Shown here: positions 1 to 64,000 of the stretch, piece after piece
Position numbering within the stretch: the first letter of the stretch is position 1
Layout: each line of letters begins with the position of its first letter
Origin: Caldimicrobium sp.
Lineage (GTDB): Bacteria > Desulfobacterota > Thermodesulfobacteria > Thermodesulfobacteriales > Thermodesulfobacteriaceae
Reading direction: 5' to 3'
Assembly (NCBI GenBank): GCA_009903935.1
Contig: WYEG01000044.1
Location: 990-64,989 of the forward strand
Length of the DNA: 64,000 nt
Translations under genes and position numbers: made by a program
Notes under the pieces: generated by a model
What the model was told of the DNA's origin: nothing
The model's database searches: none
Seen by the model: the letters and a program-made list of their open reading frames with translations, nothing else

Positions 1-33
1 ATAGTAGACCTAAGGAGACGATAGTTTTACCAG

Positions 34-53
34 CGCCTCCCCGATGGGAGGCG
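34..53 (-). terminator. GC-rich hairpin downstream of dsrP (possible terminator)
   Basis: Perfect 8-bp stem CGCCTCCC/GGGAGGCG with a 4-nt loop, 47 nt past the dsrP stop. No clear U-tract on the minus strand, so the call is weak. Confidence 0.3.
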
Positions 54-99
54 ACCATTAATCTTGGAAGATTTAGAATTTCCATTGTTTAATTAAACT

Positions 100-1278
100 T
101 TATGATTTGATAAAAACGCCTTTTTCTTTTGACTGATAAACAGAGATAGCTATTTTCCAAAGAATAGTTACAATGGTAAAACCTACCGCCCAAGTCCCTA
201 TAGCGATCATAAACTCCGGAAAAGTTGGTATGTATGGGGTTACAGTATGGAAAGGATTAGGTGTGAAGCCACCTATCATCAAGGCAAACCCCTTTTCAAT
301 CCATACAGAAGCAATTACCGCTAAACAGGCTAAAACTAATGCTGTTTCATTACGTCTTAGTGGAGGAATAACAAGCAATACTACTGCAATTAGGGCTAAA
401 ATCATTGATAACCACATTAACCCCACATATTCCGTATGTCCCTCATAACCAAAAAATAGGTAAAGAATTGGTGCCTTATGATGTTCAATCCCGCTGTAAA
501 AAGCTGTAAAGACTTCAAACCCAAAAAAGAGTAAATTAATGATGAAAGCATAAGTTATAATCTTGGCTATGGTATCAATTGCTTTTTGCCCAACATCAAA
601 TCCGGTTAATTTTTTAGCTAGCAGAGCAAGAACTATTAAAAGTGCTGGACCAGCTGAAAAAGCTGTTGCTAAAAACCTCGGAGCCATTATAGCGGTTAAC
701 CAATAGTCCCTTCCGGGTAGACCCTGAAGTAAAAATGCGGTAACAATGTGGATGGATGGACCCCAAAGTATAGCTAAATAAATAATTGGTTTTAACCAGG
801 CAGGATATTTCACTCCTTTGTACTCAGCATGCAAAACCGTCCATCCACAAATCAAATTTAAAATTAAGTATCCAGATAGAACTATTAAATCGTAAAAGAT
901 TATAGAATTTGGTGTAGGATGTAGCAAAACAAAGAATACTCTTGGGGGCTGACCCATAACAACAAAAACAGAAAGCATTGCAACAAGAACCATCCCGACT
1001 GCAAAAAATTCTGCTAAAACTGTTATTTTAGAGAATTCTTTGTAGTTATGGAAATAATATGGCAATACAATCATCACTGCTCCAGCAGCTGCTCCAACAA
1101 AAAAGGCTAATTGCCCGATGTGAAGTCCCCAAGTTAAATCTCTATGCAATCCTAACAATCTACCAGCGCCTATGTGATGTTCTAAATTCCAAAAATAAAA
1201 CGCTATAAGTATAAGAGTTGCTAAAAAACCTAACCATATCCAGTACCGGGGTTTACCTTTCAAGGCATATTCAAACAT
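100..1278 (-). CDS. dsrP: DsrP, NrfD/PsrC-type integral membrane subunit of the DsrMKJOP complex
   Basis: 392-aa polytopic membrane protein of NrfD type. It is the last gene in the conserved M-K-J-O-P order with the four upstream genes. Confidence 0.8.
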   Translation of the reverse strand: MFEYALKGKPRYWIWLGFLATLILIAFYFWNLEHHIGAGRLLGLHRDLTWGLHIGQLAFFVGAAAGAVMIVLPYYFHNYKEFSKITVLAEFFAVGMVLVAMLSVFVVMGQPPRVFFVLLHPTPNSIIFYDLIVLSGYLILNLICGWTVLHAEYKGVKYPAWLKPIIYLAILWGPSIHIVTAFLLQGLPGRDYWLTAIMAPRFLATAFSAGPALLIVLALLAKKLTGFDVGQKAIDTIAKIITYAFIINLLFFGFEVFTAFYSGIEHHKAPILYLFFGYEGHTEYVGLMWLSMILALIAVVLLVIPPLRRNETALVLACLAVIASVWIEKGFALMIGGFTPNPFHTVTPYIPTFPEFMIAIGTWAVGFTIVTILWKIAISVYQSKEKGVFIKS

Positions 1279-1291
1279 ATACCTACCTCCC

Positions 1292-2059
1292 TTAAATGAT
1301 GTAAAATACCATCGGCTTTGTGGTTAATTCAGGTTTTCTAACGATAACTATGTTTTCTGAAATTGCTTTACGAACTGGTGAATTTGGGTCGTTTAAATTA
1401 CCAAAAAACATCTTACCTTCCGAGGCTTCAACGCAGTAGGGTTGCTTACCTTCATCCAATCTCTCGTAGCAGAGAATGCACTTCTCAACTACTCCTGTTG
1501 TTCTTGTTGGATACTCAGGGTTTACCTGTGATAAAAATTCCCGAGGCGGGTAGAAGTTATAGTTACGAGACCCATAAGGGCAAGCTGCCATACAGAATTT
1601 ACAGCCTATGCATCTATGCATATCTTGAACTACAACCCCGTCAGGTCTTCTAAAGGTAGCCTTAACTGGACAAACTCTCACACAAGGTGGATTATCGCAG
1701 TGATTACATAGCAATAGAAACTTCCTTTTTTTAATCTCTTCTGAAATATATTCATGCTCAATGGTAGGGAAGGCTTTCTCAAAGGTATCAACCCAAATCC
1801 ATTTAACCTGTCTAATTGGGTCTGGGATATTTGGAACATTATGTGCTTTATGGCAAGCTTCTATAACTTTTTGAAAGTCTTCATCGGTTTTAAACTGCCG
1901 TGTGTCTATAGCCATTGCCCAACGGACTTTGCTAGCAGGTTTTATCTCTTTTAGAATATCCTCACCTCTTCCAATCAAAACTCCACCGATGGTTGCAACT
2001 GCACTGGTTACTCCTGTAAACCCAATAACTTTTAGAAAATCTCTTCTGCTTATTGCCAT
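1292..2059 (-). CDS. dsrO: DsrO, periplasmic 4Fe-4S ferredoxin-like subunit with Tat signal
   Basis: Twin-arginine signal MAISRRDFLK. Cys clusters CNHCDNPPCVRVCP, CIGCKFCMAACP and CILC. Sits in the dsr context. Confidence 0.85.
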   Translation of the reverse strand: MAISRRDFLKVIGFTGVTSAVATIGGVLIGRGEDILKEIKPASKVRWAMAIDTRQFKTDEDFQKVIEACHKAHNVPNIPDPIRQVKWIWVDTFEKAFPTIEHEYISEEIKKRKFLLLCNHCDNPPCVRVCPVKATFRRPDGVVVQDMHRCIGCKFCMAACPYGSRNYNFYPPREFLSQVNPEYPTRTTGVVEKCILCYERLDEGKQPYCVEASEGKMFFGNLNDPNSPVRKAISENIVIVRKPELTTKPMVFYII

Positions 2060-2436
2060 TTTTTAACCTCCTCTGGAGCAATATGACATCTCCAACAATC
2101 AGGGTGAGCTGATATGGTGGTATGACATCTATCGCAGAATTTTTCCATACTTTTATGACATTTCATACAGGTATTTTGCAAGCTCATCTTAAAAAATTTT
2201 CCTTGGCTGTTGATGTAATAAACTTGCCCTTCTCGAACCTTTTTATCACGCCAATCAAGTAACATCTTCATATGAAAAGCTCTCATGTATTCCCTAGATT
2301 CCACACATTCCTTAGTATCTGAAGGAAGTTCAGGCTTTGGAAGGGCTTTTGCTTTTCCAAAATTCAACCAAAAGGGCATAGCAAAGAATAAAATAAAAAT
2401 TATAATCCCTACAATAACCTTATCGCTGTTGTACAT
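2050..2436 (-). CDS. dsrJ: DsrJ, membrane-anchored triheme cytochrome c
   Basis: N-terminal TM helix plus three CxxCH heme motifs (CMKCH, CDRCH, CWRCH). 128 aa, located between dsrK and dsrO. Confidence 0.85.
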   Translation of the reverse strand: MYNSDKVIVGIIIFILFFAMPFWLNFGKAKALPKPELPSDTKECVESREYMRAFHMKMLLDWRDKKVREGQVYYINSQGKFFKMSLQNTCMKCHKSMEKFCDRCHTTISAHPDCWRCHIAPEEVKKWQ

Positions 2437-2439
2437 GGC

Positions 2440-4056
2440 TTAGACCTCCCCTTCTTTTCCTTTCAAAGGTCTGTATCTAAGGTCAGTCGTTCTTTCCTTT
2501 TCACCTTCCATGATAAGGGCGTTCCCTACCAGTTCATGAACACCAGATACCTCAACCCCAGGCACCCAATAATTCATAAGCGTAGGTAACACTGCTCTAT
2601 CGATTGCGCAGATGCAAGCCAGCGTATTAACTCCATACTTTTTATGGACATACTCAACGGCGTTAGCCCGCGGAAATCCTCCTCTCATCCTCATCTCCAT
2701 AAATTCATCGGCGTTCAAACCTGAACCGCTCCCACAACAGAAAGTCTTTTCCCTTATGGTATTTTCGGGCATTTCTACAAAGTTATTGCAAACATTCTTG
2801 ATGATAAATCTTGGTTCCTCAAAGATCCCCATAGCTCTTGAGGTATTACAAGAATCATGGAAAGTAACAACTAAATGGTCATTCCTTGAAGGGTCGATCT
2901 TTAACTTTCCATGGGCGATGAGGTCGGCTGTAAACTCGCAAATATGAACAATCTTGTTATCTTTAGCATGTTCAAACACGGTTCCGGTAATCGGTGACTT
3001 CGGAACCTCCAAATAATCAAAAGGACCAAACCAGGTATTATGATACTGATGCCAGACTCTCCACATGTGCCCACATTCTCCACCAAGGATCCATTTGACC
3101 TTAAGCCTTTTTGCCTCTTCGTAGATTTTTCCATGAAGTTTTTTGGCAAACTCTAAAGTGTTGAAAAAGCCAAAGTTACCTCCTTCCGAGGCGTAGGTGC
3201 TTATCGTATAATCAAGCCCTATGTGGTGAAACAATAGAACGTATCCCATGAAGGTATAGATACCAGGGTCCGCAAAAAAGTCTGCCGAAGGAGTAACAAA
3301 AAGGATTTCAGCTCCCTTTCTGTTTATAGGGACCTCAATCTGAATCCCAGTGATCTGTTCAATGTCATAAAGTAGATATTCAATGTTTTCTTTAATAGTG
3401 TGTGGTTGAAGCCCTATATGGTTGCCTACGAAATGAGAAAACCGAACGGGCTTCATCGCCCAGTCAACGGCTATACCAAGCTCATGCAAGATTTCTCTCA
3501 TCATAATTGTTACTTCAGCAGTATCTATTCCGTAAGGACAGAAAACGGAACAACGTCTGCACTCTGTGCATTGATAAAAATACAAAAACCATTCTTTTAT
3601 CACATCTTCAGTCAATGGCCTGCCACCAGATAACCTACCAAAAAGCTTCCCAAAGGTGCTAAATTCACCTTTTATTATTGACCTTATAAGCTCAGCCCTA
3701 AGAACAGGCATGTTCTTTGGGTCTCCAGTTCCTAGAAAAAAGTGACATTTATCAGCGCAGGCTCCGCATCTTACGCAGATATCCATAAAAAGCTTGAAAG
3801 CTCTATTTCTTTCAAGCCTTTTTTTGATGGCTTCTCTAACAATCTCTTTCCAATTTTCTGGTAAGGGCCATTTTTCATCATGAGGTTGCCATTTACCAAG
3901 ATGAGGACGCCCTAAATCTTCCATTACCTGGGGTTCAACAGCGTATAGATAACTCCCAGGCTTAAATTCAGGCTTTAAGTCCATCCAATGCTTGGATGGC
4001 ATATCATGAAGCTTTACATCTGATAAAAGCTCATCTGGTTTAGGTAGCTTGCTCAT
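2440..4056 (-). CDS. dsrK: DsrK, HdrD-like iron-sulfur subunit
   Basis: Two CxxCxxCxxxC motifs (CVRCGACADKC, CTECRRCSVFCP) and a CCG domain (FCCGSGSG). I prefer the ATG at 4056, preceded by GGAGGGAAGG, over the GTG at 4071 in the ORF track. Confidence 0.85.
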   Translation of the reverse strand: MSKLPKPDELLSDVKLHDMPSKHWMDLKPEFKPGSYLYAVEPQVMEDLGRPHLGKWQPHDEKWPLPENWKEIVREAIKKRLERNRAFKLFMDICVRCGACADKCHFFLGTGDPKNMPVLRAELIRSIIKGEFSTFGKLFGRLSGGRPLTEDVIKEWFLYFYQCTECRRCSVFCPYGIDTAEVTIMMREILHELGIAVDWAMKPVRFSHFVGNHIGLQPHTIKENIEYLLYDIEQITGIQIEVPINRKGAEILFVTPSADFFADPGIYTFMGYVLLFHHIGLDYTISTYASEGGNFGFFNTLEFAKKLHGKIYEEAKRLKVKWILGGECGHMWRVWHQYHNTWFGPFDYLEVPKSPITGTVFEHAKDNKIVHICEFTADLIAHGKLKIDPSRNDHLVVTFHDSCNTSRAMGIFEEPRFIIKNVCNNFVEMPENTIREKTFCCGSGSGLNADEFMEMRMRGGFPRANAVEYVHKKYGVNTLACICAIDRAVLPTLMNYWVPGVEVSGVHELVGNALIMEGEKERTTDLRYRPLKGKEGEV

Positions 4057-4070
4057 ATACCTTCCCTCCA

Positions 4071-5099
4071 CTAAGCCTGTTTTTGAGCTTCAGCAGTCTC
4101 TTTACACCATTCGTCATCGATAGGAATGCCAGCCTCTTCCATTACATCCCTAAATCTCTCTTGCCATTCACAGTAGGTTGTATACTTCACAGGATAATCC
4201 CATGGATTGATATATCTTTCGGCCCGGTTGTTGTTGGGTAAATTTCTTGTTGGTGAGAAGAAAACGCCAACCATATGGACAAGTTTGCTAAATGGAAAAT
4301 AGGCAGCAAGAACAGATACTAAAAAGAGGTGAATGTAGAATAGAACACCAATCTTATGAGAGGGAAGAACTGGGCTAAAGGTAGCTAAGCCATAAGCTAA
4401 CTCTTTCACGGCCTGGACATCAACCTTAAAGATTGTTCTCATTAAGATTCCACTAATTACAATACCTAATATTAGAAAGAGCGGAAAATAATCCGAAGCA
4501 TGGGAAAGATAGTTTACCTTAGAATCAACAAGTCTACGCAATAAAAGCAAAAATAAACCGGCAAGGATAAAAAGGTCTGTATGATAAATCGGCGGAATTC
4601 CAAGTTGGAAAAATCCATCAACCTTTGCAATGATATCTACTAAAGAGGGAACAGGATGGATAAAGAACCGTAAATGCCTAAGCATGATTACCAAAAAAGA
4701 TAGATGAAAAAGGATTGCCCCTAACCAAAGCCACTTGGCAGAACCATAGATCAACCTCTTACCTACTAAATCTGCTCTCAAATTTCTGAATAAACTTCTA
4801 AAAAGAAAGACTTCAAAGAACATCCTTAGGTAAACTTCCTTCATCGTAAATGGGGATTCAAGCCTACTATGCTTTATCCAAGGAAGACTTTTTTGTTGAC
4901 CGCAGGTTGTTGGAATCTTGAAAGGCTGGGGTGACCTTGCCCAGTCTATAATTCGGTAAATCAACCCAAAAAAGAAGATTAAGAAGGCAACATAAGGAAT
5001 TACTATACCAAAAAGAGGATCTAAACCCAAAAGACCTACCCCTACAACTGGAATAAGAACAAGGATCAAAGTTATTATAAAACTAAAAAAGACATTCAT
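4071..5099 (-). CDS. dsrM: DsrM, NarI/HdrE-like diheme cytochrome b membrane subunit
   Basis: 342-aa membrane protein with about 5-6 TM helices, first gene of the dsrMKJOP order. GGGAGGGAAG RBS lies upstream. Confidence 0.8.
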   Translation of the reverse strand: MNVFFSFIITLILVLIPVVGVGLLGLDPLFGIVIPYVAFLIFFFGLIYRIIDWARSPQPFKIPTTCGQQKSLPWIKHSRLESPFTMKEVYLRMFFEVFLFRSLFRNLRADLVGKRLIYGSAKWLWLGAILFHLSFLVIMLRHLRFFIHPVPSLVDIIAKVDGFFQLGIPPIYHTDLFILAGLFLLLLRRLVDSKVNYLSHASDYFPLFLILGIVISGILMRTIFKVDVQAVKELAYGLATFSPVLPSHKIGVLFYIHLFLVSVLAAYFPFSKLVHMVGVFFSPTRNLPNNNRAERYINPWDYPVKYTTYCEWQERFRDVMEEAGIPIDDEWCKETAEAQKQA

Positions 5100-5126
5100 C
5101 CCGCTTCCCTCCCAGTCTTATTATTT

Positions 5127-5687
5127 TCAATGTTTCTCAGGGTCAAATTCTTTAACCAAAGGCATCCCCTCCATAGGGTCGTAAACTAGCCCTGCTCTCT
5201 TTAAAAGCAAGTAGTTGTTTCTTTTCCATTCTTCGTATCTAATTTCAAAAAGCCTTTCTCTATACTTCATGTAAAAATCAAAGGTAAGGACCATCAAGGA
5301 ATTTATCAAATCTTCCATTAGGAGTAAACCCTCTACCCCAAAACGCTCAAGAATTTCATCACCGAAATTCTCACGAATTATCCCTTTAAGCTTGAGAAAA
5401 GTGCCCATCGCCCTCTTAGCAGAGGGGGCATGCACTGCCAAAAGCTGAGCCAATCTTTCTAAATAAGGTAAAAGCGCATCTAAAGAAAATTCAGGCTTTA
5501 TCTCTTTTAAAATGGAAGCAAATATTTCATCTATTCTTGAAGCTAAAGGATTTTGAAAAGGGTCTACTTCTTTGAGAAAATAGGACTTAGCTTCTTCTTC
5601 AAAAATATCTGAAAAAAAACGCTCTTTCCAAAGTTTTAAAATTTTAGAATGATTTTCCTCAATTATTGAATAAACTGAACCCCTCAC
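5127..5687 (-). CDS. Hypothetical cytoplasmic helical protein, possibly RsbRD N-terminal-domain-like
   Basis: 186-aa soluble protein with a GTG start preceded by AGGAGGGGGG. The N-terminus (ENHSKILKLWKERFF) resembles the RsbRD_N family from memory. It lies directly upstream of dsrM. Confidence 0.35.
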   Translation of the reverse strand: MRGSVYSIIEENHSKILKLWKERFFSDIFEEEAKSYFLKEVDPFQNPLASRIDEIFASILKEIKPEFSLDALLPYLERLAQLLAVHAPSAKRAMGTFLKLKGIIRENFGDEILERFGVEGLLLMEDLINSLMVLTFDFYMKYRERLFEIRYEEWKRNNYLLLKRAGLVYDPMEGMPLVKEFDPEKH

Positions 5688-5711
5688 TCCCCCCTCCTGA
5701 ATCCAAGTTAA

Positions 5712-5740
5712 TGTATAACGGCTAATTAAAAGATTGTCAA
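5712..5740 (-). promoter_or_regulatory. Sigma70-type promoter for the 5687 ORF and dsrMKJOP
   Basis: Minus strand reads TTGACA, a 17-nt spacer, then TATACA. The RBS and GTG follow about 25 nt downstream. Confidence 0.4.
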
Positions 5741-5820
5741 TGAGTAAAAAAAGAAATTATTGACCACAGGCTCATTCTTAAACCAAATTTTTTAATTTTT
5801 TTATTTTTACTCTCAACTTT

Positions 5821-6912
5821 TTAAAAAATTCTATTAAAAAGGGTGGGAAGCTTTCTTAAAAGGTTAAGCTTTTCTTGGTCCCCAAGTTTAATCCTTTCGA
5901 TAATACTTTCTAATTCCTGAATGGTTGCGTCGTAGAGCCTTTTATTTATTCTGTAAGGATGCCCGTCCTTTCCTCCGTGGGCATAGGCATAATGAACTGG
6001 GTCCTTCCTCGAAGCTGAAACCCCGTATATAAGCTCTGCTGTTAGAGTTAGGGCTCGAAGATGCTTTGCCCCCATACCCTTAACCAATAGTAAATCTTCA
6101 AAGGTTTGAGGAGGATTCTCGTAAATCTTAAGCCAGATCTTTGGTAAAACTTCAGCAGGCAAAAATTCCGGTCTTATAGCATGGTCCCTTGTAAAGAGCA
6201 ATCTTTCTCCTACCTTTACTTCCTTTAACACATTTAGAAGCGGTTGATGTAAGAGATTGAGCATCGCTTGCTGAACACTCTCACTTTCCTTGGCTACAAG
6301 ATTTAAAACCTCATCTTTCTTTACATTAGAAAGAATTCCTGAATGAGGCTCAATCGTAAAGCTAAGAATCTTTTCGGAATACCAATGATATCTCCGTGCA
6401 TAGAGGCTTTTTTCGTCCATACCCTGTTGAATGACAGCCCACGAGCCATCATCAGTAAAGATAAAAAGATGAAAATAAAGCTGAAACCCATCCTGGATGG
6501 CGTTGTTATCAACCCTGGCTACAAGCCTGCTGATGGTAATCAAATTCTGTGAGGCTTCAGATAGTCCGCTCTTTTCAGCATAGGTTTCGATTTCTGAAGG
6601 AGTTTGAAGAGCCCTTTTTCCTTTGCCACCGCAGATAAATAAACCAATCTCTTTGAAAAAAGGGGCTAAGGCTTCCTTGACGGCTCCGCCAACCGTTGTG
6701 GTAAGCCCTGATGAGTGCCAATCAAACCCAAGCAAACACCCCAAGGCTTGAAACCAAAAGGGGTCAGCCAACCGTTTTAAAAGCTCTTTTTTCCCAAATT
6801 CTTCAAGGATAACAATGAAGATAGCTCGAGAAAGCCTAACCATTCTTTCAAAAAGCCAGGGAGGGCATTTCCCGCTATGCAAAGGGAGGTCGACTACGCT
6901 TTTTTGGAGCAT
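5821..6912 (-). CDS. DUF763 family protein
   Basis: N-terminal LPLHSGKCPPWLFERM ... DPFWFQALGCLLGFDWHSSGLTTT matches my recollection of the DUF763 signature. Confidence 0.5.
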   Translation of the reverse strand: MLQKSVVDLPLHSGKCPPWLFERMVRLSRAIFIVILEEFGKKELLKRLADPFWFQALGCLLGFDWHSSGLTTTVGGAVKEALAPFFKEIGLFICGGKGKRALQTPSEIETYAEKSGLSEASQNLITISRLVARVDNNAIQDGFQLYFHLFIFTDDGSWAVIQQGMDEKSLYARRYHWYSEKILSFTIEPHSGILSNVKKDEVLNLVAKESESVQQAMLNLLHQPLLNVLKEVKVGERLLFTRDHAIRPEFLPAEVLPKIWLKIYENPPQTFEDLLLVKGMGAKHLRALTLTAELIYGVSASRKDPVHYAYAHGGKDGHPYRINKRLYDATIQELESIIERIKLGDQEKLNLLRKLPTLFNRIF

Positions 6913-7640
6913 CTTAAAAGCCCTAAAGCCCTTTCAATTTCTTGGATTATGATATTACAAGTCTTGACCGGCTCTTCACTTAACCGTATAGGTCTTCCAA
7001 TAACTAAATAGTCTGCCCCACTGAGGATCGCTTCAGCTGGGGTTGCCGTGCGAAGTTGATCCTGAGTATCTTGGGACTCAAGTCTTATGCCAGGGACTAC
7101 AGTAAGAAGCTTCGGCAAATTCTCTTTTATTCTTTTAATCTCTTTTCCTGAGACTACTACACCAGCGCAACCACATTGAGAGGCAAGGAGAGCATATCTC
7201 AAGACTAGCTCTTCTGTTTCTCGAATGTATTCTCCGTTAAAACCAAGCTCAAGAAGGTCAGCCTTGTCTAAAGAAGTAAGGATGGTAACGGCAAGGATCT
7301 TGGGCTTTTCTTGAGCTGCTTCAACTGCAGACTTTAAAGCGTGCCTTCCTGAAAGGGTATGGATAGTTATAAAATCGACATCAAGAGCTTTAGCGGATTT
7401 TACAGCCTGCGAAACTGTATTAGGTATATCACAAAGCTTTAGGTCAAGAAATATGGGGAGGTCCGTTTTTTTTCTTACCTCTTCGATAGCCTTTGGTCCA
7501 TACTTTACAAACAACTCAAGCCCTATTTTAAACATTCCCACATACTCTTTTAATAATTCTACCCAGGAAAGGGCGGTCTCAAGGTCTTGAAAATCAAGAG
7601 GAAAGATGATTCTTCTTTTGGCTTCCATAAAATGCTCCAT
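6894..7640 (-). CDS. pyrF: Orotidine 5'-phosphate decarboxylase
   Basis: IFPLDF ... FKIGLELF ... FLDLKLCDIPNT ... VIGRPI are typical PyrF motifs. 248 aa. Confidence 0.85.
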   Translation of the reverse strand: MEHFMEAKRRIIFPLDFQDLETALSWVELLKEYVGMFKIGLELFVKYGPKAIEEVRKKTDLPIFLDLKLCDIPNTVSQAVKSAKALDVDFITIHTLSGRHALKSAVEAAQEKPKILAVTILTSLDKADLLELGFNGEYIRETEELVLRYALLASQCGCAGVVVSGKEIKRIKENLPKLLTVVPGIRLESQDTQDQLRTATPAEAILSGADYLVIGRPIRLSEEPVKTCNIIIQEIERALGLLRCSKKA

Positions 7641-7741
7641 TACTATCGGTCCTTCTCAATGCTTCCTTTTTGCGGTTCCAAACCAAGTTAGATGTCTGTT
7701 GTTGTCCCTCTTAACTATGTCTGTAGAAATTAAATTCATGT

Positions 7742-7749
7742 TGTATAAT
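7742..7749 (+). promoter_or_regulatory. Extended -10 element (TGTATAAT) close to the xseA ATG; possible leaderless transcript
   Basis: TATAAT at 7744-7749 is preceded by TG and ends 10 nt before the ATG at 7760. No Shine-Dalgarno lies in between, and the -35 is weak. Confidence 0.3.
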
Positions 7750-7759
7750 ACTTTAAAGT

Positions 7760-9094
7760 ATGGAGCTTTTCGGGTCAAGAGAAGAAAGGCAGATCCTTTC
7801 GTTTGACATTCAACCGTTAAGATTTACTGTAAAAGAATTTACGCAAAAGATTAAGCAGATATTAGACTTTGGACTACCTTATGTTTGGATTGAGGGGGAG
7901 GTAGCAAACCTTAGCCATAGTCAAAACGGCAATCTTTACTTTTCTTTAGTAGAGGAAGAGGCAACTATCAAAGCTCTAATTTTTAAAACGGATAAGCGTT
8001 CTGCCCTTGGTGATTTTGAGCTCAAAAACGGGCAGAAGGTTTTAGCCTTCGGTAAAGTAAACTTCTATCCCCGTTCAGGTGAAGTCCACTTCATCGTAAA
8101 AAAAGTAGAGCTCCTTGGTATTGGAAGGTTAATTGCAAAAAAGGAGGCTTTGTTAAAAAAATATCGAGACCTCTTTGCGAGAGAAAAGAAGCCTATTCCA
8201 ACTTTTCCGAGAGTTGTTGGACTGGTTACCTCTCTGTTTGGGGCAGCAATCGAAGATTTCTTAAAGGTAGCAAGGGAAAGCTACGGGGCTAAAGTTCTTG
8301 TTTATCCTGTAAAAATTCAGGGCGAAGGTGCAGAAAAAGAGATACTGCAGGCAGTAAGAGATATAAATGAACATTTTCCTGAAGTTGAGGTGATCGTCAT
8401 TGCACGAGGTGGCGGGTCCTTTGAAGACCTTGCTCCTTTCTACTCCGAAGAGCTTATCTTAGGACTTTCCCAATCTTATGTTCCTATCGTTTCAGCAGTT
8501 GGTCATGAAATAGATGTTACTCTATGCGACCTCATTGCGGATAAAAGATGCTCAACTCCCACCTCAGCTGCTAAAGAGCTATTTCCAGAAAAAGATAGGA
8601 TCCTTCAACATTTGGATTTACTAAAACGAAAGCTTAAAAAGTCTGTTGATATTCATCTCACAGCTTATGAACGGGAATTAGCAAAGACCAAGGTTGAGCT
8701 AATAAAAAGGAGTCCACAGCATAATCTCCAAAAATTAGAGACCCATATTGAAGCTTTAAAGTCTGCCTTAAGGCTAACCCTTATGCAAAGGTTGAATAGT
8801 TTAGAGAAAAAAGCTGAAGAATTGAAACGAAGGCTTTGGGTAAACAGTCCGCAAACAAGGCTTAAGCTTCTTGAGGAGCGGGTAAGAAGTCTTCGGCTGT
8901 TACTTCTTTCACTATCCCCTTTAAAACCCTTAGAAAGAGGCTATGCTTTGATCAAAAGCTATCCTGAAGGGAAGGTTGTTCGAAAAGCTAAAGAGGTTTC
9001 TACCGAAGACAGGTTAGAAATCCTTTTTGCCGATGGAAAAATCGTTGTTCAAGTGCTTAGCGTGGATACAAACTCGGGGGGCTCAAATGAATGA
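7760..9094 (+). CDS. xseA: Exodeoxyribonuclease VII large subunit
   Basis: OB-fold N-terminus (VWIEGEVANLS), catalytic core (VIARGGGSFEDL) and a C-terminal coiled coil. Followed by xseB. Confidence 0.85.
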   Translation: MELFGSREERQILSFDIQPLRFTVKEFTQKIKQILDFGLPYVWIEGEVANLSHSQNGNLYFSLVEEEATIKALIFKTDKRSALGDFELKNGQKVLAFGKVNFYPRSGEVHFIVKKVELLGIGRLIAKKEALLKKYRDLFAREKKPIPTFPRVVGLVTSLFGAAIEDFLKVARESYGAKVLVYPVKIQGEGAEKEILQAVRDINEHFPEVEVIVIARGGGSFEDLAPFYSEELILGLSQSYVPIVSAVGHEIDVTLCDLIADKRCSTPTSAAKELFPEKDRILQHLDLLKRKLKKSVDIHLTAYERELAKTKVELIKRSPQHNLQKLETHIEALKSALRLTLMQRLNSLEKKAEELKRRLWVNSPQTRLKLLEERVRSLRLLLLSLSPLKPLERGYALIKSYPEGKVVRKAKEVSTEDRLEILFADGKIVVQVLSVDTNSGGSNE

Positions 9095-9350
9095 AGAAAG
9101 AGAACTTGACCTTGAGAGGGCTATAAAAGAGGTTGAAAGGATCATAAAAGAACTTGAAAGAAAGGACCTACCTTTAGATGAAGCTTTAAAACTTTTTGAA
9201 CAAGGTTTAGAGCTTATACATCTTTGTGAAGAAAGGCTTAAACAAGCACGCTTGAAGGTTGAAGTAATCCTCAAAAAGGGAGAAAAGTTTGAATTGGCAA
9301 ATTTAGACCTGGCAAAGGAATTGTTTAAGAATGAAGGCGAAAGACCTTGA
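9087..9350 (+). CDS. xseB: Exodeoxyribonuclease VII small subunit
   Basis: MNEERELDLERAIKEVERIIKELE...LPLDEALKLFEQG is typical XseB. The ATG at 9087 overlaps the xseA stop; the longer track ORF from 9027 is unlikely. Confidence 0.8.
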   Translation: MNEERELDLERAIKEVERIIKELERKDLPLDEALKLFEQGLELIHLCEERLKQARLKVEVILKKGEKFELANLDLAKELFKNEGERP

Positions 9351-10239
9351 TAAACTTCTTTCCTATCTTGAGGAAAAAAAGAAGCTCATTGAGGAAACCC
9401 TTGAGAAGTATTTTCCAAAGCCTGAGGCTCTTTCAGAACGGGTCATCTCAGCCGCTAAGTATAGTCTTTTTTCTGGTGGTAAAAGGATAAGACCAATCCT
9501 TTGTCTTCTTGGATACGAGCTATTCCAAGAGGATTCAGAAAGGGTCCTTCTTTTTGCCTGTGGTATCGAATGCCTCCATACCTATTCGCTAATCCATGAT
9601 GACCTTCCAGCTATGGATGATGATGATTTCCGTAGAGGTAAACCTTCTTGTCACAAAGCCTTTGACGAGGGAACAGCTATCTTAGCAGGAGATGGACTTC
9701 AAGCCTTAGCTTTTTATTTTTTTTCTCATAAAGAGCTTGTGAAAACTGTTAATTCTAAGAGACTGCTTAAAGCGATAAATCTAATTGCTGATGCCGTTTC
9801 CTTTAACGGGATGGTTGGCGGGCAGATGGGGGACCTTCTTATGGAGGGTAAGAAGGGAGATAAAAAGGTTTTGAAATGGATACATGAGAGAAAAACGGGT
9901 AGGCTTTTTACAGCCTCTCTTATCAGCGGAGCTATTCTTGCTAACGCAAAGAGAAAAGATATAAAGACTTTGGAGCGGGTCGGAAGGGCACTCGGGCTTG
10001 CCTTCCAGATCGTTGACGACCTTCTTGACCTATTAGGTGATGAAAAAAAGCTTGGGAAACCGGTAAAATCAGACCTAAAAAAGAAAAAGCTTACCTACCC
10101 TGCCCTGTATGGGGTTAAAGCCTCGCAAGAACTGGCAAGAAAAGAAGTAGAAAAGGCAAAAAGCATGCTTAAATCTTATGGGGAAAGGGCAGAAAATCTA
10201 CTACTCCTTTCAGAGTTCATTTACCAAAGAGTAAATTGA
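9331..10239 (+). CDS. ispA: Polyprenyl (farnesyl/geranylgeranyl) diphosphate synthase
   Basis: Both aspartate-rich motifs are present: LIHDDLPAMDDDDFRRGKP and FQIVDDLLD. Confidence 0.85.
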   Translation: MKAKDLDKLLSYLEEKKKLIEETLEKYFPKPEALSERVISAAKYSLFSGGKRIRPILCLLGYELFQEDSERVLLFACGIECLHTYSLIHDDLPAMDDDDFRRGKPSCHKAFDEGTAILAGDGLQALAFYFFSHKELVKTVNSKRLLKAINLIADAVSFNGMVGGQMGDLLMEGKKGDKKVLKWIHERKTGRLFTASLISGAILANAKRKDIKTLERVGRALGLAFQIVDDLLDLLGDEKKLGKPVKSDLKKKKLTYPALYGVKASQELARKEVEKAKSMLKSYGERAENLLLLSEFIYQRVN

Positions 10240-10274
10240 AATTATGAGAATGGGATGAGAATGGGGGGAGAACT

Positions 10275-12143
10275 GTGAAATATTTAATGCAGGTAAACAG
10301 TCCCAAAGATCTGAAAAAATTAAAAATATCTCAGCTTAAAGTCCTTGCCGAAGAGATTAGAGAAGTAATCATTGATACTGTAGCCAAGAACGGTGGACAT
10401 CTTGCTCCAAATCTTGGAGTAGTAGAATTAACCCTTGCTCTTCATTATGTTTTTGATTCCCCCCAAGACAAGATCATCTGGGATGTTGGGCATCAATGCT
10501 ATGCCCACAAGTTAATCACAGGAAGAAGAGAAAATTTTCACACCTTAAGAACCTATGGGGGGATAGCTGGTTTTCCAAAAAGGGAAGAGAGCCCTCATGA
10601 TGTTCTGGATACAGGACATAGCAGCACCTCCATTTCAGCCGGACTCGGGATGGCTGTAGCGAAAAGATTAAAGAAGGAAGAAAAGGGGAAGGTAGTGGTT
10701 GTCATCGGTGATGGGTCGATCACCGCTGGTTTAGCCTTTGAGGGGCTAAACAACGCAGGCTACATGAAAGAAGACCTTCTTATCATCCTAAACGATAACG
10801 AAATGTCCATTTCCCCAAACGTTGGGGCTCTTTCAACCTTTATCTCAAAAAGGATGACTGGTAATCTTGCAAGGTTTGTGCGAAAGGAAATGGAAAAACT
10901 TTTTCACCATCTACCTGGAGGAGAAAATTTTCTTCAAATCTTAAAAAAAGGAGAAGACCTCTTTAAGATGGCAATTACTCCAGGTGCTCTTTTCACAGCC
11001 TTAAACTTCGAGTATGTAGGACCGGTTGACGGACATAACCTCGAAGATTTAATAACTATCCTTAGAAACCTTAAATCCACCAAAGGACCTACTATACTCC
11101 ATATCATCACCAAAAAAGGAAAGGGGTATCCTCCAGCTGAGGCAGACCCAGAAACATTTCACGGTGTCTCCCCCTTTGATAAAAAAACCGGAAAGATCTA
11201 TAAACCGAGCAACCTTCCGCCAACCTATACAGAAATCTTCGGTAAAACCCTGGTTAGGTTGGCCGAGACAGACCCAAGGATTGTAGCCATAACGGCAGCC
11301 ATGAAAACTGGAACAGGGCTTAAAGAGTTTGCGGAAAGGTTCCCTGAAAGGTTCTTTGATGTGGGGATTTGTGAACAGCATGCTGTCACCTTTGCGGTAG
11401 GCTTAGCCTTAGAGGGGTTAATGCCCGTCTGTGCCATTTATTCTACCTTTCTTCAAAGGGCTTACGACCAGATAATTCATGATGTTGCCTTAAACAGGGC
11501 TAAAGTTATCTTTGCTATCGATAGGGCAGGTCTTGTGGGTGAAGACGGACCAACCCATCACGGAGCCTTTGATTTAAGCTATTTGAGACCTGTGCCCAAT
11601 CTTATAATCATGGCTCCAAAAGATGAAAATGAACTTCAACACATGCTTTACAGCGCAACAAGATATAGCTTGCCCGTTGCTATAAGATATCCTCGCGGCT
11701 CGGGTGAAGGAGTAAGCCTTGATTGGCAATTTCAAGAAATTCCCCTTGGTAAGGGAGAGCTTCTTAAGGAGGGAAAAGACGCCCTAATTATAGCCATAGG
11801 TAATCATGTATGGAGCGCTTTTAGAGTAAGCAAGGAGCTTGAAAAAGAGGGTTTTAAGGTAGGTGTTATAAATGCAAGATTTTTAAAGCCCCTCGATGAG
11901 GAGTTAATTTTAGGGCAGGCAAGCAAGGTGCCTTTAGTTATAACTATAGAAGAAAATAGTTTATACGGAGGGCTTGGGTCGGCTGTTGCCGAACTTCTTT
12001 TAGAAAATGGGCTCTCGGTAAAATTTAAGAGGATTGCTCTTCCTGACAAATTTGTCGAACACGGAGACCAAAAAACACTTAGAGAAATATATGGGCTTTC
12101 AGAAAAAGCCTTGTATGACACAGTAAAAAGCCTTTTATCCTAA
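10275..12143 (+). CDS. dxs: 1-deoxy-D-xylulose-5-phosphate synthase
   Basis: GGHLAPNLGVVELTLALHYVF, GHSSTSISAG, GDGSITAG and transketolase-like C-terminal domains. xseB-ispA-dxs is the classic order. Confidence 0.95.
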   Translation: MKYLMQVNSPKDLKKLKISQLKVLAEEIREVIIDTVAKNGGHLAPNLGVVELTLALHYVFDSPQDKIIWDVGHQCYAHKLITGRRENFHTLRTYGGIAGFPKREESPHDVLDTGHSSTSISAGLGMAVAKRLKKEEKGKVVVVIGDGSITAGLAFEGLNNAGYMKEDLLIILNDNEMSISPNVGALSTFISKRMTGNLARFVRKEMEKLFHHLPGGENFLQILKKGEDLFKMAITPGALFTALNFEYVGPVDGHNLEDLITILRNLKSTKGPTILHIITKKGKGYPPAEADPETFHGVSPFDKKTGKIYKPSNLPPTYTEIFGKTLVRLAETDPRIVAITAAMKTGTGLKEFAERFPERFFDVGICEQHAVTFAVGLALEGLMPVCAIYSTFLQRAYDQIIHDVALNRAKVIFAIDRAGLVGEDGPTHHGAFDLSYLRPVPNLIIMAPKDENELQHMLYSATRYSLPVAIRYPRGSGEGVSLDWQFQEIPLGKGELLKEGKDALIIAIGNHVWSAFRVSKELEKEGFKVGVINARFLKPLDEELILGQASKVPLVITIEENSLYGGLGSAVAELLLENGLSVKFKRIALPDKFVEHGDQKTLREIYGLSEKALYDTVKSLLS

Positions 12144-12168
12144 ATTAGGCATACTTTTTGATTTAATA

Positions 12169-12606
12169 ATGTGGATGAGAATAGCCTTATCGACCCTAAT
12201 GATTTTTTGTTTAACCACCTTTTTTATCTCTCTTGCCTTTTCCACATCATCTACGCAAAAAAGGCTTAGCCTTCAACAGAAGCTTGAAATCTTCTGCGAA
12301 GAGATAAAAGGCAATGAAACTCTCTGCCAAGAATACCTATTCACTATAAAAAAACGCCTGGAAATTAAAGGGGAGCTTCTCACAGAAATAGAAGATTTCT
12401 GCAAAAAAAACAATGTAAAAACTCTTTGTCGGATAAAAGGCGCCTCAAGCATCACTCTTTACTGCTCAAGGTACAATAAATATTCTCCGAAATGCCAAGA
12501 ATGGAAGGCTTGGAAACACAAAGAGCTTGAGTTAAAAGGAAGGCTCATTGAAAACCTTCAAACCTTCTGTAAAAGCAACCCAAAATCCTGGGTCTGTCAG
12601 AACTAA
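12169..12606 (+). CDS. Small secreted cysteine-rich repeat protein, unknown function
   Basis: Signal-peptide-like N-terminus, then four spaced Cys pairs (FCEEIKGNETLC, FCKKNNVKTLC, YCSRYNKYSPKC, FCKSNPKSWVC). No family recognised. Confidence 0.4.
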   Translation: MWMRIALSTLMIFCLTTFFISLAFSTSSTQKRLSLQQKLEIFCEEIKGNETLCQEYLFTIKKRLEIKGELLTEIEDFCKKNNVKTLCRIKGASSITLYCSRYNKYSPKCQEWKAWKHKELELKGRLIENLQTFCKSNPKSWVCQN

Positions 12607-12687
12607 GCGTTCATTGTAAACTGAAAGAGTAAGTATTAAATTTAATATTAACAAAAAAATTAAAAAGGAGCCCTTTTAAAAAAGGAT

Positions 12688-14859
12688 ATGGATAGTAATA
12701 CCGTAACCCTTGGAAAAATCCTTGACCAAATTCAGAGCTATCTTCCTGGAGTAAACACTAAGATGGTAGAGAAGGCTTTTGAATTTGCGGCAAAGTGGCA
12801 TGATGGGCAAGTTAGAAGGTCTGGTGAGCCCTATCTTTCCCATCCTATGAACGTAGCCTATATCTTAGCTCAGATGAAAGCAGACTTGCCAACGATTACT
12901 GCCGGTTTTTTACACGATGTGGTTGAAGATTGTAAGGTCCCTATTGAGGTCATCAAGAAAGAATTCGGAGAAAGCGTTGCCTACATCGTGGAAGGCGTAA
13001 CCAAACTTAAACAGATCCCAGGAAGTCCTGACAAGATTTCTAAACAGGCTGAGAACCTAAGAAAGATCATTCTTGCCATGTCTAAAGACCTACGAGTTAT
13101 CTTGGTTAAGCTCGCGGATAGGTTGCATAACATGCGAACCTTAGATTCTATGCCCTTACATAAAAGGCAAGCTATAGCTCGAGAAACCTTAGAAATTTAT
13201 GCCCCTTTAGCGGCAAGGCTCGGTATCGATTGGATAAAGGTAGAGCTGGAAGACCTTTCTTTTAAACACCTCTATCCTGAAGAATACGAAAGATTGAAAG
13301 TTGAAGTTGAAAAAAGAGTAGCTCAAGCTGAAGACTTTGTTAACGAAGTCAAGTCCACCCTTCAAGAGGTTTTAGAAAAAAACGGTATAAAAGCAAGGGT
13401 CCTCGGTAGAGTAAAACACCTGTATAGCATCTATCGCAAGCTCCAGAAGTATAATTTAACCATAGGAGACCTAGACCAAATCTACGATATCATAGGTTTT
13501 AGAGTCATAGTGGAAACGGTAGAAGATTGTTACAAAACCCTTGGGATAATCCATGCTCTTTGGAAACCCATTCCTAGAAGGTTTAAAGACTACATCAGCC
13601 TTCCCAAACCCAACGGCTACCAGAGCTTACATACCACGGTTCTTGGACCAAAAGGCAAGAAGATCGAAATTCAAATCCGCACCGAAGAGATGGATAAGGT
13701 GGCTAACGAAGGAATTGCTGCCCACTTCTTATATAAAGAAGGGACAGGGATAGATTATTCTAAGTATAAACAGCTTGAATGGTTGAATAAGCTGATCGAA
13801 CTTCAGAAAGAGCTTAAGCATCCTCGAGAGTTTTTGGAATCCCTAAAGCTTGACCTATTTCCAGAGGAAATCTATGTTTTCACCCCTAAAGGAGATGTAA
13901 TCGTTTTACCAGCCGGGGCAACCCCCGTTGATTTTGCTTACGCAATCCATACTGAGGTGGGGCATCGTTGTGTAAGAGCATTTGTAAACGATAAGCTTGT
14001 GCCGCTTGACTATCAGCTCCAAACGGGTGATGTGGTTAAGATTGAAACTTCACCGCATCAAAAACCAAGCAGAGACTGGTTAAAATTCGTTAAGACAAGC
14101 CGAGCCAGGGCAAGGATTAAACAATGGTTCAAACAGGAAGAAAAGGAAAAACTAAAGGAGCTCGGAAAAGAGATAGTAGCCAAGGAATTAAAAAAACATT
14201 CCTTTAGCTTTCAAGAATTTTTAAAAGACCCATCCCTACCTCAACTTCTTAAAAATTTAAACCTCGGAAACATCGATGAGCTCTTTATCCAAATTGCAGG
14301 CGGGAAATTACAACTAAAACAATTCTTAAAGAGCTATCAAGAAGTTTCTAATTTATTCAAGCCCGAACCCAAAGAAGAAATTATTTCTTACCATGAAGAA
14401 AAGACATCCGAAAGTTATCCAACTTCGCTTTCCGCTCTTGGTGAAAGCGACCTTTTATTCCATCTTGCTAAATGTTGTCATCCCATACCTGGAGATGAGG
14501 TTGTAGGCTATATCACCCGAGGAAAAGGGGTCTCGGTCCACAGAACAGATTGTCCAAATCTTAAGGATTTAGAACCTGAAAGGATGATCGAAGTAAAATG
14601 GGACAAACCAGACGGAAAAGTTTATCCAGTTAGGCTTCATGTAGTCTCCTTTGACAGAAAGGGTCTTTTAGCTGAGGTTTCCTCAGCCATATCCTCCGCA
14701 GAAAGCAACATCCTTAAGGCCGAGGTCAAAACTACACCTGATAAAAAGGCTTATTTTGATATCAACATTGAGGTTACAGATAAAGGACATTTAGATAAAG
14801 TAATAGCTAATATCCTGAAGGTTGAGGGCGTGCTAAAGGTAGAAAGGAAGGTCTTTTAA
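12688..14859 (+). CDS. relA: Bifunctional (p)ppGpp synthetase/hydrolase RelA/SpoT family
   Basis: HD hydrolase motif (HDVVEDC), synthetase domain (YRKLQKY..., GYQSLHTTV), and TGS and ACT C-terminal domains. Confidence 0.95.
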   Translation: MDSNTVTLGKILDQIQSYLPGVNTKMVEKAFEFAAKWHDGQVRRSGEPYLSHPMNVAYILAQMKADLPTITAGFLHDVVEDCKVPIEVIKKEFGESVAYIVEGVTKLKQIPGSPDKISKQAENLRKIILAMSKDLRVILVKLADRLHNMRTLDSMPLHKRQAIARETLEIYAPLAARLGIDWIKVELEDLSFKHLYPEEYERLKVEVEKRVAQAEDFVNEVKSTLQEVLEKNGIKARVLGRVKHLYSIYRKLQKYNLTIGDLDQIYDIIGFRVIVETVEDCYKTLGIIHALWKPIPRRFKDYISLPKPNGYQSLHTTVLGPKGKKIEIQIRTEEMDKVANEGIAAHFLYKEGTGIDYSKYKQLEWLNKLIELQKELKHPREFLESLKLDLFPEEIYVFTPKGDVIVLPAGATPVDFAYAIHTEVGHRCVRAFVNDKLVPLDYQLQTGDVVKIETSPHQKPSRDWLKFVKTSRARARIKQWFKQEEKEKLKELGKEIVAKELKKHSFSFQEFLKDPSLPQLLKNLNLGNIDELFIQIAGGKLQLKQFLKSYQEVSNLFKPEPKEEIISYHEEKTSESYPTSLSALGESDLLFHLAKCCHPIPGDEVVGYITRGKGVSVHRTDCPNLKDLEPERMIEVKWDKPDGKVYPVRLHVVSFDRKGLLAEVSSAISSAESNILKAEVKTTPDKKAYFDINIEVTDKGHLDKVIANILKVEGVLKVERKVF

Positions 14860-15053
14860 CTTACAGCTTTCTGAATTTTCCCAGCCTTGATACACCTTGT
14901 GCAGACCTTCATTCTTTTGATCTCTCCATCGGGCAGCTTTACCTTAACCCTTTGAATGTTAGGATACCACCACCTGCTTGCCCTTTTTCCGGAATGGCTA
15001 ACCTGGTTCCCACATGTTGGACCTTTACCGCAGATTTCGCACCTCCGAGCCAT
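14856..15053 (-). CDS. rpmB: 50S ribosomal protein L28
   Basis: MARRCEICGKGPTCGNQVSHS... is typical L28. The ATG at 15053 lies 7 nt after AGGAGG. Confidence 0.9.
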   Translation of the reverse strand: MARRCEICGKGPTCGNQVSHSGKRASRWWYPNIQRVKVKLPDGEIKRMKVCTRCIKAGKIQKAVS

Positions 15054-15102
15054 CTTCACCCCTCCTGTGTTAAAAAAAATTCCAAGAATAGGTAGATATA
15101 AT

Positions 15103-15131
15103 ATTATAGCATCAATTTTTGATTATATCAA
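15103..15131 (-). promoter_or_regulatory. Sigma70-type promoter for rpmB
   Basis: Minus strand reads TTGATA, a 17-nt spacer, then TATAAT, about 50 nt upstream of the rpmB start. Confidence 0.45.
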
Positions 15132-15132
15132 C

Positions 15133-17799
15133 TTAAAAGCCACCGCCGATTTGGAAGTTTAGATTGCTACTATCCTCTTTTGGTTTTTTATCGATGTTGT
15201 AGCCCCATTCTATGCGAAGTGGTCCAAGGGGTGAAAGCCACCTTACTCCAACTCCTACGCTCTTTCTAATCTCTGAGGATTTAAAGGGGTAGTCTTTACT
15301 CCATACAGACCCCATATCATAAAAGAGAACTCCATGAAGGTTGATGCTTTTTATCAAGGGGAATATGCCTTCGCCTTGAAAGTAAAACATCTTTGTTCCG
15401 CCAATCCTTTCACCGGTCTTTGGGTCCCTTGGAGAAATATCTCCGTATTTATAACCCCTCACGGAATCGATACCACCCAAATAAAACCTTTCAAAGACCG
15501 GAACCCTTTTCCCAGAACCCTCAGTAATGTAGCCATAGCCGAACTTTAAATGGGTGGTTAAGTTTTTCCAAGGAGTAAAATACACCTGATGCTCGCCTGT
15601 GAACTTAAGAAACTCACTATCACCACCGAGAAAACTACCAGCATAGGAAAGGGCAAGTCCATGGACCCACCCCTTGGTTGGAAGGAAAAACCTATTCCGA
15701 GAATCGTAGTTTATTCCAGCTTCTACAGCACTGGTTACATGGATCTTCATAGATTCTTGGATTATCACAGAGGAGTTATCCTTAACGTCCTTCAATTTTG
15801 AGTCATCATACCTATACCCAAGGTAGGTTGAAAATTCCGGGGTAAAGAAATAACCAACTCTGATGCTTCCTCCCTTAGCATCCTTGGTAAAGTCTTCGTA
15901 CTCAATTTCATAGTTATATAGGGACCATCCTAAAAAGTAGCGGGAGTCCATAAAGTAGGGGTCAAAGAAGTTAAGGGAGTATCTGCTTGATTTTGTGCCA
16001 ATCTTTGCAGAGATACTCACCCTTTGCCCTTTACCAAGCCAGTTTCTTTGGGTAATCTCGGTTATAAACACCAACTTTTCTGAAGAGCTGTAGGCAGCTC
16101 CTACGCTAAAAGTCCCGGTTAAAGCTTCCTTAACTTTAACTCGAAGGTTTAACTCCTCTTCCTTTGTTCCCTTCTCCTTTTCTACCTTTACCTCTTCAAA
16201 GAAGCCAAGCCTTTGCAATCTCTCTTCGCTTTTCTCAAGCCTTTTTGCACTGTAAGGCCATCCTTCAGACAAAAGGATCTCCCTTCTTATCACCTTATCC
16301 CTTGTCTTGGTATTCCCCTCAATCTCTATACGGTTTATAAAAACAACCGGTCCTTTATCTACCTTAAAGGTGACCTTTACTTGATTTGCCCCAACTTTAT
16401 CAATGTCTGTTGTTACCTTTGCATAGGCATATCCATAATCCGAAAAGAGATGAGTAACGACGGATTCATCAAACTTTAACTCAGAGAGATTGACCACTTT
16501 ACCGGCTTTAGTGTTTATCCTTTTTAAAATTTCTTCAGCAGGAAATAGGTCCTGAATTACCCTTATCTCTGCCACTCGATATTGAGGACCCTCTTCGATG
16601 GGAATTTTTATGTAGACCTCATCCTCCTTTTCTTCAACGATGGGTTCACCAACTTTGACATCAAGGTAGCCTCTGTTTTTATAAAGGTTTTCGATCTTAG
16701 CCAAGTCTCTGTATAAATAGGCAAGGTTGTAAACCCCAGGCTCAGCCTTTGGTTCTTGCGTTAAAAAGGAAGCGATATATCCGACATACTTTTTTACCGG
16801 AGAAAATACGGACTTTTCTGAAACGGATAGTTGATCCTTTAGCTCCTTTTCAGGAATAGCCTTAGCTCCAAGAAACTCGATCTTGGAAATATACTTTTTC
16901 TTCCCCTCCTTGATGTCAAAAACAAGCCTTACTTGCGTGGGAGTCACCCTTTCGGTTTTGACCTTTATTTCCGTTCCAAGAAAACCAAGTTGTTCGTAAT
17001 ACGCTTTGATGTTTTCTAAAGCTTTATCAATGTTTTCTGGGGTCAAGATTTCACCTATCTTCAGCCCTGATATCTTTGTTAAGTCTTCAGCTTTCGCGCT
17101 CTTTATCCCTTTATACTGAATTTCCTTAAGCGTCTCCCTTTCTTTTAGCTTATAGACAATGGTTACCCCTCGGTCCCCCTCCTTGACTTCAACCTCAATG
17201 TTTTCAAAGTAGCCAGTTCGGTAGAGGTTCTTTAGGTCTTCGTTAAGAAGAGCAAGGTCTAAGATGTCCCCTTCTTTAAGCTTAAGCTTAGGACGAAGTA
17301 AGTCCTCCCCTACCCTCTTTGCTCCCTCAAATTCGACCTTTTCAACCAAGGTCTTTTCTTCCAAAAATACCTTTAAACTTTTTACGGTTTCTTCCACTAA
17401 AACATCAAGCCTATCCTTAGTTGCTATAGCATAGACCATAAAAGGTTCCGATTTCCCAACCTTGTAAAAGACCCAATCCGCGCTAATAGAATCCCTAATC
17501 AAAGTAAAGGTAAGCCTTCCCGCAAGGTAGACTTCACCGCTCTTTAAAAGGAGCTCAACCTCTTTTGTCGTGAGCCTCTTAACATCTACTTCGTATTGAC
17601 CGATTAGCTTTGCTTTTAGCTCTGAGAGATACTTTTGCAACAACTCCTCGCTTCCTACATCACCCAAAGCCTTTACTTGATAGACTAATACCTTTTGAGC
17701 TGAGAAGACTAAACTTGCTAATGATAGATGGGAAAGGATTAAAACTACTATGAATATAAGAAGCCGAGAGGCGAAATTCTCTTTAGCCATTTTTAACAT
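15133..17799 (-). CDS. bamA: Outer membrane protein assembly factor BamA
   Basis: 888 aa with a signal peptide, repeated POTRA-like segments and a C-terminal beta-barrel ending in ...NFQIGGGF. Confidence 0.9.
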   Translation of the reverse strand: MLKMAKENFASRLLIFIVVLILSHLSLASLVFSAQKVLVYQVKALGDVGSEELLQKYLSELKAKLIGQYEVDVKRLTTKEVELLLKSGEVYLAGRLTFTLIRDSISADWVFYKVGKSEPFMVYAIATKDRLDVLVEETVKSLKVFLEEKTLVEKVEFEGAKRVGEDLLRPKLKLKEGDILDLALLNEDLKNLYRTGYFENIEVEVKEGDRGVTIVYKLKERETLKEIQYKGIKSAKAEDLTKISGLKIGEILTPENIDKALENIKAYYEQLGFLGTEIKVKTERVTPTQVRLVFDIKEGKKKYISKIEFLGAKAIPEKELKDQLSVSEKSVFSPVKKYVGYIASFLTQEPKAEPGVYNLAYLYRDLAKIENLYKNRGYLDVKVGEPIVEEKEDEVYIKIPIEEGPQYRVAEIRVIQDLFPAEEILKRINTKAGKVVNLSELKFDESVVTHLFSDYGYAYAKVTTDIDKVGANQVKVTFKVDKGPVVFINRIEIEGNTKTRDKVIRREILLSEGWPYSAKRLEKSEERLQRLGFFEEVKVEKEKGTKEEELNLRVKVKEALTGTFSVGAAYSSSEKLVFITEITQRNWLGKGQRVSISAKIGTKSSRYSLNFFDPYFMDSRYFLGWSLYNYEIEYEDFTKDAKGGSIRVGYFFTPEFSTYLGYRYDDSKLKDVKDNSSVIIQESMKIHVTSAVEAGINYDSRNRFFLPTKGWVHGLALSYAGSFLGGDSEFLKFTGEHQVYFTPWKNLTTHLKFGYGYITEGSGKRVPVFERFYLGGIDSVRGYKYGDISPRDPKTGERIGGTKMFYFQGEGIFPLIKSINLHGVLFYDMGSVWSKDYPFKSSEIRKSVGVGVRWLSPLGPLRIEWGYNIDKKPKEDSSNLNFQIGGGF

Positions 17800-18467
17800 T
17801 CTACAAGATGTCCCTCTCTTAGTAAATACCTTTTTTCACACCTTTTTGCCAACTCGTGGTTATGGGTCACTAAGATCAGGGTTGAGCCTTCTCTTTCACA
17901 AAGGGAAAAAAGAAGGTTTATTACAGTTTCTGCGCTGTGAGGGTCCAAGTTCCCTGTTGGTTCATCGGCAAGGACAAGCTTTGGCTTAAGGAGAAGGGCT
18001 CGAGCGATGGCTACCTTTTGCCTCTCGCCACCTGAAAGGGGATAAACTTTGTAGTGAGCTTTTCCCTCAAGGGAAAGATGCGCTAAAAGCTCAAAGGCTC
18101 TTTCTTTTAAAGCCGCTAAATCTTTTTTAGCGATAATTCCTGGTAGAAGAACGTTTTCTAAAACAGTTAGCTCGGGTAGTAGATGATAAAATTGGAAGAT
18201 AAAGCCTACTTCGTGCAAACGGTATTCTGCCTGCTCATCCTCGGTTAAGGCGTGGACATCCTTACCAAGATAAAAAACCTTTCCCGCATCTGGTCTATCA
18301 AGGGCAGATATTAAGTTTAAAAGAGTTGTTTTACCTGAGCCTGACGGACCAAGGACAGCGACCTTTTCCCCTTGATAAACCTCAAGGTTTACCTGACGAA
18401 GAACGCAAACAACCTCCTCACCGACCTTATAGCTCTTTTGCACATCTTTTAAACTAAGAAGGCTCAT
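17793..18467 (-). CDS. lolD: Lipoprotein-releasing system ATP-binding protein (LolD-like ABC ATPase)
   Basis: Walker A GPSGSGKTT, signature LSGGERQ, Walker B LVLADEPT. Follows the lolC/E-like permease. Confidence 0.8.
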   Translation of the reverse strand: MSLLSLKDVQKSYKVGEEVVCVLRQVNLEVYQGEKVAVLGPSGSGKTTLLNLISALDRPDAGKVFYLGKDVHALTEDEQAEYRLHEVGFIFQFYHLLPELTVLENVLLPGIIAKKDLAALKERAFELLAHLSLEGKAHYKVYPLSGGERQKVAIARALLLKPKLVLADEPTGNLDPHSAETVINLLFSLCEREGSTLILVTHNHELAKRCEKRYLLREGHLVEC

Positions 18468-19684
18468 CCTTCCTTCCTCAGGATTTCTGCAGGATTAAGA
18501 GCGCTTGCCTTTCTTGCTGGATAAAGGGCTGATAAAACCCCTAAGACTAAAGTCACGGCTGAGATGAGAATTAGGTCCGAAACCTCAAGGCTAATGGGTA
18601 GATACTCAACTGGGTAGACCTCCTCGGGAAGTTTTATCACCGGATACTTAGAAAGGACTAAACAAAGGATGCTCCCTAAAGCTAACCCAAGAACCACACC
18701 GAAAAAAGAAAGGATAAACCCGCAAAAGAAAAACAATCTTTCTACTTCCTTCTTTTTAGCTCCAAGAGCTCTAAGGATCCCGAGGTCAAGCCTCTTTTCA
18801 GAAACTAGCATAACCATGGCTGAGATAACCGTAAACAGAGAAACTCCAACCATTAAGGATAAGACCACAAATAGCCCAAACTTTTCAAGCTTTAGCGCTG
18901 AAAAAAGGTTCCTGTTTAGCTCTTGCCAATCAACAACCCTGGCCTTAAGCCCAAAGTCTTTTATCAAACGGTTCTTTAACTCTGAAGACAAAAAGGGGTC
19001 CCGCAGTTTTACTTCTAGCACCCTCTCTTTGGGTTCCACTTTTCCTTTAAGCTGAGAATGAGGAGTAAACACCAAGCTTAGGTCGTAGTCGTAGACACCG
19101 CTTTCAAAAAAACCCGCAACCCAGACGGAATAGACCTTAGGAAAAAAACCGAAGGGCGTATGAATGCCCTCTGAAGTAAGAAGGCTCAATTCCTCACCTG
19201 AGGTTAAACCTAACTTTTGTTTTAACCGTGCGCCCACGATGATAGGGAGGACATCCGGTGGGCTTGTTTTTTGGTATTCAAACCGTCTAAAGGCAACTTC
19301 CTTCGCTGTCTGATTGAGGTCAACCCCTTTAACGATTACCCCGAGAGACCTTCCCTGTTTAAGCAAAAGACCTTGAAGGATTGAAACCTCTTGAAGGCTA
19401 ACTATTTCTTTTTCCGGAATTTCGGTCTTTATTACCCTTAACACCTCCTCCTTGTCTTCGGGAAGGTAGGTGATCATGAGGTGGGGGTTCAAGCTTAAAA
19501 CCTTTTCATAGATTACCCTTTTAAATCCGGTCATTACCGCGTTTACCGTGGTTAAGGCGGTAACGCTAATAGCTACGCCGAGGAGGGCGATAAGGGAGAT
19601 AAAACCCGTCCATCTTTCCCTTTTAGGAGAAAGGACAAAGCGTAGAGCAAGCCAAAGCGTCCAAGGTAATAATCTTTTTGACAT
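18464..19684 (-). CDS. lolC: Lipoprotein-releasing system permease (LolC/LolE family, FtsX/MacB-type)
   Basis: 406 aa with an N-terminal TM helix, a large periplasmic domain and a C-terminal FtsX-type 3-TM bundle. Confidence 0.8.
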   Translation of the reverse strand: MSKRLLPWTLWLALRFVLSPKRERWTGFISLIALLGVAISVTALTTVNAVMTGFKRVIYEKVLSLNPHLMITYLPEDKEEVLRVIKTEIPEKEIVSLQEVSILQGLLLKQGRSLGVIVKGVDLNQTAKEVAFRRFEYQKTSPPDVLPIIVGARLKQKLGLTSGEELSLLTSEGIHTPFGFFPKVYSVWVAGFFESGVYDYDLSLVFTPHSQLKGKVEPKERVLEVKLRDPFLSSELKNRLIKDFGLKARVVDWQELNRNLFSALKLEKFGLFVVLSLMVGVSLFTVISAMVMLVSEKRLDLGILRALGAKKKEVERLFFFCGFILSFFGVVLGLALGSILCLVLSKYPVIKLPEEVYPVEYLPISLEVSDLILISAVTLVLGVLSALYPARKASALNPAEILRKEG

Positions 19685-19685
19685 T

Positions 19686-21251
19686 TCAAAGCTCTTCTTT
19701 TCGTCTAAGATGAGGGAATAGGAGGACTTCCCTTATGGAAGAAGAATTGGTAAAGATCATCACCACCCTATCAATTCCTATCCCCTCTCCAGCGCAAGGT
19801 GGCATCCCATGCTCTAAGGCAAGGAGAAAATCCTCATCTATCTCTGGAGGAATTTCTTCGTCCACTTCCCGAAGGCGTAGCTGTTCCTCAAAGCGTGCCC
19901 TTTGGTCTAAGGGGTCGTTAAGCTCAGAGAAGGCGTTTGCGACCTCCTGGGAAGCAACATAAAACTCGAACCTATCTGCAATCTCAGGGTTTTGGTCGTT
20001 TCTTCGAGCTAAAGGGGAGACTTCAACGGGGAAGCCTACCACAAAAGTAGGTTGGATAAGCTTTGGCTCAACAAGCTCCTCAAAAAGCTTGGTCCACCAT
20101 TTGCCTATCCTTGGGTCCTTCTCGTTTAGCTCTATCCCCCTTTCTTTGGCAAAAGAAAGAAGCTTTGCTCTATCCCTTAAAATTTCAGAAGGCACGCCCC
20201 CTATTTCCACGAGGGAATTAAGAAAGTCTATCCTCTTAAAAGGTGGGGTAAAGTCTATCTCCTGCCCCTGGTAGATAACTTTAGGCGAACCGTTAATCTC
20301 CAGGGCAAGCTGATAGAAAAGCTCTTCCGTTCTTTTTATCAAATCTTCAAAGGTGGCGTAGGCTTCGTAAAATTCTAACATGGTAAACTCAGGATTATGC
20401 CTGCTTGAAACCCCCTCATTCCGAAAGTTGCGATTAAGCTCAAACACCCGCTCAAACCCTCCGACGATGAGCCTTTTTAGATAAAGCTCTGGAGCTATAC
20501 GAAGATAAAGGTTCATGTCCAAGGCGTTGTGATAGGTGATAAAAGGTTTGGCTGCTGCTCCTCCAGCTATAGGATGCATCATGGGTGTTTCAACCTCTAA
20601 AAAGCCTTCAGAGATGAAGTATTCCCGTATGAACTGGATGATCCTTGTCCGTTTCCGGAAAAGCTCCCTAACCTCAGGGTTCATCATAAGGTCAAGATAG
20701 CGCCTCCTATACCTCAACTCTACATCTTTTAAACCATGATACTTCTCTGGAAGGGGACGAATGGACTTGGTAAGAAGACGAAGGTCTTTAGCTAAAACTG
20801 TTAACTCTCCGGTTTTGGTTTTGATAAGCCCCCCGGTAACTCCAATGACATCCCCAAGGTCTACAAGCTTTCTAAAGAAGTCAAAGGTCTCCCCAGCCAC
20901 CTCGCTTTTAGCAACCATTATCTGAATTTTATCCGTGGAGTCTTGGATATGGGCAAAGATGAGCTTCCCCATCTCCCTTCTTGTCATTAATCTTCCGGCA
21001 ACTGAAACTTCTATGTTCATCCTTTCAAGCTCTTCAGCGCTCACATCCTGAAATCTCTCTTTTAGATACTTTGCACGATCTTTAGGCTTGAAATCGTTTG
21101 GATAAGGATTTATCCCAAGCTCCCACAGCTTGTTTAACTTTTCTAAACGGACCTTGATTAGCTGACTTTCTTCGCTCATCTGCGCCTCCAGACTGGGAAT
21201 TTTTGCTTTAAGATTTTGTCTTATTTTATTCCAGAGGGTTTGACTTAGCAA
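19686..21251 (-). CDS. lysS: Lysine--tRNA ligase, class II
   Basis: OB anticodon-binding domain plus class II motifs (FRNEG, GIGIDRVVM). 521 aa. Confidence 0.95.
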   Translation of the reverse strand: MLSQTLWNKIRQNLKAKIPSLEAQMSEESQLIKVRLEKLNKLWELGINPYPNDFKPKDRAKYLKERFQDVSAEELERMNIEVSVAGRLMTRREMGKLIFAHIQDSTDKIQIMVAKSEVAGETFDFFRKLVDLGDVIGVTGGLIKTKTGELTVLAKDLRLLTKSIRPLPEKYHGLKDVELRYRRRYLDLMMNPEVRELFRKRTRIIQFIREYFISEGFLEVETPMMHPIAGGAAAKPFITYHNALDMNLYLRIAPELYLKRLIVGGFERVFELNRNFRNEGVSSRHNPEFTMLEFYEAYATFEDLIKRTEELFYQLALEINGSPKVIYQGQEIDFTPPFKRIDFLNSLVEIGGVPSEILRDRAKLLSFAKERGIELNEKDPRIGKWWTKLFEELVEPKLIQPTFVVGFPVEVSPLARRNDQNPEIADRFEFYVASQEVANAFSELNDPLDQRARFEEQLRLREVDEEIPPEIDEDFLLALEHGMPPCAGEGIGIDRVVMIFTNSSSIREVLLFPHLRRKEEL

Positions 21252-21256
21252 TAAAG

Positions 21257-22132
21257 TTAGGAACCTTCTTTTGCTCGGGGATGGGCTTTTAAGTAGACTT
21301 TAAGTAGATGCTCGTAGCTTACGCTTATGTATCGCTCCGTTGTGGCAAGGCTTGAATGACCAAGCATTTCTTGAATACTCCTTAAGTCGCAGCCAGCGTT
21401 TAGAAGATGGGTGGCAAAGGCATGCCTTAGGAGATGGGGGTGAACCCTTTTATTCAACACCTTTGAGGCTTTTTTAAGTAAATATCGAACACCCCTTGCG
21501 GATAAAGGTTTGCCTTTGCTGTTTATAAATACAAAATCTGTCTTCTCACCGAGCCTTTTTAGTAGCTCCTCCCTTGCTTGTAGGTACCTTTTTAAGGCAA
21601 AATAAGCCTTACTCCCAAAGGGAATAAGCCTTTCTTTCCCCCCCTTGCCAATAACCCTTATCATCCTTAGCTCAAAGTTGATCTGTGATAGCTTAAGAGC
21701 ACAAGCTTCAGAAACTCGAACACCAGTTGCATAAAGAAATTCAAGCAAAGCTTTATCTCGTAAGCTAAGAAAATCCCCCTCATTTTTATGGGAAAAAAGG
21801 GCAGAGAGCTCCTCTTCCGTTGGAACGCTGGGAATGTTTATTTTAACACCACCGTAGGATATGGCTAAGACCCTTGGGTCGATGGGTAGTCCTTTCTTTG
21901 TTAAAAACTTGAAAAAGCTTTTTAGGGTGCTAACCTTCCGTAGAATGGTTGTTGGCTTTAATCCCTTTCTCTTAAGGTCTAAAATAAAGCTCCGAATGGT
22001 TAAAGCGCTGACCTTTGAATCACAGAAACTAAAAAATTCCTCAAGGTCTACTCTATAAGCCCTTATAGTTTCAAGAGAATATCCTTTTTGTTTTTCCAGA
22101 TAGAACAAAAATTCCTCTATGTATTCCTTCAT
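21257..22132 (-). CDS. xerC: Tyrosine recombinase XerC/XerD family
   Basis: SAM-like N-domain plus the catalytic R...HLLRHAFATHL...LGHSSLATTERY signature. Confidence 0.85.
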   Translation of the reverse strand: MKEYIEEFLFYLEKQKGYSLETIRAYRVDLEEFFSFCDSKVSALTIRSFILDLKRKGLKPTTILRKVSTLKSFFKFLTKKGLPIDPRVLAISYGGVKINIPSVPTEEELSALFSHKNEGDFLSLRDKALLEFLYATGVRVSEACALKLSQINFELRMIRVIGKGGKERLIPFGSKAYFALKRYLQAREELLKRLGEKTDFVFINSKGKPLSARGVRYLLKKASKVLNKRVHPHLLRHAFATHLLNAGCDLRSIQEMLGHSSLATTERYISVSYEHLLKVYLKAHPRAKEGS

Positions 22133-23598
22133 GCTAAGGAAGAAAGCTTTGCCAGAAGTTCCTCAGCCTTAAAAGGTTTAAGTAAAACCATCTCTGATGG
22201 AATATCAGCTAAGGCGTAAGGGTCTCCGGTCAAGAAAAGAACCTTTACCTCGGGATAAAGCCTTGAAATAAAACCATAAACTTCGTCCCCTTTGGCATCG
22301 GGTAGATAATAATCGACAAGCAGAACTTGGGGTGCCTCTTCAGGCCTCATTTCAACAAACTCCTTAAATTGAGAGAAGGCATAAACCTTTGCGCCAAGCT
22401 CGCTCAAAAGCTCTTTTAAACCTTGTCTGATTTCCTCTTCGTCCTCAAAAAGAAATACTACCATACCTTGAAGAGAAGCTTTGAGGGGCTTTTTTATGTA
22501 TGGGAAGTCTATGGAGTTCATAAGGGGGACATAGATATAGAATGTTGTCCCCAGTTTAGGAGAAGATTCAACCTCTATCTTTCCTCCTAAGGTTGTGATA
22601 TGATGCTTTACAAGATAAAGCCCTAAACCGCTTCCTTTTTCTTTTGTAGTAAAGAAGGGTTTGAAGATATGAGGCAAAATATCAGGAGGAATGCCTGGAC
22701 CATTGTCTTTAACAGCTATCCTTAGGGTTTGCACCTTTCTTTGAGGGTCCCATTCTTTACTAAGCCTTATGAAAATTTCTCCTTCTCCCCCCATGGCGTC
22801 CTTGGCATTAACCAACAGATTGAGAAAGATATAACGCCATAAAACAGAATCTCCTGGAACTACCGCTCCCTTCAGATAGTCAAGGTCTAAATTTAACCTT
22901 ATACCCTCACCAAGAAGGACTTGAAAAACTTCCAAATTATCAAGCAAAAACTTAATTAGGTCAATCTGAGACTTAAAAGCCTGCTTAGAAACCTTTGAAT
23001 AATCAAGCAAAAGCCTATTTAGGTCTACCCAGCTGTTGAGAGTATACTCGAGGTTTTTAACGGTAGCTAAGGCTTTTTCTCTATCATCAAGCTCGTTTTT
23101 AAGCTTTTTAAGCCCAATTAAGACGTTATTTAAAATGTTGTTAAAGTCATGGACAAGCCCCCTTAGAAATTCAGAAAAGTTAGCTGTTTTATGCAGGCTT
23201 TCGACCCTTTCAGCTAAGGAGCAAAATTCTGTGGCATCAAGGGCTATGGAAACAATACGAACCTTACCTTGAGGTTCATCAGGGACCCGCAGACATCTCC
23301 AGAAAAACTTCCTTGTGCTTCCATCCTTGCATTTTAAGCTAAAAGCCACCCCCTCCTCTCTAATTCCAGACACAACCCTTTGACAATGAAGAAAAGCTTT
23401 TGGTCTTTCTTCTTCTGGCACTAAGTCTTGAATAATCGATTTTCCGATTAACTCCGAACGGGTATATCCAAGGAGCTCCTCGCAAGCTCGGTTCACATAA
23501 ACTATCTCTCCGTCCTCAATCAAAAAAACAAGGATGGGCAACAGGTCTACAATGTAAGGGAAAACAGAAGTAAGGTCTTTTAAGTTTAAACTATCCAC
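22129..23598 (-). CDS. PAS-domain sensor histidine kinase with C-terminal receiver-like domain
   Basis: PAS domain (VNRACEELLGYTRSELIGKSI), H-box (LVHDFNNILN), N, G1 and G2 boxes (NAKDAM, DNGPGIP, GSGLGLY), then a CheY-like domain (VLLVDYYLPD). Confidence 0.75.
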   Translation of the reverse strand: MDSLNLKDLTSVFPYIVDLLPILVFLIEDGEIVYVNRACEELLGYTRSELIGKSIIQDLVPEEERPKAFLHCQRVVSGIREEGVAFSLKCKDGSTRKFFWRCLRVPDEPQGKVRIVSIALDATEFCSLAERVESLHKTANFSEFLRGLVHDFNNILNNVLIGLKKLKNELDDREKALATVKNLEYTLNSWVDLNRLLLDYSKVSKQAFKSQIDLIKFLLDNLEVFQVLLGEGIRLNLDLDYLKGAVVPGDSVLWRYIFLNLLVNAKDAMGGEGEIFIRLSKEWDPQRKVQTLRIAVKDNGPGIPPDILPHIFKPFFTTKEKGSGLGLYLVKHHITTLGGKIEVESSPKLGTTFYIYVPLMNSIDFPYIKKPLKASLQGMVVFLFEDEEEIRQGLKELLSELGAKVYAFSQFKEFVEMRPEEAPQVLLVDYYLPDAKGDEVYGFISRLYPEVKVLFLTGDPYALADIPSEMVLLKPFKAEELLAKLSSLA

Positions 23599-24736
23599 AA
23601 ACCTTCTCTAATCTTTGCGTTTTTAAATAAAATAGTGAGCTAATAAACATTATACTCAAACTTAAGGCAAAGGAAAGGACTTTTATACCTAAGATATCAA
23701 CCAAAAAACCCGAAAAGAGCTGACCTATAGGGACGGTCCCAGTGAAGGCAAAGGTAAAAAGGCTCATTACCCTACCCCTGAGACCCTCAGGAGTTGATCT
23801 CTGCAAGCTTGAATTTATTATCGGAAAAAAGTTGGTGAAACTAAAGCCCATCAAAAATATACCCAAAAGGGTAAAGACTTTATGTTGGCTTAAGGCTATC
23901 AAAAGGAGAGATAAAGAAAAAAGAAGTTGGGTAAGCCAGACCCTTTTACAGACATTTTGACTTTCTGAAGCTCTAAAACCAAGGCTTAAGGCGCCAAACA
24001 TAGCACCACAACCAAGGATGCTCGATACTAAACCATACTCCAAAGCTTTGCCTGAAAAGGCTTCAACAGCCAATCTTGGTAAAACTATGGGAAAAGAAAC
24101 ACCCAGAAAAGAAAAGACAGCAACTTGCAGAATAAGAAAATAGGTAAGCTTTACCTGCCGTAAAAACTTATAAAGCTCAGAAAAATCCTTCTTTAAGGAC
24201 CTTTTCTCCAGGTTATAAACTTCTGTATTTTCAGGCTTTATCCTTCTTAAAAAGACAATGAAGGGTAAGTAAGAGAGGGCATTCAACCAAAAATTAACCT
24301 CGGGAGAAAAAAGGGCCATAAGATAGCCTCCAAGGGATGAGCCTAAAATTCTTGAGGTGTGAAAGGAAAGGGCTTGAAAGGATAAGGCCTGGGTTAGATA
24401 TTCTGGAGGAACGATGTTTGAAATGCAGACCTGCCTTAAAGGCATGTCAACGGCTGATAAAATTTGACCAATCAAAGTTAACAAAACCACAATATAAAGA
24501 TTAAACCCCAAAAGGCTAAAGAAAATTCCCAGAAAAAGGGGAGGTAAAATGGAGAGTAATAGAATGATACGAAAGAGCCTCCAGCGATCTAGCCTATCGA
24601 TGATCGAGCCGGAAAAGAGCGTAAAAACAACTCCGGGCATGGTAGTTAGAAGGGAAAAAAAACCGAGCTTTGCAGATGACCCTGTATTTATATACACCAG
24701 CCAATGGACAGCTGTATTCTGAACCCAAGAACCCAA
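23591..24736 (-). CDS. MFS transporter (MFS_3/EntS-like); true start probably further upstream
   Basis: 12-TM-type hydrophobic profile. The track start is a TTG, and the conserved N-terminal helix continues upstream in frame (see finding at 24737-24817). Confidence 0.7.
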   Translation of the reverse strand: MGSWVQNTAVHWLVYINTGSSAKLGFFSLLTTMPGVVFTLFSGSIIDRLDRWRLFRIILLLSILPPLFLGIFFSLLGFNLYIVVLLTLIGQILSAVDMPLRQVCISNIVPPEYLTQALSFQALSFHTSRILGSSLGGYLMALFSPEVNFWLNALSYLPFIVFLRRIKPENTEVYNLEKRSLKKDFSELYKFLRQVKLTYFLILQVAVFSFLGVSFPIVLPRLAVEAFSGKALEYGLVSSILGCGAMFGALSLGFRASESQNVCKRVWLTQLLFSLSLLLIALSQHKVFTLLGIFLMGFSFTNFFPIINSSLQRSTPEGLRGRVMSLFTFAFTGTVPIGQLFSGFLVDILGIKVLSFALSLSIMFISSLFYLKTQRLEKVCG

Positions 24737-24816
24737 AAAGGAAAGAAAATGTCCTAAGAGAAAAAGTCTAAAATTTTTAATTTTAAAAACTTCAAAAGGA
24801 ATTTTTATCCCCCCTC

Positions 24817-24844
24817 TTTACAAAATTTAATTTAGGGTTATCCT
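24817..24844 (+). promoter_or_regulatory. Possible promoter of the cold-shock gene
   Basis: TTTACA, a 16-nt spacer, then TATCCT. This would leave a 5' UTR of about 30 nt before AAAGGAGG and the ATG. Confidence 0.3.
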
Positions 24845-24879
24845 GTCATTCAAGAAATTTTAAAGGAGGTTAGTGTATC

Positions 24880-25092
24880 ATGTTTAGAGGTAAGGTGAAG
24901 TGGTTCGATGAGAAGAAGGGGTATGGTTTCATCTCCAAGGAGGATGGCGGTGATGTGTTTGTTCACTACACTGCCATCGACATGCCTGGCTTCAAGACCC
25001 TGAAGGAAGGTCAAACCGTAGAGTTTGAAGTTGTTCAGGGTCCAAAGGGCGAACAGGCTTCAAAAGTTAGAGTCGTCAAAGAATCAGCCTAA
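24880..25092 (+). CDS. cspA: Cold-shock protein, CspA family
   Basis: [15 protein letters not shown] (RNP1) and DVFVHY (RNP2). 70 aa. Confidence 0.95.
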
Positions 25093-25112
25093 TTCTCAAC
25101 AAGAAAACCAAA

Positions 25113-25130
25113 GGAGGGGGCACCCCCTCC
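25113..25130 (+). terminator. Hairpin after csp (possible terminator)
   Basis: GGAGGGGG-CA-CCCCCTCC inverted repeat 20 nt after the csp stop. The trailing sequence is only moderately T-rich. Confidence 0.35.
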
Positions 25131-25138
25131 TATCCTAT

Positions 25139-25378
25139 ATGCTCCGAAGTAGAACCCTACGAGTTCAGGTTCCTCCCTCTCAAATTGTTTACTTTAAGTT
25201 TTTACTCGAGGGTTACGACCATCTTGCTTTGCCTGTCGTGGTAGATGGTAAAAAGGCAGAAATTAAACTCCTTATCCATCCAACGGAACTTAAAATCTTC
25301 GTTAGTCTTATCAAAGAAGAATTCCCATCAGCAATAATTTTAGGGGACGATGAGGACGGGTGTTCTGGCTCTATCTAA
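25139..25378 (+). CDS. DUF4911-like small protein
   Basis: MLRSRTLRVQVPPSQIVYFKFLLEGYDHLA... resembles DUF4911 from memory. The ATG at 25139 is preferred over the 25025 track start, which overlaps csp. Confidence 0.45.
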   Translation: MLRSRTLRVQVPPSQIVYFKFLLEGYDHLALPVVVDGKKAEIKLLIHPTELKIFVSLIKEEFPSAIILGDDEDGCSGSI

Positions 25379-26206
25379 CACATAGTTTGCAACGCTTCCT
25401 AAGAAGAGCCTATCAATAAAGGTTTTCTCCGACCTACCAAGGATTATAAGGGTTGCCTCTTTCTCCAAGGCTAAGTCTAAAACAATTTCTTGCGGCTCAC
25501 CAAGAAGGATAAGCCTTTCAACTTTTTCTGTGTTTTCAAAATAATTTTTTAATAAATTATCAAGCTTTTGGGACGCATCCTCTTCCAAAGCCTTCATTCG
25601 CATTTTGTCTAAGCCCTCAACCTTTGCTGATGGGATAACATGCACAACCATACCCCGTTCAAACATATCCTTAAGCTTGTAAAAAAATTCTAAAGCTCTA
25701 AGAGATGGCGGAGAAAAATCTATAGCCACAAGTGGTCTCTCGAAGAGGTTCTTGTTTTCTATTTCTAAATCCTCTTCTTTAAGTTTGTATTTAAAAACAA
25801 GGGTTGGCACCTTTACCTGCTTTAAAATTTCTTTTGTCCTTGAGCCCACAAAAAGGGTCTCCCTTTTCTTTTTCCCAAGGACTAAAAGGTCAACCTTTTC
25901 TTCCTCGCAAACCGCAGGAATATCGTAAACAGGGTCTCCCACCTTGATTATGGTTCGGTAATTAAGATCGGATGCCCTTATCTCCTTTCCCCAGACCTCA
26001 AACCTTAGCTCAGCCTCTTCCTTCAATCGATTGGCTTCTTCCTCTAAATAGCCAAAGGGAAAGACATAGGAAACATCCTCACGAGGGATGATATGAAGAA
26101 GTATAATCTCTTCAAGCCCTACCTTCTTCAGAACGAAAAGCTCTTTTAAAGCTTGAAGAGATAGGTCACGAAACTTTGTGCAGTAAAGTAGGCGTTTTAT
26201 ACTCAT
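25340..26206 (-). CDS. Universal stress protein, tandem Usp domains
   Basis: Two UspA-like halves, each ending in a G-x2-G-x9-G(S/T)-like ATP motif (LVLGKKKRETLFVGSRT; IILGRSEKTFIDRLFLGSVA). Confidence 0.75.
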   Translation of the reverse strand: MSIKRLLYCTKFRDLSLQALKELFVLKKVGLEEIILLHIIPREDVSYVFPFGYLEEEANRLKEEAELRFEVWGKEIRASDLNYRTIIKVGDPVYDIPAVCEEEKVDLLVLGKKKRETLFVGSRTKEILKQVKVPTLVFKYKLKEEDLEIENKNLFERPLVAIDFSPPSLRALEFFYKLKDMFERGMVVHVIPSAKVEGLDKMRMKALEEDASQKLDNLLKNYFENTEKVERLILLGEPQEIVLDLALEKEATLIILGRSEKTFIDRLFLGSVANYVLDRARTPVLIVP

Positions 26207-26209
26207 CTC

Positions 26210-27559
26210 TCAACCTCTAAAAAATATTAAGCTCAATAAGACAAACAAAGGGAAAAGAATGGGAAGGGAATATTTAAACACATAGCCAAAAAAGCTTGGC
26301 ATAGGTATTCCTCTTTCTTCAGCGATTGATTTTACCATAAAGTTTGGAGCATTACCAATATAGGTCATAGCTCCCCAGAAGACCGCCCCACAAGAGATGG
26401 CAAGCAAATACTTTGGATGCTCCTTTATGAGAAGAGAAAGAGCTGTCCCCTCAGGTAGTCCTGGATAGAATTTACCAAGAAGGGCAGAAAGGAAGGTTAA
26501 ATAGGTGGGTGCATTATCTAAAAAAGCAGAAAACACCCCAGCCCCATAAAAATAGTGATATGGCTTATCCATTCCATGAATTAGAGGACCAAATGCTCCT
26601 TTTTCACCAGAAAGAAGGATCTGTACCGCTGGGATCATTGTAATAAAAAGTCCAAAAAAGATTATAATAACCTCTTTGATAGGATACCATGAAAACTCAT
26701 TCTTAGCTTTTATCTCGTAAGGAGTAATAAAGTGAGATATCCCAAGAATACTCAAAAGTAAAAGATCTCTAATTAAGGAGTTAAGGCTTAGATCTATGCC
26801 GAAAAAATTAACCTTTGGTAGGTTGGCCTTCCCGGAAAAAAGAAGAACTGCTATGATCAAAAAGATGAGAAAAAGATTGTATAAGCCTTCGATATGAAAT
26901 GGGTCTTTCTGTAAAGGGATATTCTGTTTTCTTTCATTTAAATGAAAGCGTCTGTCCAACAGATAGTATATCAAAAGTAGAGGTAGACAAAGAAAAAGCA
27001 TAGGGAAAAGAAGCTTCAAAGTCCAAAAAAAGGGGACACCTTTTAGATAGCCGAGGAATAGCGGTGGGTCGCCAAGGGGAGTTAAAGAGCCCCCGATGTT
27101 CGAAACAAGGAAGATATAAAAAACTACCATAAAATCCCTTTTCTCTCTCCAAGCGTTTGCCCTAAGAAAAGGACCAATAAGCACCATCGAAGCACCGGTT
27201 GTCCCCATCAGACTTGCTAAAGGCGTGCCAAAGGCTAAGTAAAGGGTGTTTGTTAATGGGGTCCCTGAAAGGAAGTTACTCACATAGATTCCGCAAGAAA
27301 CAACATAAAGAGCAGAAAGCAGGATGATGAAAGGGAGATACTCCTCGAGCAGCACATGAACGACAAGATAAACACCCTCTAATCGCAGGTAGTAAAGTAT
27401 CACTAAAACCCCAAAAGTTGCCCAAAAAAGAGTTATCTTCCCAAAATGATGATGCCAAATCCTTGGACAAAGGAGGGGGAAAATAGCGATCGAGGCTAAC
27501 ATCCCTAAGAAAGGGATGATAGTATAGATTGGCAAGAGTTCGCCAAAGGAGTTTGCCAT
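26210..27559 (-). CDS. ArsB/NhaD-superfamily permease, putative sodium:proton antiporter
   Basis: 449-aa polytopic membrane protein whose overall pattern resembles the citrate-transporter/NhaD-type family. Substrate is not inferable. Confidence 0.5.
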   Translation of the reverse strand: MANSFGELLPIYTIIPFLGMLASIAIFPLLCPRIWHHHFGKITLFWATFGVLVILYYLRLEGVYLVVHVLLEEYLPFIILLSALYVVSCGIYVSNFLSGTPLTNTLYLAFGTPLASLMGTTGASMVLIGPFLRANAWREKRDFMVVFYIFLVSNIGGSLTPLGDPPLFLGYLKGVPFFWTLKLLFPMLFLCLPLLLIYYLLDRRFHLNERKQNIPLQKDPFHIEGLYNLFLIFLIIAVLLFSGKANLPKVNFFGIDLSLNSLIRDLLLLSILGISHFITPYEIKAKNEFSWYPIKEVIIIFFGLFITMIPAVQILLSGEKGAFGPLIHGMDKPYHYFYGAGVFSAFLDNAPTYLTFLSALLGKFYPGLPEGTALSLLIKEHPKYLLAISCGAVFWGAMTYIGNAPNFMVKSIAEERGIPMPSFFGYVFKYSLPILFPLFVLLSLIFFRG

Positions 27560-28159
27560 TTAAAATAAATCTTTTAATTTGGCGAATACTTTAGATGGTT
27601 TACAAAGCTCAGCTTTAATGATAGAAAAAAGGCGCTCTTTTGCCCTCTCAAGGTCATCGTTTATAACCACATAGTCATAAAAGCCAGCAAAGGATAGCTC
27701 AAACCTTGCCCGCTCAAGCCTTTCCTTTATCTTTTCTTCACTTTCTGTCCCACGGGAGATGAGCCTCTTTTTAAGGGTTTCAAAATCAGGTGGGGCGATG
27801 AAAATAGTGACAGCCTTTTCTCCAAAGTAAGATTTTAGCTTCCCTGCCCCTATAACCTCTACATCAAACACAAGGTGCTTGCCTAAGGTTTTAGCCTTAG
27901 TAATCTCTCCCTTTGAAGTCCCATAATAATAAGAATGAACTTTTACCCATTCTAAAAAATCTCCTCGTTCTATCATCTCAAGAAAGGTCTTCTCCTCCAC
28001 AAAATAATAGTCTTCTCCGTCCTTCTCGTTATTCCTTGGGGGTCTGGTGGTGTGAGAAACTGAAAAATAAAATTCTTCCTTGGGTAAAAAAGAAAGAAGG
28101 GTGCTTTTCCCGACCCCAGATGGTCCGGAAACGATTATGGTCAAAAGATGGCTACTCAT
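27560..28159 (-). CDS. gmk: Guanylate kinase
   Basis: P-loop [17 protein letters not shown] and YYFV motifs. Follows remA, as in many bacteria. Confidence 0.9.
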
Positions 28160-28430
28160 TCTCCTCGTCTTTAAGCTTTGTTATATCGCTTAAGAACCTT
28201 TGGGCAATCGTCTCAGTTTGAATAGCGGTAAGGATAACATGATTGCTATCGGTGATGATGATGGAGCGGGTCTTACGCCCCTGGGTAGCGTCGATCAACC
28301 GATGCCCTTCCTTTGCTTCCTCCTTTAGCCTTTTCATGGGAGCTGAATTGGGGTTTACGATAGCAATAATCCTGTCCGCCACAACGAAGTTACCAAAGCC
28401 AATGTTAACAAGCTTACCCGTCCTTTCCAT
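28152..28430 (-). CDS. remA: RemA/DUF370 family regulator
   Basis: [29 protein letters not shown]...[20 protein letters not shown] is typical DUF370. The ATG at 28430 lies 5 nt after GGAGG. Confidence 0.8.
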
Positions 28431-28466
28431 CCTTTCCTCCTGCAAATTTTTGTAAATTTTTTAATA

Positions 28467-28495
28467 ATTGTAACAAAGTTTAAGCTTTTTGTCAA
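28467..28495 (-). promoter_or_regulatory. Sigma70-type promoter for remA-gmk
   Basis: Minus strand reads TTGACA, a 17-nt spacer, then TACAAT. The -35 overlaps the pssA stop codon. Confidence 0.45.
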
Positions 28496-29214
28496 AGGTT
28501 ATCTTTTTTTAATCCTTTTTTACGCTTACCTAAAATTTTTAAACCAAAATCCTTAACAAAAAGAAAAGGACCAAGGAGGATGTAAATTAGCACTAAAACA
28601 AAAAGTATAACCGGCGGTTTGCTTGCCGTTAGGATGAAAAGAAAAAGAAATAAAACAAGAAAGTAAAAGGTGCTCAACCCCTTCAGACGAAAATCTTTAA
28701 GGCTTGGATATCGAAGGGGGGAAACCATAAGAAAGGACACTATGCAGACCAGTAAAAGAAGGGGATAGCTACATTCTTCTGGCTCAATCCCAAGAAATAA
28801 TAGAAGAAGAACGGTTGAGGCGATAAGAGCCCCTCCAGCAGGGGAAGGAAGCCCCTCAAAATGAGATAAAGAGGATGTTTTTACATTAAACCTCGCAAGC
28901 CTAAGAGCTGTGCAGGCTGCATAGAGAAAAGAAACAAAGAATCCTTCTCTTCCAAAGGCTGAAAGAGAAAATTGGTAGATGAAAAAGGCTGGAGATACTC
29001 CGAAGGACACCATATCGGCTAAGGAATCAAGTTCTTTGCCAAATTTAGTAACTTGTCCGCTCAAGCGGGCAAGCCTTCCGTCTAAAATATCGAAAAAAAT
29101 GGCAAGGAAGATGGCAATAGCTCCAGCTTGAAATTCACCTTCATAGGCTGAATAGAGGGCATAGTACCCACAGAAAAGGTTTAAAAGGGTAAAGATGCTC
29201 GGAAGATACTTCAT
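28492..29214 (-). CDS. pssA: CDP-diacylglycerol--serine O-phosphatidyltransferase
   Basis: CDP-alcohol phosphatidyltransferase motif DGRLARLSGQVTKFGKELDSLADMVSFG. Adjacent to psd. Confidence 0.85.
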   Translation of the reverse strand: MKYLPSIFTLLNLFCGYYALYSAYEGEFQAGAIAIFLAIFFDILDGRLARLSGQVTKFGKELDSLADMVSFGVSPAFFIYQFSLSAFGREGFFVSFLYAACTALRLARFNVKTSSLSHFEGLPSPAGGALIASTVLLLLFLGIEPEECSYPLLLLVCIVSFLMVSPLRYPSLKDFRLKGLSTFYFLVLFLFLFILTASKPPVILFVLVLIYILLGPFLFVKDFGLKILGKRKKGLKKDNL

Positions 29215-29849
29215 CTTCTCTGCGGAAGTCGAGCGATCGGCGTTTCCCCGGCCAAGACCTTATGCCCCTCTTTAACCAGGATTTCCGCATTGACAGCAGG
29301 AAAGAAAACTTCAACCCTTGAGCTAAACTTGATCAAGCCTATGATGTCACCGGCTACAAGCTCATCTCCTGGCAAAACAAAGCTTTTAATCCTTCTTGCA
29401 ACAAGCCCTGCCACTTGCACAACCCAAACGGGCACTCCATCGTCTCTTTCGATCAGATAGACCTGCTTTTCGTTCCTTTGAAAGGCAGAATCTGAAAAAA
29501 CTGGCTTTTTTTCTCCTTTAAGATAGATAGTGTTTATAACCCGACCTTGGACCGGACTACGGTTTACATGAACATCCCATAGCCTCATAAAAATTCCCAC
29601 TCGATAAAGGGGTTCATCCCACCATTCAGGCCTTTTCTCCACATCAACCTTCACAACCTTTCCGTCAGCTGGAGAGAGTAGATAATCCGGGTTTAGGATA
29701 CCCTGCCTATCAGGATTGCGAAAGAAAAAGGCGTTAAGCATTGATAAGGAAAGACAAGCGAGTCCTAAACGCTTCTTACCAGCTCCGAAGAGGAGCCCAC
29801 CTAGTAGGGCTGGGGCAAAAACATAAGGATAGCCTTCTTTGTGGATCAT
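29211..29849 (-). CDS. psd: Phosphatidylserine decarboxylase, short form
   Basis: 212 aa with a C-terminal self-cleavage-like motif (IKFSSRV). 4-nt overlap with pssA. Confidence 0.8.
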   Translation of the reverse strand: MIHKEGYPYVFAPALLGGLLFGAGKKRLGLACLSLSMLNAFFFRNPDRQGILNPDYLLSPADGKVVKVDVEKRPEWWDEPLYRVGIFMRLWDVHVNRSPVQGRVINTIYLKGEKKPVFSDSAFQRNEKQVYLIERDDGVPVWVVQVAGLVARRIKSFVLPGDELVAGDIIGLIKFSSRVEVFFPAVNAEILVKEGHKVLAGETPIARLPQRR

Positions 29850-31702
29850 GACTTTTTAACCGAGGGGAATAGCTCTTCGTTGGTATGGGGTAAAAAGAGA
29901 GCCGCCATATAGTAATCCATATACTGCGGATGCCCGGAGAGCTCAACATGGGTCATCATCTGAGCAATCCTATTCAACTCAAGTAGCTTTTCTTTAGAAA
30001 GCAGGGCTTTCTTTGCCCCTTGGAGGCTTGTATTACCAAGGAAGAAAAACCTATCACGAGGAAGGTCTGGCAAAAGACCGATGGTTATGGCATCCTCAAG
30101 GTCGATGTAGCTACCAAAGGTCCCGGCTAAGAACACTCTTTTCAGGTCAAATATGCTTAGCCCAGCTGATTCCAGCAAGATCTGATAGCCGGCAAACATC
30201 GCCCCCTTGGCCCGCATGAGATTATCAATATCTGCTTCGGTAAAGACTATATCATGCTCAAGGGCTGATTCTTCTTTAAACACAAGCACATACTCGTAGC
30301 CCTCATCTCCCTTCCTTAGGCGAGGATGGGCAATGTCTCTACGGAATTTCCCAGACCGGTCGATCAAGCCTACCTTGAAAAGCTGAGCTAAAAGGGAGAT
30401 TATCCCTGAACCGCAGATCCCCTTTGGTCTTTGCTTACCAATGGTTAGGATCATCGGCTCAAAGGTCTCAGGGTCGATGTGGACCCCCTCTATAGCCCCT
30501 GATGTTGCCCGCATTCCATGCTTTATTCCCCCACCTTCAAAGGCAGGACCTGCTGAGCAGGCAGCACACATCAAAAAGTCCCTGTTTCCGACGACAATCT
30601 CTCCATTAGTCCCAAGGTCAATAAAAAGGGTTAGATCCTCCTCAGCGGCGATAAGACTTGCTAAGACCCCGGCGGTAATATCTCCTCCAACATAGCTTGC
30701 CACTGAAGGTGAAAATTGAAAGACCGCTGAATAGGGGCTAAAGCCAATTTCTTTGGCTAAAAGCGGTGGATAGAATTGAGCTACGGGCACATAAGGATGT
30801 TCCCTTAAATACCGAGGCTCAAGCTCTAAAAATAGATGGGTCATAACCGTGTTTCCAGCAAGGGAAAAAAGCTTAACTTCTGATAAGGACCTCCCTGCCT
30901 GCTTTAAAAGCTCTTCAGTAAGCACATGGATCTTTTCCTTAACCCGTTCAGAAAGAAGTTTTAGTCCATCCTTTTTCTTGCAAAACTCAATTCGGCTTAT
31001 CACATCTTCGCCAAAACTTATCTGAGGGTTATAATCAGACGTTTGAGCTAAAACCTCGCCGGTTGAAAGGTCTACAAGCTCAAGCTGCAAAGTTGTTGTC
31101 CCAAGGTCTATGGCTACACCAAGGGGACTAATTTCAGGTTTATCTAAATCAAAAAGAAGTTTATATCCTGTAAAAGGGTCTTCATACCAAAAAAAGGTAG
31201 CCCGAAAGGCTTGAGCCCTAAGAACATGGGGGAGCTTCCTTAAGAATTCAAGCTCAACCTTAAAATTATCACCTACAAAAGGCTTTAGAGCAAGAAGGAC
31301 GCGAGATAGGTCTGGCATGTTGTCTTCAAGGGATGGTGGTTTTAGAGAAAGAGATGCCCAGTTGAGAGGAGAATATAAAGGAAAGCTTTCTTTCCTTTCT
31401 ATGGCTTTAGCAAGGACCCTATCCTTCCTTAAAAGGGCTTTCCGGTCGTATTTACTCTCAACGGGGATGCGAATTACAACATCAGTCAAAGGAACAGTTG
31501 TGCAAGCCTTATAATATATCCCATCAACCTTTTCGCCCTGAACCTCTCCCTTCTCAAGGATAACCTTACATTTCCCGCAGGCACCTAAACCGCCGCAGCT
31601 TGCGTTGATGTGGATACCAAGCCTCATGGCAAGCTCAAGGATGGTCTCGTAGGGATAGGCATCAGCGGTAACTTGATAGGGCTCAAAGGTGACCTTTGGC
31701 AT
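29846..31702 (-). CDS. 2Fe-2S ferredoxin + ASKHA ATPase fusion (RACo-like reductive activator of corrinoid proteins, DUF4445)
   Basis: N-terminal plant-type ferredoxin Cys pattern (CGGLGACGKCKV). The C-terminus shows actin/sugar-kinase-like phosphate motifs (AIDLGTTT, FIDLGTNGE). Confidence 0.7.
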   Translation of the reverse strand: MPKVTFEPYQVTADAYPYETILELAMRLGIHINASCGGLGACGKCKVILEKGEVQGEKVDGIYYKACTTVPLTDVVIRIPVESKYDRKALLRKDRVLAKAIERKESFPLYSPLNWASLSLKPPSLEDNMPDLSRVLLALKPFVGDNFKVELEFLRKLPHVLRAQAFRATFFWYEDPFTGYKLLFDLDKPEISPLGVAIDLGTTTLQLELVDLSTGEVLAQTSDYNPQISFGEDVISRIEFCKKKDGLKLLSERVKEKIHVLTEELLKQAGRSLSEVKLFSLAGNTVMTHLFLELEPRYLREHPYVPVAQFYPPLLAKEIGFSPYSAVFQFSPSVASYVGGDITAGVLASLIAAEEDLTLFIDLGTNGEIVVGNRDFLMCAACSAGPAFEGGGIKHGMRATSGAIEGVHIDPETFEPMILTIGKQRPKGICGSGIISLLAQLFKVGLIDRSGKFRRDIAHPRLRKGDEGYEYVLVFKEESALEHDIVFTEADIDNLMRAKGAMFAGYQILLESAGLSIFDLKRVFLAGTFGSYIDLEDAITIGLLPDLPRDRFFFLGNTSLQGAKKALLSKEKLLELNRIAQMMTHVELSGHPQYMDYYMAALFLPHTNEELFPSVKKS

Positions 31703-31712
31703 GGCTATTTCC

Positions 31713-34144
<2,432 letters not shown>

Positions 34145-34437
34145 TTTACCCCTCCTTCCCAGTTTATTAGAGAAGATTAATTTAATATATTTCGAAAATT
34201 TCACAAGGAGAAACGAGACTTTTTATCAAAGGTAATAGAAGAATGTGCAAGAATTACTTAAGCGTATTATCCCGAGCGTAGCAAACCCCCTCTAAGTTTG
34301 TTCGAAGCCCAAAGAGGCGAGTATTTGGCAATTTTTTAAAGTTTTATCAATCAATTCGTCTCTACTCATTGAAAAAATCTATTGGTTTTTAGGGTAGTTA
34401 GCTGATAAATTTTAAAAAAAGAGGAGGTTTGAGCCTA

Positions 34438-35046
34438 ATGAAAATCGTAGACGCAAGATCTTTGCCATGTCCTCAACCTGTAATCCGCACCAAAGAAGCC
34501 CTGGATGAAATAAATCAAGGAGAAACTATAACAGTCCTAATCGATAGCGAGGTTTCCTTAGAAAACATTAAAAAATTTCTTTCAGCCCAGGGGCATAAGC
34601 TTCTTGAAGTAAAGAGGAAAGGCGATGTATACGAGCTAAAAATTGAAAAAGGAACAAGCCCAGGCGTATCCTACGAAATAACCTGCCCGGTTAGCGTTGA
34701 AGAAAAGCCAAAAGAGCTATTTTTTATCATTGCTACCGATGTGATAGGTAGGGATGAGGAGTTGGGCAAGGTCCTTATGAAAGGGTTTCTTGAAACCCTG
34801 CTTGTAAGCGAGGAACTACCGCAAAGGATGTTTTTTATGAACACCGGGGTTAAGCTCACCACTGAGGTTGATTATGCGGTAGAGATCTTAAAAAAACTTG
34901 AAGAAAAAGGGGTTGAGATCTTTTCCTGTGGAACCTGTTTAAAATATTATCAGCTTGAGGATAAGCTAAAGGTAGGAAAGAGAGGAGGCACAGATTTATA
35001 CCTATCAGGGATGGTTGATTTTAAAAAGGTGGTTTTTATAGGCTAA
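34438..35046 (+). CDS. yedF: YedF-like sulfurtransferase/selenium metabolism protein (TusA-like N-domain + DsrE-like C-domain)
   Basis: TusA/SirA motif DARSLPCPQPV at the N-terminus, and a DsrE/F-like C-terminal half ending in ...CGTCLKYY. The ATG at 34438 lies 10 nt after GAGGAGG. Confidence 0.65.
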   Translation: MKIVDARSLPCPQPVIRTKEALDEINQGETITVLIDSEVSLENIKKFLSAQGHKLLEVKRKGDVYELKIEKGTSPGVSYEITCPVSVEEKPKELFFIIATDVIGRDEELGKVLMKGFLETLLVSEELPQRMFFMNTGVKLTTEVDYAVEILKKLEEKGVEIFSCGTCLKYYQLEDKLKVGKRGGTDLYLSGMVDFKKVVFIG

Positions 35047-36329
35047 CTCTTAGAAAGATGCTTGAAAGCCTTTTGCCCAATATCTCTGCGGTAGAACGCT
35101 CCCTCAAAATGGATAAGTGCGCAAGCTTGATAAGCTTTATCAATGGCTGAGCTCAAGGTCTCTCCAAGCGCTGTGACTCCAAGAACCCTACCCCCATTTG
35201 TGTAAAAAGAGCCTCCCTCTTTTTTAGTGCCCGCATGAAAAACTATGACTCCGGGTATCTCCTTTGCTTTATCAAGCCCAGTGATGAGCTTTCCTTTTTC
35301 ATATGACCCTGGATAGCCTTTGCTTGCCATCACAACGCAGACCGCCCAATCTTTACTTTCTTTTAGTTCTACTTCAGCCAGTTTGCCCTCAAATGTCCAC
35401 TCTATAACTTCAAGCAGGTCGTTTTCAATTCTTGGAAGGATGGCTTGAGCTTCAGGGTCACCAAGTCTGCAGTTAAACTCAAGAACGTAGGGGGTATCGT
35501 TTGCGATCATGAGCCCTGCATAGAGAAAACCAAAATAAAGATGTCCTTCCTTTTTAAGGGTCTTAAGAATAGGGGCTATGACCTTATCTGATATGGCTTC
35601 CCGTAACCTTGGTGTGATCAAGGGTGCAGGGGAGTAAGCTCCCATACCCCCTGTGTTTGGTCCCTCATCATTATCAAGAAGCCTTTTATGGTCCTGAGAG
35701 GTAGGTAAAGCCTTGAAGGTTTCTCCGTCGGTAATAACTATAAAAGAAGCCTCCTCACCGCTTAGCTTTTCTTCTATAACAATCATCTTCCCAGCATCGC
35801 CAAAGATACGCTCCTCCATAATCTTTTCGATAGCTTGATAGGCTTCATCCAAGGTATCACAAACAAAGACCCCTTTTCCAGCGCATAAACCATCAGCCTT
35901 AACCACTATTGGAGCACCCTTTTTCTCAACATAAGCCCTTGCCTTTTCCGGGTCATCAAACACAGCAAAGTTTGCGGTAGGGACGCAAGCCTTTTTCATT
36001 ATCTCCTTAGCAAAGGCTTTACTCCCCTCAAGTTGAGAAGCAGTCATACTTGGTCCGAAAACTTTAATACCCTTTTCTTGTAGAAAATCAGCTACTCCTT
36101 TAACTAATGGCTCCTCTGGACCGGGGACAACAAGGTCTATGCCTTCAGCCTTACAGAATTGGGCTAACTTTTCAAAATCCTTTAAATCAATACCTTGAGG
36201 TACTTCTGCGACCTCGGTTATGCCACCGTTACCCGGAATGCAGTAAAGCTTTTCAATCCTCTTACTTTTCTTTAAAGCCCAGCAAAGGGCATGCTCTCTT
36301 CCGCCTCCTCCAAGGATAAGAACCCTCAT
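35043..36329 (-). CDS. purD: Phosphoribosylamine--glycine ligase
   Basis: MRVLILGGGGREHAL, an ATP-grasp core and GGRVLGVTA. Confidence 0.95.
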   Translation of the reverse strand: MRVLILGGGGREHALCWALKKSKRIEKLYCIPGNGGITEVAEVPQGIDLKDFEKLAQFCKAEGIDLVVPGPEEPLVKGVADFLQEKGIKVFGPSMTASQLEGSKAFAKEIMKKACVPTANFAVFDDPEKARAYVEKKGAPIVVKADGLCAGKGVFVCDTLDEAYQAIEKIMEERIFGDAGKMIVIEEKLSGEEASFIVITDGETFKALPTSQDHKRLLDNDEGPNTGGMGAYSPAPLITPRLREAISDKVIAPILKTLKKEGHLYFGFLYAGLMIANDTPYVLEFNCRLGDPEAQAILPRIENDLLEVIEWTFEGKLAEVELKESKDWAVCVVMASKGYPGSYEKGKLITGLDKAKEIPGVIVFHAGTKKEGGSFYTNGGRVLGVTALGETLSSAIDKAYQACALIHFEGAFYRRDIGQKAFKHLSKS

Positions 36330-36332
36330 AGA

Positions 36333-36896
36333 TTAGCCCCTTTTCAGCTTCTTTTCGGTGAAGACAAAAACTGAGAACAAAGCACATTTCATAAGGTCTG
36401 AAGGAACAAAAGGAATAACCGTAAGGATTAAAAGCTCTTTCAAATTATTTACGAATCCTTGCTGAGAATATCCCGCTAAAAACCAAAGGGTTCCAAAGAA
36501 ATAAACGAGGAGGTGTCCAAGTAGAGCTACAAAAAAGGTAGATGCAGGGTTGTTTAGTAAACCGCGTTCTTTTGCAAAGGATACAAAATAAACCATAAAG
36601 AAGAAGCCGATTAGATATCCTCCAGTTGGACCAGAAAGGATTAAAAGCCCGCCTTTTCCACCTGAAAAAAGGGGAAGCCCTATCGCGCCAAGCATTAAAT
36701 AAAGAGCTACGGTCCCCAAGGCTAAAGGCAAGGGAAGATAGTAGGCTATAAAAAGTAAACCAAGAGTTTGAAGTGTTAATGGGACAGGGGTAAATGGTAG
36801 CGGAACCTTGACTTGGCTTAACAGGGCAAGAAGAATGACAAATCCAAGCGAAGTTAAAATTGACTTTGCTTTGAACACGGAAAGCTCCTTTACCAT
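36333..36896 (-). CDS. bioY: Biotin transporter BioY
   Basis: 187-aa, 6-TM protein with VPLPFTPVPLTLQTLGLLF and GGYLIGF motifs typical of BioY. Confidence 0.8.
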   Translation of the reverse strand: MVKELSVFKAKSILTSLGFVILLALLSQVKVPLPFTPVPLTLQTLGLLFIAYYLPLPLALGTVALYLMLGAIGLPLFSGGKGGLLILSGPTGGYLIGFFFMVYFVSFAKERGLLNNPASTFFVALLGHLLVYFFGTLWFLAGYSQQGFVNNLKELLILTVIPFVPSDLMKCALFSVFVFTEKKLKRG

Positions 36897-36927
36897 AATT
36901 GTCTTCCCCCCTTCTTTGGTAAGGGTA

Positions 36928-36957
36928 ATTATAACATTTTATTTTTTATTTAGTCAA
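36928..36957 (-). promoter_or_regulatory. Sigma70-type promoter for bioY-purD
   Basis: Minus strand reads TTGACT, an 18-nt spacer, then TATAAT, about 30 nt upstream of the bioY ATG. Confidence 0.45.
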
Positions 36958-37102
36958 GCTGGCCCATGGGCTCACTTACGGTCACCTCGAGCCCCCTTTA
37001 TCACCATGAACTAAAGGAGGAGCTTCTTTCTTCGTTTCAAAAATAATAAAAAATTTTCCGCTTTGACCACCGAGAATGATCAGGAAATATCACACCGCGC
37101 AA

Positions 37103-37120
37103 ACCGAGAGGTCCCTCGGT
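37103..37120 (-). terminator. Hairpin downstream of lptG (weak terminator candidate)
   Basis: ACCGAG-6 nt-CTCGGT stem-loop 33 nt past the lptG stop, followed on the minus strand by only TT(T)G. Confidence 0.3.
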
Positions 37121-37152
37121 ATCGTTACCGCACAAAACGATTATACTAAATT

Positions 37153-38205
37153 TTACTTGGCTATAAGGAAGACAGAAAGCAATACAAATAATGCTAAGAT
37201 TACTAAACAAAATGGTGTAGCTTTATATATAAGGCTAAAAATCATCAAATTAATCAAAGAAATAAAAATATACGCTATCAATGAGGTTCCTATGGCCTTT
37301 GTTTGATTAACAGGGGAGTAAAATTTCAGATATATATGTATACACCATAAACTTATAAAAAAACCAGCAAAAAGATAGTAAAATCTAAACAAAAATTCTA
37401 ACATAACCTCTTTAGTTGATTTTCCTACCTTTGATAAAAATTGTAATCTCTGATAGAGCTCTTCGATAGTTAAAAATTTTAATGTTTTTTCAGTCACGAC
37501 TAAAGTAGATGGATTGAATGGTAAAGGTCTTTCCTGCTTATCATACTTTTTGGGCACAAAATTTTCACTTCTTTTTTGAACAACAAGTTTTTCAAGAACC
37601 CAGCTTCCGTTAGAATACAACATCGTCCCTGCCCAGATTACCTCTTCTATTTCTCCTTTTTGATCTATAGTAAGGTATAAAACATCCCCAAGATACTCTG
37701 CATTAGGCTCAAGAGGTTGAGCGATTAAAAAGTAATTTTCACCCTCGAAAAACAATTTCTTTTTTAAAAAAACTAATTCCTTTTTTTTGCCCAAAACTTT
37801 TCTTTCCCATACATCAACTGCATTCTGAAAGGCTATGGGTGAAATATAGTTTAATAATATTCCAGAGAAAAAATTAATCAAGAAGAGGGATAGAAAGAGA
37901 ATCTTATAGACAGTTCTCCTTGAATAGCCTAAGGAAAGCAAAGCCAAAAGCTCTTTTGTCCTAGTTAAATAAAACATGGTCAGAATGGTAGAAAAAGCTA
38001 ATAAATAAGGGAATACTTGATAAAAATTAACTATACCTTTCCAAAAGAGATACTCTAAAAAGATTATGAACGGTTTTCTATATACCGAAAAAGTTGAATA
38101 ACGCTCAAAAAAATCTATAACATTAAAAAAGATAAAAGTTATAGGTAGAAGAAATAAATTAATTTTTAATAGCTCTTTAAATAAAAATTTAGTTGAAACT
38201 TTCAT
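37153..38205 (-). CDS. lptG: LPS export ABC permease LptG (YjgP/YjgQ family)
   Basis: 350 aa with 3 TM helices, a periplasmic beta-jellyroll-like insert, then 3 more TM helices. Paired with the upstream paralog through a 4-nt overlap. Confidence 0.7.
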   Translation of the reverse strand: MKVSTKFLFKELLKINLFLLPITFIFFNVIDFFERYSTFSVYRKPFIIFLEYLFWKGIVNFYQVFPYLLAFSTILTMFYLTRTKELLALLSLGYSRRTVYKILFLSLFLINFFSGILLNYISPIAFQNAVDVWERKVLGKKKELVFLKKKLFFEGENYFLIAQPLEPNAEYLGDVLYLTIDQKGEIEEVIWAGTMLYSNGSWVLEKLVVQKRSENFVPKKYDKQERPLPFNPSTLVVTEKTLKFLTIEELYQRLQFLSKVGKSTKEVMLEFLFRFYYLFAGFFISLWCIHIYLKFYSPVNQTKAIGTSLIAYIFISLINLMIFSLIYKATPFCLVILALFVLLSVFLIAK

Positions 38206-39293
38206 AGATAAGTAGCACCTTTTTTCTTAATATAAACATAGGAAATCCAGATTACTAAGGATATGCTTATGAAAAAGAGAAAGAACCCAACTAAAGGATG
38301 AAATTTGCCAGTTTCAGAAAAGGAGGTGCAGAAATTATAAAATCCAAAGAATAATAAATAGAAAAGAGAACCGATAATAAACAATAGAGTTCGTTGGGGA
38401 GCGTATATGATTAGACCTAAGAAAAAGGCTTGGGTCAACAAAAAAAGAGAGGTCAGCGGGTAAAAAATTCTACCGTATAACTCAGTCATATATCTATAAA
38501 TTTTTCTTTTATCTTTTTCTTTTTGAATAGTTTCTTTAAGCTCAGAAAGTGTCATTTCTCCTCTTTTAATGTAGAAATCCTCTTTTTTTAACTCTTCTGT
38601 ATCAAAAGATATTTCATAATACTTAAATTCCATAACTTCTATGCTACCGCTAGCCTCTTTAAAAAAAGCACTACCTTTTTCTAACGCAAGCATCCCTTGT
38701 TTCAGCGCCAACACCCCGCTTTTCGCAAAGTATATTCCTTTTTTCTCTTGTGTATCTTCTAAAACAAGAGTATCGTATAACCTTGTGCTACCATTTTCTA
38801 AAGTCCTTTTAGCGTATAAAACTAGAGTATCCCCTATTGGAAATGGAGTCCTCTCTGGAATACTGCTTTCCACTAAACCTTTATACAAATTTACTTTCAA
38901 ATCCTTTTGTAATCTTTTTGATAGAGGAACAACCACCATAGTCAAAAATAACAGAAGAAAAAAAATCTTAAAACTGAAAAGAAAAATTACTTTTAAAAAG
39001 TGTTTTAAACTATAACCTAAAGAGAAAAGTGCAAGAATTTCTCTTTCATATTTCATCCTTTGGACTACAAAAAGAATGCTTAAATAGCCTGAAAATAACA
39101 AGGAAAAAGCAGATATTTCACCAATTGATGTAAAAAAAATAATAATTATGTCAAATAACGATAGTTGAAACTGACTAAGTTCAGCAAATATTAAAGTTGC
39201 TCTAATTGTGCCAATGAACAATAGAAGCAGACAAAAAATTATAATTGTATGATATAGATATTCTTTAATTTGATAATAGTAAAAGAGCCTCAT
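38202..39293 (-). CDS. lptF: LPS export ABC permease LptF (YjgP/YjgQ family)
   Basis: 363 aa with the same architecture as its neighbour. First of the pair, as in lptFG operons. Confidence 0.7.
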   Translation of the reverse strand: MRLFYYYQIKEYLYHTIIIFCLLLLFIGTIRATLIFAELSQFQLSLFDIIIIFFTSIGEISAFSLLFSGYLSILFVVQRMKYEREILALFSLGYSLKHFLKVIFLFSFKIFFLLLFLTMVVVPLSKRLQKDLKVNLYKGLVESSIPERTPFPIGDTLVLYAKRTLENGSTRLYDTLVLEDTQEKKGIYFAKSGVLALKQGMLALEKGSAFFKEASGSIEVMEFKYYEISFDTEELKKEDFYIKRGEMTLSELKETIQKEKDKRKIYRYMTELYGRIFYPLTSLFLLTQAFFLGLIIYAPQRTLLFIIGSLFYLLFFGFYNFCTSFSETGKFHPLVGFFLFFISISLVIWISYVYIKKKGATYL

Positions 39294-39295
39294 TC

Positions 39296-40036
39296 TTAAC
39301 CGAGCCCTGCATCAAGGATTAACATGCTAAGAAAACCTATCCCGAAGCCAAGGCTTGCAAAATCTGGGTTTTCCAATTTTTGGGCTGTGGGCAATATTTC
39401 TTCTATTACAACGAAGATCATAGCTCCCGCAGCTAAGCTCATTGCATAGGGTAAAAGAAACTTTGATATATCTATAAGAAAAGCACCCAACAGAGAAAAT
39501 ATAGGCTCAACGATAGCTGAAACAAATCCGTAGAAAAAGCTTTGAAATTTCGAAAGACCAGCAGCTCTAAAGGCTAAAGCTAAAGCTAACCCCTCTGGTA
39601 TGTTTTGAATTCCTATCGCTAAAGCAAGCTCAAGAGTAAGGGATACTCCAACGGCCAATCCCTCTGGTATGTTATGAATAGTAACCGCTAAAAATAAAAG
39701 CACGCTTTTCTTAAGTTGTATTGCTGGACCCTCCTTTTCTAAAGATGTCACGCCAGGATGCAAATGAGGTGTGATTATATCGAGCAATCTAAGGATTGCT
39801 ACTCCGAGGATAAAACCAAAGCTAAGCTTCAATGCAGAAATTATCGACCCTTCTCCAAAGATTTTGATAGAAGGTAAAATCAACGAAAAGAAGCTTGCTG
39901 AGACCATTACACCTCCGGCAAAGCCAAGAGAAAGACAGAGAAACTTACGAGGATTGCCCCTTGTCAAAAAGATTAAGCTTGCACCTAAACCAGTTAAAAA
40001 AAAAGTTAGAAGTCCATAGTATAAAGCTTTTTCCAT
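39296..40036 (-). CDS. zupT: ZIP family divalent metal (zinc) transporter
   Basis: Repeated HNIPEGLAVG / QNIPEGLALA motifs in an 8-TM protein. Confidence 0.8.
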   Translation of the reverse strand: MEKALYYGLLTFFLTGLGASLIFLTRGNPRKFLCLSLGFAGGVMVSASFFSLILPSIKIFGEGSIISALKLSFGFILGVAILRLLDIITPHLHPGVTSLEKEGPAIQLKKSVLLFLAVTIHNIPEGLAVGVSLTLELALAIGIQNIPEGLALALAFRAAGLSKFQSFFYGFVSAIVEPIFSLLGAFLIDISKFLLPYAMSLAAGAMIFVVIEEILPTAQKLENPDFASLGFGIGFLSMLILDAGLG

Positions 40037-40054
40037 GGTGATGAGAACTCCAGG

Positions 40055-40513
40055 CTAAGACTGATTTGCAGAATTGGAACGCTCTAACACCACTGTGACC
40101 GGACCATCGTTTATCAACTCAACTTCCATGTGAGCCCCAAAAACACCAAGCTTTGCCCTTGTTCCTCTTTCTTCGATCAAATCTCTTAGCTTAAGAATTA
40201 AACCTTCGGCAAGCCTTGGTTCCTCTGCTAAATGAAAACTCGGTCTTGTCCCCTTCTTAAGGGTCCCGCAAACGGTAAAGTTGGAAACTATTAAAACCTC
40301 GCCAACCACATCCTTCACACTAAGGTTAAACTTACCTGCCTCATCGCTAAAGACCCGCAAGCTCACAATCTTATCCGCAAACCAGTTTATTATCCTATCA
40401 TCATCACCCTTTTCAACGCAAACCAACACCAAAAGCCCTTTGTCAATGCTACTAATAGGCTTCCCTTCTACACGAACCTCAGCCCTTTTAACTCTCTGAA
40501 TTACCGCCTTCAA
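40055..40513 (-). CDS. dtd: D-aminoacyl-tRNA deacylase
   Basis: (L/M)KAVIQRVKRAEVRVEG...GLLVLVCVEKGD...SNFTVCG...GPVTVVLE. The TTG at 40513 gives a normal length of about 150 aa; the longer track ORF runs into the HNH gene. Confidence 0.85.
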   Translation of the reverse strand: MKAVIQRVKRAEVRVEGKPISSIDKGLLVLVCVEKGDDDRIINWFADKIVSLRVFSDEAGKFNLSVKDVVGEVLIVSNFTVCGTLKKGTRPSFHLAEEPRLAEGLILKLRDLIEERGTRAKLGVFGAHMEVELINDGPVTVVLERSNSANQS

Positions 40514-40832
40514 ATCCTTCTTCCCCTTTTTTACCTTTGAGCTTGGCGAGATATTCTTCCCATTCCCAAGGGGGTAAAGTCTTTTTTTTAGTATTGCATT
40601 CCTTGCAGGATGGAACGATATTTTCTCGCGATGAGGTTCCACCAAGGGCAAGGGGTATTTTATGGTCCATGGTTAGTTCTTCCCTTGGGACTTTGCGACC
40701 ACAATAATAGCAAATCCCTTTTTCAAGCCTCCTCCTCCACCACCGCGTATCTTTAAGCCTTCTTGCTTTCTCCCTCTCAATTTTAATAAACTCTTCTTTG
40801 GTAAGATGCTTCATGTGCTTGCCTTTTTTCAT
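40488..40832 (-). CDS. Small HNH endonuclease domain protein
   Basis: CYYCGRKV...DHKIPLALGG...NIVPSCKECNTKK is an HNH/McrA-type motif. 114 aa. Confidence 0.7.
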   Translation of the reverse strand: MKKGKHMKHLTKEEFIKIEREKARRLKDTRWWRRRLEKGICYYCGRKVPREELTMDHKIPLALGGTSSRENIVPSCKECNTKKKTLPPWEWEEYLAKLKGKKGEEGFEGGNSES

Positions 40833-40853
40833 AATAACACCGCCGTGAATCTA

Positions 40854-41552
40854 CTAAGAAATATTTTGAGCCTCTTTTACCTTTTCTTCCATTATTTTTA
40901 CCACCTCTTCAATGCTTAGGCTGCTATTGTCAATAACTATAGCTCCTTCAGGTATGCTAAGGGGAGCAACCTCTCTTTTGGAATCAAGCTCGTCTCGTCT
41001 AAGGATCATTTTTTTAGTCTCAAGGACATCAAAGCCCTTTAAATCCTTAGCCCTTCTTTTGGCCCTAACCTCTGCGTCAGCATCCAAATAGAATTTAAGG
41101 GTTGCCTTTGGGAAAACAACACTCCCCATGTCCCTACCTTCAGCAACAACCTTCCTCCCCTTAACCAAGCTTCTTAGATATTCATTTACCATTTCCCTAA
41201 CCACGGGTAAGGCCGAAACTCGTGAAACCCATTCTTCTACCTCTGGCTCTCTCAGCTCATCCTTCAAAGGTTTGCCGTACAAATACAAAATTGTTCCTTC
41301 AGAATTTAGCTTAACTTCAAGATGTTTGAAAACATTTTGAAGAATTATTCTCTGCTCCTTTTCAGACAACAGTAGAAAGTCTGACACGGATACTTCTGAG
41401 GAATGTTTTAAAAGAAAATAAGTAACAAACCGATAAAAAGCTCCTGATTCTAAAAGGTCAAAACCAAGTCTTTTAGCTAATATCCTTGCGGTTGTTGTTT
41501 TCCCTGAGCCTGCTGGTCCATCAATGGTTATGATAAAAGCACCATTTTCCAT
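40854..41552 (-). CDS. cmk: Cytidylate kinase
   Basis: ITIDGPAGSGKTT P-loop and GRDMGSVVFP. Confidence 0.9.
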   Translation of the reverse strand: MENGAFIITIDGPAGSGKTTTARILAKRLGFDLLESGAFYRFVTYFLLKHSSEVSVSDFLLLSEKEQRIILQNVFKHLEVKLNSEGTILYLYGKPLKDELREPEVEEWVSRVSALPVVREMVNEYLRSLVKGRKVVAEGRDMGSVVFPKATLKFYLDADAEVRAKRRAKDLKGFDVLETKKMILRRDELDSKREVAPLSIPEGAIVIDNSSLSIEEVVKIMEEKVKEAQNIS

Positions 41553-41581
41553 GGGACGCTAATACTATTTACTTTGTTATT

Positions 41582-41791
41582 TTAGCTTTTACTAACTTTA
41601 TAGCCGTAAAGTTCTTTGGATTTAACAACTTCATTCAGGGCTAAGTCCTCCTCTTTAAGAAAGCTAACTTTACCAGTTGCTAAATCAACGGAAACATCCT
41701 TTGTTTTACCAGTAGAAAGGATAGCCTTTTCAACCCTCCTTACGCAATGTTCACAGGTCATCCCCTGAACGATCATTTCCACTCTTTCCAC
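41582..41791 (-). CDS. copZ: Heavy-metal-associated (CopZ-like) metallochaperone
   Basis: GMTCEHC metal-binding motif. 69 aa, with a GTG start 6 nt after AAGGAGG. Confidence 0.8.
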   Translation of the reverse strand: MERVEMIVQGMTCEHCVRRVEKAILSTGKTKDVSVDLATGKVSFLKEEDLALNEVVKSKELYGYKVSKS

Positions 41792-42641
41792 AGAATACCT
41801 CCTTGTTTAAGAATAACGCCCCTATTCTAACTTTAGTCTTGTATTCTATGATACCATCCTTGCTTTTATCTTCTAAAAAATTAAGGACGGCTTTTTCTTT
41901 TTTGGCTGAAATTCTATATCCCTTGGCCATTAGCCTTGTTTTAAACCTCTCCCAAACTCTCTCAACTCTGCTTTTTCTTTCAAAGTATCCATGATAGAAC
42001 TTCAAATCAGGAGCCCATCCTTTAGAAAATAGATAGTTAAAAATTAACACTATACCTGGTGAGGATGCTTTATATGGTTTTTTAAAAAATTTCTGGGATA
42101 TCTCCTCCAAAAGCTCGTTTTTTCTTAGACCTGCCCAATGGACGATGACTAAATATCTTTTACTTATACTTAAAAACCTATCTATTTGCTCAAGATCACC
42201 AAGAACTGGAGTCATAGAAACAAACACTGTATCAAAGCTTCTATCAGTGTTAAACTTATACCAATCTTCACATATTACTTCTACATTTTTTAAACTAAGT
42301 TTTTCAAGCTTCTTCTTTAATTGTTCAAGCATCCCTTGAGATATGTCTATAGCTAATACTTCTTTAACCCTTTTAGCAAACTCAACTGTATAACTACCAG
42401 TACCACAGCACACATCTATTACTGAAAAATTAGATTCTATTGCCCCTCTTTTTTCTATTTCAGATAAGACATCTGCTTTTAATCTTTTGTAGAACTCACT
42501 TTCTTCAAGGTCATCGTAATCCTTTGACATGGTATCCCATACCGTAGGTGATAAAAATGGCTTATGCTTTTTACTTTCTGATTTAGAAAGATTTAACCAG
42601 AATTTTGGCTTAAAGATCTCTTCAATCTTCCTTTTTGTCAC
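41751..42641 (-). CDS. Class I SAM-dependent methyltransferase
   Basis: Motif I VIDVCCGTGSY and the following acidic loop (EVLAIDIS). Substrate unknown. Confidence 0.7.
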   Translation of the reverse strand: MTKRKIEEIFKPKFWLNLSKSESKKHKPFLSPTVWDTMSKDYDDLEESEFYKRLKADVLSEIEKRGAIESNFSVIDVCCGTGSYTVEFAKRVKEVLAIDISQGMLEQLKKKLEKLSLKNVEVICEDWYKFNTDRSFDTVFVSMTPVLGDLEQIDRFLSISKRYLVIVHWAGLRKNELLEEISQKFFKKPYKASSPGIVLIFNYLFSKGWAPDLKFYHGYFERKSRVERVWERFKTRLMAKGYRISAKKEKAVLNFLEDKSKDGIIEYKTKVRIGALFLNKEVFCGKSGNDRSGDDL

Positions 42642-43092
42642 TTAGCAGTTCCTTTTTATAGATACTGTCAAGTATGCCGTTTACAAAGGCAGGAGAATCG
42701 TCCGTGCCGTAAAGCTTTGCTAATTCTACAGCCTCATTAATACTAACGACCTCTGGTATATCCGGACGAAAAAACATCTCAAATATTGCAATACGAAGAA
42801 TATTTTTATCAGTGGTATTAAGCCTATCAAAAGACCAATTTCTTGTATATTCTTTTATCTTTTCGTCGATGAAATTCCTATTCTTTTCAATGCCTAATAC
42901 CAAGTCAGAGGCGAAATTAAAAGCTTCTTCTAAGTCCTTTACATCCTCAAAGGAAGAAGCCTCTTCCTCATCGGAAGAGGCATCAATGAAATGCTTCCTA
43001 TACTGTGCTAATGCTTCCTTAGCAGGTAGATTACTCATTTCTATTTGGTATAAAACTTGTAAAGCTATTTCTCTACCCTTTCTTCTTGTCAT
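42622..43092 (-). CDS. nusB: Transcription antitermination factor NusB
   Basis: RRKGREIALQVLYQ N-terminus and an all-helical 156-aa protein with ...INEAVELAK...FVNGILD. Confidence 0.85.
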   Translation of the reverse strand: MTRRKGREIALQVLYQIEMSNLPAKEALAQYRKHFIDASSDEEEASSFEDVKDLEEAFNFASDLVLGIEKNRNFIDEKIKEYTRNWSFDRLNTTDKNILRIAIFEMFFRPDIPEVVSINEAVELAKLYGTDDSPAFVNGILDSIYKKELLSDKKED

Positions 43093-43104
43093 AAGCTAAT
43101 AAAC

Positions 43105-44349
43105 TTAAAACATCTTTTCTGCTATATAAACTGTCAAATCTCCCATAAGATGAGTATATGAAGCCAATTCATTATCATACCATCCATAAACCACAACTTG
43201 AGTAATCGGAACCTCTATGTGAGAACAAAGTATATCTTTTATCTTTTCTTCAGAAAGTCCGCGACAAGCTTTAAATAAATCAACCTTAGCCAAAGCTGTC
43301 CTGGTGTGAGTTTCTCTTCCTTCGATGATGGCGGCTGCCTTTGGATACCCTATGATATCCGTCGACACGTTTTGCTCCATCGAGAATATTAGATATCCTT
43401 TGTATTTAGTTTCAGCTGCCTCCTTATAAATATTATTGATCAAATCTTTGGTAATATGATTTTCTAAACTTTCATCCTGAATGTTTACCGTTAAAATTAT
43501 CAAACTTCCAGTGGTTAAAGGTACTCTTACGCTCTCTGCTATGAAACCGACCTTCTGCATCTCAGGGATGACCAAACCTAAAGCCTCAGCCGCTCCGGTA
43601 GAGGTAAGGATGATGTTGTTAAAAACACTTCTTGCCCTTCTTAGGTCCTTTTCTCCTTCCTTTGGGACCCTATCAAGGATAGACTGAGAAGATGTTGTAG
43701 CATGCACGGTGACCATGGAAGCAGAGAGTATCCTTTCGGGACCAAAATAATCTAAAAGAGGTTTCATCATGTAGGCTAAGCATGTTGTGGTGCAAGATGC
43801 GGATGATATTAGGTGATGCTTTTGAGGATTATACATCTCTTCGTTTATTCCGTATACCATTGTGATTGCATCCTCAGGGATCCCTTTTTCTTTATCTTTG
43901 ACCTTAAAAGGAGCTGAAATGATAACCTTTTCTGCCCCAGCCTGAAAATGCCCACGAGCTGCGCCTTTAGGGTCATCAGGGGAGGCGTTTGGGTCTCTAA
44001 ATTTACCCGTGCAGTCTACTACAAGCTTTACCCCCTCCTCTCTCCATTCTATATCCTTAGGATTTCTGTTTTTCATCAAAAACTTCACCTTAACCCCATC
44101 GATCACCATCGTGCCTTCTTTCTCGTTGAGTTCTTCAATAACCCGATTGGCTTTATGCCCATACAACCACACAGGTAGCCAGCCGTAGGTGCTATCCTTT
44201 TCGATGTACTCCGCAAGGTCTTGGAAGGAGGTTCCTACCGTTCTACCAAGGTTTACCACAATTTCTTTAAAATGCTTACGAGCTACATGGTGCCAAAGGG
44301 TTAACTTACCTATCCTACCGAGCCCGTTTATACCAAGCTTCATAGGCAC
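43105..44349 (-). CDS. Long, divergent glyceraldehyde-3-phosphate dehydrogenase family paralog (414 aa)
   Basis: Rossmann motif INGLGRIGK. The catalytic Cys region SSASCTTTCLA and VTVHATT are retained, and several insertions are visible relative to the canonical 334-aa GapA at 48476-49480. Confidence 0.7.
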   Translation of the reverse strand: MPMKLGINGLGRIGKLTLWHHVARKHFKEIVVNLGRTVGTSFQDLAEYIEKDSTYGWLPVWLYGHKANRVIEELNEKEGTMVIDGVKVKFLMKNRNPKDIEWREEGVKLVVDCTGKFRDPNASPDDPKGAARGHFQAGAEKVIISAPFKVKDKEKGIPEDAITMVYGINEEMYNPQKHHLISSASCTTTCLAYMMKPLLDYFGPERILSASMVTVHATTSSQSILDRVPKEGEKDLRRARSVFNNIILTSTGAAEALGLVIPEMQKVGFIAESVRVPLTTGSLIILTVNIQDESLENHITKDLINNIYKEAAETKYKGYLIFSMEQNVSTDIIGYPKAAAIIEGRETHTRTALAKVDLFKACRGLSEEKIKDILCSHIEVPITQVVVYGWYDNELASYTHLMGDLTVYIAEKMF

Positions 44350-44369
44350 CTCCCTATGTGTGAATTCTT

Positions 44370-47300
44370 TTAAACAACTTTGCTTGCAATTTTACCATAA
44401 TACACATCCCCTGTCATTCCATTAAGGGTTATCCAATCGTAAAGCTTAATTTCAAAGTCTTTAATCTTGGCGAGCTTTTTTTCGTCATCTATTCGAAGTT
44501 CTTCGCAACCAACTACGCAAACTTTACCCAGCCTGTTCGCAACTATAGCCGCATGAGAAGTTTGACCGCCACGGGCGGTTAGCAATCCATCTACTAAGGA
44601 AATTTCTCTTATGTTATCTGGAACGGTGTCGTATCTTAATAAAATTAACGGGTCTTGGGTAGGCTTTAGATTTTCTATATCTTCTAAAGAAAACACAACT
44701 CTACCGGAGAGAATAGTTCCCGAAACCCCAATCCCCTTCCCTATAAGAGGAAGGTTTTTGAGAAAAGAGATTTTAAAATAAGGTATATATTTTTCTTCCC
44801 TTAAATGAATATCCCTAACCTGAAGTATATAAAGGTCCTCCCTTTTCGGGCCCTCAAAGGTAAACTCTATCTCTTGGTGATCCCATCCTTTTTCATAAAC
44901 CAAGTAATAGGCAAGGTCAAGAAGAGCATTGTAAATTTCTGGGAAAGCCTCTTCTAAAGCTTCTCCCTCTCTTCCTTCAATCTTTTTTTGCTCAATCGAT
45001 ATCGGATAGGCATTAACAAGACCGGAGACAATATCCTCTCCTTGGTTATACGGAGTGTAATCGCCCCAAAGGGCAACCCGAGGGAACTTCCCGTAAGGCG
45101 AGGTGGTAAAAACAACGCCCGTTCCAGAATCAGGCTTTAGGTTTCCAAAAATCATTTCCTGGACCAGGATTGCTGTCCCCCATTCCTCGGCTATGCCCAT
45201 AATCTCTCTGTAAAAGGTAGCCTTTTGAAAATACCAGGAATTGAATATCAGTTCAATGCACTTGAAAAGTTGCTCCCAAGGGTCATCAATTACGGGAACA
45301 CCATATTCCTCAATCTTTTTGCGGTAAAGAAAGGCTAACTCCTTCATCTGCTCCCCAGAAAATTCCCGTTTCTTTTTCACATTATATCGTCTCTTATGGT
45401 CTCGCATCAAAGCATTGAAAACATCTCGAGGTATACCATTTGCCATTGCCCAGCTTTGAAGAAATCTTCTATATGTATCCCAGGCAAACCATTCATTTCC
45501 ACTAATTTTAGCTAAGCTTTCCACTATAGTAGGATTGATTCCAACATTTAAAATTGAAGACATCATACCGGGCATGGAAATTACAGCGCCACTTCTAACG
45601 CTTAAAAGCAAAGGATTATCCAAACTATTAAACTGTTTCCCTGTAGAACTTTCAATGTATTGAACCCCAGCTTTAATCAAATCTTCATATAGAGCCCATA
45701 TTTGCTTATACTTTTTTAATAATGGATAAATTCTAAATAATTCTGTTGTCAACACAAATCCGTATGGAATTTTTACCTTAACATTTTCTTCAGTGGATAA
45801 CAATAATAAATTATACGCTTTGTTGCCAAGATAAATAGTATCTGTTGCTTCATTGTCAGGTTTATGTAAATAACTTATAGATTTATCGTAATCATAGGTT
45901 AATAGCATATTTAACTCATCTTTGGTATACATATTTTTTAGCTGGATTAAAGAATTGTAAACCTTTTTAAGAAAATTATCAAGATGTTTTATAACAAAAG
46001 ATTCTGAAATAATATCTCTTAAAAGTATTTCTAATAAGGTATGAAACGCTTCTTCCGTTTTTTTACCAGTCAAAACTTTTTTGTATTTTTCAAGCAAATT
46101 TTTCTTATCTAAAACCTCATAAATTAAAGCAAAGTTATTGAAATAAGGGTTTATATAATAAGATTTTATGATATGTTGGACCCCTTCAAGTAAACCTTTA
46201 AAAATATCAACATATTGATTAAAGGTTAGAGGATAACTTAACAAAGAATTCTCTAAAATATGTAAATAATGGTTAAAACGTTGTGAGCTGATTCCATCTA
46301 CTTCAAGAGCAGTTTTAAATAACTTCATAATGTTTAAAATCTTTTTCATAGTTGATTCTGAAAAAATTTGGAACTTAAATTCCTCAGTTAATTTTGCAAA
46401 CAAAGAGTTTAATATCCATTCTAATCTAAAACTTAATCCTAAAGCATCAAACTTAGGTTCTGAATAGCGTCCAAATATGGAAGGAATATCAGCAGCTATG
46501 TGTCTTTTTTTGATGATCTCCTCTTTTTTTTGAAACTTTTCAGATGAAAGGATATAATGTTCTTTTAAATGTAATAACCAAGTTAATATAATGTCAATCT
46601 GCTCATAAAGTTTTTTTTCATTTAAAACTCTAGGTAATTCTTCTACGAATTTGAAACCAAGAACAGAATATTCTCGAATTAATTCTTCAAGGTCTGAAAG
46701 CGAAAAATAATACTTTTGTCTTATTAAGTTATATAGTCTCAAAAAATTAAGAAATACATTTTTAAGGTTATTATCCGCGTTTATTGATGATATATATCGC
46801 TCTATTTGTTCAACCTTAAATTCAAAAAGTTTTTCAATTTCGTATATTCCAATTACCTTAAAAATGGAAAAAAGGATGTTTTGCATTTCTAAATGATATT
46901 TAAATTCTTCACTAATAATTTTATTTAACAAAACATCTGGTACATATTTAGCTATATGACTAGGATTTAATGTAAACCAAAAGCGCATTATATTTTCCAT
47001 AAAATTAACTACTAAACTTGAGCTTTCAACATGAATAAACTTCCTCAAAAAATGAAATAGAGTATTTTTTCTCCCGTATATTTCATCAAGATAAGTGGAA
47101 AGGTCGCGGATGAGACCTTCTGCACCTATCTCATGAAAAAAAACAGGAATATTTCTACAAAATTGTTTTACCTGATTGTATGTATGCTTTATATCTGAAT
47201 TTAATAAATTACTTATTTCTCTTTGGAAAAGGTCAGTATCGTTTATTGACACTCCATAAAGTTTTATATATATAATCAAACCTATAAGTAAGCTACTACA

Positions 47301-48475
47301 CCATTCAGGATTTTGTCTATAAATTTCTAACCAAACTTTAATATTTTGAACATGATAAGGATTTCTTTTAACTCTCCAATTTAAATCAATCCCAGTTATT
47401 GCCGGAGGTGTAAAACCGTATTTTAAAACCTCTTGAATAAAAACTTCAGTTAAATATACAGCTCTTTTCCTTAAAATAGCAGTTCCTATGCTTTTAATAC
47501 ATTCAAAAACTGTCCAAGGATAAAGATTAGACTTCTGTTTTAAAAATACAAAAAATTTAACGATAAACTCTTCAATGTGTTCGTGAGGTTTTGCCTCAAT
47601 CATTGAGACTAATATTTTATTAACATCACGAAGAAGCTCTTCATGTAATAAACCTAAATCTGAAATTTCTAATAAAGAAAGCAGAATGGATACCCTCTCT
47701 TCTTCACCCAGTGATGTTTCTTTATAACTGATAATTTTAAATATTACTTCCTTTAATATTCTTAATAACTCTAGGTGGTCTGGCAAAGATAATAATTCCT
47801 TTAAAGTCAGTAAAGTCAGATCCGTTTTTTCTATTAAATTGAAATTCTCAATTATTTCTTGATTTGATGGTAATTTGTCTTTAATTTGTCTATACAAACT
47901 GTAAACATTCGAAAAATATCGAATTAATAATTGCCTCGATAAAAATTCTAAATCTTCATCAACTATTTTTTCATTAATTAACCCTAATATCTTCTTTAAC
48001 GAAATCGCTATTTCAAAAAAAGTTTTAAATTGATTTTCATTTAGACCTAAGAATCTTTCAATCAAATTGTTAAATAAAAACTTTAATTTTATAATGTCTG
48101 TCACATTTTCTATTGTTTTTTTCAAAAGAGAGAGAATAATTTCACTAACTTTAGTATTGACATCTTTTTCTTCTCCATAAAATCCAAATAAAAGGTCAAA
48201 AAGCAATTGCAAAAATTGATCAAAAAATTCATTCTTGTAAATATAACCTACATTGTTAAGCAAAAAGAGCCTAAGCTCTTCAAGAACTAAGTGAGTATTT
48301 CTGTAAGGATGAAATACCTCTTTTAGTAGATTTTCAAACTGATTCTTTAAGGCTGGAAAGGATTGAAAAGCATGAATAAGAGGCTCATATTTTTTATCAA
48401 ATTCAACCTTTTCAATGTAAGTTTCTGCTAAATTTGCTAAATAAGCCTGAGAAACAAACTGTTCCTGCGTCTGCA

Positions 48476-48476
<1 letters not shown>
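44370..48476 (-). CDS. 1368-aa protein: unknown helical N-terminal region + PPDK-type ATP-grasp + PEP-utilising phosphohistidine swivel domain (no PEP/pyruvate-binding domain)
   Basis: The C-terminal third carries PPDK-like motifs (NPLLLSVRSGAVISMPGMM, GTAILVQEMIFGN, GTGVVFT, QGEDIVSG, EIEFTFE) and the swivel motif TARGGQTSHAAIVANRLGK. It is an uninterrupted ORF whose ATG overlaps the gapA stop (TAATG). Confidence 0.75.
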
Positions 48477-49914
<1,438 letters not shown>

Positions 49915-49931
<17 letters not shown>

Positions 49932-50787
49932 TGTCTCGTAGGGTTAAACCTATTTCTAAATCTTCGAACTCCTCTTTTAAACGTTGATAAAGTAGTTGAG
50001 AGATGGCTGGAGACCTATGTCTCCCGCCAGTGCATCCTATACCTATAGCCAAGTATCGTCTCCCCTCGGTTAGATGAAAACTTATAACCATCCTCAAAAA
50101 TTCTTCCATACCCTTCAAATACTTTTCTGTTCTCGTGTCAGATAAAAGGTAACGAATTATTCTCTCGTCTGTCCCGGGTAAAGGTTTTAAATCAGGAACG
50201 AAATAAGGATTGGGTAGAGCTCGGACATCAAAGATATAGTTTGCCTCAAAAGGAAGCCCATACTTAAAACCAAAGGAAATGATGTGCAGAAAAGGCTTGT
50301 GTAAGTTTTTACCTCGTCCAAAAATCCTTTGAATTTCCGACCTGAGTTGATGATAGGTAAAGTTGCTTGTTTCAATGATGTAAGTTGCATAATCTTTAAG
50401 AAAGGATAAAAGCTCCTTTTCTTTCATTACCGCTAATTCGATATTTCCCATTTCTCGTAAAAGAGGATGGGGTCTTCGTGTCTGGTTATACCTGGTGATG
50501 AGAACCTCGGTCTTTGCGGTTAAATATAAGAGCTCAAAGGTTGGATACTCCCTTCGAAGGTCTTTATACACCTTAGGGAACTCCTCCAAAAAGTAAGGGT
50601 CCCTAAGGTCAACAACCATGGCTAATTTGTCCGTAAGTTTTGATTCGCTAACCTCCTTCAAGTAGGATTTTAAAAGCCTTATGGGAAAGTTATCGATAGC
50701 AAGAAAATCTAAATCCTCAAAGGTGCGAAGGGCGGTGCTTTTGCCCGCCCCAGATTCTCCAGTGATGATGACTAAGTAGGGTTGCAT
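49915..50787 (-). CDS. rapZ: RNase adapter protein RapZ (YvcJ/YhbJ)
   Basis: ITGESGAGKSTA P-loop and a C-terminal GCTGGRHRS motif. 290 aa, downstream of rpoN-hpf. Confidence 0.9.
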
Positions 50788-50788
50788 G

Positions 50789-51292
50789 CTAAGAGAGAAC
50801 AGGAACTAACATGATTTCTTTATCACCAGCCCTGTAGAGGCAACATACTTTATCATAGTCGGTATTGTAAAAGAGAAAAACCGTATCCTTGCCTTTGCGA
50901 AAGATCTCAAAGGCTTCTTCCGTTGAAAGTGGAGAAACTTCTACCTCTTGCACAGTATAGCCTGGTGAAGCAACAGGTCTTGCTTCAGTTCCTCCCCTTG
51001 GCGGTCTAATCTCCTTTTTCTTTTCTTTTAATTTCTTTACCTGCTTTTCTAAGGACTCATAGGCAAAATCAATGGATGAATATATATCATCTGTCTCCTC
51101 TTTTACGACTATCCTTTCCCCATCACCCGTTAAAATCACCTCGCAGATTTCACGAAACTTCTCTCTTTTAAAGATAACTTGAGCATGCACTGGTCCATAA
51201 AAATACTTCTCAAGCTTGCTAAACTTCTTTTCTGCGTATTCAGCTATGGCTGGTGATGAATCCATACCTTTAAAGGTAAAATGAAATTCCAT
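50789..51292 (-). CDS. hpf: Ribosome hibernation promoting factor, long form
   Basis: MEFHFTFKGMDSSPAIAEYAEKK... S30AE-type N-domain plus a C-terminal dimerisation domain. The ATG at 51292 follows GGAGGAGG. Confidence 0.85.
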   Translation of the reverse strand: MEFHFTFKGMDSSPAIAEYAEKKFSKLEKYFYGPVHAQVIFKREKFREICEVILTGDGERIVVKEETDDIYSSIDFAYESLEKQVKKLKEKKKEIRPPRGGTEARPVASPGYTVQEVEVSPLSTEEAFEIFRKGKDTVFLFYNTDYDKVCCLYRAGDKEIMLVPVLS

Positions 51293-51316
51293 AGCACCTC
51301 CTCCTTTCAAATAAGT

Positions 51317-52705
51317 TTATTTTTTCTTACGCTCTCTTATGGATGGGATGTTTAGCATTTCTCTATACTTTGTGACAGTTCTCCTAGCGATCTTTACTCC
51401 AAGCCTTTTCTGAAGCTCTTTAGCAAGCTCGGCATCGCTTAAAGGTTTAGACTTATCTTCCTTTTCTATCAGCTCTTTTAGATAGTTCATGATTGCTTTA
51501 GAGGAAACACCCTCACCAGAAGATTTTACATAGCCCCAGGATAGAAAATACTTAAGGGGTAAAATCCCTAATGGGGTATCAACATACTTCTGCGAAACAA
51601 CCCTGCTTACAGTTGATTCATGAAGGTTTGTCTCCTCGGCAAGCATCCTTAAGGTTAAGGGTTTTAAATACTTTGGACCCTTCTCAAAGAACTCCTTCTG
51701 GTGGTCTAAGATAGCTTTGCCTATGCGATAAAGGGTTGTGTATCTGTAGTCTAAAGCTTTAAGCAGAGTCTCTGCCATCCGCATCTTTTCCCGAAGATAC
51801 TCTTGGGTTTGCTTCGGCACACCCTTTAGCCTTCTTTTTAACAATTGAGTATAATAGCTGTTAAGCCTTAGCTCAAACTGGTTTTCTTTAAGCACCTCAA
51901 CCTTCCACTCGCCATCCTCTTCATAAAACCTAAGGTCCGGAACGACTGAAAGGTGGTTTACGGAACGAAAGTTGCGAGCCGGGTAGGGCTCAAGGCTCTT
52001 AATAACCGACAAAGCCTCTTCAACCTCTTCCGGCGAACTTTTTAAATGCTGAGAAAGTGCTTCAACGCCTTTAGGGATTTCTTCTAAATATTCTTTTACT
52101 ATTCTGTAAGGAAGGCTATCCTCCTTGAAGCCCAAAGATTCAAGTTGAGCTAAAAGGCATTCCCTTAAATTAAGGGAGGCAACGCCTACTGGGTCAAGAA
52201 ATTTTATTATATTTCTAACCTTTTCTATCCTTTCCACGGGTAGACCAGTATCTTTTGAAATATCTTCTGGCGAGACCATCAGATAGCCCCGGTCATCAAG
52301 GTTGCCAATGATGTATTGAGCGATCCTTTTATCAAGCTCCGAAACATCCTTTAAGTTTAACTGCCATAAAAGATAATCAGCTAAGGATTCTTCAGCTTTA
52401 ACTGTCCTTTCAAGAAGGTTTACCTCTTCCTCTGGCTCCTCCTCTCCAAAGTGGTACCTGGTATAACCGTAGTCCCAATCGACCTCTTCATTAAGATGCA
52501 CTTCATCGCTGCTTCTTGTTTGTTTTCTTCTGGGTTCTAAAGGGAGGTCCTTAAATTCGACCTCTAAGAAAGGATTGCTGTTTACCTCTTCAAGAAGGTA
52601 TTCTTGAAGCTCTAAGGTGTTCATGGGTAGGACTTTAAGAAGAAGCTTTAGTTGAGGAGTCAAAAGAAGCTGCGGAACAAGCTTGAGCTGATTTTTAACT
52701 TCCAT
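51317..52705 (-). CDS. rpoN: RNA polymerase sigma-54 factor
   Basis: N-terminal region I (LKLVPQLLLTPQL), core-binding region and C-terminal RpoN box (ARRTVTKYRE). Confidence 0.95.
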   Translation of the reverse strand: MEVKNQLKLVPQLLLTPQLKLLLKVLPMNTLELQEYLLEEVNSNPFLEVEFKDLPLEPRRKQTRSSDEVHLNEEVDWDYGYTRYHFGEEEPEEEVNLLERTVKAEESLADYLLWQLNLKDVSELDKRIAQYIIGNLDDRGYLMVSPEDISKDTGLPVERIEKVRNIIKFLDPVGVASLNLRECLLAQLESLGFKEDSLPYRIVKEYLEEIPKGVEALSQHLKSSPEEVEEALSVIKSLEPYPARNFRSVNHLSVVPDLRFYEEDGEWKVEVLKENQFELRLNSYYTQLLKRRLKGVPKQTQEYLREKMRMAETLLKALDYRYTTLYRIGKAILDHQKEFFEKGPKYLKPLTLRMLAEETNLHESTVSRVVSQKYVDTPLGILPLKYFLSWGYVKSSGEGVSSKAIMNYLKELIEKEDKSKPLSDAELAKELQKRLGVKIARRTVTKYREMLNIPSIRERKKK

Positions 52706-52709
52706 AGCC

Positions 52710-53435
52710 CTAAATCCTAAATTCCTGTCCTAAGTATTTTTCCCTGACCAAGGAATTTTCAACCAAACTTTTAGCATCACCACTTCCAATTATTTCGCCA
52801 TCAGCAATAACATAAGCTCGGTCGCAGATCTGTAAAGTATCACGAACATTATGGTCAGAAATGATAAGACCAATGTTTGCTTCTTTAAGAGTTTTAAAGA
52901 GCTTCTTTAGCTGTGAGATACCTATCGGGTCTATCCCAGCAAAAGGTTCGTCAAGAAGGATAAAAAGGGGCTCAGTTAGAAGAGCACGAACAACCTCAAC
53001 CCTCCTTTTTTCTCCTCCTGATAGATGGTGAACCTTCTGCTTAAGAAGCTCCTTAAGCTCAAAAAGCTCTACATAGCGTTCAAAAAGCTCTCTTTTATTA
53101 GAGCCGTTAGAGGATGAATTTCCCCCTTCTAAGCCCATACGGAGGTTTTCCTCAACGGTAAGGCTCCTAAAAACGGAAGATTCCTGAGGGAGATAGACTA
53201 TACCTCTTTTGGCGCGCTCAGCAACATCAAGGTCTGTGATGTCTTCATCATTAAGATAAATTCTTCCTTCGTCAGGATACAAAAACCCTGCAATCATGTA
53301 AAAGGTGGTAGTTTTGCCCGCACCATTAGGACCAAGAAGCCCTACGATTTCACCCCTCTCGACTTCCACGCTAACCCCTTTAACCACCAATCTTTTTTTA
53401 AAACTTTTTTTTAAATTCTTAGCTAAAAGGGGCAT
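52710..53435 (-). CDS. lptB: LPS export ABC transporter ATPase LptB
   Basis: GPNGAGKTT, LSGGEKRR, LLDEPFAGIDP. Sits between lptA and rpoN. Confidence 0.9.
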   Translation of the reverse strand: MPLLAKNLKKSFKKRLVVKGVSVEVERGEIVGLLGPNGAGKTTTFYMIAGFLYPDEGRIYLNDEDITDLDVAERAKRGIVYLPQESSVFRSLTVEENLRMGLEGGNSSSNGSNKRELFERYVELFELKELLKQKVHHLSGGEKRRVEVVRALLTEPLFILLDEPFAGIDPIGISQLKKLFKTLKEANIGLIISDHNVRDTLQICDRAYVIADGEIIGSGDAKSLVENSLVREKYLGQEFRI

Positions 53436-53544
53436 GCTATCTCCTTATTCACTACCTCAACCTTTAAAGATCCCTCGCTTCGCTCGGGAGGACCAAAACC
53501 ATGCTTTTCTCAGGTAGATATGGGGGTCATGCTATCTCCTTATT
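53433..53544. repeat. Perfect 17-bp direct repeat (CATGCTATCTCCTTATT) at 53433-53449 and 53528-53544
   Basis: Read directly from the sequence. One copy carries the lptB RBS and ATG, and the other carries the lptA stop codon followed by the same ATG. The 78-nt spacer between them contains inverted-repeat elements. Confidence 0.85.
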
Positions 53545-54020
53545 ACCGCTCTAACCCTTCCACCTTTTGATAAAACCTCGCTTCGGTCTTCATTAAAATA
53601 AACTATCACAATATCACCTTCTACGAGGTGGTTCTCATACCAAACCTTCGGCTGGTCCTCTAAAATAAGCTTCTCTTCAGCCTTAAAATAAGTAGCTTTG
53701 CCTGCGCTGGCCTTCCATTTGCCTTTTTCTATACGGACCTTACCAATGGCAACCCCCCTCTGAAGTTCACGCCCTTTCTCACTTTTTGTGTAGTAAACAT
53801 AGAGCTTATCAGCCCAAAGCTTTAGATCCTTTTCTTCCGCATAGACCTTTCCGGTAAAAATGGCTATCCCTTCATCCTCTAAAACCTCCATCTTATCTGC
53901 AGTAATGTTAATATCCCCAGAGATAGCAAGGGTAAAAGACAATAGAGCAAAAAAAGCAATCAACAGGGGTAACAAAGGAACTTTTTTCATCGCTCCATTT
54001 TGATTATAAATCATCCCCAA
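53532..54020 (-). CDS. lptA: LPS transport periplasmic protein LptA (OstA-like)
   Basis: Signal peptide followed by an OstA_N-like beta-jellyroll (ITADKMEVLEDEGIAIFTGKV...). The start is uncertain; the ATG at 53990 gives a classic signal peptide. Confidence 0.7.
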   Translation of the reverse strand: MGMIYNQNGAMKKVPLLPLLIAFFALLSFTLAISGDINITADKMEVLEDEGIAIFTGKVYAEEKDLKLWADKLYVYYTKSEKGRELQRGVAIGKVRIEKGKWKASAGKATYFKAEEKLILEDQPKVWYENHLVEGDIVIVYFNEDRSEVLSKGGRVRAVIRR

Positions 54021-54074
54021 GAAGATAACAAGACTTTACATTGGCTTAGGTTAGAGTAAACTTTGATTTAAACC

Positions 54075-54887
54075 ATGAAAAGGAAAAGCCCGTTTATCCT
54101 AAAGCTATCCTACTTCATCCTTATCCTTGGGCTCCTGTTTGTAGGCATAGAATATATCCTTAAAAATTACTACAAAACGAGCATATGCCCAACCTCTGGC
54201 TGTTTTATAGCTAGCGAGCTCCTTCTCCTTGGGAAAAACTATCTCCTAATCCTTGCCCTCCTTTTTTATACAGCTTTAATATTTCTTTTATTCTTATACC
54301 AAAAAACTGGAGGTAGTCTTTTTAAGAACCTACTTCTATATCTTTTAACCGCAGGTCTAATAGGGGATGCCTATCTGATCTTTTTTCTCTTCATAAACAT
54401 TGCTGAGCCCTGTTGGTTTTGTCTAATAGTGTTTTTTATTACTCTTGCCGGAGCTATTTCCGTCTTGGTCTATCTAAGGGACGAACCCATTACCTCACCC
54501 CATTTTTTAGTAGCTTTGACTTTTGGAATGTTTAGCCTTGCCCTGGGTTTCTACATTTCATCACCATCCCCAATTATCTCAAAAGAAGGTAATGTTAAAA
54601 AAGCAAATTTGATCCTCATCTACTCCCAACACTGTCCGGCCTGTAAAGAAGTCATAGCAGAAAGCGAAAGATTGGGCCTAAAGCTTGAAAAGGTCTCGTT
54701 AAATCAAGCTTATCCCTTAGTAAAAGCTCTAAATCTTAAAAGCCTACCCTGCCTGTTAGAATTTAAAGAGGACAAAATTGAAATTTATACAGGCTTTGAA
54801 GCTGTTAAAAACAGGCTCAATTTAGAAAAAAAACAAAATCCCTGCGTTGAGAACCCCCAAGAAGGAGGTTTGTGTGCCATCCCCTGA
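54075..54887 (+). CDS. Membrane thiol-disulfide oxidoreductase, VKOR-like TM domain fused to thioredoxin-like domain (tentative)
   Basis: About 5 TM helices with a loop Cys pair (CPTSGC), an intramembrane CWFC, and a C-terminal soluble domain with CPAC. This architecture resembles bacterial VKOR-Trx fusions. Confidence 0.4.
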   Translation: MKRKSPFILKLSYFILILGLLFVGIEYILKNYYKTSICPTSGCFIASELLLLGKNYLLILALLFYTALIFLLFLYQKTGGSLFKNLLLYLLTAGLIGDAYLIFFLFINIAEPCWFCLIVFFITLAGAISVLVYLRDEPITSPHFLVALTFGMFSLALGFYISSPSPIISKEGNVKKANLILIYSQHCPACKEVIAESERLGLKLEKVSLNQAYPLVKALNLKSLPCLLEFKEDKIEIYTGFEAVKNRLNLEKKQNPCVENPQEGGLCAIP

Positions 54888-55926
54888 ATTATCTTGCCAA
54901 ACCACCCATATTGGAAGCTTGCCCTTTGAAGATATCGACTCTGCTTTAGCCTATGCCTTTAAGTTTAACATCCCTGCTTGGCCACAGCTTCCAAGATTTA
55001 AATCTGAAGGGATGATCCTTCAGGCTTGCGAGGGGTTGCCCGGATTTATCCCAGAGCTGGAAAGAATTGACCTAACCCATCCTAATTTTGAAGAAGGCTT
55101 GTTTAAAACCCTTGAAGATTATCAAAGGGTCATTACAGATGGGGACGATGAGGTTTTAACCCATTATCTACCTTCGGTACAATCCGCTCGAGCTCTTAGA
55201 CCTTTTGTGGAAAAGGCAAGGCTGTATCCAGGTTCTTGGGTTAAAGGTCAAATTACCGGTCCATTTACCCTTTCTTCAGCCTTGAAAGACCTTGAGGGGC
55301 AAAGCCTAATTTTTATCCCCGACCTTAGAGAGCTCGTTGTCAAATTTTTAACCTTAAAAGCTATTGCCCAAGCTAAGTTGCTTTCCGAAACCGGAAAAGG
55401 GGTCATCATCTTTCTTGATGAACCAGGCTTAGCCGGATTTGGTAGCTCAGGCTTTCTAACGGTCACTAAAGAAGAAGTGATCAGCATGCTAAAAGAGCTT
55501 ATTCAAAATCTCAGACAGAAGGGGTTTCTTACTGGTATTCATGTTTGTGCAAACACCGACTGGGACCTTGTCTTCCAATCCGACCCAGACATAGTAAGCT
55601 TTGATAGTTTTAACTTCTTTGAAAAATTTACCATTTATACCAAAGAACTAAGCCTTTTCTTAAAAGAAAAAGGAAGATTTATCGCCTGGGGATGCGTGCC
55701 AACGGATAAAGAGAATTTAGAAAGGATAAACTTTACCGAAATAGAAAAACGCATCCTTCGCCAATTAGAAGACCTTTCAAGCTTGCTTTCTTATTCTATT
55801 AATGACCTGTTAAAACAAAGTTTATTCACTCCTGCTTGTGGAATGGGAAGCTTATCCAGTGAGAAGGTTGACAAGGTGGTTGAATATTTGCAAAAGGTGC
55901 AGAATATTATAATTAATTTAACTTAA
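54874..55926 (+). CDS. Stand-alone MetE C-terminal (Meth_synt_2)-like zinc methyltransferase domain protein
   Basis: THIGSLPF N-terminal motif, LDEPGLA (compare MetE IDEPAL), GIHVCAN (His-x-Cys) and TPACGMGS (compare MetE DCGLK). The GTG at 54874 lies 5 nt after AAGGAGG. Confidence 0.55.
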   Translation: MPSPELSCQTTHIGSLPFEDIDSALAYAFKFNIPAWPQLPRFKSEGMILQACEGLPGFIPELERIDLTHPNFEEGLFKTLEDYQRVITDGDDEVLTHYLPSVQSARALRPFVEKARLYPGSWVKGQITGPFTLSSALKDLEGQSLIFIPDLRELVVKFLTLKAIAQAKLLSETGKGVIIFLDEPGLAGFGSSGFLTVTKEEVISMLKELIQNLRQKGFLTGIHVCANTDWDLVFQSDPDIVSFDSFNFFEKFTIYTKELSLFLKEKGRFIAWGCVPTDKENLERINFTEIEKRILRQLEDLSSLLSYSINDLLKQSLFTPACGMGSLSSEKVDKVVEYLQKVQNIIINLT

Positions 55927-55943
55927 ATTAGGAGGGTAAAAGC

Positions 55944-56177
55944 ATGGGTATTAGAGCCTACATTCTGATTAACACTCAGATAGGTAAAACTCAGAAGGTA
56001 GTTGAGGAGTTAAGAAACTTTCCTGAAATTAAGAAGCTCGATGTTATAATGGGTCCATATGATATAATAGTTGAGGTTGAGGTCCCAAGCTATGAAAATA
56101 TCTCTAAACTCCTGTTAGAAAAAATTCAGAATATACCAGCCATAAATCATACGATGACCTGCCCCGTAGTAAGCTAA
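55944..56177 (+). CDS. Stand-alone Lrp/AsnC ligand-binding (RAM) domain protein
   Basis: 77 aa. IRAYILINTQIGKTQKVVEELRNFPEIKKLDVIMGPYDIIVEVEV is the typical RAM-domain pattern, with no HTH. Confidence 0.6.
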   Translation: MGIRAYILINTQIGKTQKVVEELRNFPEIKKLDVIMGPYDIIVEVEVPSYENISKLLLEKIQNIPAINHTMTCPVVS

Positions 56178-56792
56178 ATGGACCCCAGCATACTCTTTGA
56201 GAAGGTTTTGGTTCTTAATAAATACTATCAAGCAGTCCACATTACTAACCTACAAAAAGCTATCTGTCATTTAGTAAAAGGAACAGCCTTAGTTATAACG
56301 GAAGATTGGACAACCCATGATTTTACCGAATGGGTTAAAATTAGTGAATTTCACGCAGAAAACGGGGCAAAACAGCGTTTTATTCGGAGCCCTTCCCTAA
56401 AAATCCTTCTTTTTGATGTGATCTACCTTCCTAAGAACGAATCCCTACCTCAAAGCGAGGTTATCTTTACCAGGCAAAACCTCTTTCTAAGGGATAGTTT
56501 TACCTGCCAATACTGTGGAAAACTTTTAAACAATCCGAAGGACCGAACGATTGACCATGTAATCCCAAAGAGCAGAGGAGGAAAAACCGTTTGGTCAAAC
56601 GTGGTTCTCTGCTGTAAAAAGTGCAACCTCAAAAAAGGGAACAGAACCCCTGAGGAAGCAGGTTTAAAATTGATGAAGCAACCTAAGGCTCCAAAGTGGC
56701 AAGCTCTAATCTTGGAAGAATTTCCAAAACATAAAAGAGAAAAGTGGAAAAAATTCCTTAAATTTGCTGGTCTTTTCGAAGAAGATACTTAA
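56178..56792 (+). CDS. HNH endonuclease family protein (204 aa)
   Basis: CQYCGKLL...DHVIPKSRGGKTVWSNVVLCCKKCNLKKGNRTPEE. Its ATG abuts the upstream stop (TAAATG). Confidence 0.7.
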   Translation: MDPSILFEKVLVLNKYYQAVHITNLQKAICHLVKGTALVITEDWTTHDFTEWVKISEFHAENGAKQRFIRSPSLKILLFDVIYLPKNESLPQSEVIFTRQNLFLRDSFTCQYCGKLLNNPKDRTIDHVIPKSRGGKTVWSNVVLCCKKCNLKKGNRTPEEAGLKLMKQPKAPKWQALILEEFPKHKREKWKKFLKFAGLFEEDT

Positions 56793-57262
56793 TTTTCAAA
56801 AAGCTTATTTACATTAAGTAAAAGGAGTAGTCTATCTGGAAGTTGATAGATGTTTTCTATGTAATCTCGGTCAAGTCCTTCTATTCTATCTGGTGTTTCT
56901 TCAAGCTTTGCTACAGGAACCTCCATAATATCGCCTATTTTTTCAACTAAAAAAGATAAAAGCTCATTATCCTTCTTGATGATAAGGTTTAGTCTGTAGT
57001 TTAGGTCGCCTTGGAGCTTTATCTTTTTTTGCAGGTCCATCACGGTTACAATATGTCCCCTTAAGTTCATGATCCCAAGAATGAATTCATCAGCCAAAGG
57101 AACAGGCGTTATCTCTAAGTCCTTGTTAATTTCAACCACCTTTTCTGCAGGGATGCCAAAAATAAAGTCACCGAGGTAAAAAGTGATCAAGGTTAAATGT
57201 TTATCTTTAAGTAAACCCTTTTTCCCCTCCACCAAAGCTAAGGCATTTTTTTTCTCATCCAT
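56789..57262 (-). CDS. cheW: Chemotaxis coupling protein CheW
   Basis: 157-aa single CheW-like domain (FGIPAEKVVEI...GIMNLRGHIVTVMDL). Confidence 0.85.
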   Translation of the reverse strand: MDEKKNALALVEGKKGLLKDKHLTLITFYLGDFIFGIPAEKVVEINKDLEITPVPLADEFILGIMNLRGHIVTVMDLQKKIKLQGDLNYRLNLIIKKDNELLSFLVEKIGDIMEVPVAKLEETPDRIEGLDRDYIENIYQLPDRLLLLLNVNKLFEN

Positions 57263-57267
57263 ACCTT

Positions 57268-58179
57268 TTAGCCTCCTTGGTGTAATCTTTTATAAGTTTC
57301 ATAGGCTAAGTTTAAACATTCTTTAACTTCTAAAGGAAGGTCGATAGGATAGATCACTCTTAGCTTAACTATAAGGTCACCTCTTTTAAGGTCTCCCCTT
57401 TCATAATAATACAATCCACGGGACTTTAGAACAATCTCCTGACTTATTCTTAAATCAGAAGTTGCTAATCTTTCTCGACCCTCTAAGGTTGGAACCTCGA
57501 TAAAGTCTGAAAGTAAAAGTTCCCACACGCTTACGGAATGTTCAAGGATCAGATCTTTACCGACCCTTTTAAAGTTTGGATGATCCTTGATAACTACTTC
57601 CACATAAACATCCTGAGGTAGATTAAACCTATCCCTTGGTAGATAAAGATAATCGCCTTCTTCTAAGCCAAGGGGAAGGTCAACAACCACTCTTAGCTCA
57701 TCCCGAATTGTTCCTCTACCTAAACAGGTAGAGCAAATTACCCTCTGGACCCTACCCCTTCCACCACAGAAGGGACAGGGCACATAAACCTTATCTTTAC
57801 TTCTTGAGCTTAAAGTTTCTATCAGTCCCGTGCCTAAACAATTCCCACAAACCTGACTTTTGCATCTGTCATACCCTGTTCCATCGCAGTCTGGACATTT
57901 CTTTTCTACAGGCAAAACCAAAGTCTTTTGTTTAAGCGTTAAGATTTCCTCTAAGGTAAATTCTTCGCACCGGTAAACATAGTTACCTTGAGAAGGCAAC
58001 CTTTTAACTACTTCCGCTTTAAAATTCTTATCCTTTGCATGCTGTTCAGTATACCAAGCTAAAAACTTAAGAAATTCCTCCTTGTCGCCGCCTAAGTCTG
58101 GATGAAGCGCCTTTAACATTTTCCGGTAAAACCTTTTCAGTTCTTTGTTGTTTTGGCCTGGGGACAAATCTTTAAGCAT
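57268..58179 (-). CDS. DnaJ-like protein: J domain + four CxxCxGxG zinc-finger repeats + DnaJ C-terminal domain, no G/F region
   Basis: HPD motif (KALHPDLGGDKEEF). Zinc-finger repeats CPDCDGTG, CGNCLGTG, CPFCGGRG and CSTCLGRG. 8-nt overlap with the cheA stop. Confidence 0.7.
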   Translation of the reverse strand: MLKDLSPGQNNKELKRFYRKMLKALHPDLGGDKEEFLKFLAWYTEQHAKDKNFKAEVVKRLPSQGNYVYRCEEFTLEEILTLKQKTLVLPVEKKCPDCDGTGYDRCKSQVCGNCLGTGLIETLSSRSKDKVYVPCPFCGGRGRVQRVICSTCLGRGTIRDELRVVVDLPLGLEEGDYLYLPRDRFNLPQDVYVEVVIKDHPNFKRVGKDLILEHSVSVWELLLSDFIEVPTLEGRERLATSDLRISQEIVLKSRGLYYYERGDLKRGDLIVKLRVIYPIDLPLEVKECLNLAYETYKRLHQGG

Positions 58180-60847
58180 GACTTATCCTTTGTTTACTTG
58201 TTTCAAGAAGCTCATTGATAGTGGTTAAGACCTTTTCTCTATCGAGCTTTACTTGATAGGCATTAGCGCCAAGTTCCATAACTTTCTTTTTTATATCTTC
58301 ACCGGCAAGCGAGGTTTGCACAAGAATGGGAAGGTTGGCAAACTGCGGGGTCTTCCGGACCTCGGCAACGAGCGTAAACCCATCCATTACTGGCATCTCA
58401 ATATCGGTAATCAACAGAGAATATTGCTCTGGATTTTGCATAAGCTTTTCCAAAGCAACTTTGCCGTTTTCAGCTACATCAACCTCAAACCCAGCCTGGA
58501 TAAGATAATTCTTAATCAAGTTTTGGAAGAAGGGGGAATCTTCAGCAAGTAATATCCTTACAGGTTCTTCAATAATCTCTTCTTCCTTTCTTTTTACGAC
58601 AAACCATTCAGGGTCAAACATCTCAATTATCTTAAAGATATCAAGGAAAAGAACTGTTCTATCGTGAATGATACGATGACCGATTATTCCCGGCTGTTGA
58701 TAGATAGTTGTGTCTACTTCTAAAGTTGTTTCCAAGGTATCAACTATTCGTGAACAGATGATACCTACTGTCTTTTCCCGTTCAGTAAAGAAAAGAACGC
58801 TTATTTCTTCGCCATACTCAGGGTAGCTAATGGGTAGATAATTTTCAAGCCTTAAAATTGGGATAACCTTACCCTTGTAAAGTAGAACTTCCTTCCCACC
58901 AATTGTAGTGATCTGGTCTGAGTTTACCTTATCAAGCCTTGAAATCACCGCTAAAGGCACGGCAAAGTTGTCTTTACCAACTTCAAATATAAGGATAAAT
59001 TGAGTTTCTTCGATGGTAAGGACCTTTTCTTCTGCTAAGCCCTTCTCCAACTCTTCCAAAGCAACACCGAGCATCTTCATCAGCCCCACGATATCAAGAA
59101 TAAGGGCAAGCTTCCCATCACCCATTATAGTTGCCCCGCTGTAGAGGGGGATGTTCTTAAACCATCTCCCAAGGGGCTTCACTACAATTTCTTCCGAGTC
59201 ATAGATCTGGTCAACAAGGAGCCCAAAGAACCTGTCACCAGCATTGAGGATAACAAGGTTTTTCTCCTGCGACTGCTGTGGACGGTTTAATACTTTAGAT
59301 AGCGAGAGGACCGGGATTATTTCACCCCTAAGTCTATAAAAATCGGTGTTCCCTATCTTTAAAAGGTCCTTTTCCGGGTTTATGGCCACAAGCTCCCTTA
59401 AGCTTACCTGTGGAATGGCAAACCTCTGCCCCTGAGAGGTTACGATTAGAGCTGGAACAATGGCTAAGGTCAAAGGAATTTTTATCCGAACCGTCGTTCC
59501 TTTACCCTTCATTGTGTTTAGCTCGATCGTGCCCCCGAGCTTCTCGATGTTCGTCTTAACCACATCCATTCCCACACCGCGACCGGAAACCTGAGTCACC
59601 TTTTCCGCCGTTGAAAATCCAGGCTTAAAGATAAACGAAAGAATTTCTTTTTCGCTCATCCTTTCAGCTTCACGAGGGTCAAGCAAGCCTTTTTCTATGG
59701 CCTTACGCTTAACCTTCTCAACATCTATACCTCGCCCATCATCTTCTATCTCAATGACAACCTGTCCACCCTCATGATAAGCCCTCATCACAAGCAACCC
59801 TTCTTCGGGTTTGCCGAGGCTTACCCTCTCCTCGGGGGGTTCGATCCCATGGTCGATAGAATTACGCACAAGATGGGTTAACGGGTCCTTTATGGCTTCT
59901 ATGATAGAACGGTCAAGCTCGGTCTCCGTTCCTTCAAGCTTAAGATTGACCTTTTTCCCAAGCTGTCTGCTCAAATCTCGGACAATCCTTGGAAATTTGT
60001 TGAAGACTGTGCCGATAGGTTGCATCCTTGTTTTCATGATGGCTTCTTGAAGCTCCGAGGTAACCATAGATAGGGTCTGAACGCTCCTCTGAAGGTCGGC
60101 ATCATGGAACTTGCTCGCAAGCTGCACAACCCTATTCCTTGCAAGCACAAGCTCTCCGGCTAAATTCATAAGCTGGTCTAAAAGATGAACATCTACCTTA
60201 ACATGGGTCTCTGTAAGCTCTTTTGTGGGTAAAACTGCAGAAGTATCTTGAGGTTTATCTTTAGGTTTTTCTTCCTTTTCTACCTCTTTAACTGGTGTAG
60301 CTACAACCTCTGGAGCTTCTTCTTTTATCTCCTCTTTGGCTTCTTCTTTTATAAATTCATGTTCAGGTTTTTCTTCTGCGGTTTTTTCTGCTTCGATTTT
60401 TTCTATCTTCGGTTCTTCAGGCTCCTTTTTCTCCTCCTTCCCCTCGATCCTCTTTTTAAGCTTCTCCGTAAAGTTTGAAAGAGAAACAATAAACTCCAAG
60501 ACCCTATCGTCAATCGGTTCTTGTTTATGTTCCTCTAAGTGGGCAACGATGTATTTTATCTGATCCACTGCCTGCAAAAGCATGTCAATTATTTCTGGCT
60601 CAGGTTTAAGAAGACCATCCCTAAGTTTTGCCAAAATATCTTCAGAAAAATGGGCTATAGATTCCAGGCTTTTAAAACCAAAAAATCCTGAAGCCCCTTT
60701 TAGAGAGTGCATCGTGCGAAAGAGGCTCTTTAAGATTTCTACATTTTCAGGGTCCTTCTCTAACTCAACAAACTCCTCTTCAAGCTTACTAATCCCTTCT
60801 TTAGCTTCAACCAAAAAATCTTTGAGAATTTCCTCATCAAGGTTCAT
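58172..60847 (-). CDS. cheA: Chemotaxis histidine kinase CheA with two CheW-like domains and a C-terminal receiver
   Basis: Hpt (HSLKGASGFFG), K/E-rich linker, dimerisation and HATPase domains (DDGRGID, GRGVGMDVV), two CheW-like segments, then REC (ILLAEDSPF...DIEMPVMDG). Confidence 0.9.
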   Translation of the reverse strand: MNLDEEILKDFLVEAKEGISKLEEEFVELEKDPENVEILKSLFRTMHSLKGASGFFGFKSLESIAHFSEDILAKLRDGLLKPEPEIIDMLLQAVDQIKYIVAHLEEHKQEPIDDRVLEFIVSLSNFTEKLKKRIEGKEEKKEPEEPKIEKIEAEKTAEEKPEHEFIKEEAKEEIKEEAPEVVATPVKEVEKEEKPKDKPQDTSAVLPTKELTETHVKVDVHLLDQLMNLAGELVLARNRVVQLASKFHDADLQRSVQTLSMVTSELQEAIMKTRMQPIGTVFNKFPRIVRDLSRQLGKKVNLKLEGTETELDRSIIEAIKDPLTHLVRNSIDHGIEPPEERVSLGKPEEGLLVMRAYHEGGQVVIEIEDDGRGIDVEKVKRKAIEKGLLDPREAERMSEKEILSFIFKPGFSTAEKVTQVSGRGVGMDVVKTNIEKLGGTIELNTMKGKGTTVRIKIPLTLAIVPALIVTSQGQRFAIPQVSLRELVAINPEKDLLKIGNTDFYRLRGEIIPVLSLSKVLNRPQQSQEKNLVILNAGDRFFGLLVDQIYDSEEIVVKPLGRWFKNIPLYSGATIMGDGKLALILDIVGLMKMLGVALEELEKGLAEEKVLTIEETQFILIFEVGKDNFAVPLAVISRLDKVNSDQITTIGGKEVLLYKGKVIPILRLENYLPISYPEYGEEISVLFFTEREKTVGIICSRIVDTLETTLEVDTTIYQQPGIIGHRIIHDRTVLFLDIFKIIEMFDPEWFVVKRKEEEIIEEPVRILLAEDSPFFQNLIKNYLIQAGFEVDVAENGKVALEKLMQNPEQYSLLITDIEMPVMDGFTLVAEVRKTPQFANLPILVQTSLAGEDIKKKVMELGANAYQVKLDREKVLTTINELLETSKQRISHA

Positions 60848-60863
60848 GGCTTACCCCCTTGGT

Positions 60864-61685
60864 TTAACCCTTTTTCTTATAAAAGATTGTTTTCCCAATC
60901 ATTACCTTTTCCATGTCAGGTGGAGTATAAGGCGGAAGCTCCGTTGCCCCTAACAATAGATAGCCTAAAGGATTGAGCGCATTCCATAGAGTTCTAAAAA
61001 CCTTCTCCTTCGTCTCCTTAGCAAAGTATATCAAAACATACCTACATAGTATTAGGTCAAACTTCATCCTTATTTTTTTATCCGCCTCAAGAAGGTTTAC
61101 TACTTCAAATTTAACCATAGATTTTACTCTTGGGTCGACCTCCCAGTTGGCTCCATTCTGTTTGAAATACTTAACAAGATATTGCACAGGAAGCCCCCTG
61201 TTTACCTCTATTTGATTATAAACACCCTTTTTAGCCTTTTCAATAGCTGAAATGGAAATATCCGTTGCATAGATGTTAACCTTAACGCTGTTTAAATAGG
61301 CAGAAAAGTGTTCAAGGATCAACATGGCAATGCTATAAGGCTCTTGTCCCGTTGAACAGGCTGATGACCAGATGTTGAGCACCCCATCCTTTTGCCTTAG
61401 CTTAAAAAGCTCAGGCAATACATTGTTTTTTAGCGCCACAAAAGGGTGCTCATCCCTAAAAAAGTAGGTTTCGTTCGTGGTCAAGGCATCGATAAGTTGA
61501 GTAAGGAGCTGAGGAGTTAGAGAAGTCTTAAGCTTTTGGTAAAGGTCGTCTATGCTTTTATAACCCAAGGATACGGCAAGCTCGGTAAGCCTACTTTCCA
61601 ATAGGTATTCTTTACCCTCCCGGTAGGAGATTCCGCTTGTCTTTTCTAAAAGGGTGGTAAAAAAGTTGAAAATCTCTGGCTTCAT
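60864..61685 (-). CDS. cheR: Chemotaxis protein methyltransferase CheR
   Basis: TNETYFFRD, IWSSACSTGQEPYS and the SAM-binding fold. Confidence 0.9.
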   Translation of the reverse strand: MKPEIFNFFTTLLEKTSGISYREGKEYLLESRLTELAVSLGYKSIDDLYQKLKTSLTPQLLTQLIDALTTNETYFFRDEHPFVALKNNVLPELFKLRQKDGVLNIWSSACSTGQEPYSIAMLILEHFSAYLNSVKVNIYATDISISAIEKAKKGVYNQIEVNRGLPVQYLVKYFKQNGANWEVDPRVKSMVKFEVVNLLEADKKIRMKFDLILCRYVLIYFAKETKEKVFRTLWNALNPLGYLLLGATELPPYTPPDMEKVMIGKTIFYKKKG

Positions 61686-61686
61686 C

Positions 61687-62724
61687 TCAATAACTCCGGA
61701 AGAGTTCTTTTAATCTCTGAGGAATTTGAGGAAGAGGTAAAATTTCATCGGCTAAGCCAGCCTCAACCACCGCTCTTGGCATTCCATAAACAACGGAAGT
61801 TTCCTTATCCTGAGCAATGATCCCTCCTCCCCGGGCTTTAATCTTTTTTGCCCCTTCAAGTCCGTCCCTTCCCATTCCAGTGAGAATAAGTCCTAAGGTT
61901 GTCCCTCCGTAAACGCCGGCTAAAGATTCAAAAAGAACATCAACCGCGGGTCTACAGTTGTTTCTTGGAGGTCCTTGGTGAAGCTTGATGTGCTTTTGTC
62001 TATTATCGAGGCTAACTTCCATATGATAGTCACCTGGTGCTATATAGACTACCCCTTCCTTTATGGGTTCCCCATCCTCTGCCTCCTTTACCTTAAGCTT
62101 TGAAACCCTATCAAGCCTTTCTGCAAGCTGGGCTGTAAAAAGAGGAGGCATATGCTGAACGATAAGGATAGGGACGGGGAAATTTGAGGGCAACTCCTTC
62201 AAAATCTCAGCTAAGGTCTGGGGTCCACCGGTAGAGACCCCAATTCCTAAAACCCTGTATAAACCAGGTCTTAAAGCCCGCATTGGGGCACATACCTTCG
62301 ACACAAGCGGGACATCATAGCCAACAAGGGCCTTGATCTTAGGAACCAATTCCTTCTCAATCTTCTGCACACTTTCCACAAAAGATTTAGATGAAGGCTT
62401 TGGAACAAAATCATGAGCACCAAGGGATAAAGCTTCTATAGTTGCCTTTGCTCCTTCTTGAGTCAAAGAAGAAAACATTATGATCTTTGAGTTTGGAGAT
62501 TCCTTCTTCAAATATCTTAAAGCTGTTAAACCATCCATCTTAGGCATCTCGATGTCAAGGGTAATGACATCGGGTCTTAATTCCTTAGCCTTTTCTATAG
62601 CTTGCACACCATCAGAGGCTTCACCTACAATCTCTATCACTTGGTCTTTTTTCAAGATCTCAGTTATAAGCTTTCGCATTATGGCTGAATCATCAACAAT
62701 AAGGACCCTAATCTTTTTATTCAC
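61687..62724 (-). CDS. cheB: Chemotaxis response regulator protein-glutamate methylesterase CheB
   Basis: REC domain (IRVLIVDDS, DIEMPKMDG) plus methylesterase (GVSTGGP, HMPP..FT, GMGRDG). The GTG at 62724 comes just after the cheY stop. Confidence 0.9.
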   Translation of the reverse strand: MNKKIRVLIVDDSAIMRKLITEILKKDQVIEIVGEASDGVQAIEKAKELRPDVITLDIEMPKMDGLTALRYLKKESPNSKIIMFSSLTQEGAKATIEALSLGAHDFVPKPSSKSFVESVQKIEKELVPKIKALVGYDVPLVSKVCAPMRALRPGLYRVLGIGVSTGGPQTLAEILKELPSNFPVPILIVQHMPPLFTAQLAERLDRVSKLKVKEAEDGEPIKEGVVYIAPGDYHMEVSLDNRQKHIKLHQGPPRNNCRPAVDVLFESLAGVYGGTTLGLILTGMGRDGLEGAKKIKARGGGIIAQDKETSVVYGMPRAVVEAGLADEILPLPQIPQRLKELFRSY

Positions 62725-62725
62725 T

Positions 62726-63103
62726 TTAAAACCCCTCAAAAAGATATCTGATCTTTGTTTCAAGCATCTCCTTGTCAAAGGGCTTCATAAGATATTCATT
62801 TGCCCCAGCCATGATGGCATCTATTACGCTTTTTTGCTGATTTTCGGTGGTAACCATCATCACCTTAATTTCTTGGTATTGAGGATTGGCTCGTAAAGTC
62901 TTAAGAAATTCATATCCGTTCATGACAGGCATGTGCCAATCTAAAAGAATTAGAGAGATGTCAGGATGCTCTTTTAGCACCTCAAGAGCTTCTTTTCCGT
63001 TTTCGGCTTCAAGCACTTCAAACCCAAGCTCTTCTAAATACTTCCTCTCAATCTGTCTAATTGCTTTAGAATCATCAACAACAAGCGCCTTCTTCATCAC
63101 CAA
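62726..63103 (-). CDS. cheY: Chemotaxis response regulator CheY
   Basis: 125-aa single REC domain (ALVVDDS, LLDWHMPVMNG, MVTTE, YLMKPF). Confidence 0.9.
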   Translation of the reverse strand: MVMKKALVVDDSKAIRQIERKYLEELGFEVLEAENGKEALEVLKEHPDISLILLDWHMPVMNGYEFLKTLRANPQYQEIKVMMVTTENQQKSVIDAIMAGANEYLMKPFDKEMLETKIRYLFEGF

Positions 63104-63669
63104 TCCCTCGGTTTGGCTAATATTTCTCTTACCTTTAGGTTAAAAAACATGTTCGAAGGCACGGCCTTAATGATTGCAACTGTGTCAGCACCCCGTGCCG
63201 TTCCAGCTACCGCAATAACATCCTCAGGTGGGATCAATCCTGCATCGCAAGCCATAAGCGTTATCTCCACACAAACCTTAAGCCCCTGCCCCAAAATCCT
63301 CAAAGTTTGAGCAATAAGAGCTTCCTCGGAATAATGGAAGTGGCTTCTTATGCTTGCTCCAACTCCGCGAAACACATGGGTCCCGGTGTAAACCTTTGCG
63401 CCAAGAGATTCAAGCTCCTTTCTTCTTTCAGGAGTTAGCTCATTCGTCCCGGGCTCTTTAAACCCATAGTTATGAGTAACGATAACCAAATTTACATTCG
63501 GGAACTCACGCAAAGCCTTAGCAAACTTTAGCCCCGTATCACCAAAGGTTGAGGCGACGACTACATGATTTATCCCCTCTTCACTTACAACCCTTTTTAC
63601 TACTTCAACGCAAGCCTCAGTGTTTACCGGGCCAGCCTTTTCAAAATAAATTACCTCTCTTTTAATCAT
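63097..63669 (-). CDS. Pyruvate kinase C-terminal (alpha/beta) domain-like protein
   Basis: 190 aa. VIYFEKAGPVNTE...HVVVASTFGDTG...IAVAGTARGADTVAI resembles the stand-alone PK_C-like family, from memory. Confidence 0.55.
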   Translation of the reverse strand: MIKREVIYFEKAGPVNTEACVEVVKRVVSEEGINHVVVASTFGDTGLKFAKALREFPNVNLVIVTHNYGFKEPGTNELTPERRKELESLGAKVYTGTHVFRGVGASIRSHFHYSEEALIAQTLRILGQGLKVCVEITLMACDAGLIPPEDVIAVAGTARGADTVAIIKAVPSNMFFNLKVREILAKPRDW

Positions 63670-63671
63670 AC

Positions 63672-64000
63672 CTAACCTCTACTCTCTAACAAATAGCCCG
63701 GTTCTAATGGTTTATGCTGAAGAAAAATATTAACGATACCCTTTCTTATTGACAAGGCTTCTTTTAACTCCTCTAAATAATCCTTAGCAAAATCAAGGCT
63801 CTCTTTGCTTGCAAAATCAATACTTATCTGAAGATTTTTTTCCTTCAAATAAAAACTCGCTTCTAAGAGACCTAAATAGGGGAAAAACATCCGTATGACA
63901 AAAAGCTTAGTTTTGCCCTCCTTTTCTTCAGGGGCTTCAAACTCAAAGTATCCCCACCCATTCCCTTCGGGGAAAACGACGGGGAGTAAAAGTTTATTCT
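63672..64000 (-). CDS. Partial CDS (5' end outside window), FliK C-terminal (Flg_hook)-like domain
   Basis: The frame stays open to the window edge. LGLLEASFYLKEKNLQISIDFASKESLDFAKDYLEELKEAL resembles the hook-length-control C-terminal domain pattern. Confidence 0.35.
   Translation of the reverse strand, partial: NKLLLPVVFPEGNGWGYFEFEAPEEKEGKTKLFVIRMFFPYLGLLEASFYLKEKNLQISIDFASKESLDFAKDYLEELKEALSIRKGIVNIFLQHKPLEPGYLLESRG

Follow-up and report, generated by a model that had tools for sequence, protein, structure and literature searches.

We found that the giant open reading frame at positions 44370..48476 (-) of the window, i.e. the whole 64,000-nucleotide stretch of Caldimicrobium sp. DNA analyzed here, represents a real, widely conserved and unstudied enzyme family; no characterization of any of its members was found in the literature. 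The uninterrupted frame starts with ATG and encodes 1368 aa, in which a helical N-terminal domain is joined to a PPDK-type ATP-grasp domain and a phospho-histidine swivel domain, without the PEP/pyruvate-binding TIM barrel. We tentatively propose that the giant protein could be a dikinase that carries its acceptor site in the N-terminal domain and acts as a partner of GAPDH at the 3-phosphoglycerate/1,3-bisphosphoglycerate step, a reading that we favor while holding it to be somewhat short of probable.

Homologues with the same architecture form 382 clusters at 50% identity and occur in the genomes of at least 500 species, the hosts being Thermodesulfobacteria, Desulfobulbia, Desulfobacteria, Thermodesulfovibrio and some Bacteroidota. 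At a length of 1350-1540 aa and with the stop at the same place, this architecture recurs in 74 independently assembled loci. The frame might also be read as an artefact, that is, as an assembly chimera (a possibility raised by an earlier sequence-only reading of this DNA), a mis-called fusion or a PPDK pseudogene in decay, with foreign or non-coding DNA making up the N-terminal half of low GC; indeed, GC and GC3 are lower in the N-terminal half of the gene (0.27 and 0.21) than in the C-terminal half (0.39 and 0.35). However, the same GC gradient was seen in the giant gene in every low-GC lineage examined, and lptF/G and other genes in the window are as AT-rich as the N-terminal half of the giant. 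Moreover, a dN/dS value of 0.10 was obtained over the first 577 codons, in comparison with a relative at 88% amino-acid identity. The conserved architecture, the dN/dS value and the recurrent gradient thus refute the artefact reading, to which we assign a negligible probability.

According to the alignments, the C-terminal part of the giant is derived from PPDK, and both its ATP-grasp and swivel modules are intact. Residues 873-1368 align to residues 18-511 of PPDK (EC 2.7.9.1; C. symbiosum, 1KBL), an alignment in which the residues of the ATP/Pi site and the T-S-H motif are preserved, and a phmmer search against the PDB aligned residues 882-1362 to approximately PPDK 17-511. The PPDK-type nucleotide/Pi-binding ATP-grasp domain (residues 873-1222; 44811..45860 (-); aligned to PPDK 18-337) retains the equivalents of K22, R92, E323, Q335 and R337, with an E at the position of D321. 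The phospho-histidine swivel, or PEP-utilizers, domain (residues 1240-1363; 44388..44759 (-)) can be aligned both to PPDK 373-511 and to 2fm4, the central domain in isolation; its catalytic His1308 (in T1306-S1307-H1308; codon at 44553..44555 (-)) corresponds to PPDK His455 and is conserved in 48 of the 49 cluster representatives. Pfam models PPDK_N (PF01326) and PEP-utilizers (PF00391) match residues 883-1165 (E 6.6e-24) and 1275-1356 (E 2.8e-16), respectively, and PEP-utilizers_C (PF02896) gave no Pfam match in the giant even at E <= 1. The protein ends 60 residues past His1308, at approximately PPDK residue 511, where the linker to the TIM barrel of PPDK starts, and the barrel is absent from all the giant homologues listed. 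The sequence-only reading, whose listed motifs were all found in the translated frame, had placed here an ATP-grasp domain and a swivel with a conserved His, followed about 60 aa later by the stop and no PEP/pyruvate barrel; Pfam, NCBIfam and the PDB alignment agree on the two modules, and the Pfam check that it had called for bears out the missing barrel.

Among the NCBIfam models, TIGR01828 (PPDK) was the best for the giant, with 363.6 bits against a cut-off of 843.45, which was not reached. Neither were the cut-offs of the PEP synthase models TIGR01418 (70.4 bits; cut-off 739.75) and NF005057 (83.8 bits; cut-off 598), of the rifampicin phosphotransferase model NF041857 (30.7 bits; cut-off 999), or of NF004531 (276.8 bits; cut-off 456), which describes VadK-type proteins of approximately 490-534 aa that contain the ATP-grasp and His domains and nothing else. 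VadK/Rv1127c of M. tuberculosis is the closest characterized precedent for a barrel-less PPDK: this truncated PPDK autophosphorylates on its swivel His with ATP and Mg, binds MCS/MCD in pull-down experiments, and is thought to regulate such metabolic enzymes (PMC13400623). Both proteins are derived from PPDK, lack the barrel and are tied to metabolic enzymes, VadK by pull-down and the giant by its operon. However, VadK has approximately 490 aa and no extra domain, whereas the giant has 870 more conserved residues, and the context of VadK is the methylcitrate cycle, whereas that of the giant is GAPDH/PGK. Since the giant resembles canonical PPDK more than it does VadK, its truncation is independent of that of VadK.

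Rifampicin phosphotransferase, which had been named earlier as a precedent with another domain order, resembles the giant in having an ATP-grasp domain, a C-terminal swivel His on a single tether, and a separate acceptor domain that retargets the enzyme (PMC4844700). The order does differ (ATP-grasp, acceptor, His, as opposed to a proposed acceptor, ATP-grasp, His in the giant), and the acceptor domain of that enzyme is unrelated to the one proposed here; as a barrel-less PPDK, VadK is the closer precedent. The plant and algal glucan water dikinase (GWD; approximately 1400-1460 aa) is similar to the giant in size and in its large N-terminal acceptor region, but its order is CBM45s, His domain and C-terminal ATP domain, whereas in the giant the ATP domain precedes the His domain (PMC13553574).

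Compared with PPDK, the giant thus lacks the C-terminal barrel and carries an unrelated helical domain of 870 residues at its N-terminus. Residues 1-872 are rich in L/I/E/K/F/N and are predicted to be almost wholly helical; the earlier description of this part as K/N/I/L/F-rich and helical therefore stands, except that two small beta hairpins are also predicted. As had been noted, the region resists assignment: no match was found among Pfam, NCBIfam and PDB sequence profiles, and Foldseek, run on two confident AlphaFold models (pLDDT ~86), returned no specific relative and no characterized family. The whole domain showed a generic alpha-solenoid resemblance only (TM <= 0.18), and its conserved core had no Foldseek match (best E 0.37). 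An identity as a HEAT/ARM alpha-solenoid was rejected, as HEAT/ARM Pfam models did not match the giant, no internal repeats were found (hhalign between segments gave a probability of at most 3.9%) and the TM values were low; the absence of repeats together with these TM values indicates that the domain is not a typical repeat scaffold. The fold is apparently new.

The N-terminal domain consists of a poorly conserved helical part (residues 1-260; 47697..48476 (-)), with 22-40% identity to distant homologues, and of a conserved part (residues 261-872; 45861..47696 (-)), presumed to hold the acceptor-binding or second catalytic site. Two blocks of the latter are as conserved as the catalytic modules. 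The first (residues 341-520; 46917..47456 (-)) contains the invariant residues H375, D413-T-D415, E453-G454, R457, D464, R478, K479 and H482. In the second (residues 641-700; 46377..46556 (-)), a beta hairpin (651-657/666-672) leads into a helix, and K657, R658, H659, P665, S666, G669, Y671 and E673 are invariant; its hairpin loop K657-S666 (46479..46508 (-)), including the low-pLDDT residues 658-665, is a candidate mobile catalytic loop. Across the 49 representatives, down to 23% overall identity, 14 residues of the N-terminal domain are 100% invariant and 5 more are conserved in at least 98%. These approximately 19 residues, which include D413, R457, D464, R478, K479, H482, K588, Y589, K657, R658, H659 and S666, look like an active site. 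Additionally, a hemerythrin domain precedes the N-terminal domain in some distant relatives.

The giant lies between two GAPDH genes. Upstream, the TAA stop of gapS, which encodes a canonical type I GAPDH of 334 aa (48476..49480 (-)), overlaps the ATG of the giant (TAATG), and this overlap implies translational coupling of the two genes. Downstream, 26 nt past the stop of the giant, the ATG of gapL follows a GGGAGG ribosome-binding site; gapL encodes a long GAPDH paralogue of 412 aa (43105..44343 (-)), which scored 344 bits on the type I GAPDH model TIGR01534 (cut-off 367.2). Its length is 407-420 aa across the family, and, located directly downstream of the giant, it is the deepest conserved partner. 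GapL keeps Cys149, His176, T179, R195, R231 and T208/G209, i.e. the catalytic pair and both phosphate sites, and should therefore, as judged from these residues, still be able to handle G3P/1,3-BPG. In the NAD-binding Asp32 motif, AINDL is changed to VNLGR, Asp32 being replaced by Gly-Arg; this loss and four clade-specific insertions appear to mark a separate GAPDH clade, and GapL probably uses NADP(H).

In order to survey the gene context, including the co-occurrence of gap genes suggested by the earlier reading, 85 giant loci were analyzed, and counts were made on the subsets with enough flanking sequence. Linkage to gap genes was common in this widespread family: 46 of 75 loci have a gap gene upstream of the giant (co-oriented with it in 45), 17 of 64 have gapL immediately downstream, and 8 of 64 have pgk downstream, the operon form being gapS-giant-gapL-pgk. 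The pair of giant and gapL is kept in relatives from other phyla with only ~27% identity in the N-terminal domain. About one third of the loci, including examples from Desulfobulbus and Electrothrix, have no adjacent gap gene. The linkage suggests that the giant probably has a role in the middle part of glycolysis/gluconeogenesis, either as one of its enzymes or as a regulator. The acceptor had been considered unpredictable from the sequence, but it is not wholly so: the conserved GAPDH/PGK linkage leaves as candidates the triose-phosphate/phosphoglycerate node and the GAPDH enzyme.

The dikinase that we tentatively propose, a phosphotransfer enzyme with three modules from the PPDK/PEP-synthase/rifampicin-phosphotransferase superfamily, would work in three steps. 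In the first, strongly suggested by the intact residues, the ATP-grasp domain would bind ATP and probably Pi, and pyrophosphorylation would leave a phosphoryl group on His1308 with the release of AMP and PPi (or Pi). The retained ATP site and T-S-H motif, the conservation of His1308 and the TIGR01828 score point to this chemistry, and VadK, a PPDK truncated at the same place, autophosphorylates the equivalent His (PMC13400623). In the second step, the swivel, on its single linker, would carry the phosphoryl group to a second active site in the N-terminal domain, where the invariant Asp/Arg/Lys/His/Ser/Tyr set of the two conserved blocks would replace the TIM barrel of PPDK. The catalytic-like conservation of these blocks and the low dN/dS argue for such a site, as do the characterized dikinases of the superfamily that have a further large domain or subunit, namely PPDK, PEP synthase, rifampicin phosphotransferase and GWD, all of which use that part for acceptor binding (PMC4844700, PMC13553574). 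In the third step, for which the gene context is our only guide, the acceptor may belong to the GAPDH step of glycolysis/gluconeogenesis, which is consistent with the gap, gapL and pgk linkage, the overlap with gapS, the persistence of the giant-gapL pair across phyla and the catalytic residues of GapL; the third of the loci that lack an adjacent gap gene weighs against it.

The most economical proposal for this third step would be the interconversion of 3-phosphoglycerate and 1,3-bisphosphoglycerate by an AMP-forming, PPi-linked counterpart of phosphoglycerate kinase, with the acyl phosphate passed to or from GapL, the long GAPDH encoded beside it that probably uses NADP(H). The enzyme could run in either direction, as an ATP-driven push in gluconeogenesis or in the regeneration of ATP from AMP and PPi. 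Pairs of genes for a kinase and an acyl-phosphate reductase are an established pattern, as in proBA, argBC and ask/asd. The likeness to PGK and GAPDH, ProB/ProA and ArgB/ArgC is a functional analogy only, in that a phosphoryl-transfer gene stands beside one for a phosphorylating aldehyde dehydrogenase; the giant has no homology to PGK, and its proposed chemistry would convert ATP to AMP through a phospho-His. In its fullest form, the proposal would be a 3-phosphoglycerate, phosphate dikinase (3-PG + ATP (+Pi) <-> 1,3-bisphosphoglycerate + AMP (+PPi)) that would work via phospho-His1308 with an all-helical catalytic fold of a new kind and would channel its substrate in a complex with its own GAPDH paralogue of the NADP type, as an AMP/PPi-linked alternative to PGK in sulfur-cycling bacteria such as sulfate reducers, sulfur disproportionators and cable bacteria, whose sulfate-activation pathway produces or consumes AMP and PPi. 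We consider this full form unlikely. Several points weigh against the dikinase reading as a whole: some loci also encode PGK, a freely reversible enzyme, so that a second 3-PG kinase is not obviously needed; a domain of 870 residues is very large for a C3 substrate; and, to our knowledge, no member of the superfamily makes an acyl phosphate.

The main rival to the dikinase is a regulatory kinase similar to VadK, which we regard as doubtful but worth serious consideration. Here, His1308 would be autophosphorylated and the N-terminal domain would dock on GapL and/or GapS, perhaps also on PGK; the giant would phosphorylate the enzyme, or alter its activity or complex formation depending on its own phosphorylation state, and thus switch the flux of glycolysis/gluconeogenesis in response to ATP/AMP/PPi, or to redox in the hemerythrin-fused variants. 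VadK, a PPDK without the TIM barrel that autophosphorylates and interacts with MCS and MCD of the methylcitrate cycle, and the sensor-type hemerythrin domains of distant members favor such a role over our preferred reading; the score on the VadK-type model and the tight, deep linkage to gapL, whose four surface insertions are possible docking sites, are also in its favor. The only fold resemblance of the N-terminal domain is to alpha-solenoid protein-binding scaffolds, but these matches are weak, the conserved core matches nothing and sequence repeats are absent. Moreover, VadK functions without an extra domain, the module of the giant is nearer to canonical PPDK, and an invariant D/R/K/H/S/Y set conserved like the ATP site fits a catalytic or ligand site better than a docking surface.

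A bacterial glucan (glycogen) dikinase, in which the N-terminal domain would bind an alpha-glucan and His1308 would phosphorylate glucosyl residues and thereby control glycogen turnover, is improbable. By analogy, the similarly large GWD uses the same engine, and a GT5 glycogen synthase gene lies upstream (glgA-gap-giant) in 32 of the 66 loci with enough flank. However, this linkage was found only in Desulfobulbia-type loci, and neither the window nor the loci of Thermodesulfobacteria, Thermodesulfovibrio and Desulfosarcina show it, whereas the gap/gapL linkage spans all lineages; additionally, the domain order is the reverse of that of GWD, and Pfam and Foldseek detected neither a carbohydrate-binding module nor a GWD-type or glycoside-hydrolase-like fold in the giant. 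An enzyme still acting on pyruvate/PEP, with the N-terminal domain as a non-homologous barrel replacement or with a separate barrel subunit completing a split PPDK, is highly improbable: although PPDK, like GAPDH, is an enzyme of lower glycolysis/gluconeogenesis and databases name the giant as PEP synthase or PPDK, these names were assigned automatically on the basis of the two shared domains, no PEP-utilizers_C gene was found in any annotated giant neighborhood, and the linkage is to GAPDH and PGK rather than to enolase or pyruvate enzymes.

The acceptors known for PPDK-type engines are few, namely pyruvate, phenols, rifampicin/flavonoids and glucans, to which the regulatory role of VadK was recently added. 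The giant family, currently misnamed "PEP synthase" or "PEP/pyruvate-binding protein", would add a member in which this engine is joined to a large domain of apparently new fold, and it is found in many environmentally important sulfur-cycling bacteria, including cable bacteria. Its location in gap-pgk operons beside a dedicated GAPDH paralogue implies an unrecognized reaction or control point in glycolysis, which has been studied more closely than any other biochemical pathway. Should 3-PG/1,3-BPG be the acceptor, the family would bear on the handling of AMP and PPi by sulfate reducers and disproportionators; if the giant is instead a regulator similar to VadK, a mechanism newly found in M. 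tuberculosis would be extended to another phylum and another pathway.

The ORF of the giant PPDK-derived protein (44370..48476, minus strand) is uninterrupted, starts with ATG and encodes 1368 aa, and all the PPDK motifs quoted in the sequence-only reading were found in its translation. As that reading had proposed, Pfam searches detected an ATP-grasp domain (PPDK_N, residues 883-1165, E 6.6e-24) and a phospho-His swivel domain (PEP-utilizers mobile domain, residues 1275-1356, E 2.8e-16), and the barrel model PEP-utilizers_C gave no match in the protein even at E <= 1. The top NCBIfam model was the PPDK model TIGR01828, which scored 363.6 bits (cut-off 843.45 bits) over model positions 12-335 of 865; the PEP synthase models reached just 70-84 bits and the rifampicin phosphotransferase model 30.7 bits. 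Using phmmer against PDB chains, residues 882-1362 were aligned with PPDK residues of about 17-511. A residue-level alignment to C. symbiosum PPDK showed that the equivalents of K22, R92, E323, Q335 and R337 are kept, that D321 is conservatively replaced by E, and that the T-S-H motif with the catalytic His is retained (PPDK His455 corresponds to His1308). In the same alignment the protein ends at the start of the PPDK linker to the TIM barrel, about 10 residues past the last swivel strand and 60 past the catalytic His. The initial observation on this protein is confirmed in every particular.

The retained residues strongly imply that the ATP(/Pi)-to-His1308 half-reaction would be intact, and we regard the presence of a dikinase engine (ATP to His) as near certain. 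VadK (Rv1127c of M. tuberculosis), a PPDK cut at the same point, autophosphorylates on the equivalent His (PMC13400623). The giant protein works like the superfamily of PPDK, PEP synthase, rifampicin phosphotransferase and glucan water dikinase, but it lies outside each of these families and outside the VadK-type proteins, because either the barrel is absent, the scores fall below the cut-offs or the domain order differs. Its homologues are publicly named "phosphoenolpyruvate synthase" or "PEP/pyruvate-binding domain-containing protein", and these PEP-type names are automatic and misleading.

A word-seeded search with the N-domain only (residues 1-872) returned 110 clusters, nearly all of 1343-1470 aa and with both PF01326 and PF00391, from hosts including Caldimicrobium, Thermodesulfobacterium, Thermodesulfatator, Thermosulfurimonas, Thiovibrio, Desulfosarcina, Desulfatiferula, Syntrophobacteria and Thermodesulfovibrio yellowstonii. 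When 1.84 billion representatives were searched exhaustively with phmmer, 382 related clusters were identified at E <= 1e-3, the full-length members being of 1335-1540 aa. By scanning one genome per GTDB species, at least 500 relatives were confirmed, of which the best 80 belong mostly to Desulfobulbia (including Candidatus Electrothrix) and Thermodesulfobacteria. The full-text literature was searched by domain names, accessions and concepts, and no study of the family was found. These proteins form a real family, a His-swivel dikinase variant that is both widespread and uncharacterised.

The N-domain is rich in L, I, E, K, F and N, and none of the Pfam and NCBIfam models matched it. An AlphaFold2 model built from 62 homologues (mean pLDDT 86.1, pTM 0.79) agreed with the earlier description of this region as all-helical, since it is predicted to be helical save for two small hairpins (~362-370 and 651-657/666-672). 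When the whole model was compared with the PDB by Foldseek, generic alpha-solenoids alone were retrieved (karyopherins, Rif1, FANCI), with TM <= 0.18 and rmsd of ~30 Å. A second model, restricted to the conserved core (residues 340-700; pLDDT 86.8, pTM 0.82), found no Foldseek match (best E 0.37, TM <= 0.21), and a profile of 25 N-domains searched against all PDB sequences gave at best designed helical repeats at E 0.13. No internal repeats were detected by hhalign among five segments of the domain (<= 3.9% probability). Because the sequence-model, profile, fold and repeat searches were all blank, the N-terminus is, as the sequence-only reading held, genuinely unassignable, and the domain as modelled has no structural relative detectable in the PDB.

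Conservation is unevenly distributed along the N-domain. Residues 341-520 and 641-700 match the PPDK modules in this respect, with identities to T. yellowstonii of 41% and 50% as compared to 52% for the ATP-grasp and 42% for the swivel domain, and residues 1-260 and 521-640 are far less conserved. Among 49 full-length cluster representatives, whose overall identity goes down to 23%, fourteen N-domain residues are 100% invariant (D413, G454, R457, D464, R478, K479, H482, K588, Y589, K657, H659, S666, G669 and D833) and a further five reach at least 98% (H375, R658, P665, Y671 and E673); His1308 is kept in 48 of the same 49. One hairpin carries K657-R658-H659...P665-S666, and its loop is the sole low-confidence stretch of the modelled core. 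As judged from these alignments, the conservation is of the kind that a ligand-binding or catalytic site would show and is unlike that of a passive spacer.

The minus-strand gene order in the window is lptA, lptB, rpoN, hpf, rapZ, GNAT, gapS (the canonical GAPDH gene), the giant gene, gapL (the long GAPDH paralogue), nusB, methyltransferase, cmk, dtd, ZIP and lptF/G, and the gapS stop and the giant start overlap (TAATG). The recurrence of the flanking gap genes, which the earlier reading had suggested surveying, was borne out at 85 homologous loci, at 57 of which gap, gapL or pgk adjoins the giant gene (the denominators below are the loci with enough flank). A canonical gap of ~334 aa lies upstream at 46/75 loci, on the same strand in 45, and a gapL of 407-420 aa lies directly downstream at 17/64 and pgk downstream at 8/64. 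Examples are the order gapS-giant-gapL-pgk (L016, L065 and L075) and giant-pgk (L058 and L073). The query for PGK was an E. coli sequence; the matches are 43-45% identical over ~390 residues (E <= 1e-93), so that the assignment would hold even if the query were not letter-perfect. About a third of the loci, mostly from Desulfobulbus and Electrothrix, have no glycolytic neighbour. At one Candidatus Electrothrix locus (L047, 7235-7909), a PF00300 histidine-phosphatase-superfamily (dPGM/SixA-like) gene lies immediately upstream in the same orientation. Its product might act as a phosphoglycerate mutase or as a phospho-His phosphatase, and such a neighbour occurs in only two loci.

Of the neighbours, gapL shows the deepest association. 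It comes directly after the giant gene in T. yellowstonii (Nitrospirota) and in Desulfosarcina, and also in a Por-secretion (FCB-group) genome in which the N-domain is only 27% identical; a hemerythrin-fused variant, likewise with 27% N-domain identity, has gapL downstream with one small ORF between. The linkage to GAPDH, above all to this dedicated paralogue, and to PGK is strong and deep.

In the window gapL occupies 43105-44343 (-), 26 nt past the giant stop, and its counterparts include L001 12113-13339, L003 12177-13424, L088 11552-12814 and L089 11109-12365. The likely start is ATG 44343 and not GTG 44349 of the mechanical ORF call, because a GGGAGG ribosome-binding site lies 5 nt upstream and the product then agrees with 412-aa database proteins. 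The protein scores 344 bits with TIGR01534 (cut-off 367.2), and its nearest solved structures are ordinary bacterial GAPDHs. Six aligned sequences from very different lineages all share four insertions and keep the S-C-T-T nucleophile, His176, T179, R195, T208/G209 and R231, that is, the GAPDH catalytic pair and both phosphate sites; the NAD-specifying AINDL (Asp32) is replaced by VNLGR. The homologue search retrieved close relatives only, and all the gapL genes seen lie downstream of a giant gene. By these sequence features, gapL proteins appear to be a coherent, distinct clade of long type I GAPDH paralogues. D32G is a key change for NADP use in GAPDH cofactor engineering, and from the replacement of Asp32 we infer that gapL would prefer NADP(H) and hence have an anabolic role.

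In the mechanism that we propose, the C-terminal swivel, on a single tether, would carry the phosphoryl group from His1308 to the N-domain, at its site of invariant polar and basic residues. The N-domain would stand in for the PEP/pyruvate barrel, in the way that rifampicin phosphotransferase uses its rifampicin-binding domain (PMC4844700). That the N-domain is the acceptor site is somewhat favoured. The gene context points to an acceptor at the GAPDH step, and the preferred pair would be 3-PG <-> 1,3-BPG; the many invariant Arg, Lys and His residues would fit a doubly anionic C3 acid. This specific choice is given a low probability. The giant protein would then be a kinase encoded beside the reductase of its acyl phosphate. 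Kinases adjoin acyl-phosphate reductases in proBA and argBC. It could act alongside PGK as a parallel, AMP/PPi-linked route, and labile 1,3-BPG would possibly be channelled to gapL; a replacement of PGK was ruled out, as pgk is in the same operon at 8 loci. The sulfate-activation pathway of dissimilatory sulfur metabolism makes or uses AMP and PPi, and the hosts are mainly dissimilatory sulfur organisms, which is suggestive but confounded by phylogeny.

Alternatively, the giant protein may be a VadK-like regulator of GAPDH, for which VadK itself is a precedent; the solenoid-like appearance of the N-domain in Foldseek is consistent with this, and so are the insertions specific to gapL, which could serve for docking. 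Distant members (23-30% identity) with an added N-terminal hemerythrin domain PF01814 (L086 1166-5788, P0171; L088 7001-11368, P0173) also fit, as the fusion suggests O2, redox or iron sensing; downstream of one of these genes come a long GAPDH gene and then a V-type ATPase operon. However, the invariant constellation resembles an active site and the N-domain has no repeats, and we consider regulation doubtful. A glycogen dikinase would account for the GT5 glycogen synthase gene found upstream of gap at 32/66 loci, but the glgA-gap-giant order occurs only in Desulfobulbia-type loci (L069 477-2102, L004 2333-3949 and ~30 others, at times with an unannotated ~277-aa ORF between glgA and gap), so that the linkage is apparently limited to one lineage, and the protein has no carbohydrate-binding fold; this reading is improbable. 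A pyruvate/PEP enzyme is more improbable still, and a split PPDK, its barrel being a separate subunit encoded nearby, was rejected, as no PF02896 gene turned up in any annotated neighbourhood.

The N-terminal half of the gene (45861-48476) has a GC content of 0.27 and a GC3 of 0.21, versus 0.39 and 0.35 in the C-terminal half (44370-45860). The same gradient was observed in homologues of all low-GC lineages examined, and lptF/G (37153-39293) and other window genes are as AT-rich as the N-terminal half; for these reasons the drop is not evidence for a chimera or horizontal transfer, and looks like AT-biased or relaxed drift in less constrained sequence, not foreign DNA. An artefact, be it an assembly chimera or a foreign N-terminal half, is refuted by this lineage-wide gradient, by an architecture universal in the family and by a dN/dS of 0.10, calculated for the first 577 codons in comparison with a relative of 88% amino-acid identity.

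The lptA-lptB-rpoN-hpf-rapZ cluster, followed by the GNAT acetyltransferase gene and gapS, spans 49461-54020 (-). In proteobacteria, ptsN/npr take the corresponding positions. A PTS-like relay, prompted by these neighbours, was rejected: the scanned neighbours (window ORFs of at least 80 aa), the 49461-54020 (-) interval included, contained no HPr or EIIA domain, and rapZ is linked to the giant gene at only ~11 loci. Elsewhere in the window, 100-5099 (-) and 5821-6912 (-) encode a membrane redox module (NrfD-like and 4Fe-4S dicluster proteins and a nitrate-reductase-gamma-like cytochrome b), followed by a gene for a DUF763 protein; the module resembles Dsr/Qmo-type sulfur-metabolism complexes, in keeping with a Thermodesulfobacteria host that takes part in sulfur cycling. 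A RACo-type reductive activator of corrinoid proteins (Fer2 and RACo domains; 29846-31702, minus strand) adjoins AdoHcy hydrolase and SAM synthetase genes, which hints at Wood-Ljungdahl or methyl-transfer metabolism. A 359-aa ORF without Pfam match (54847-55926, plus strand) overlaps the end of a weakly VKOR-like 270-aa ORF (54075-54887), and Rfam and tRNA scans detected no RNA genes in the window.

Taken as a whole, the layered mechanism (dikinase engine, N-domain acceptor site and acceptor at the GAPDH step) is proposed tentatively, at a little short of an even chance. The giant protein represents a dikinase variant that carries a putative acceptor or partner domain without a detectable structural relative.
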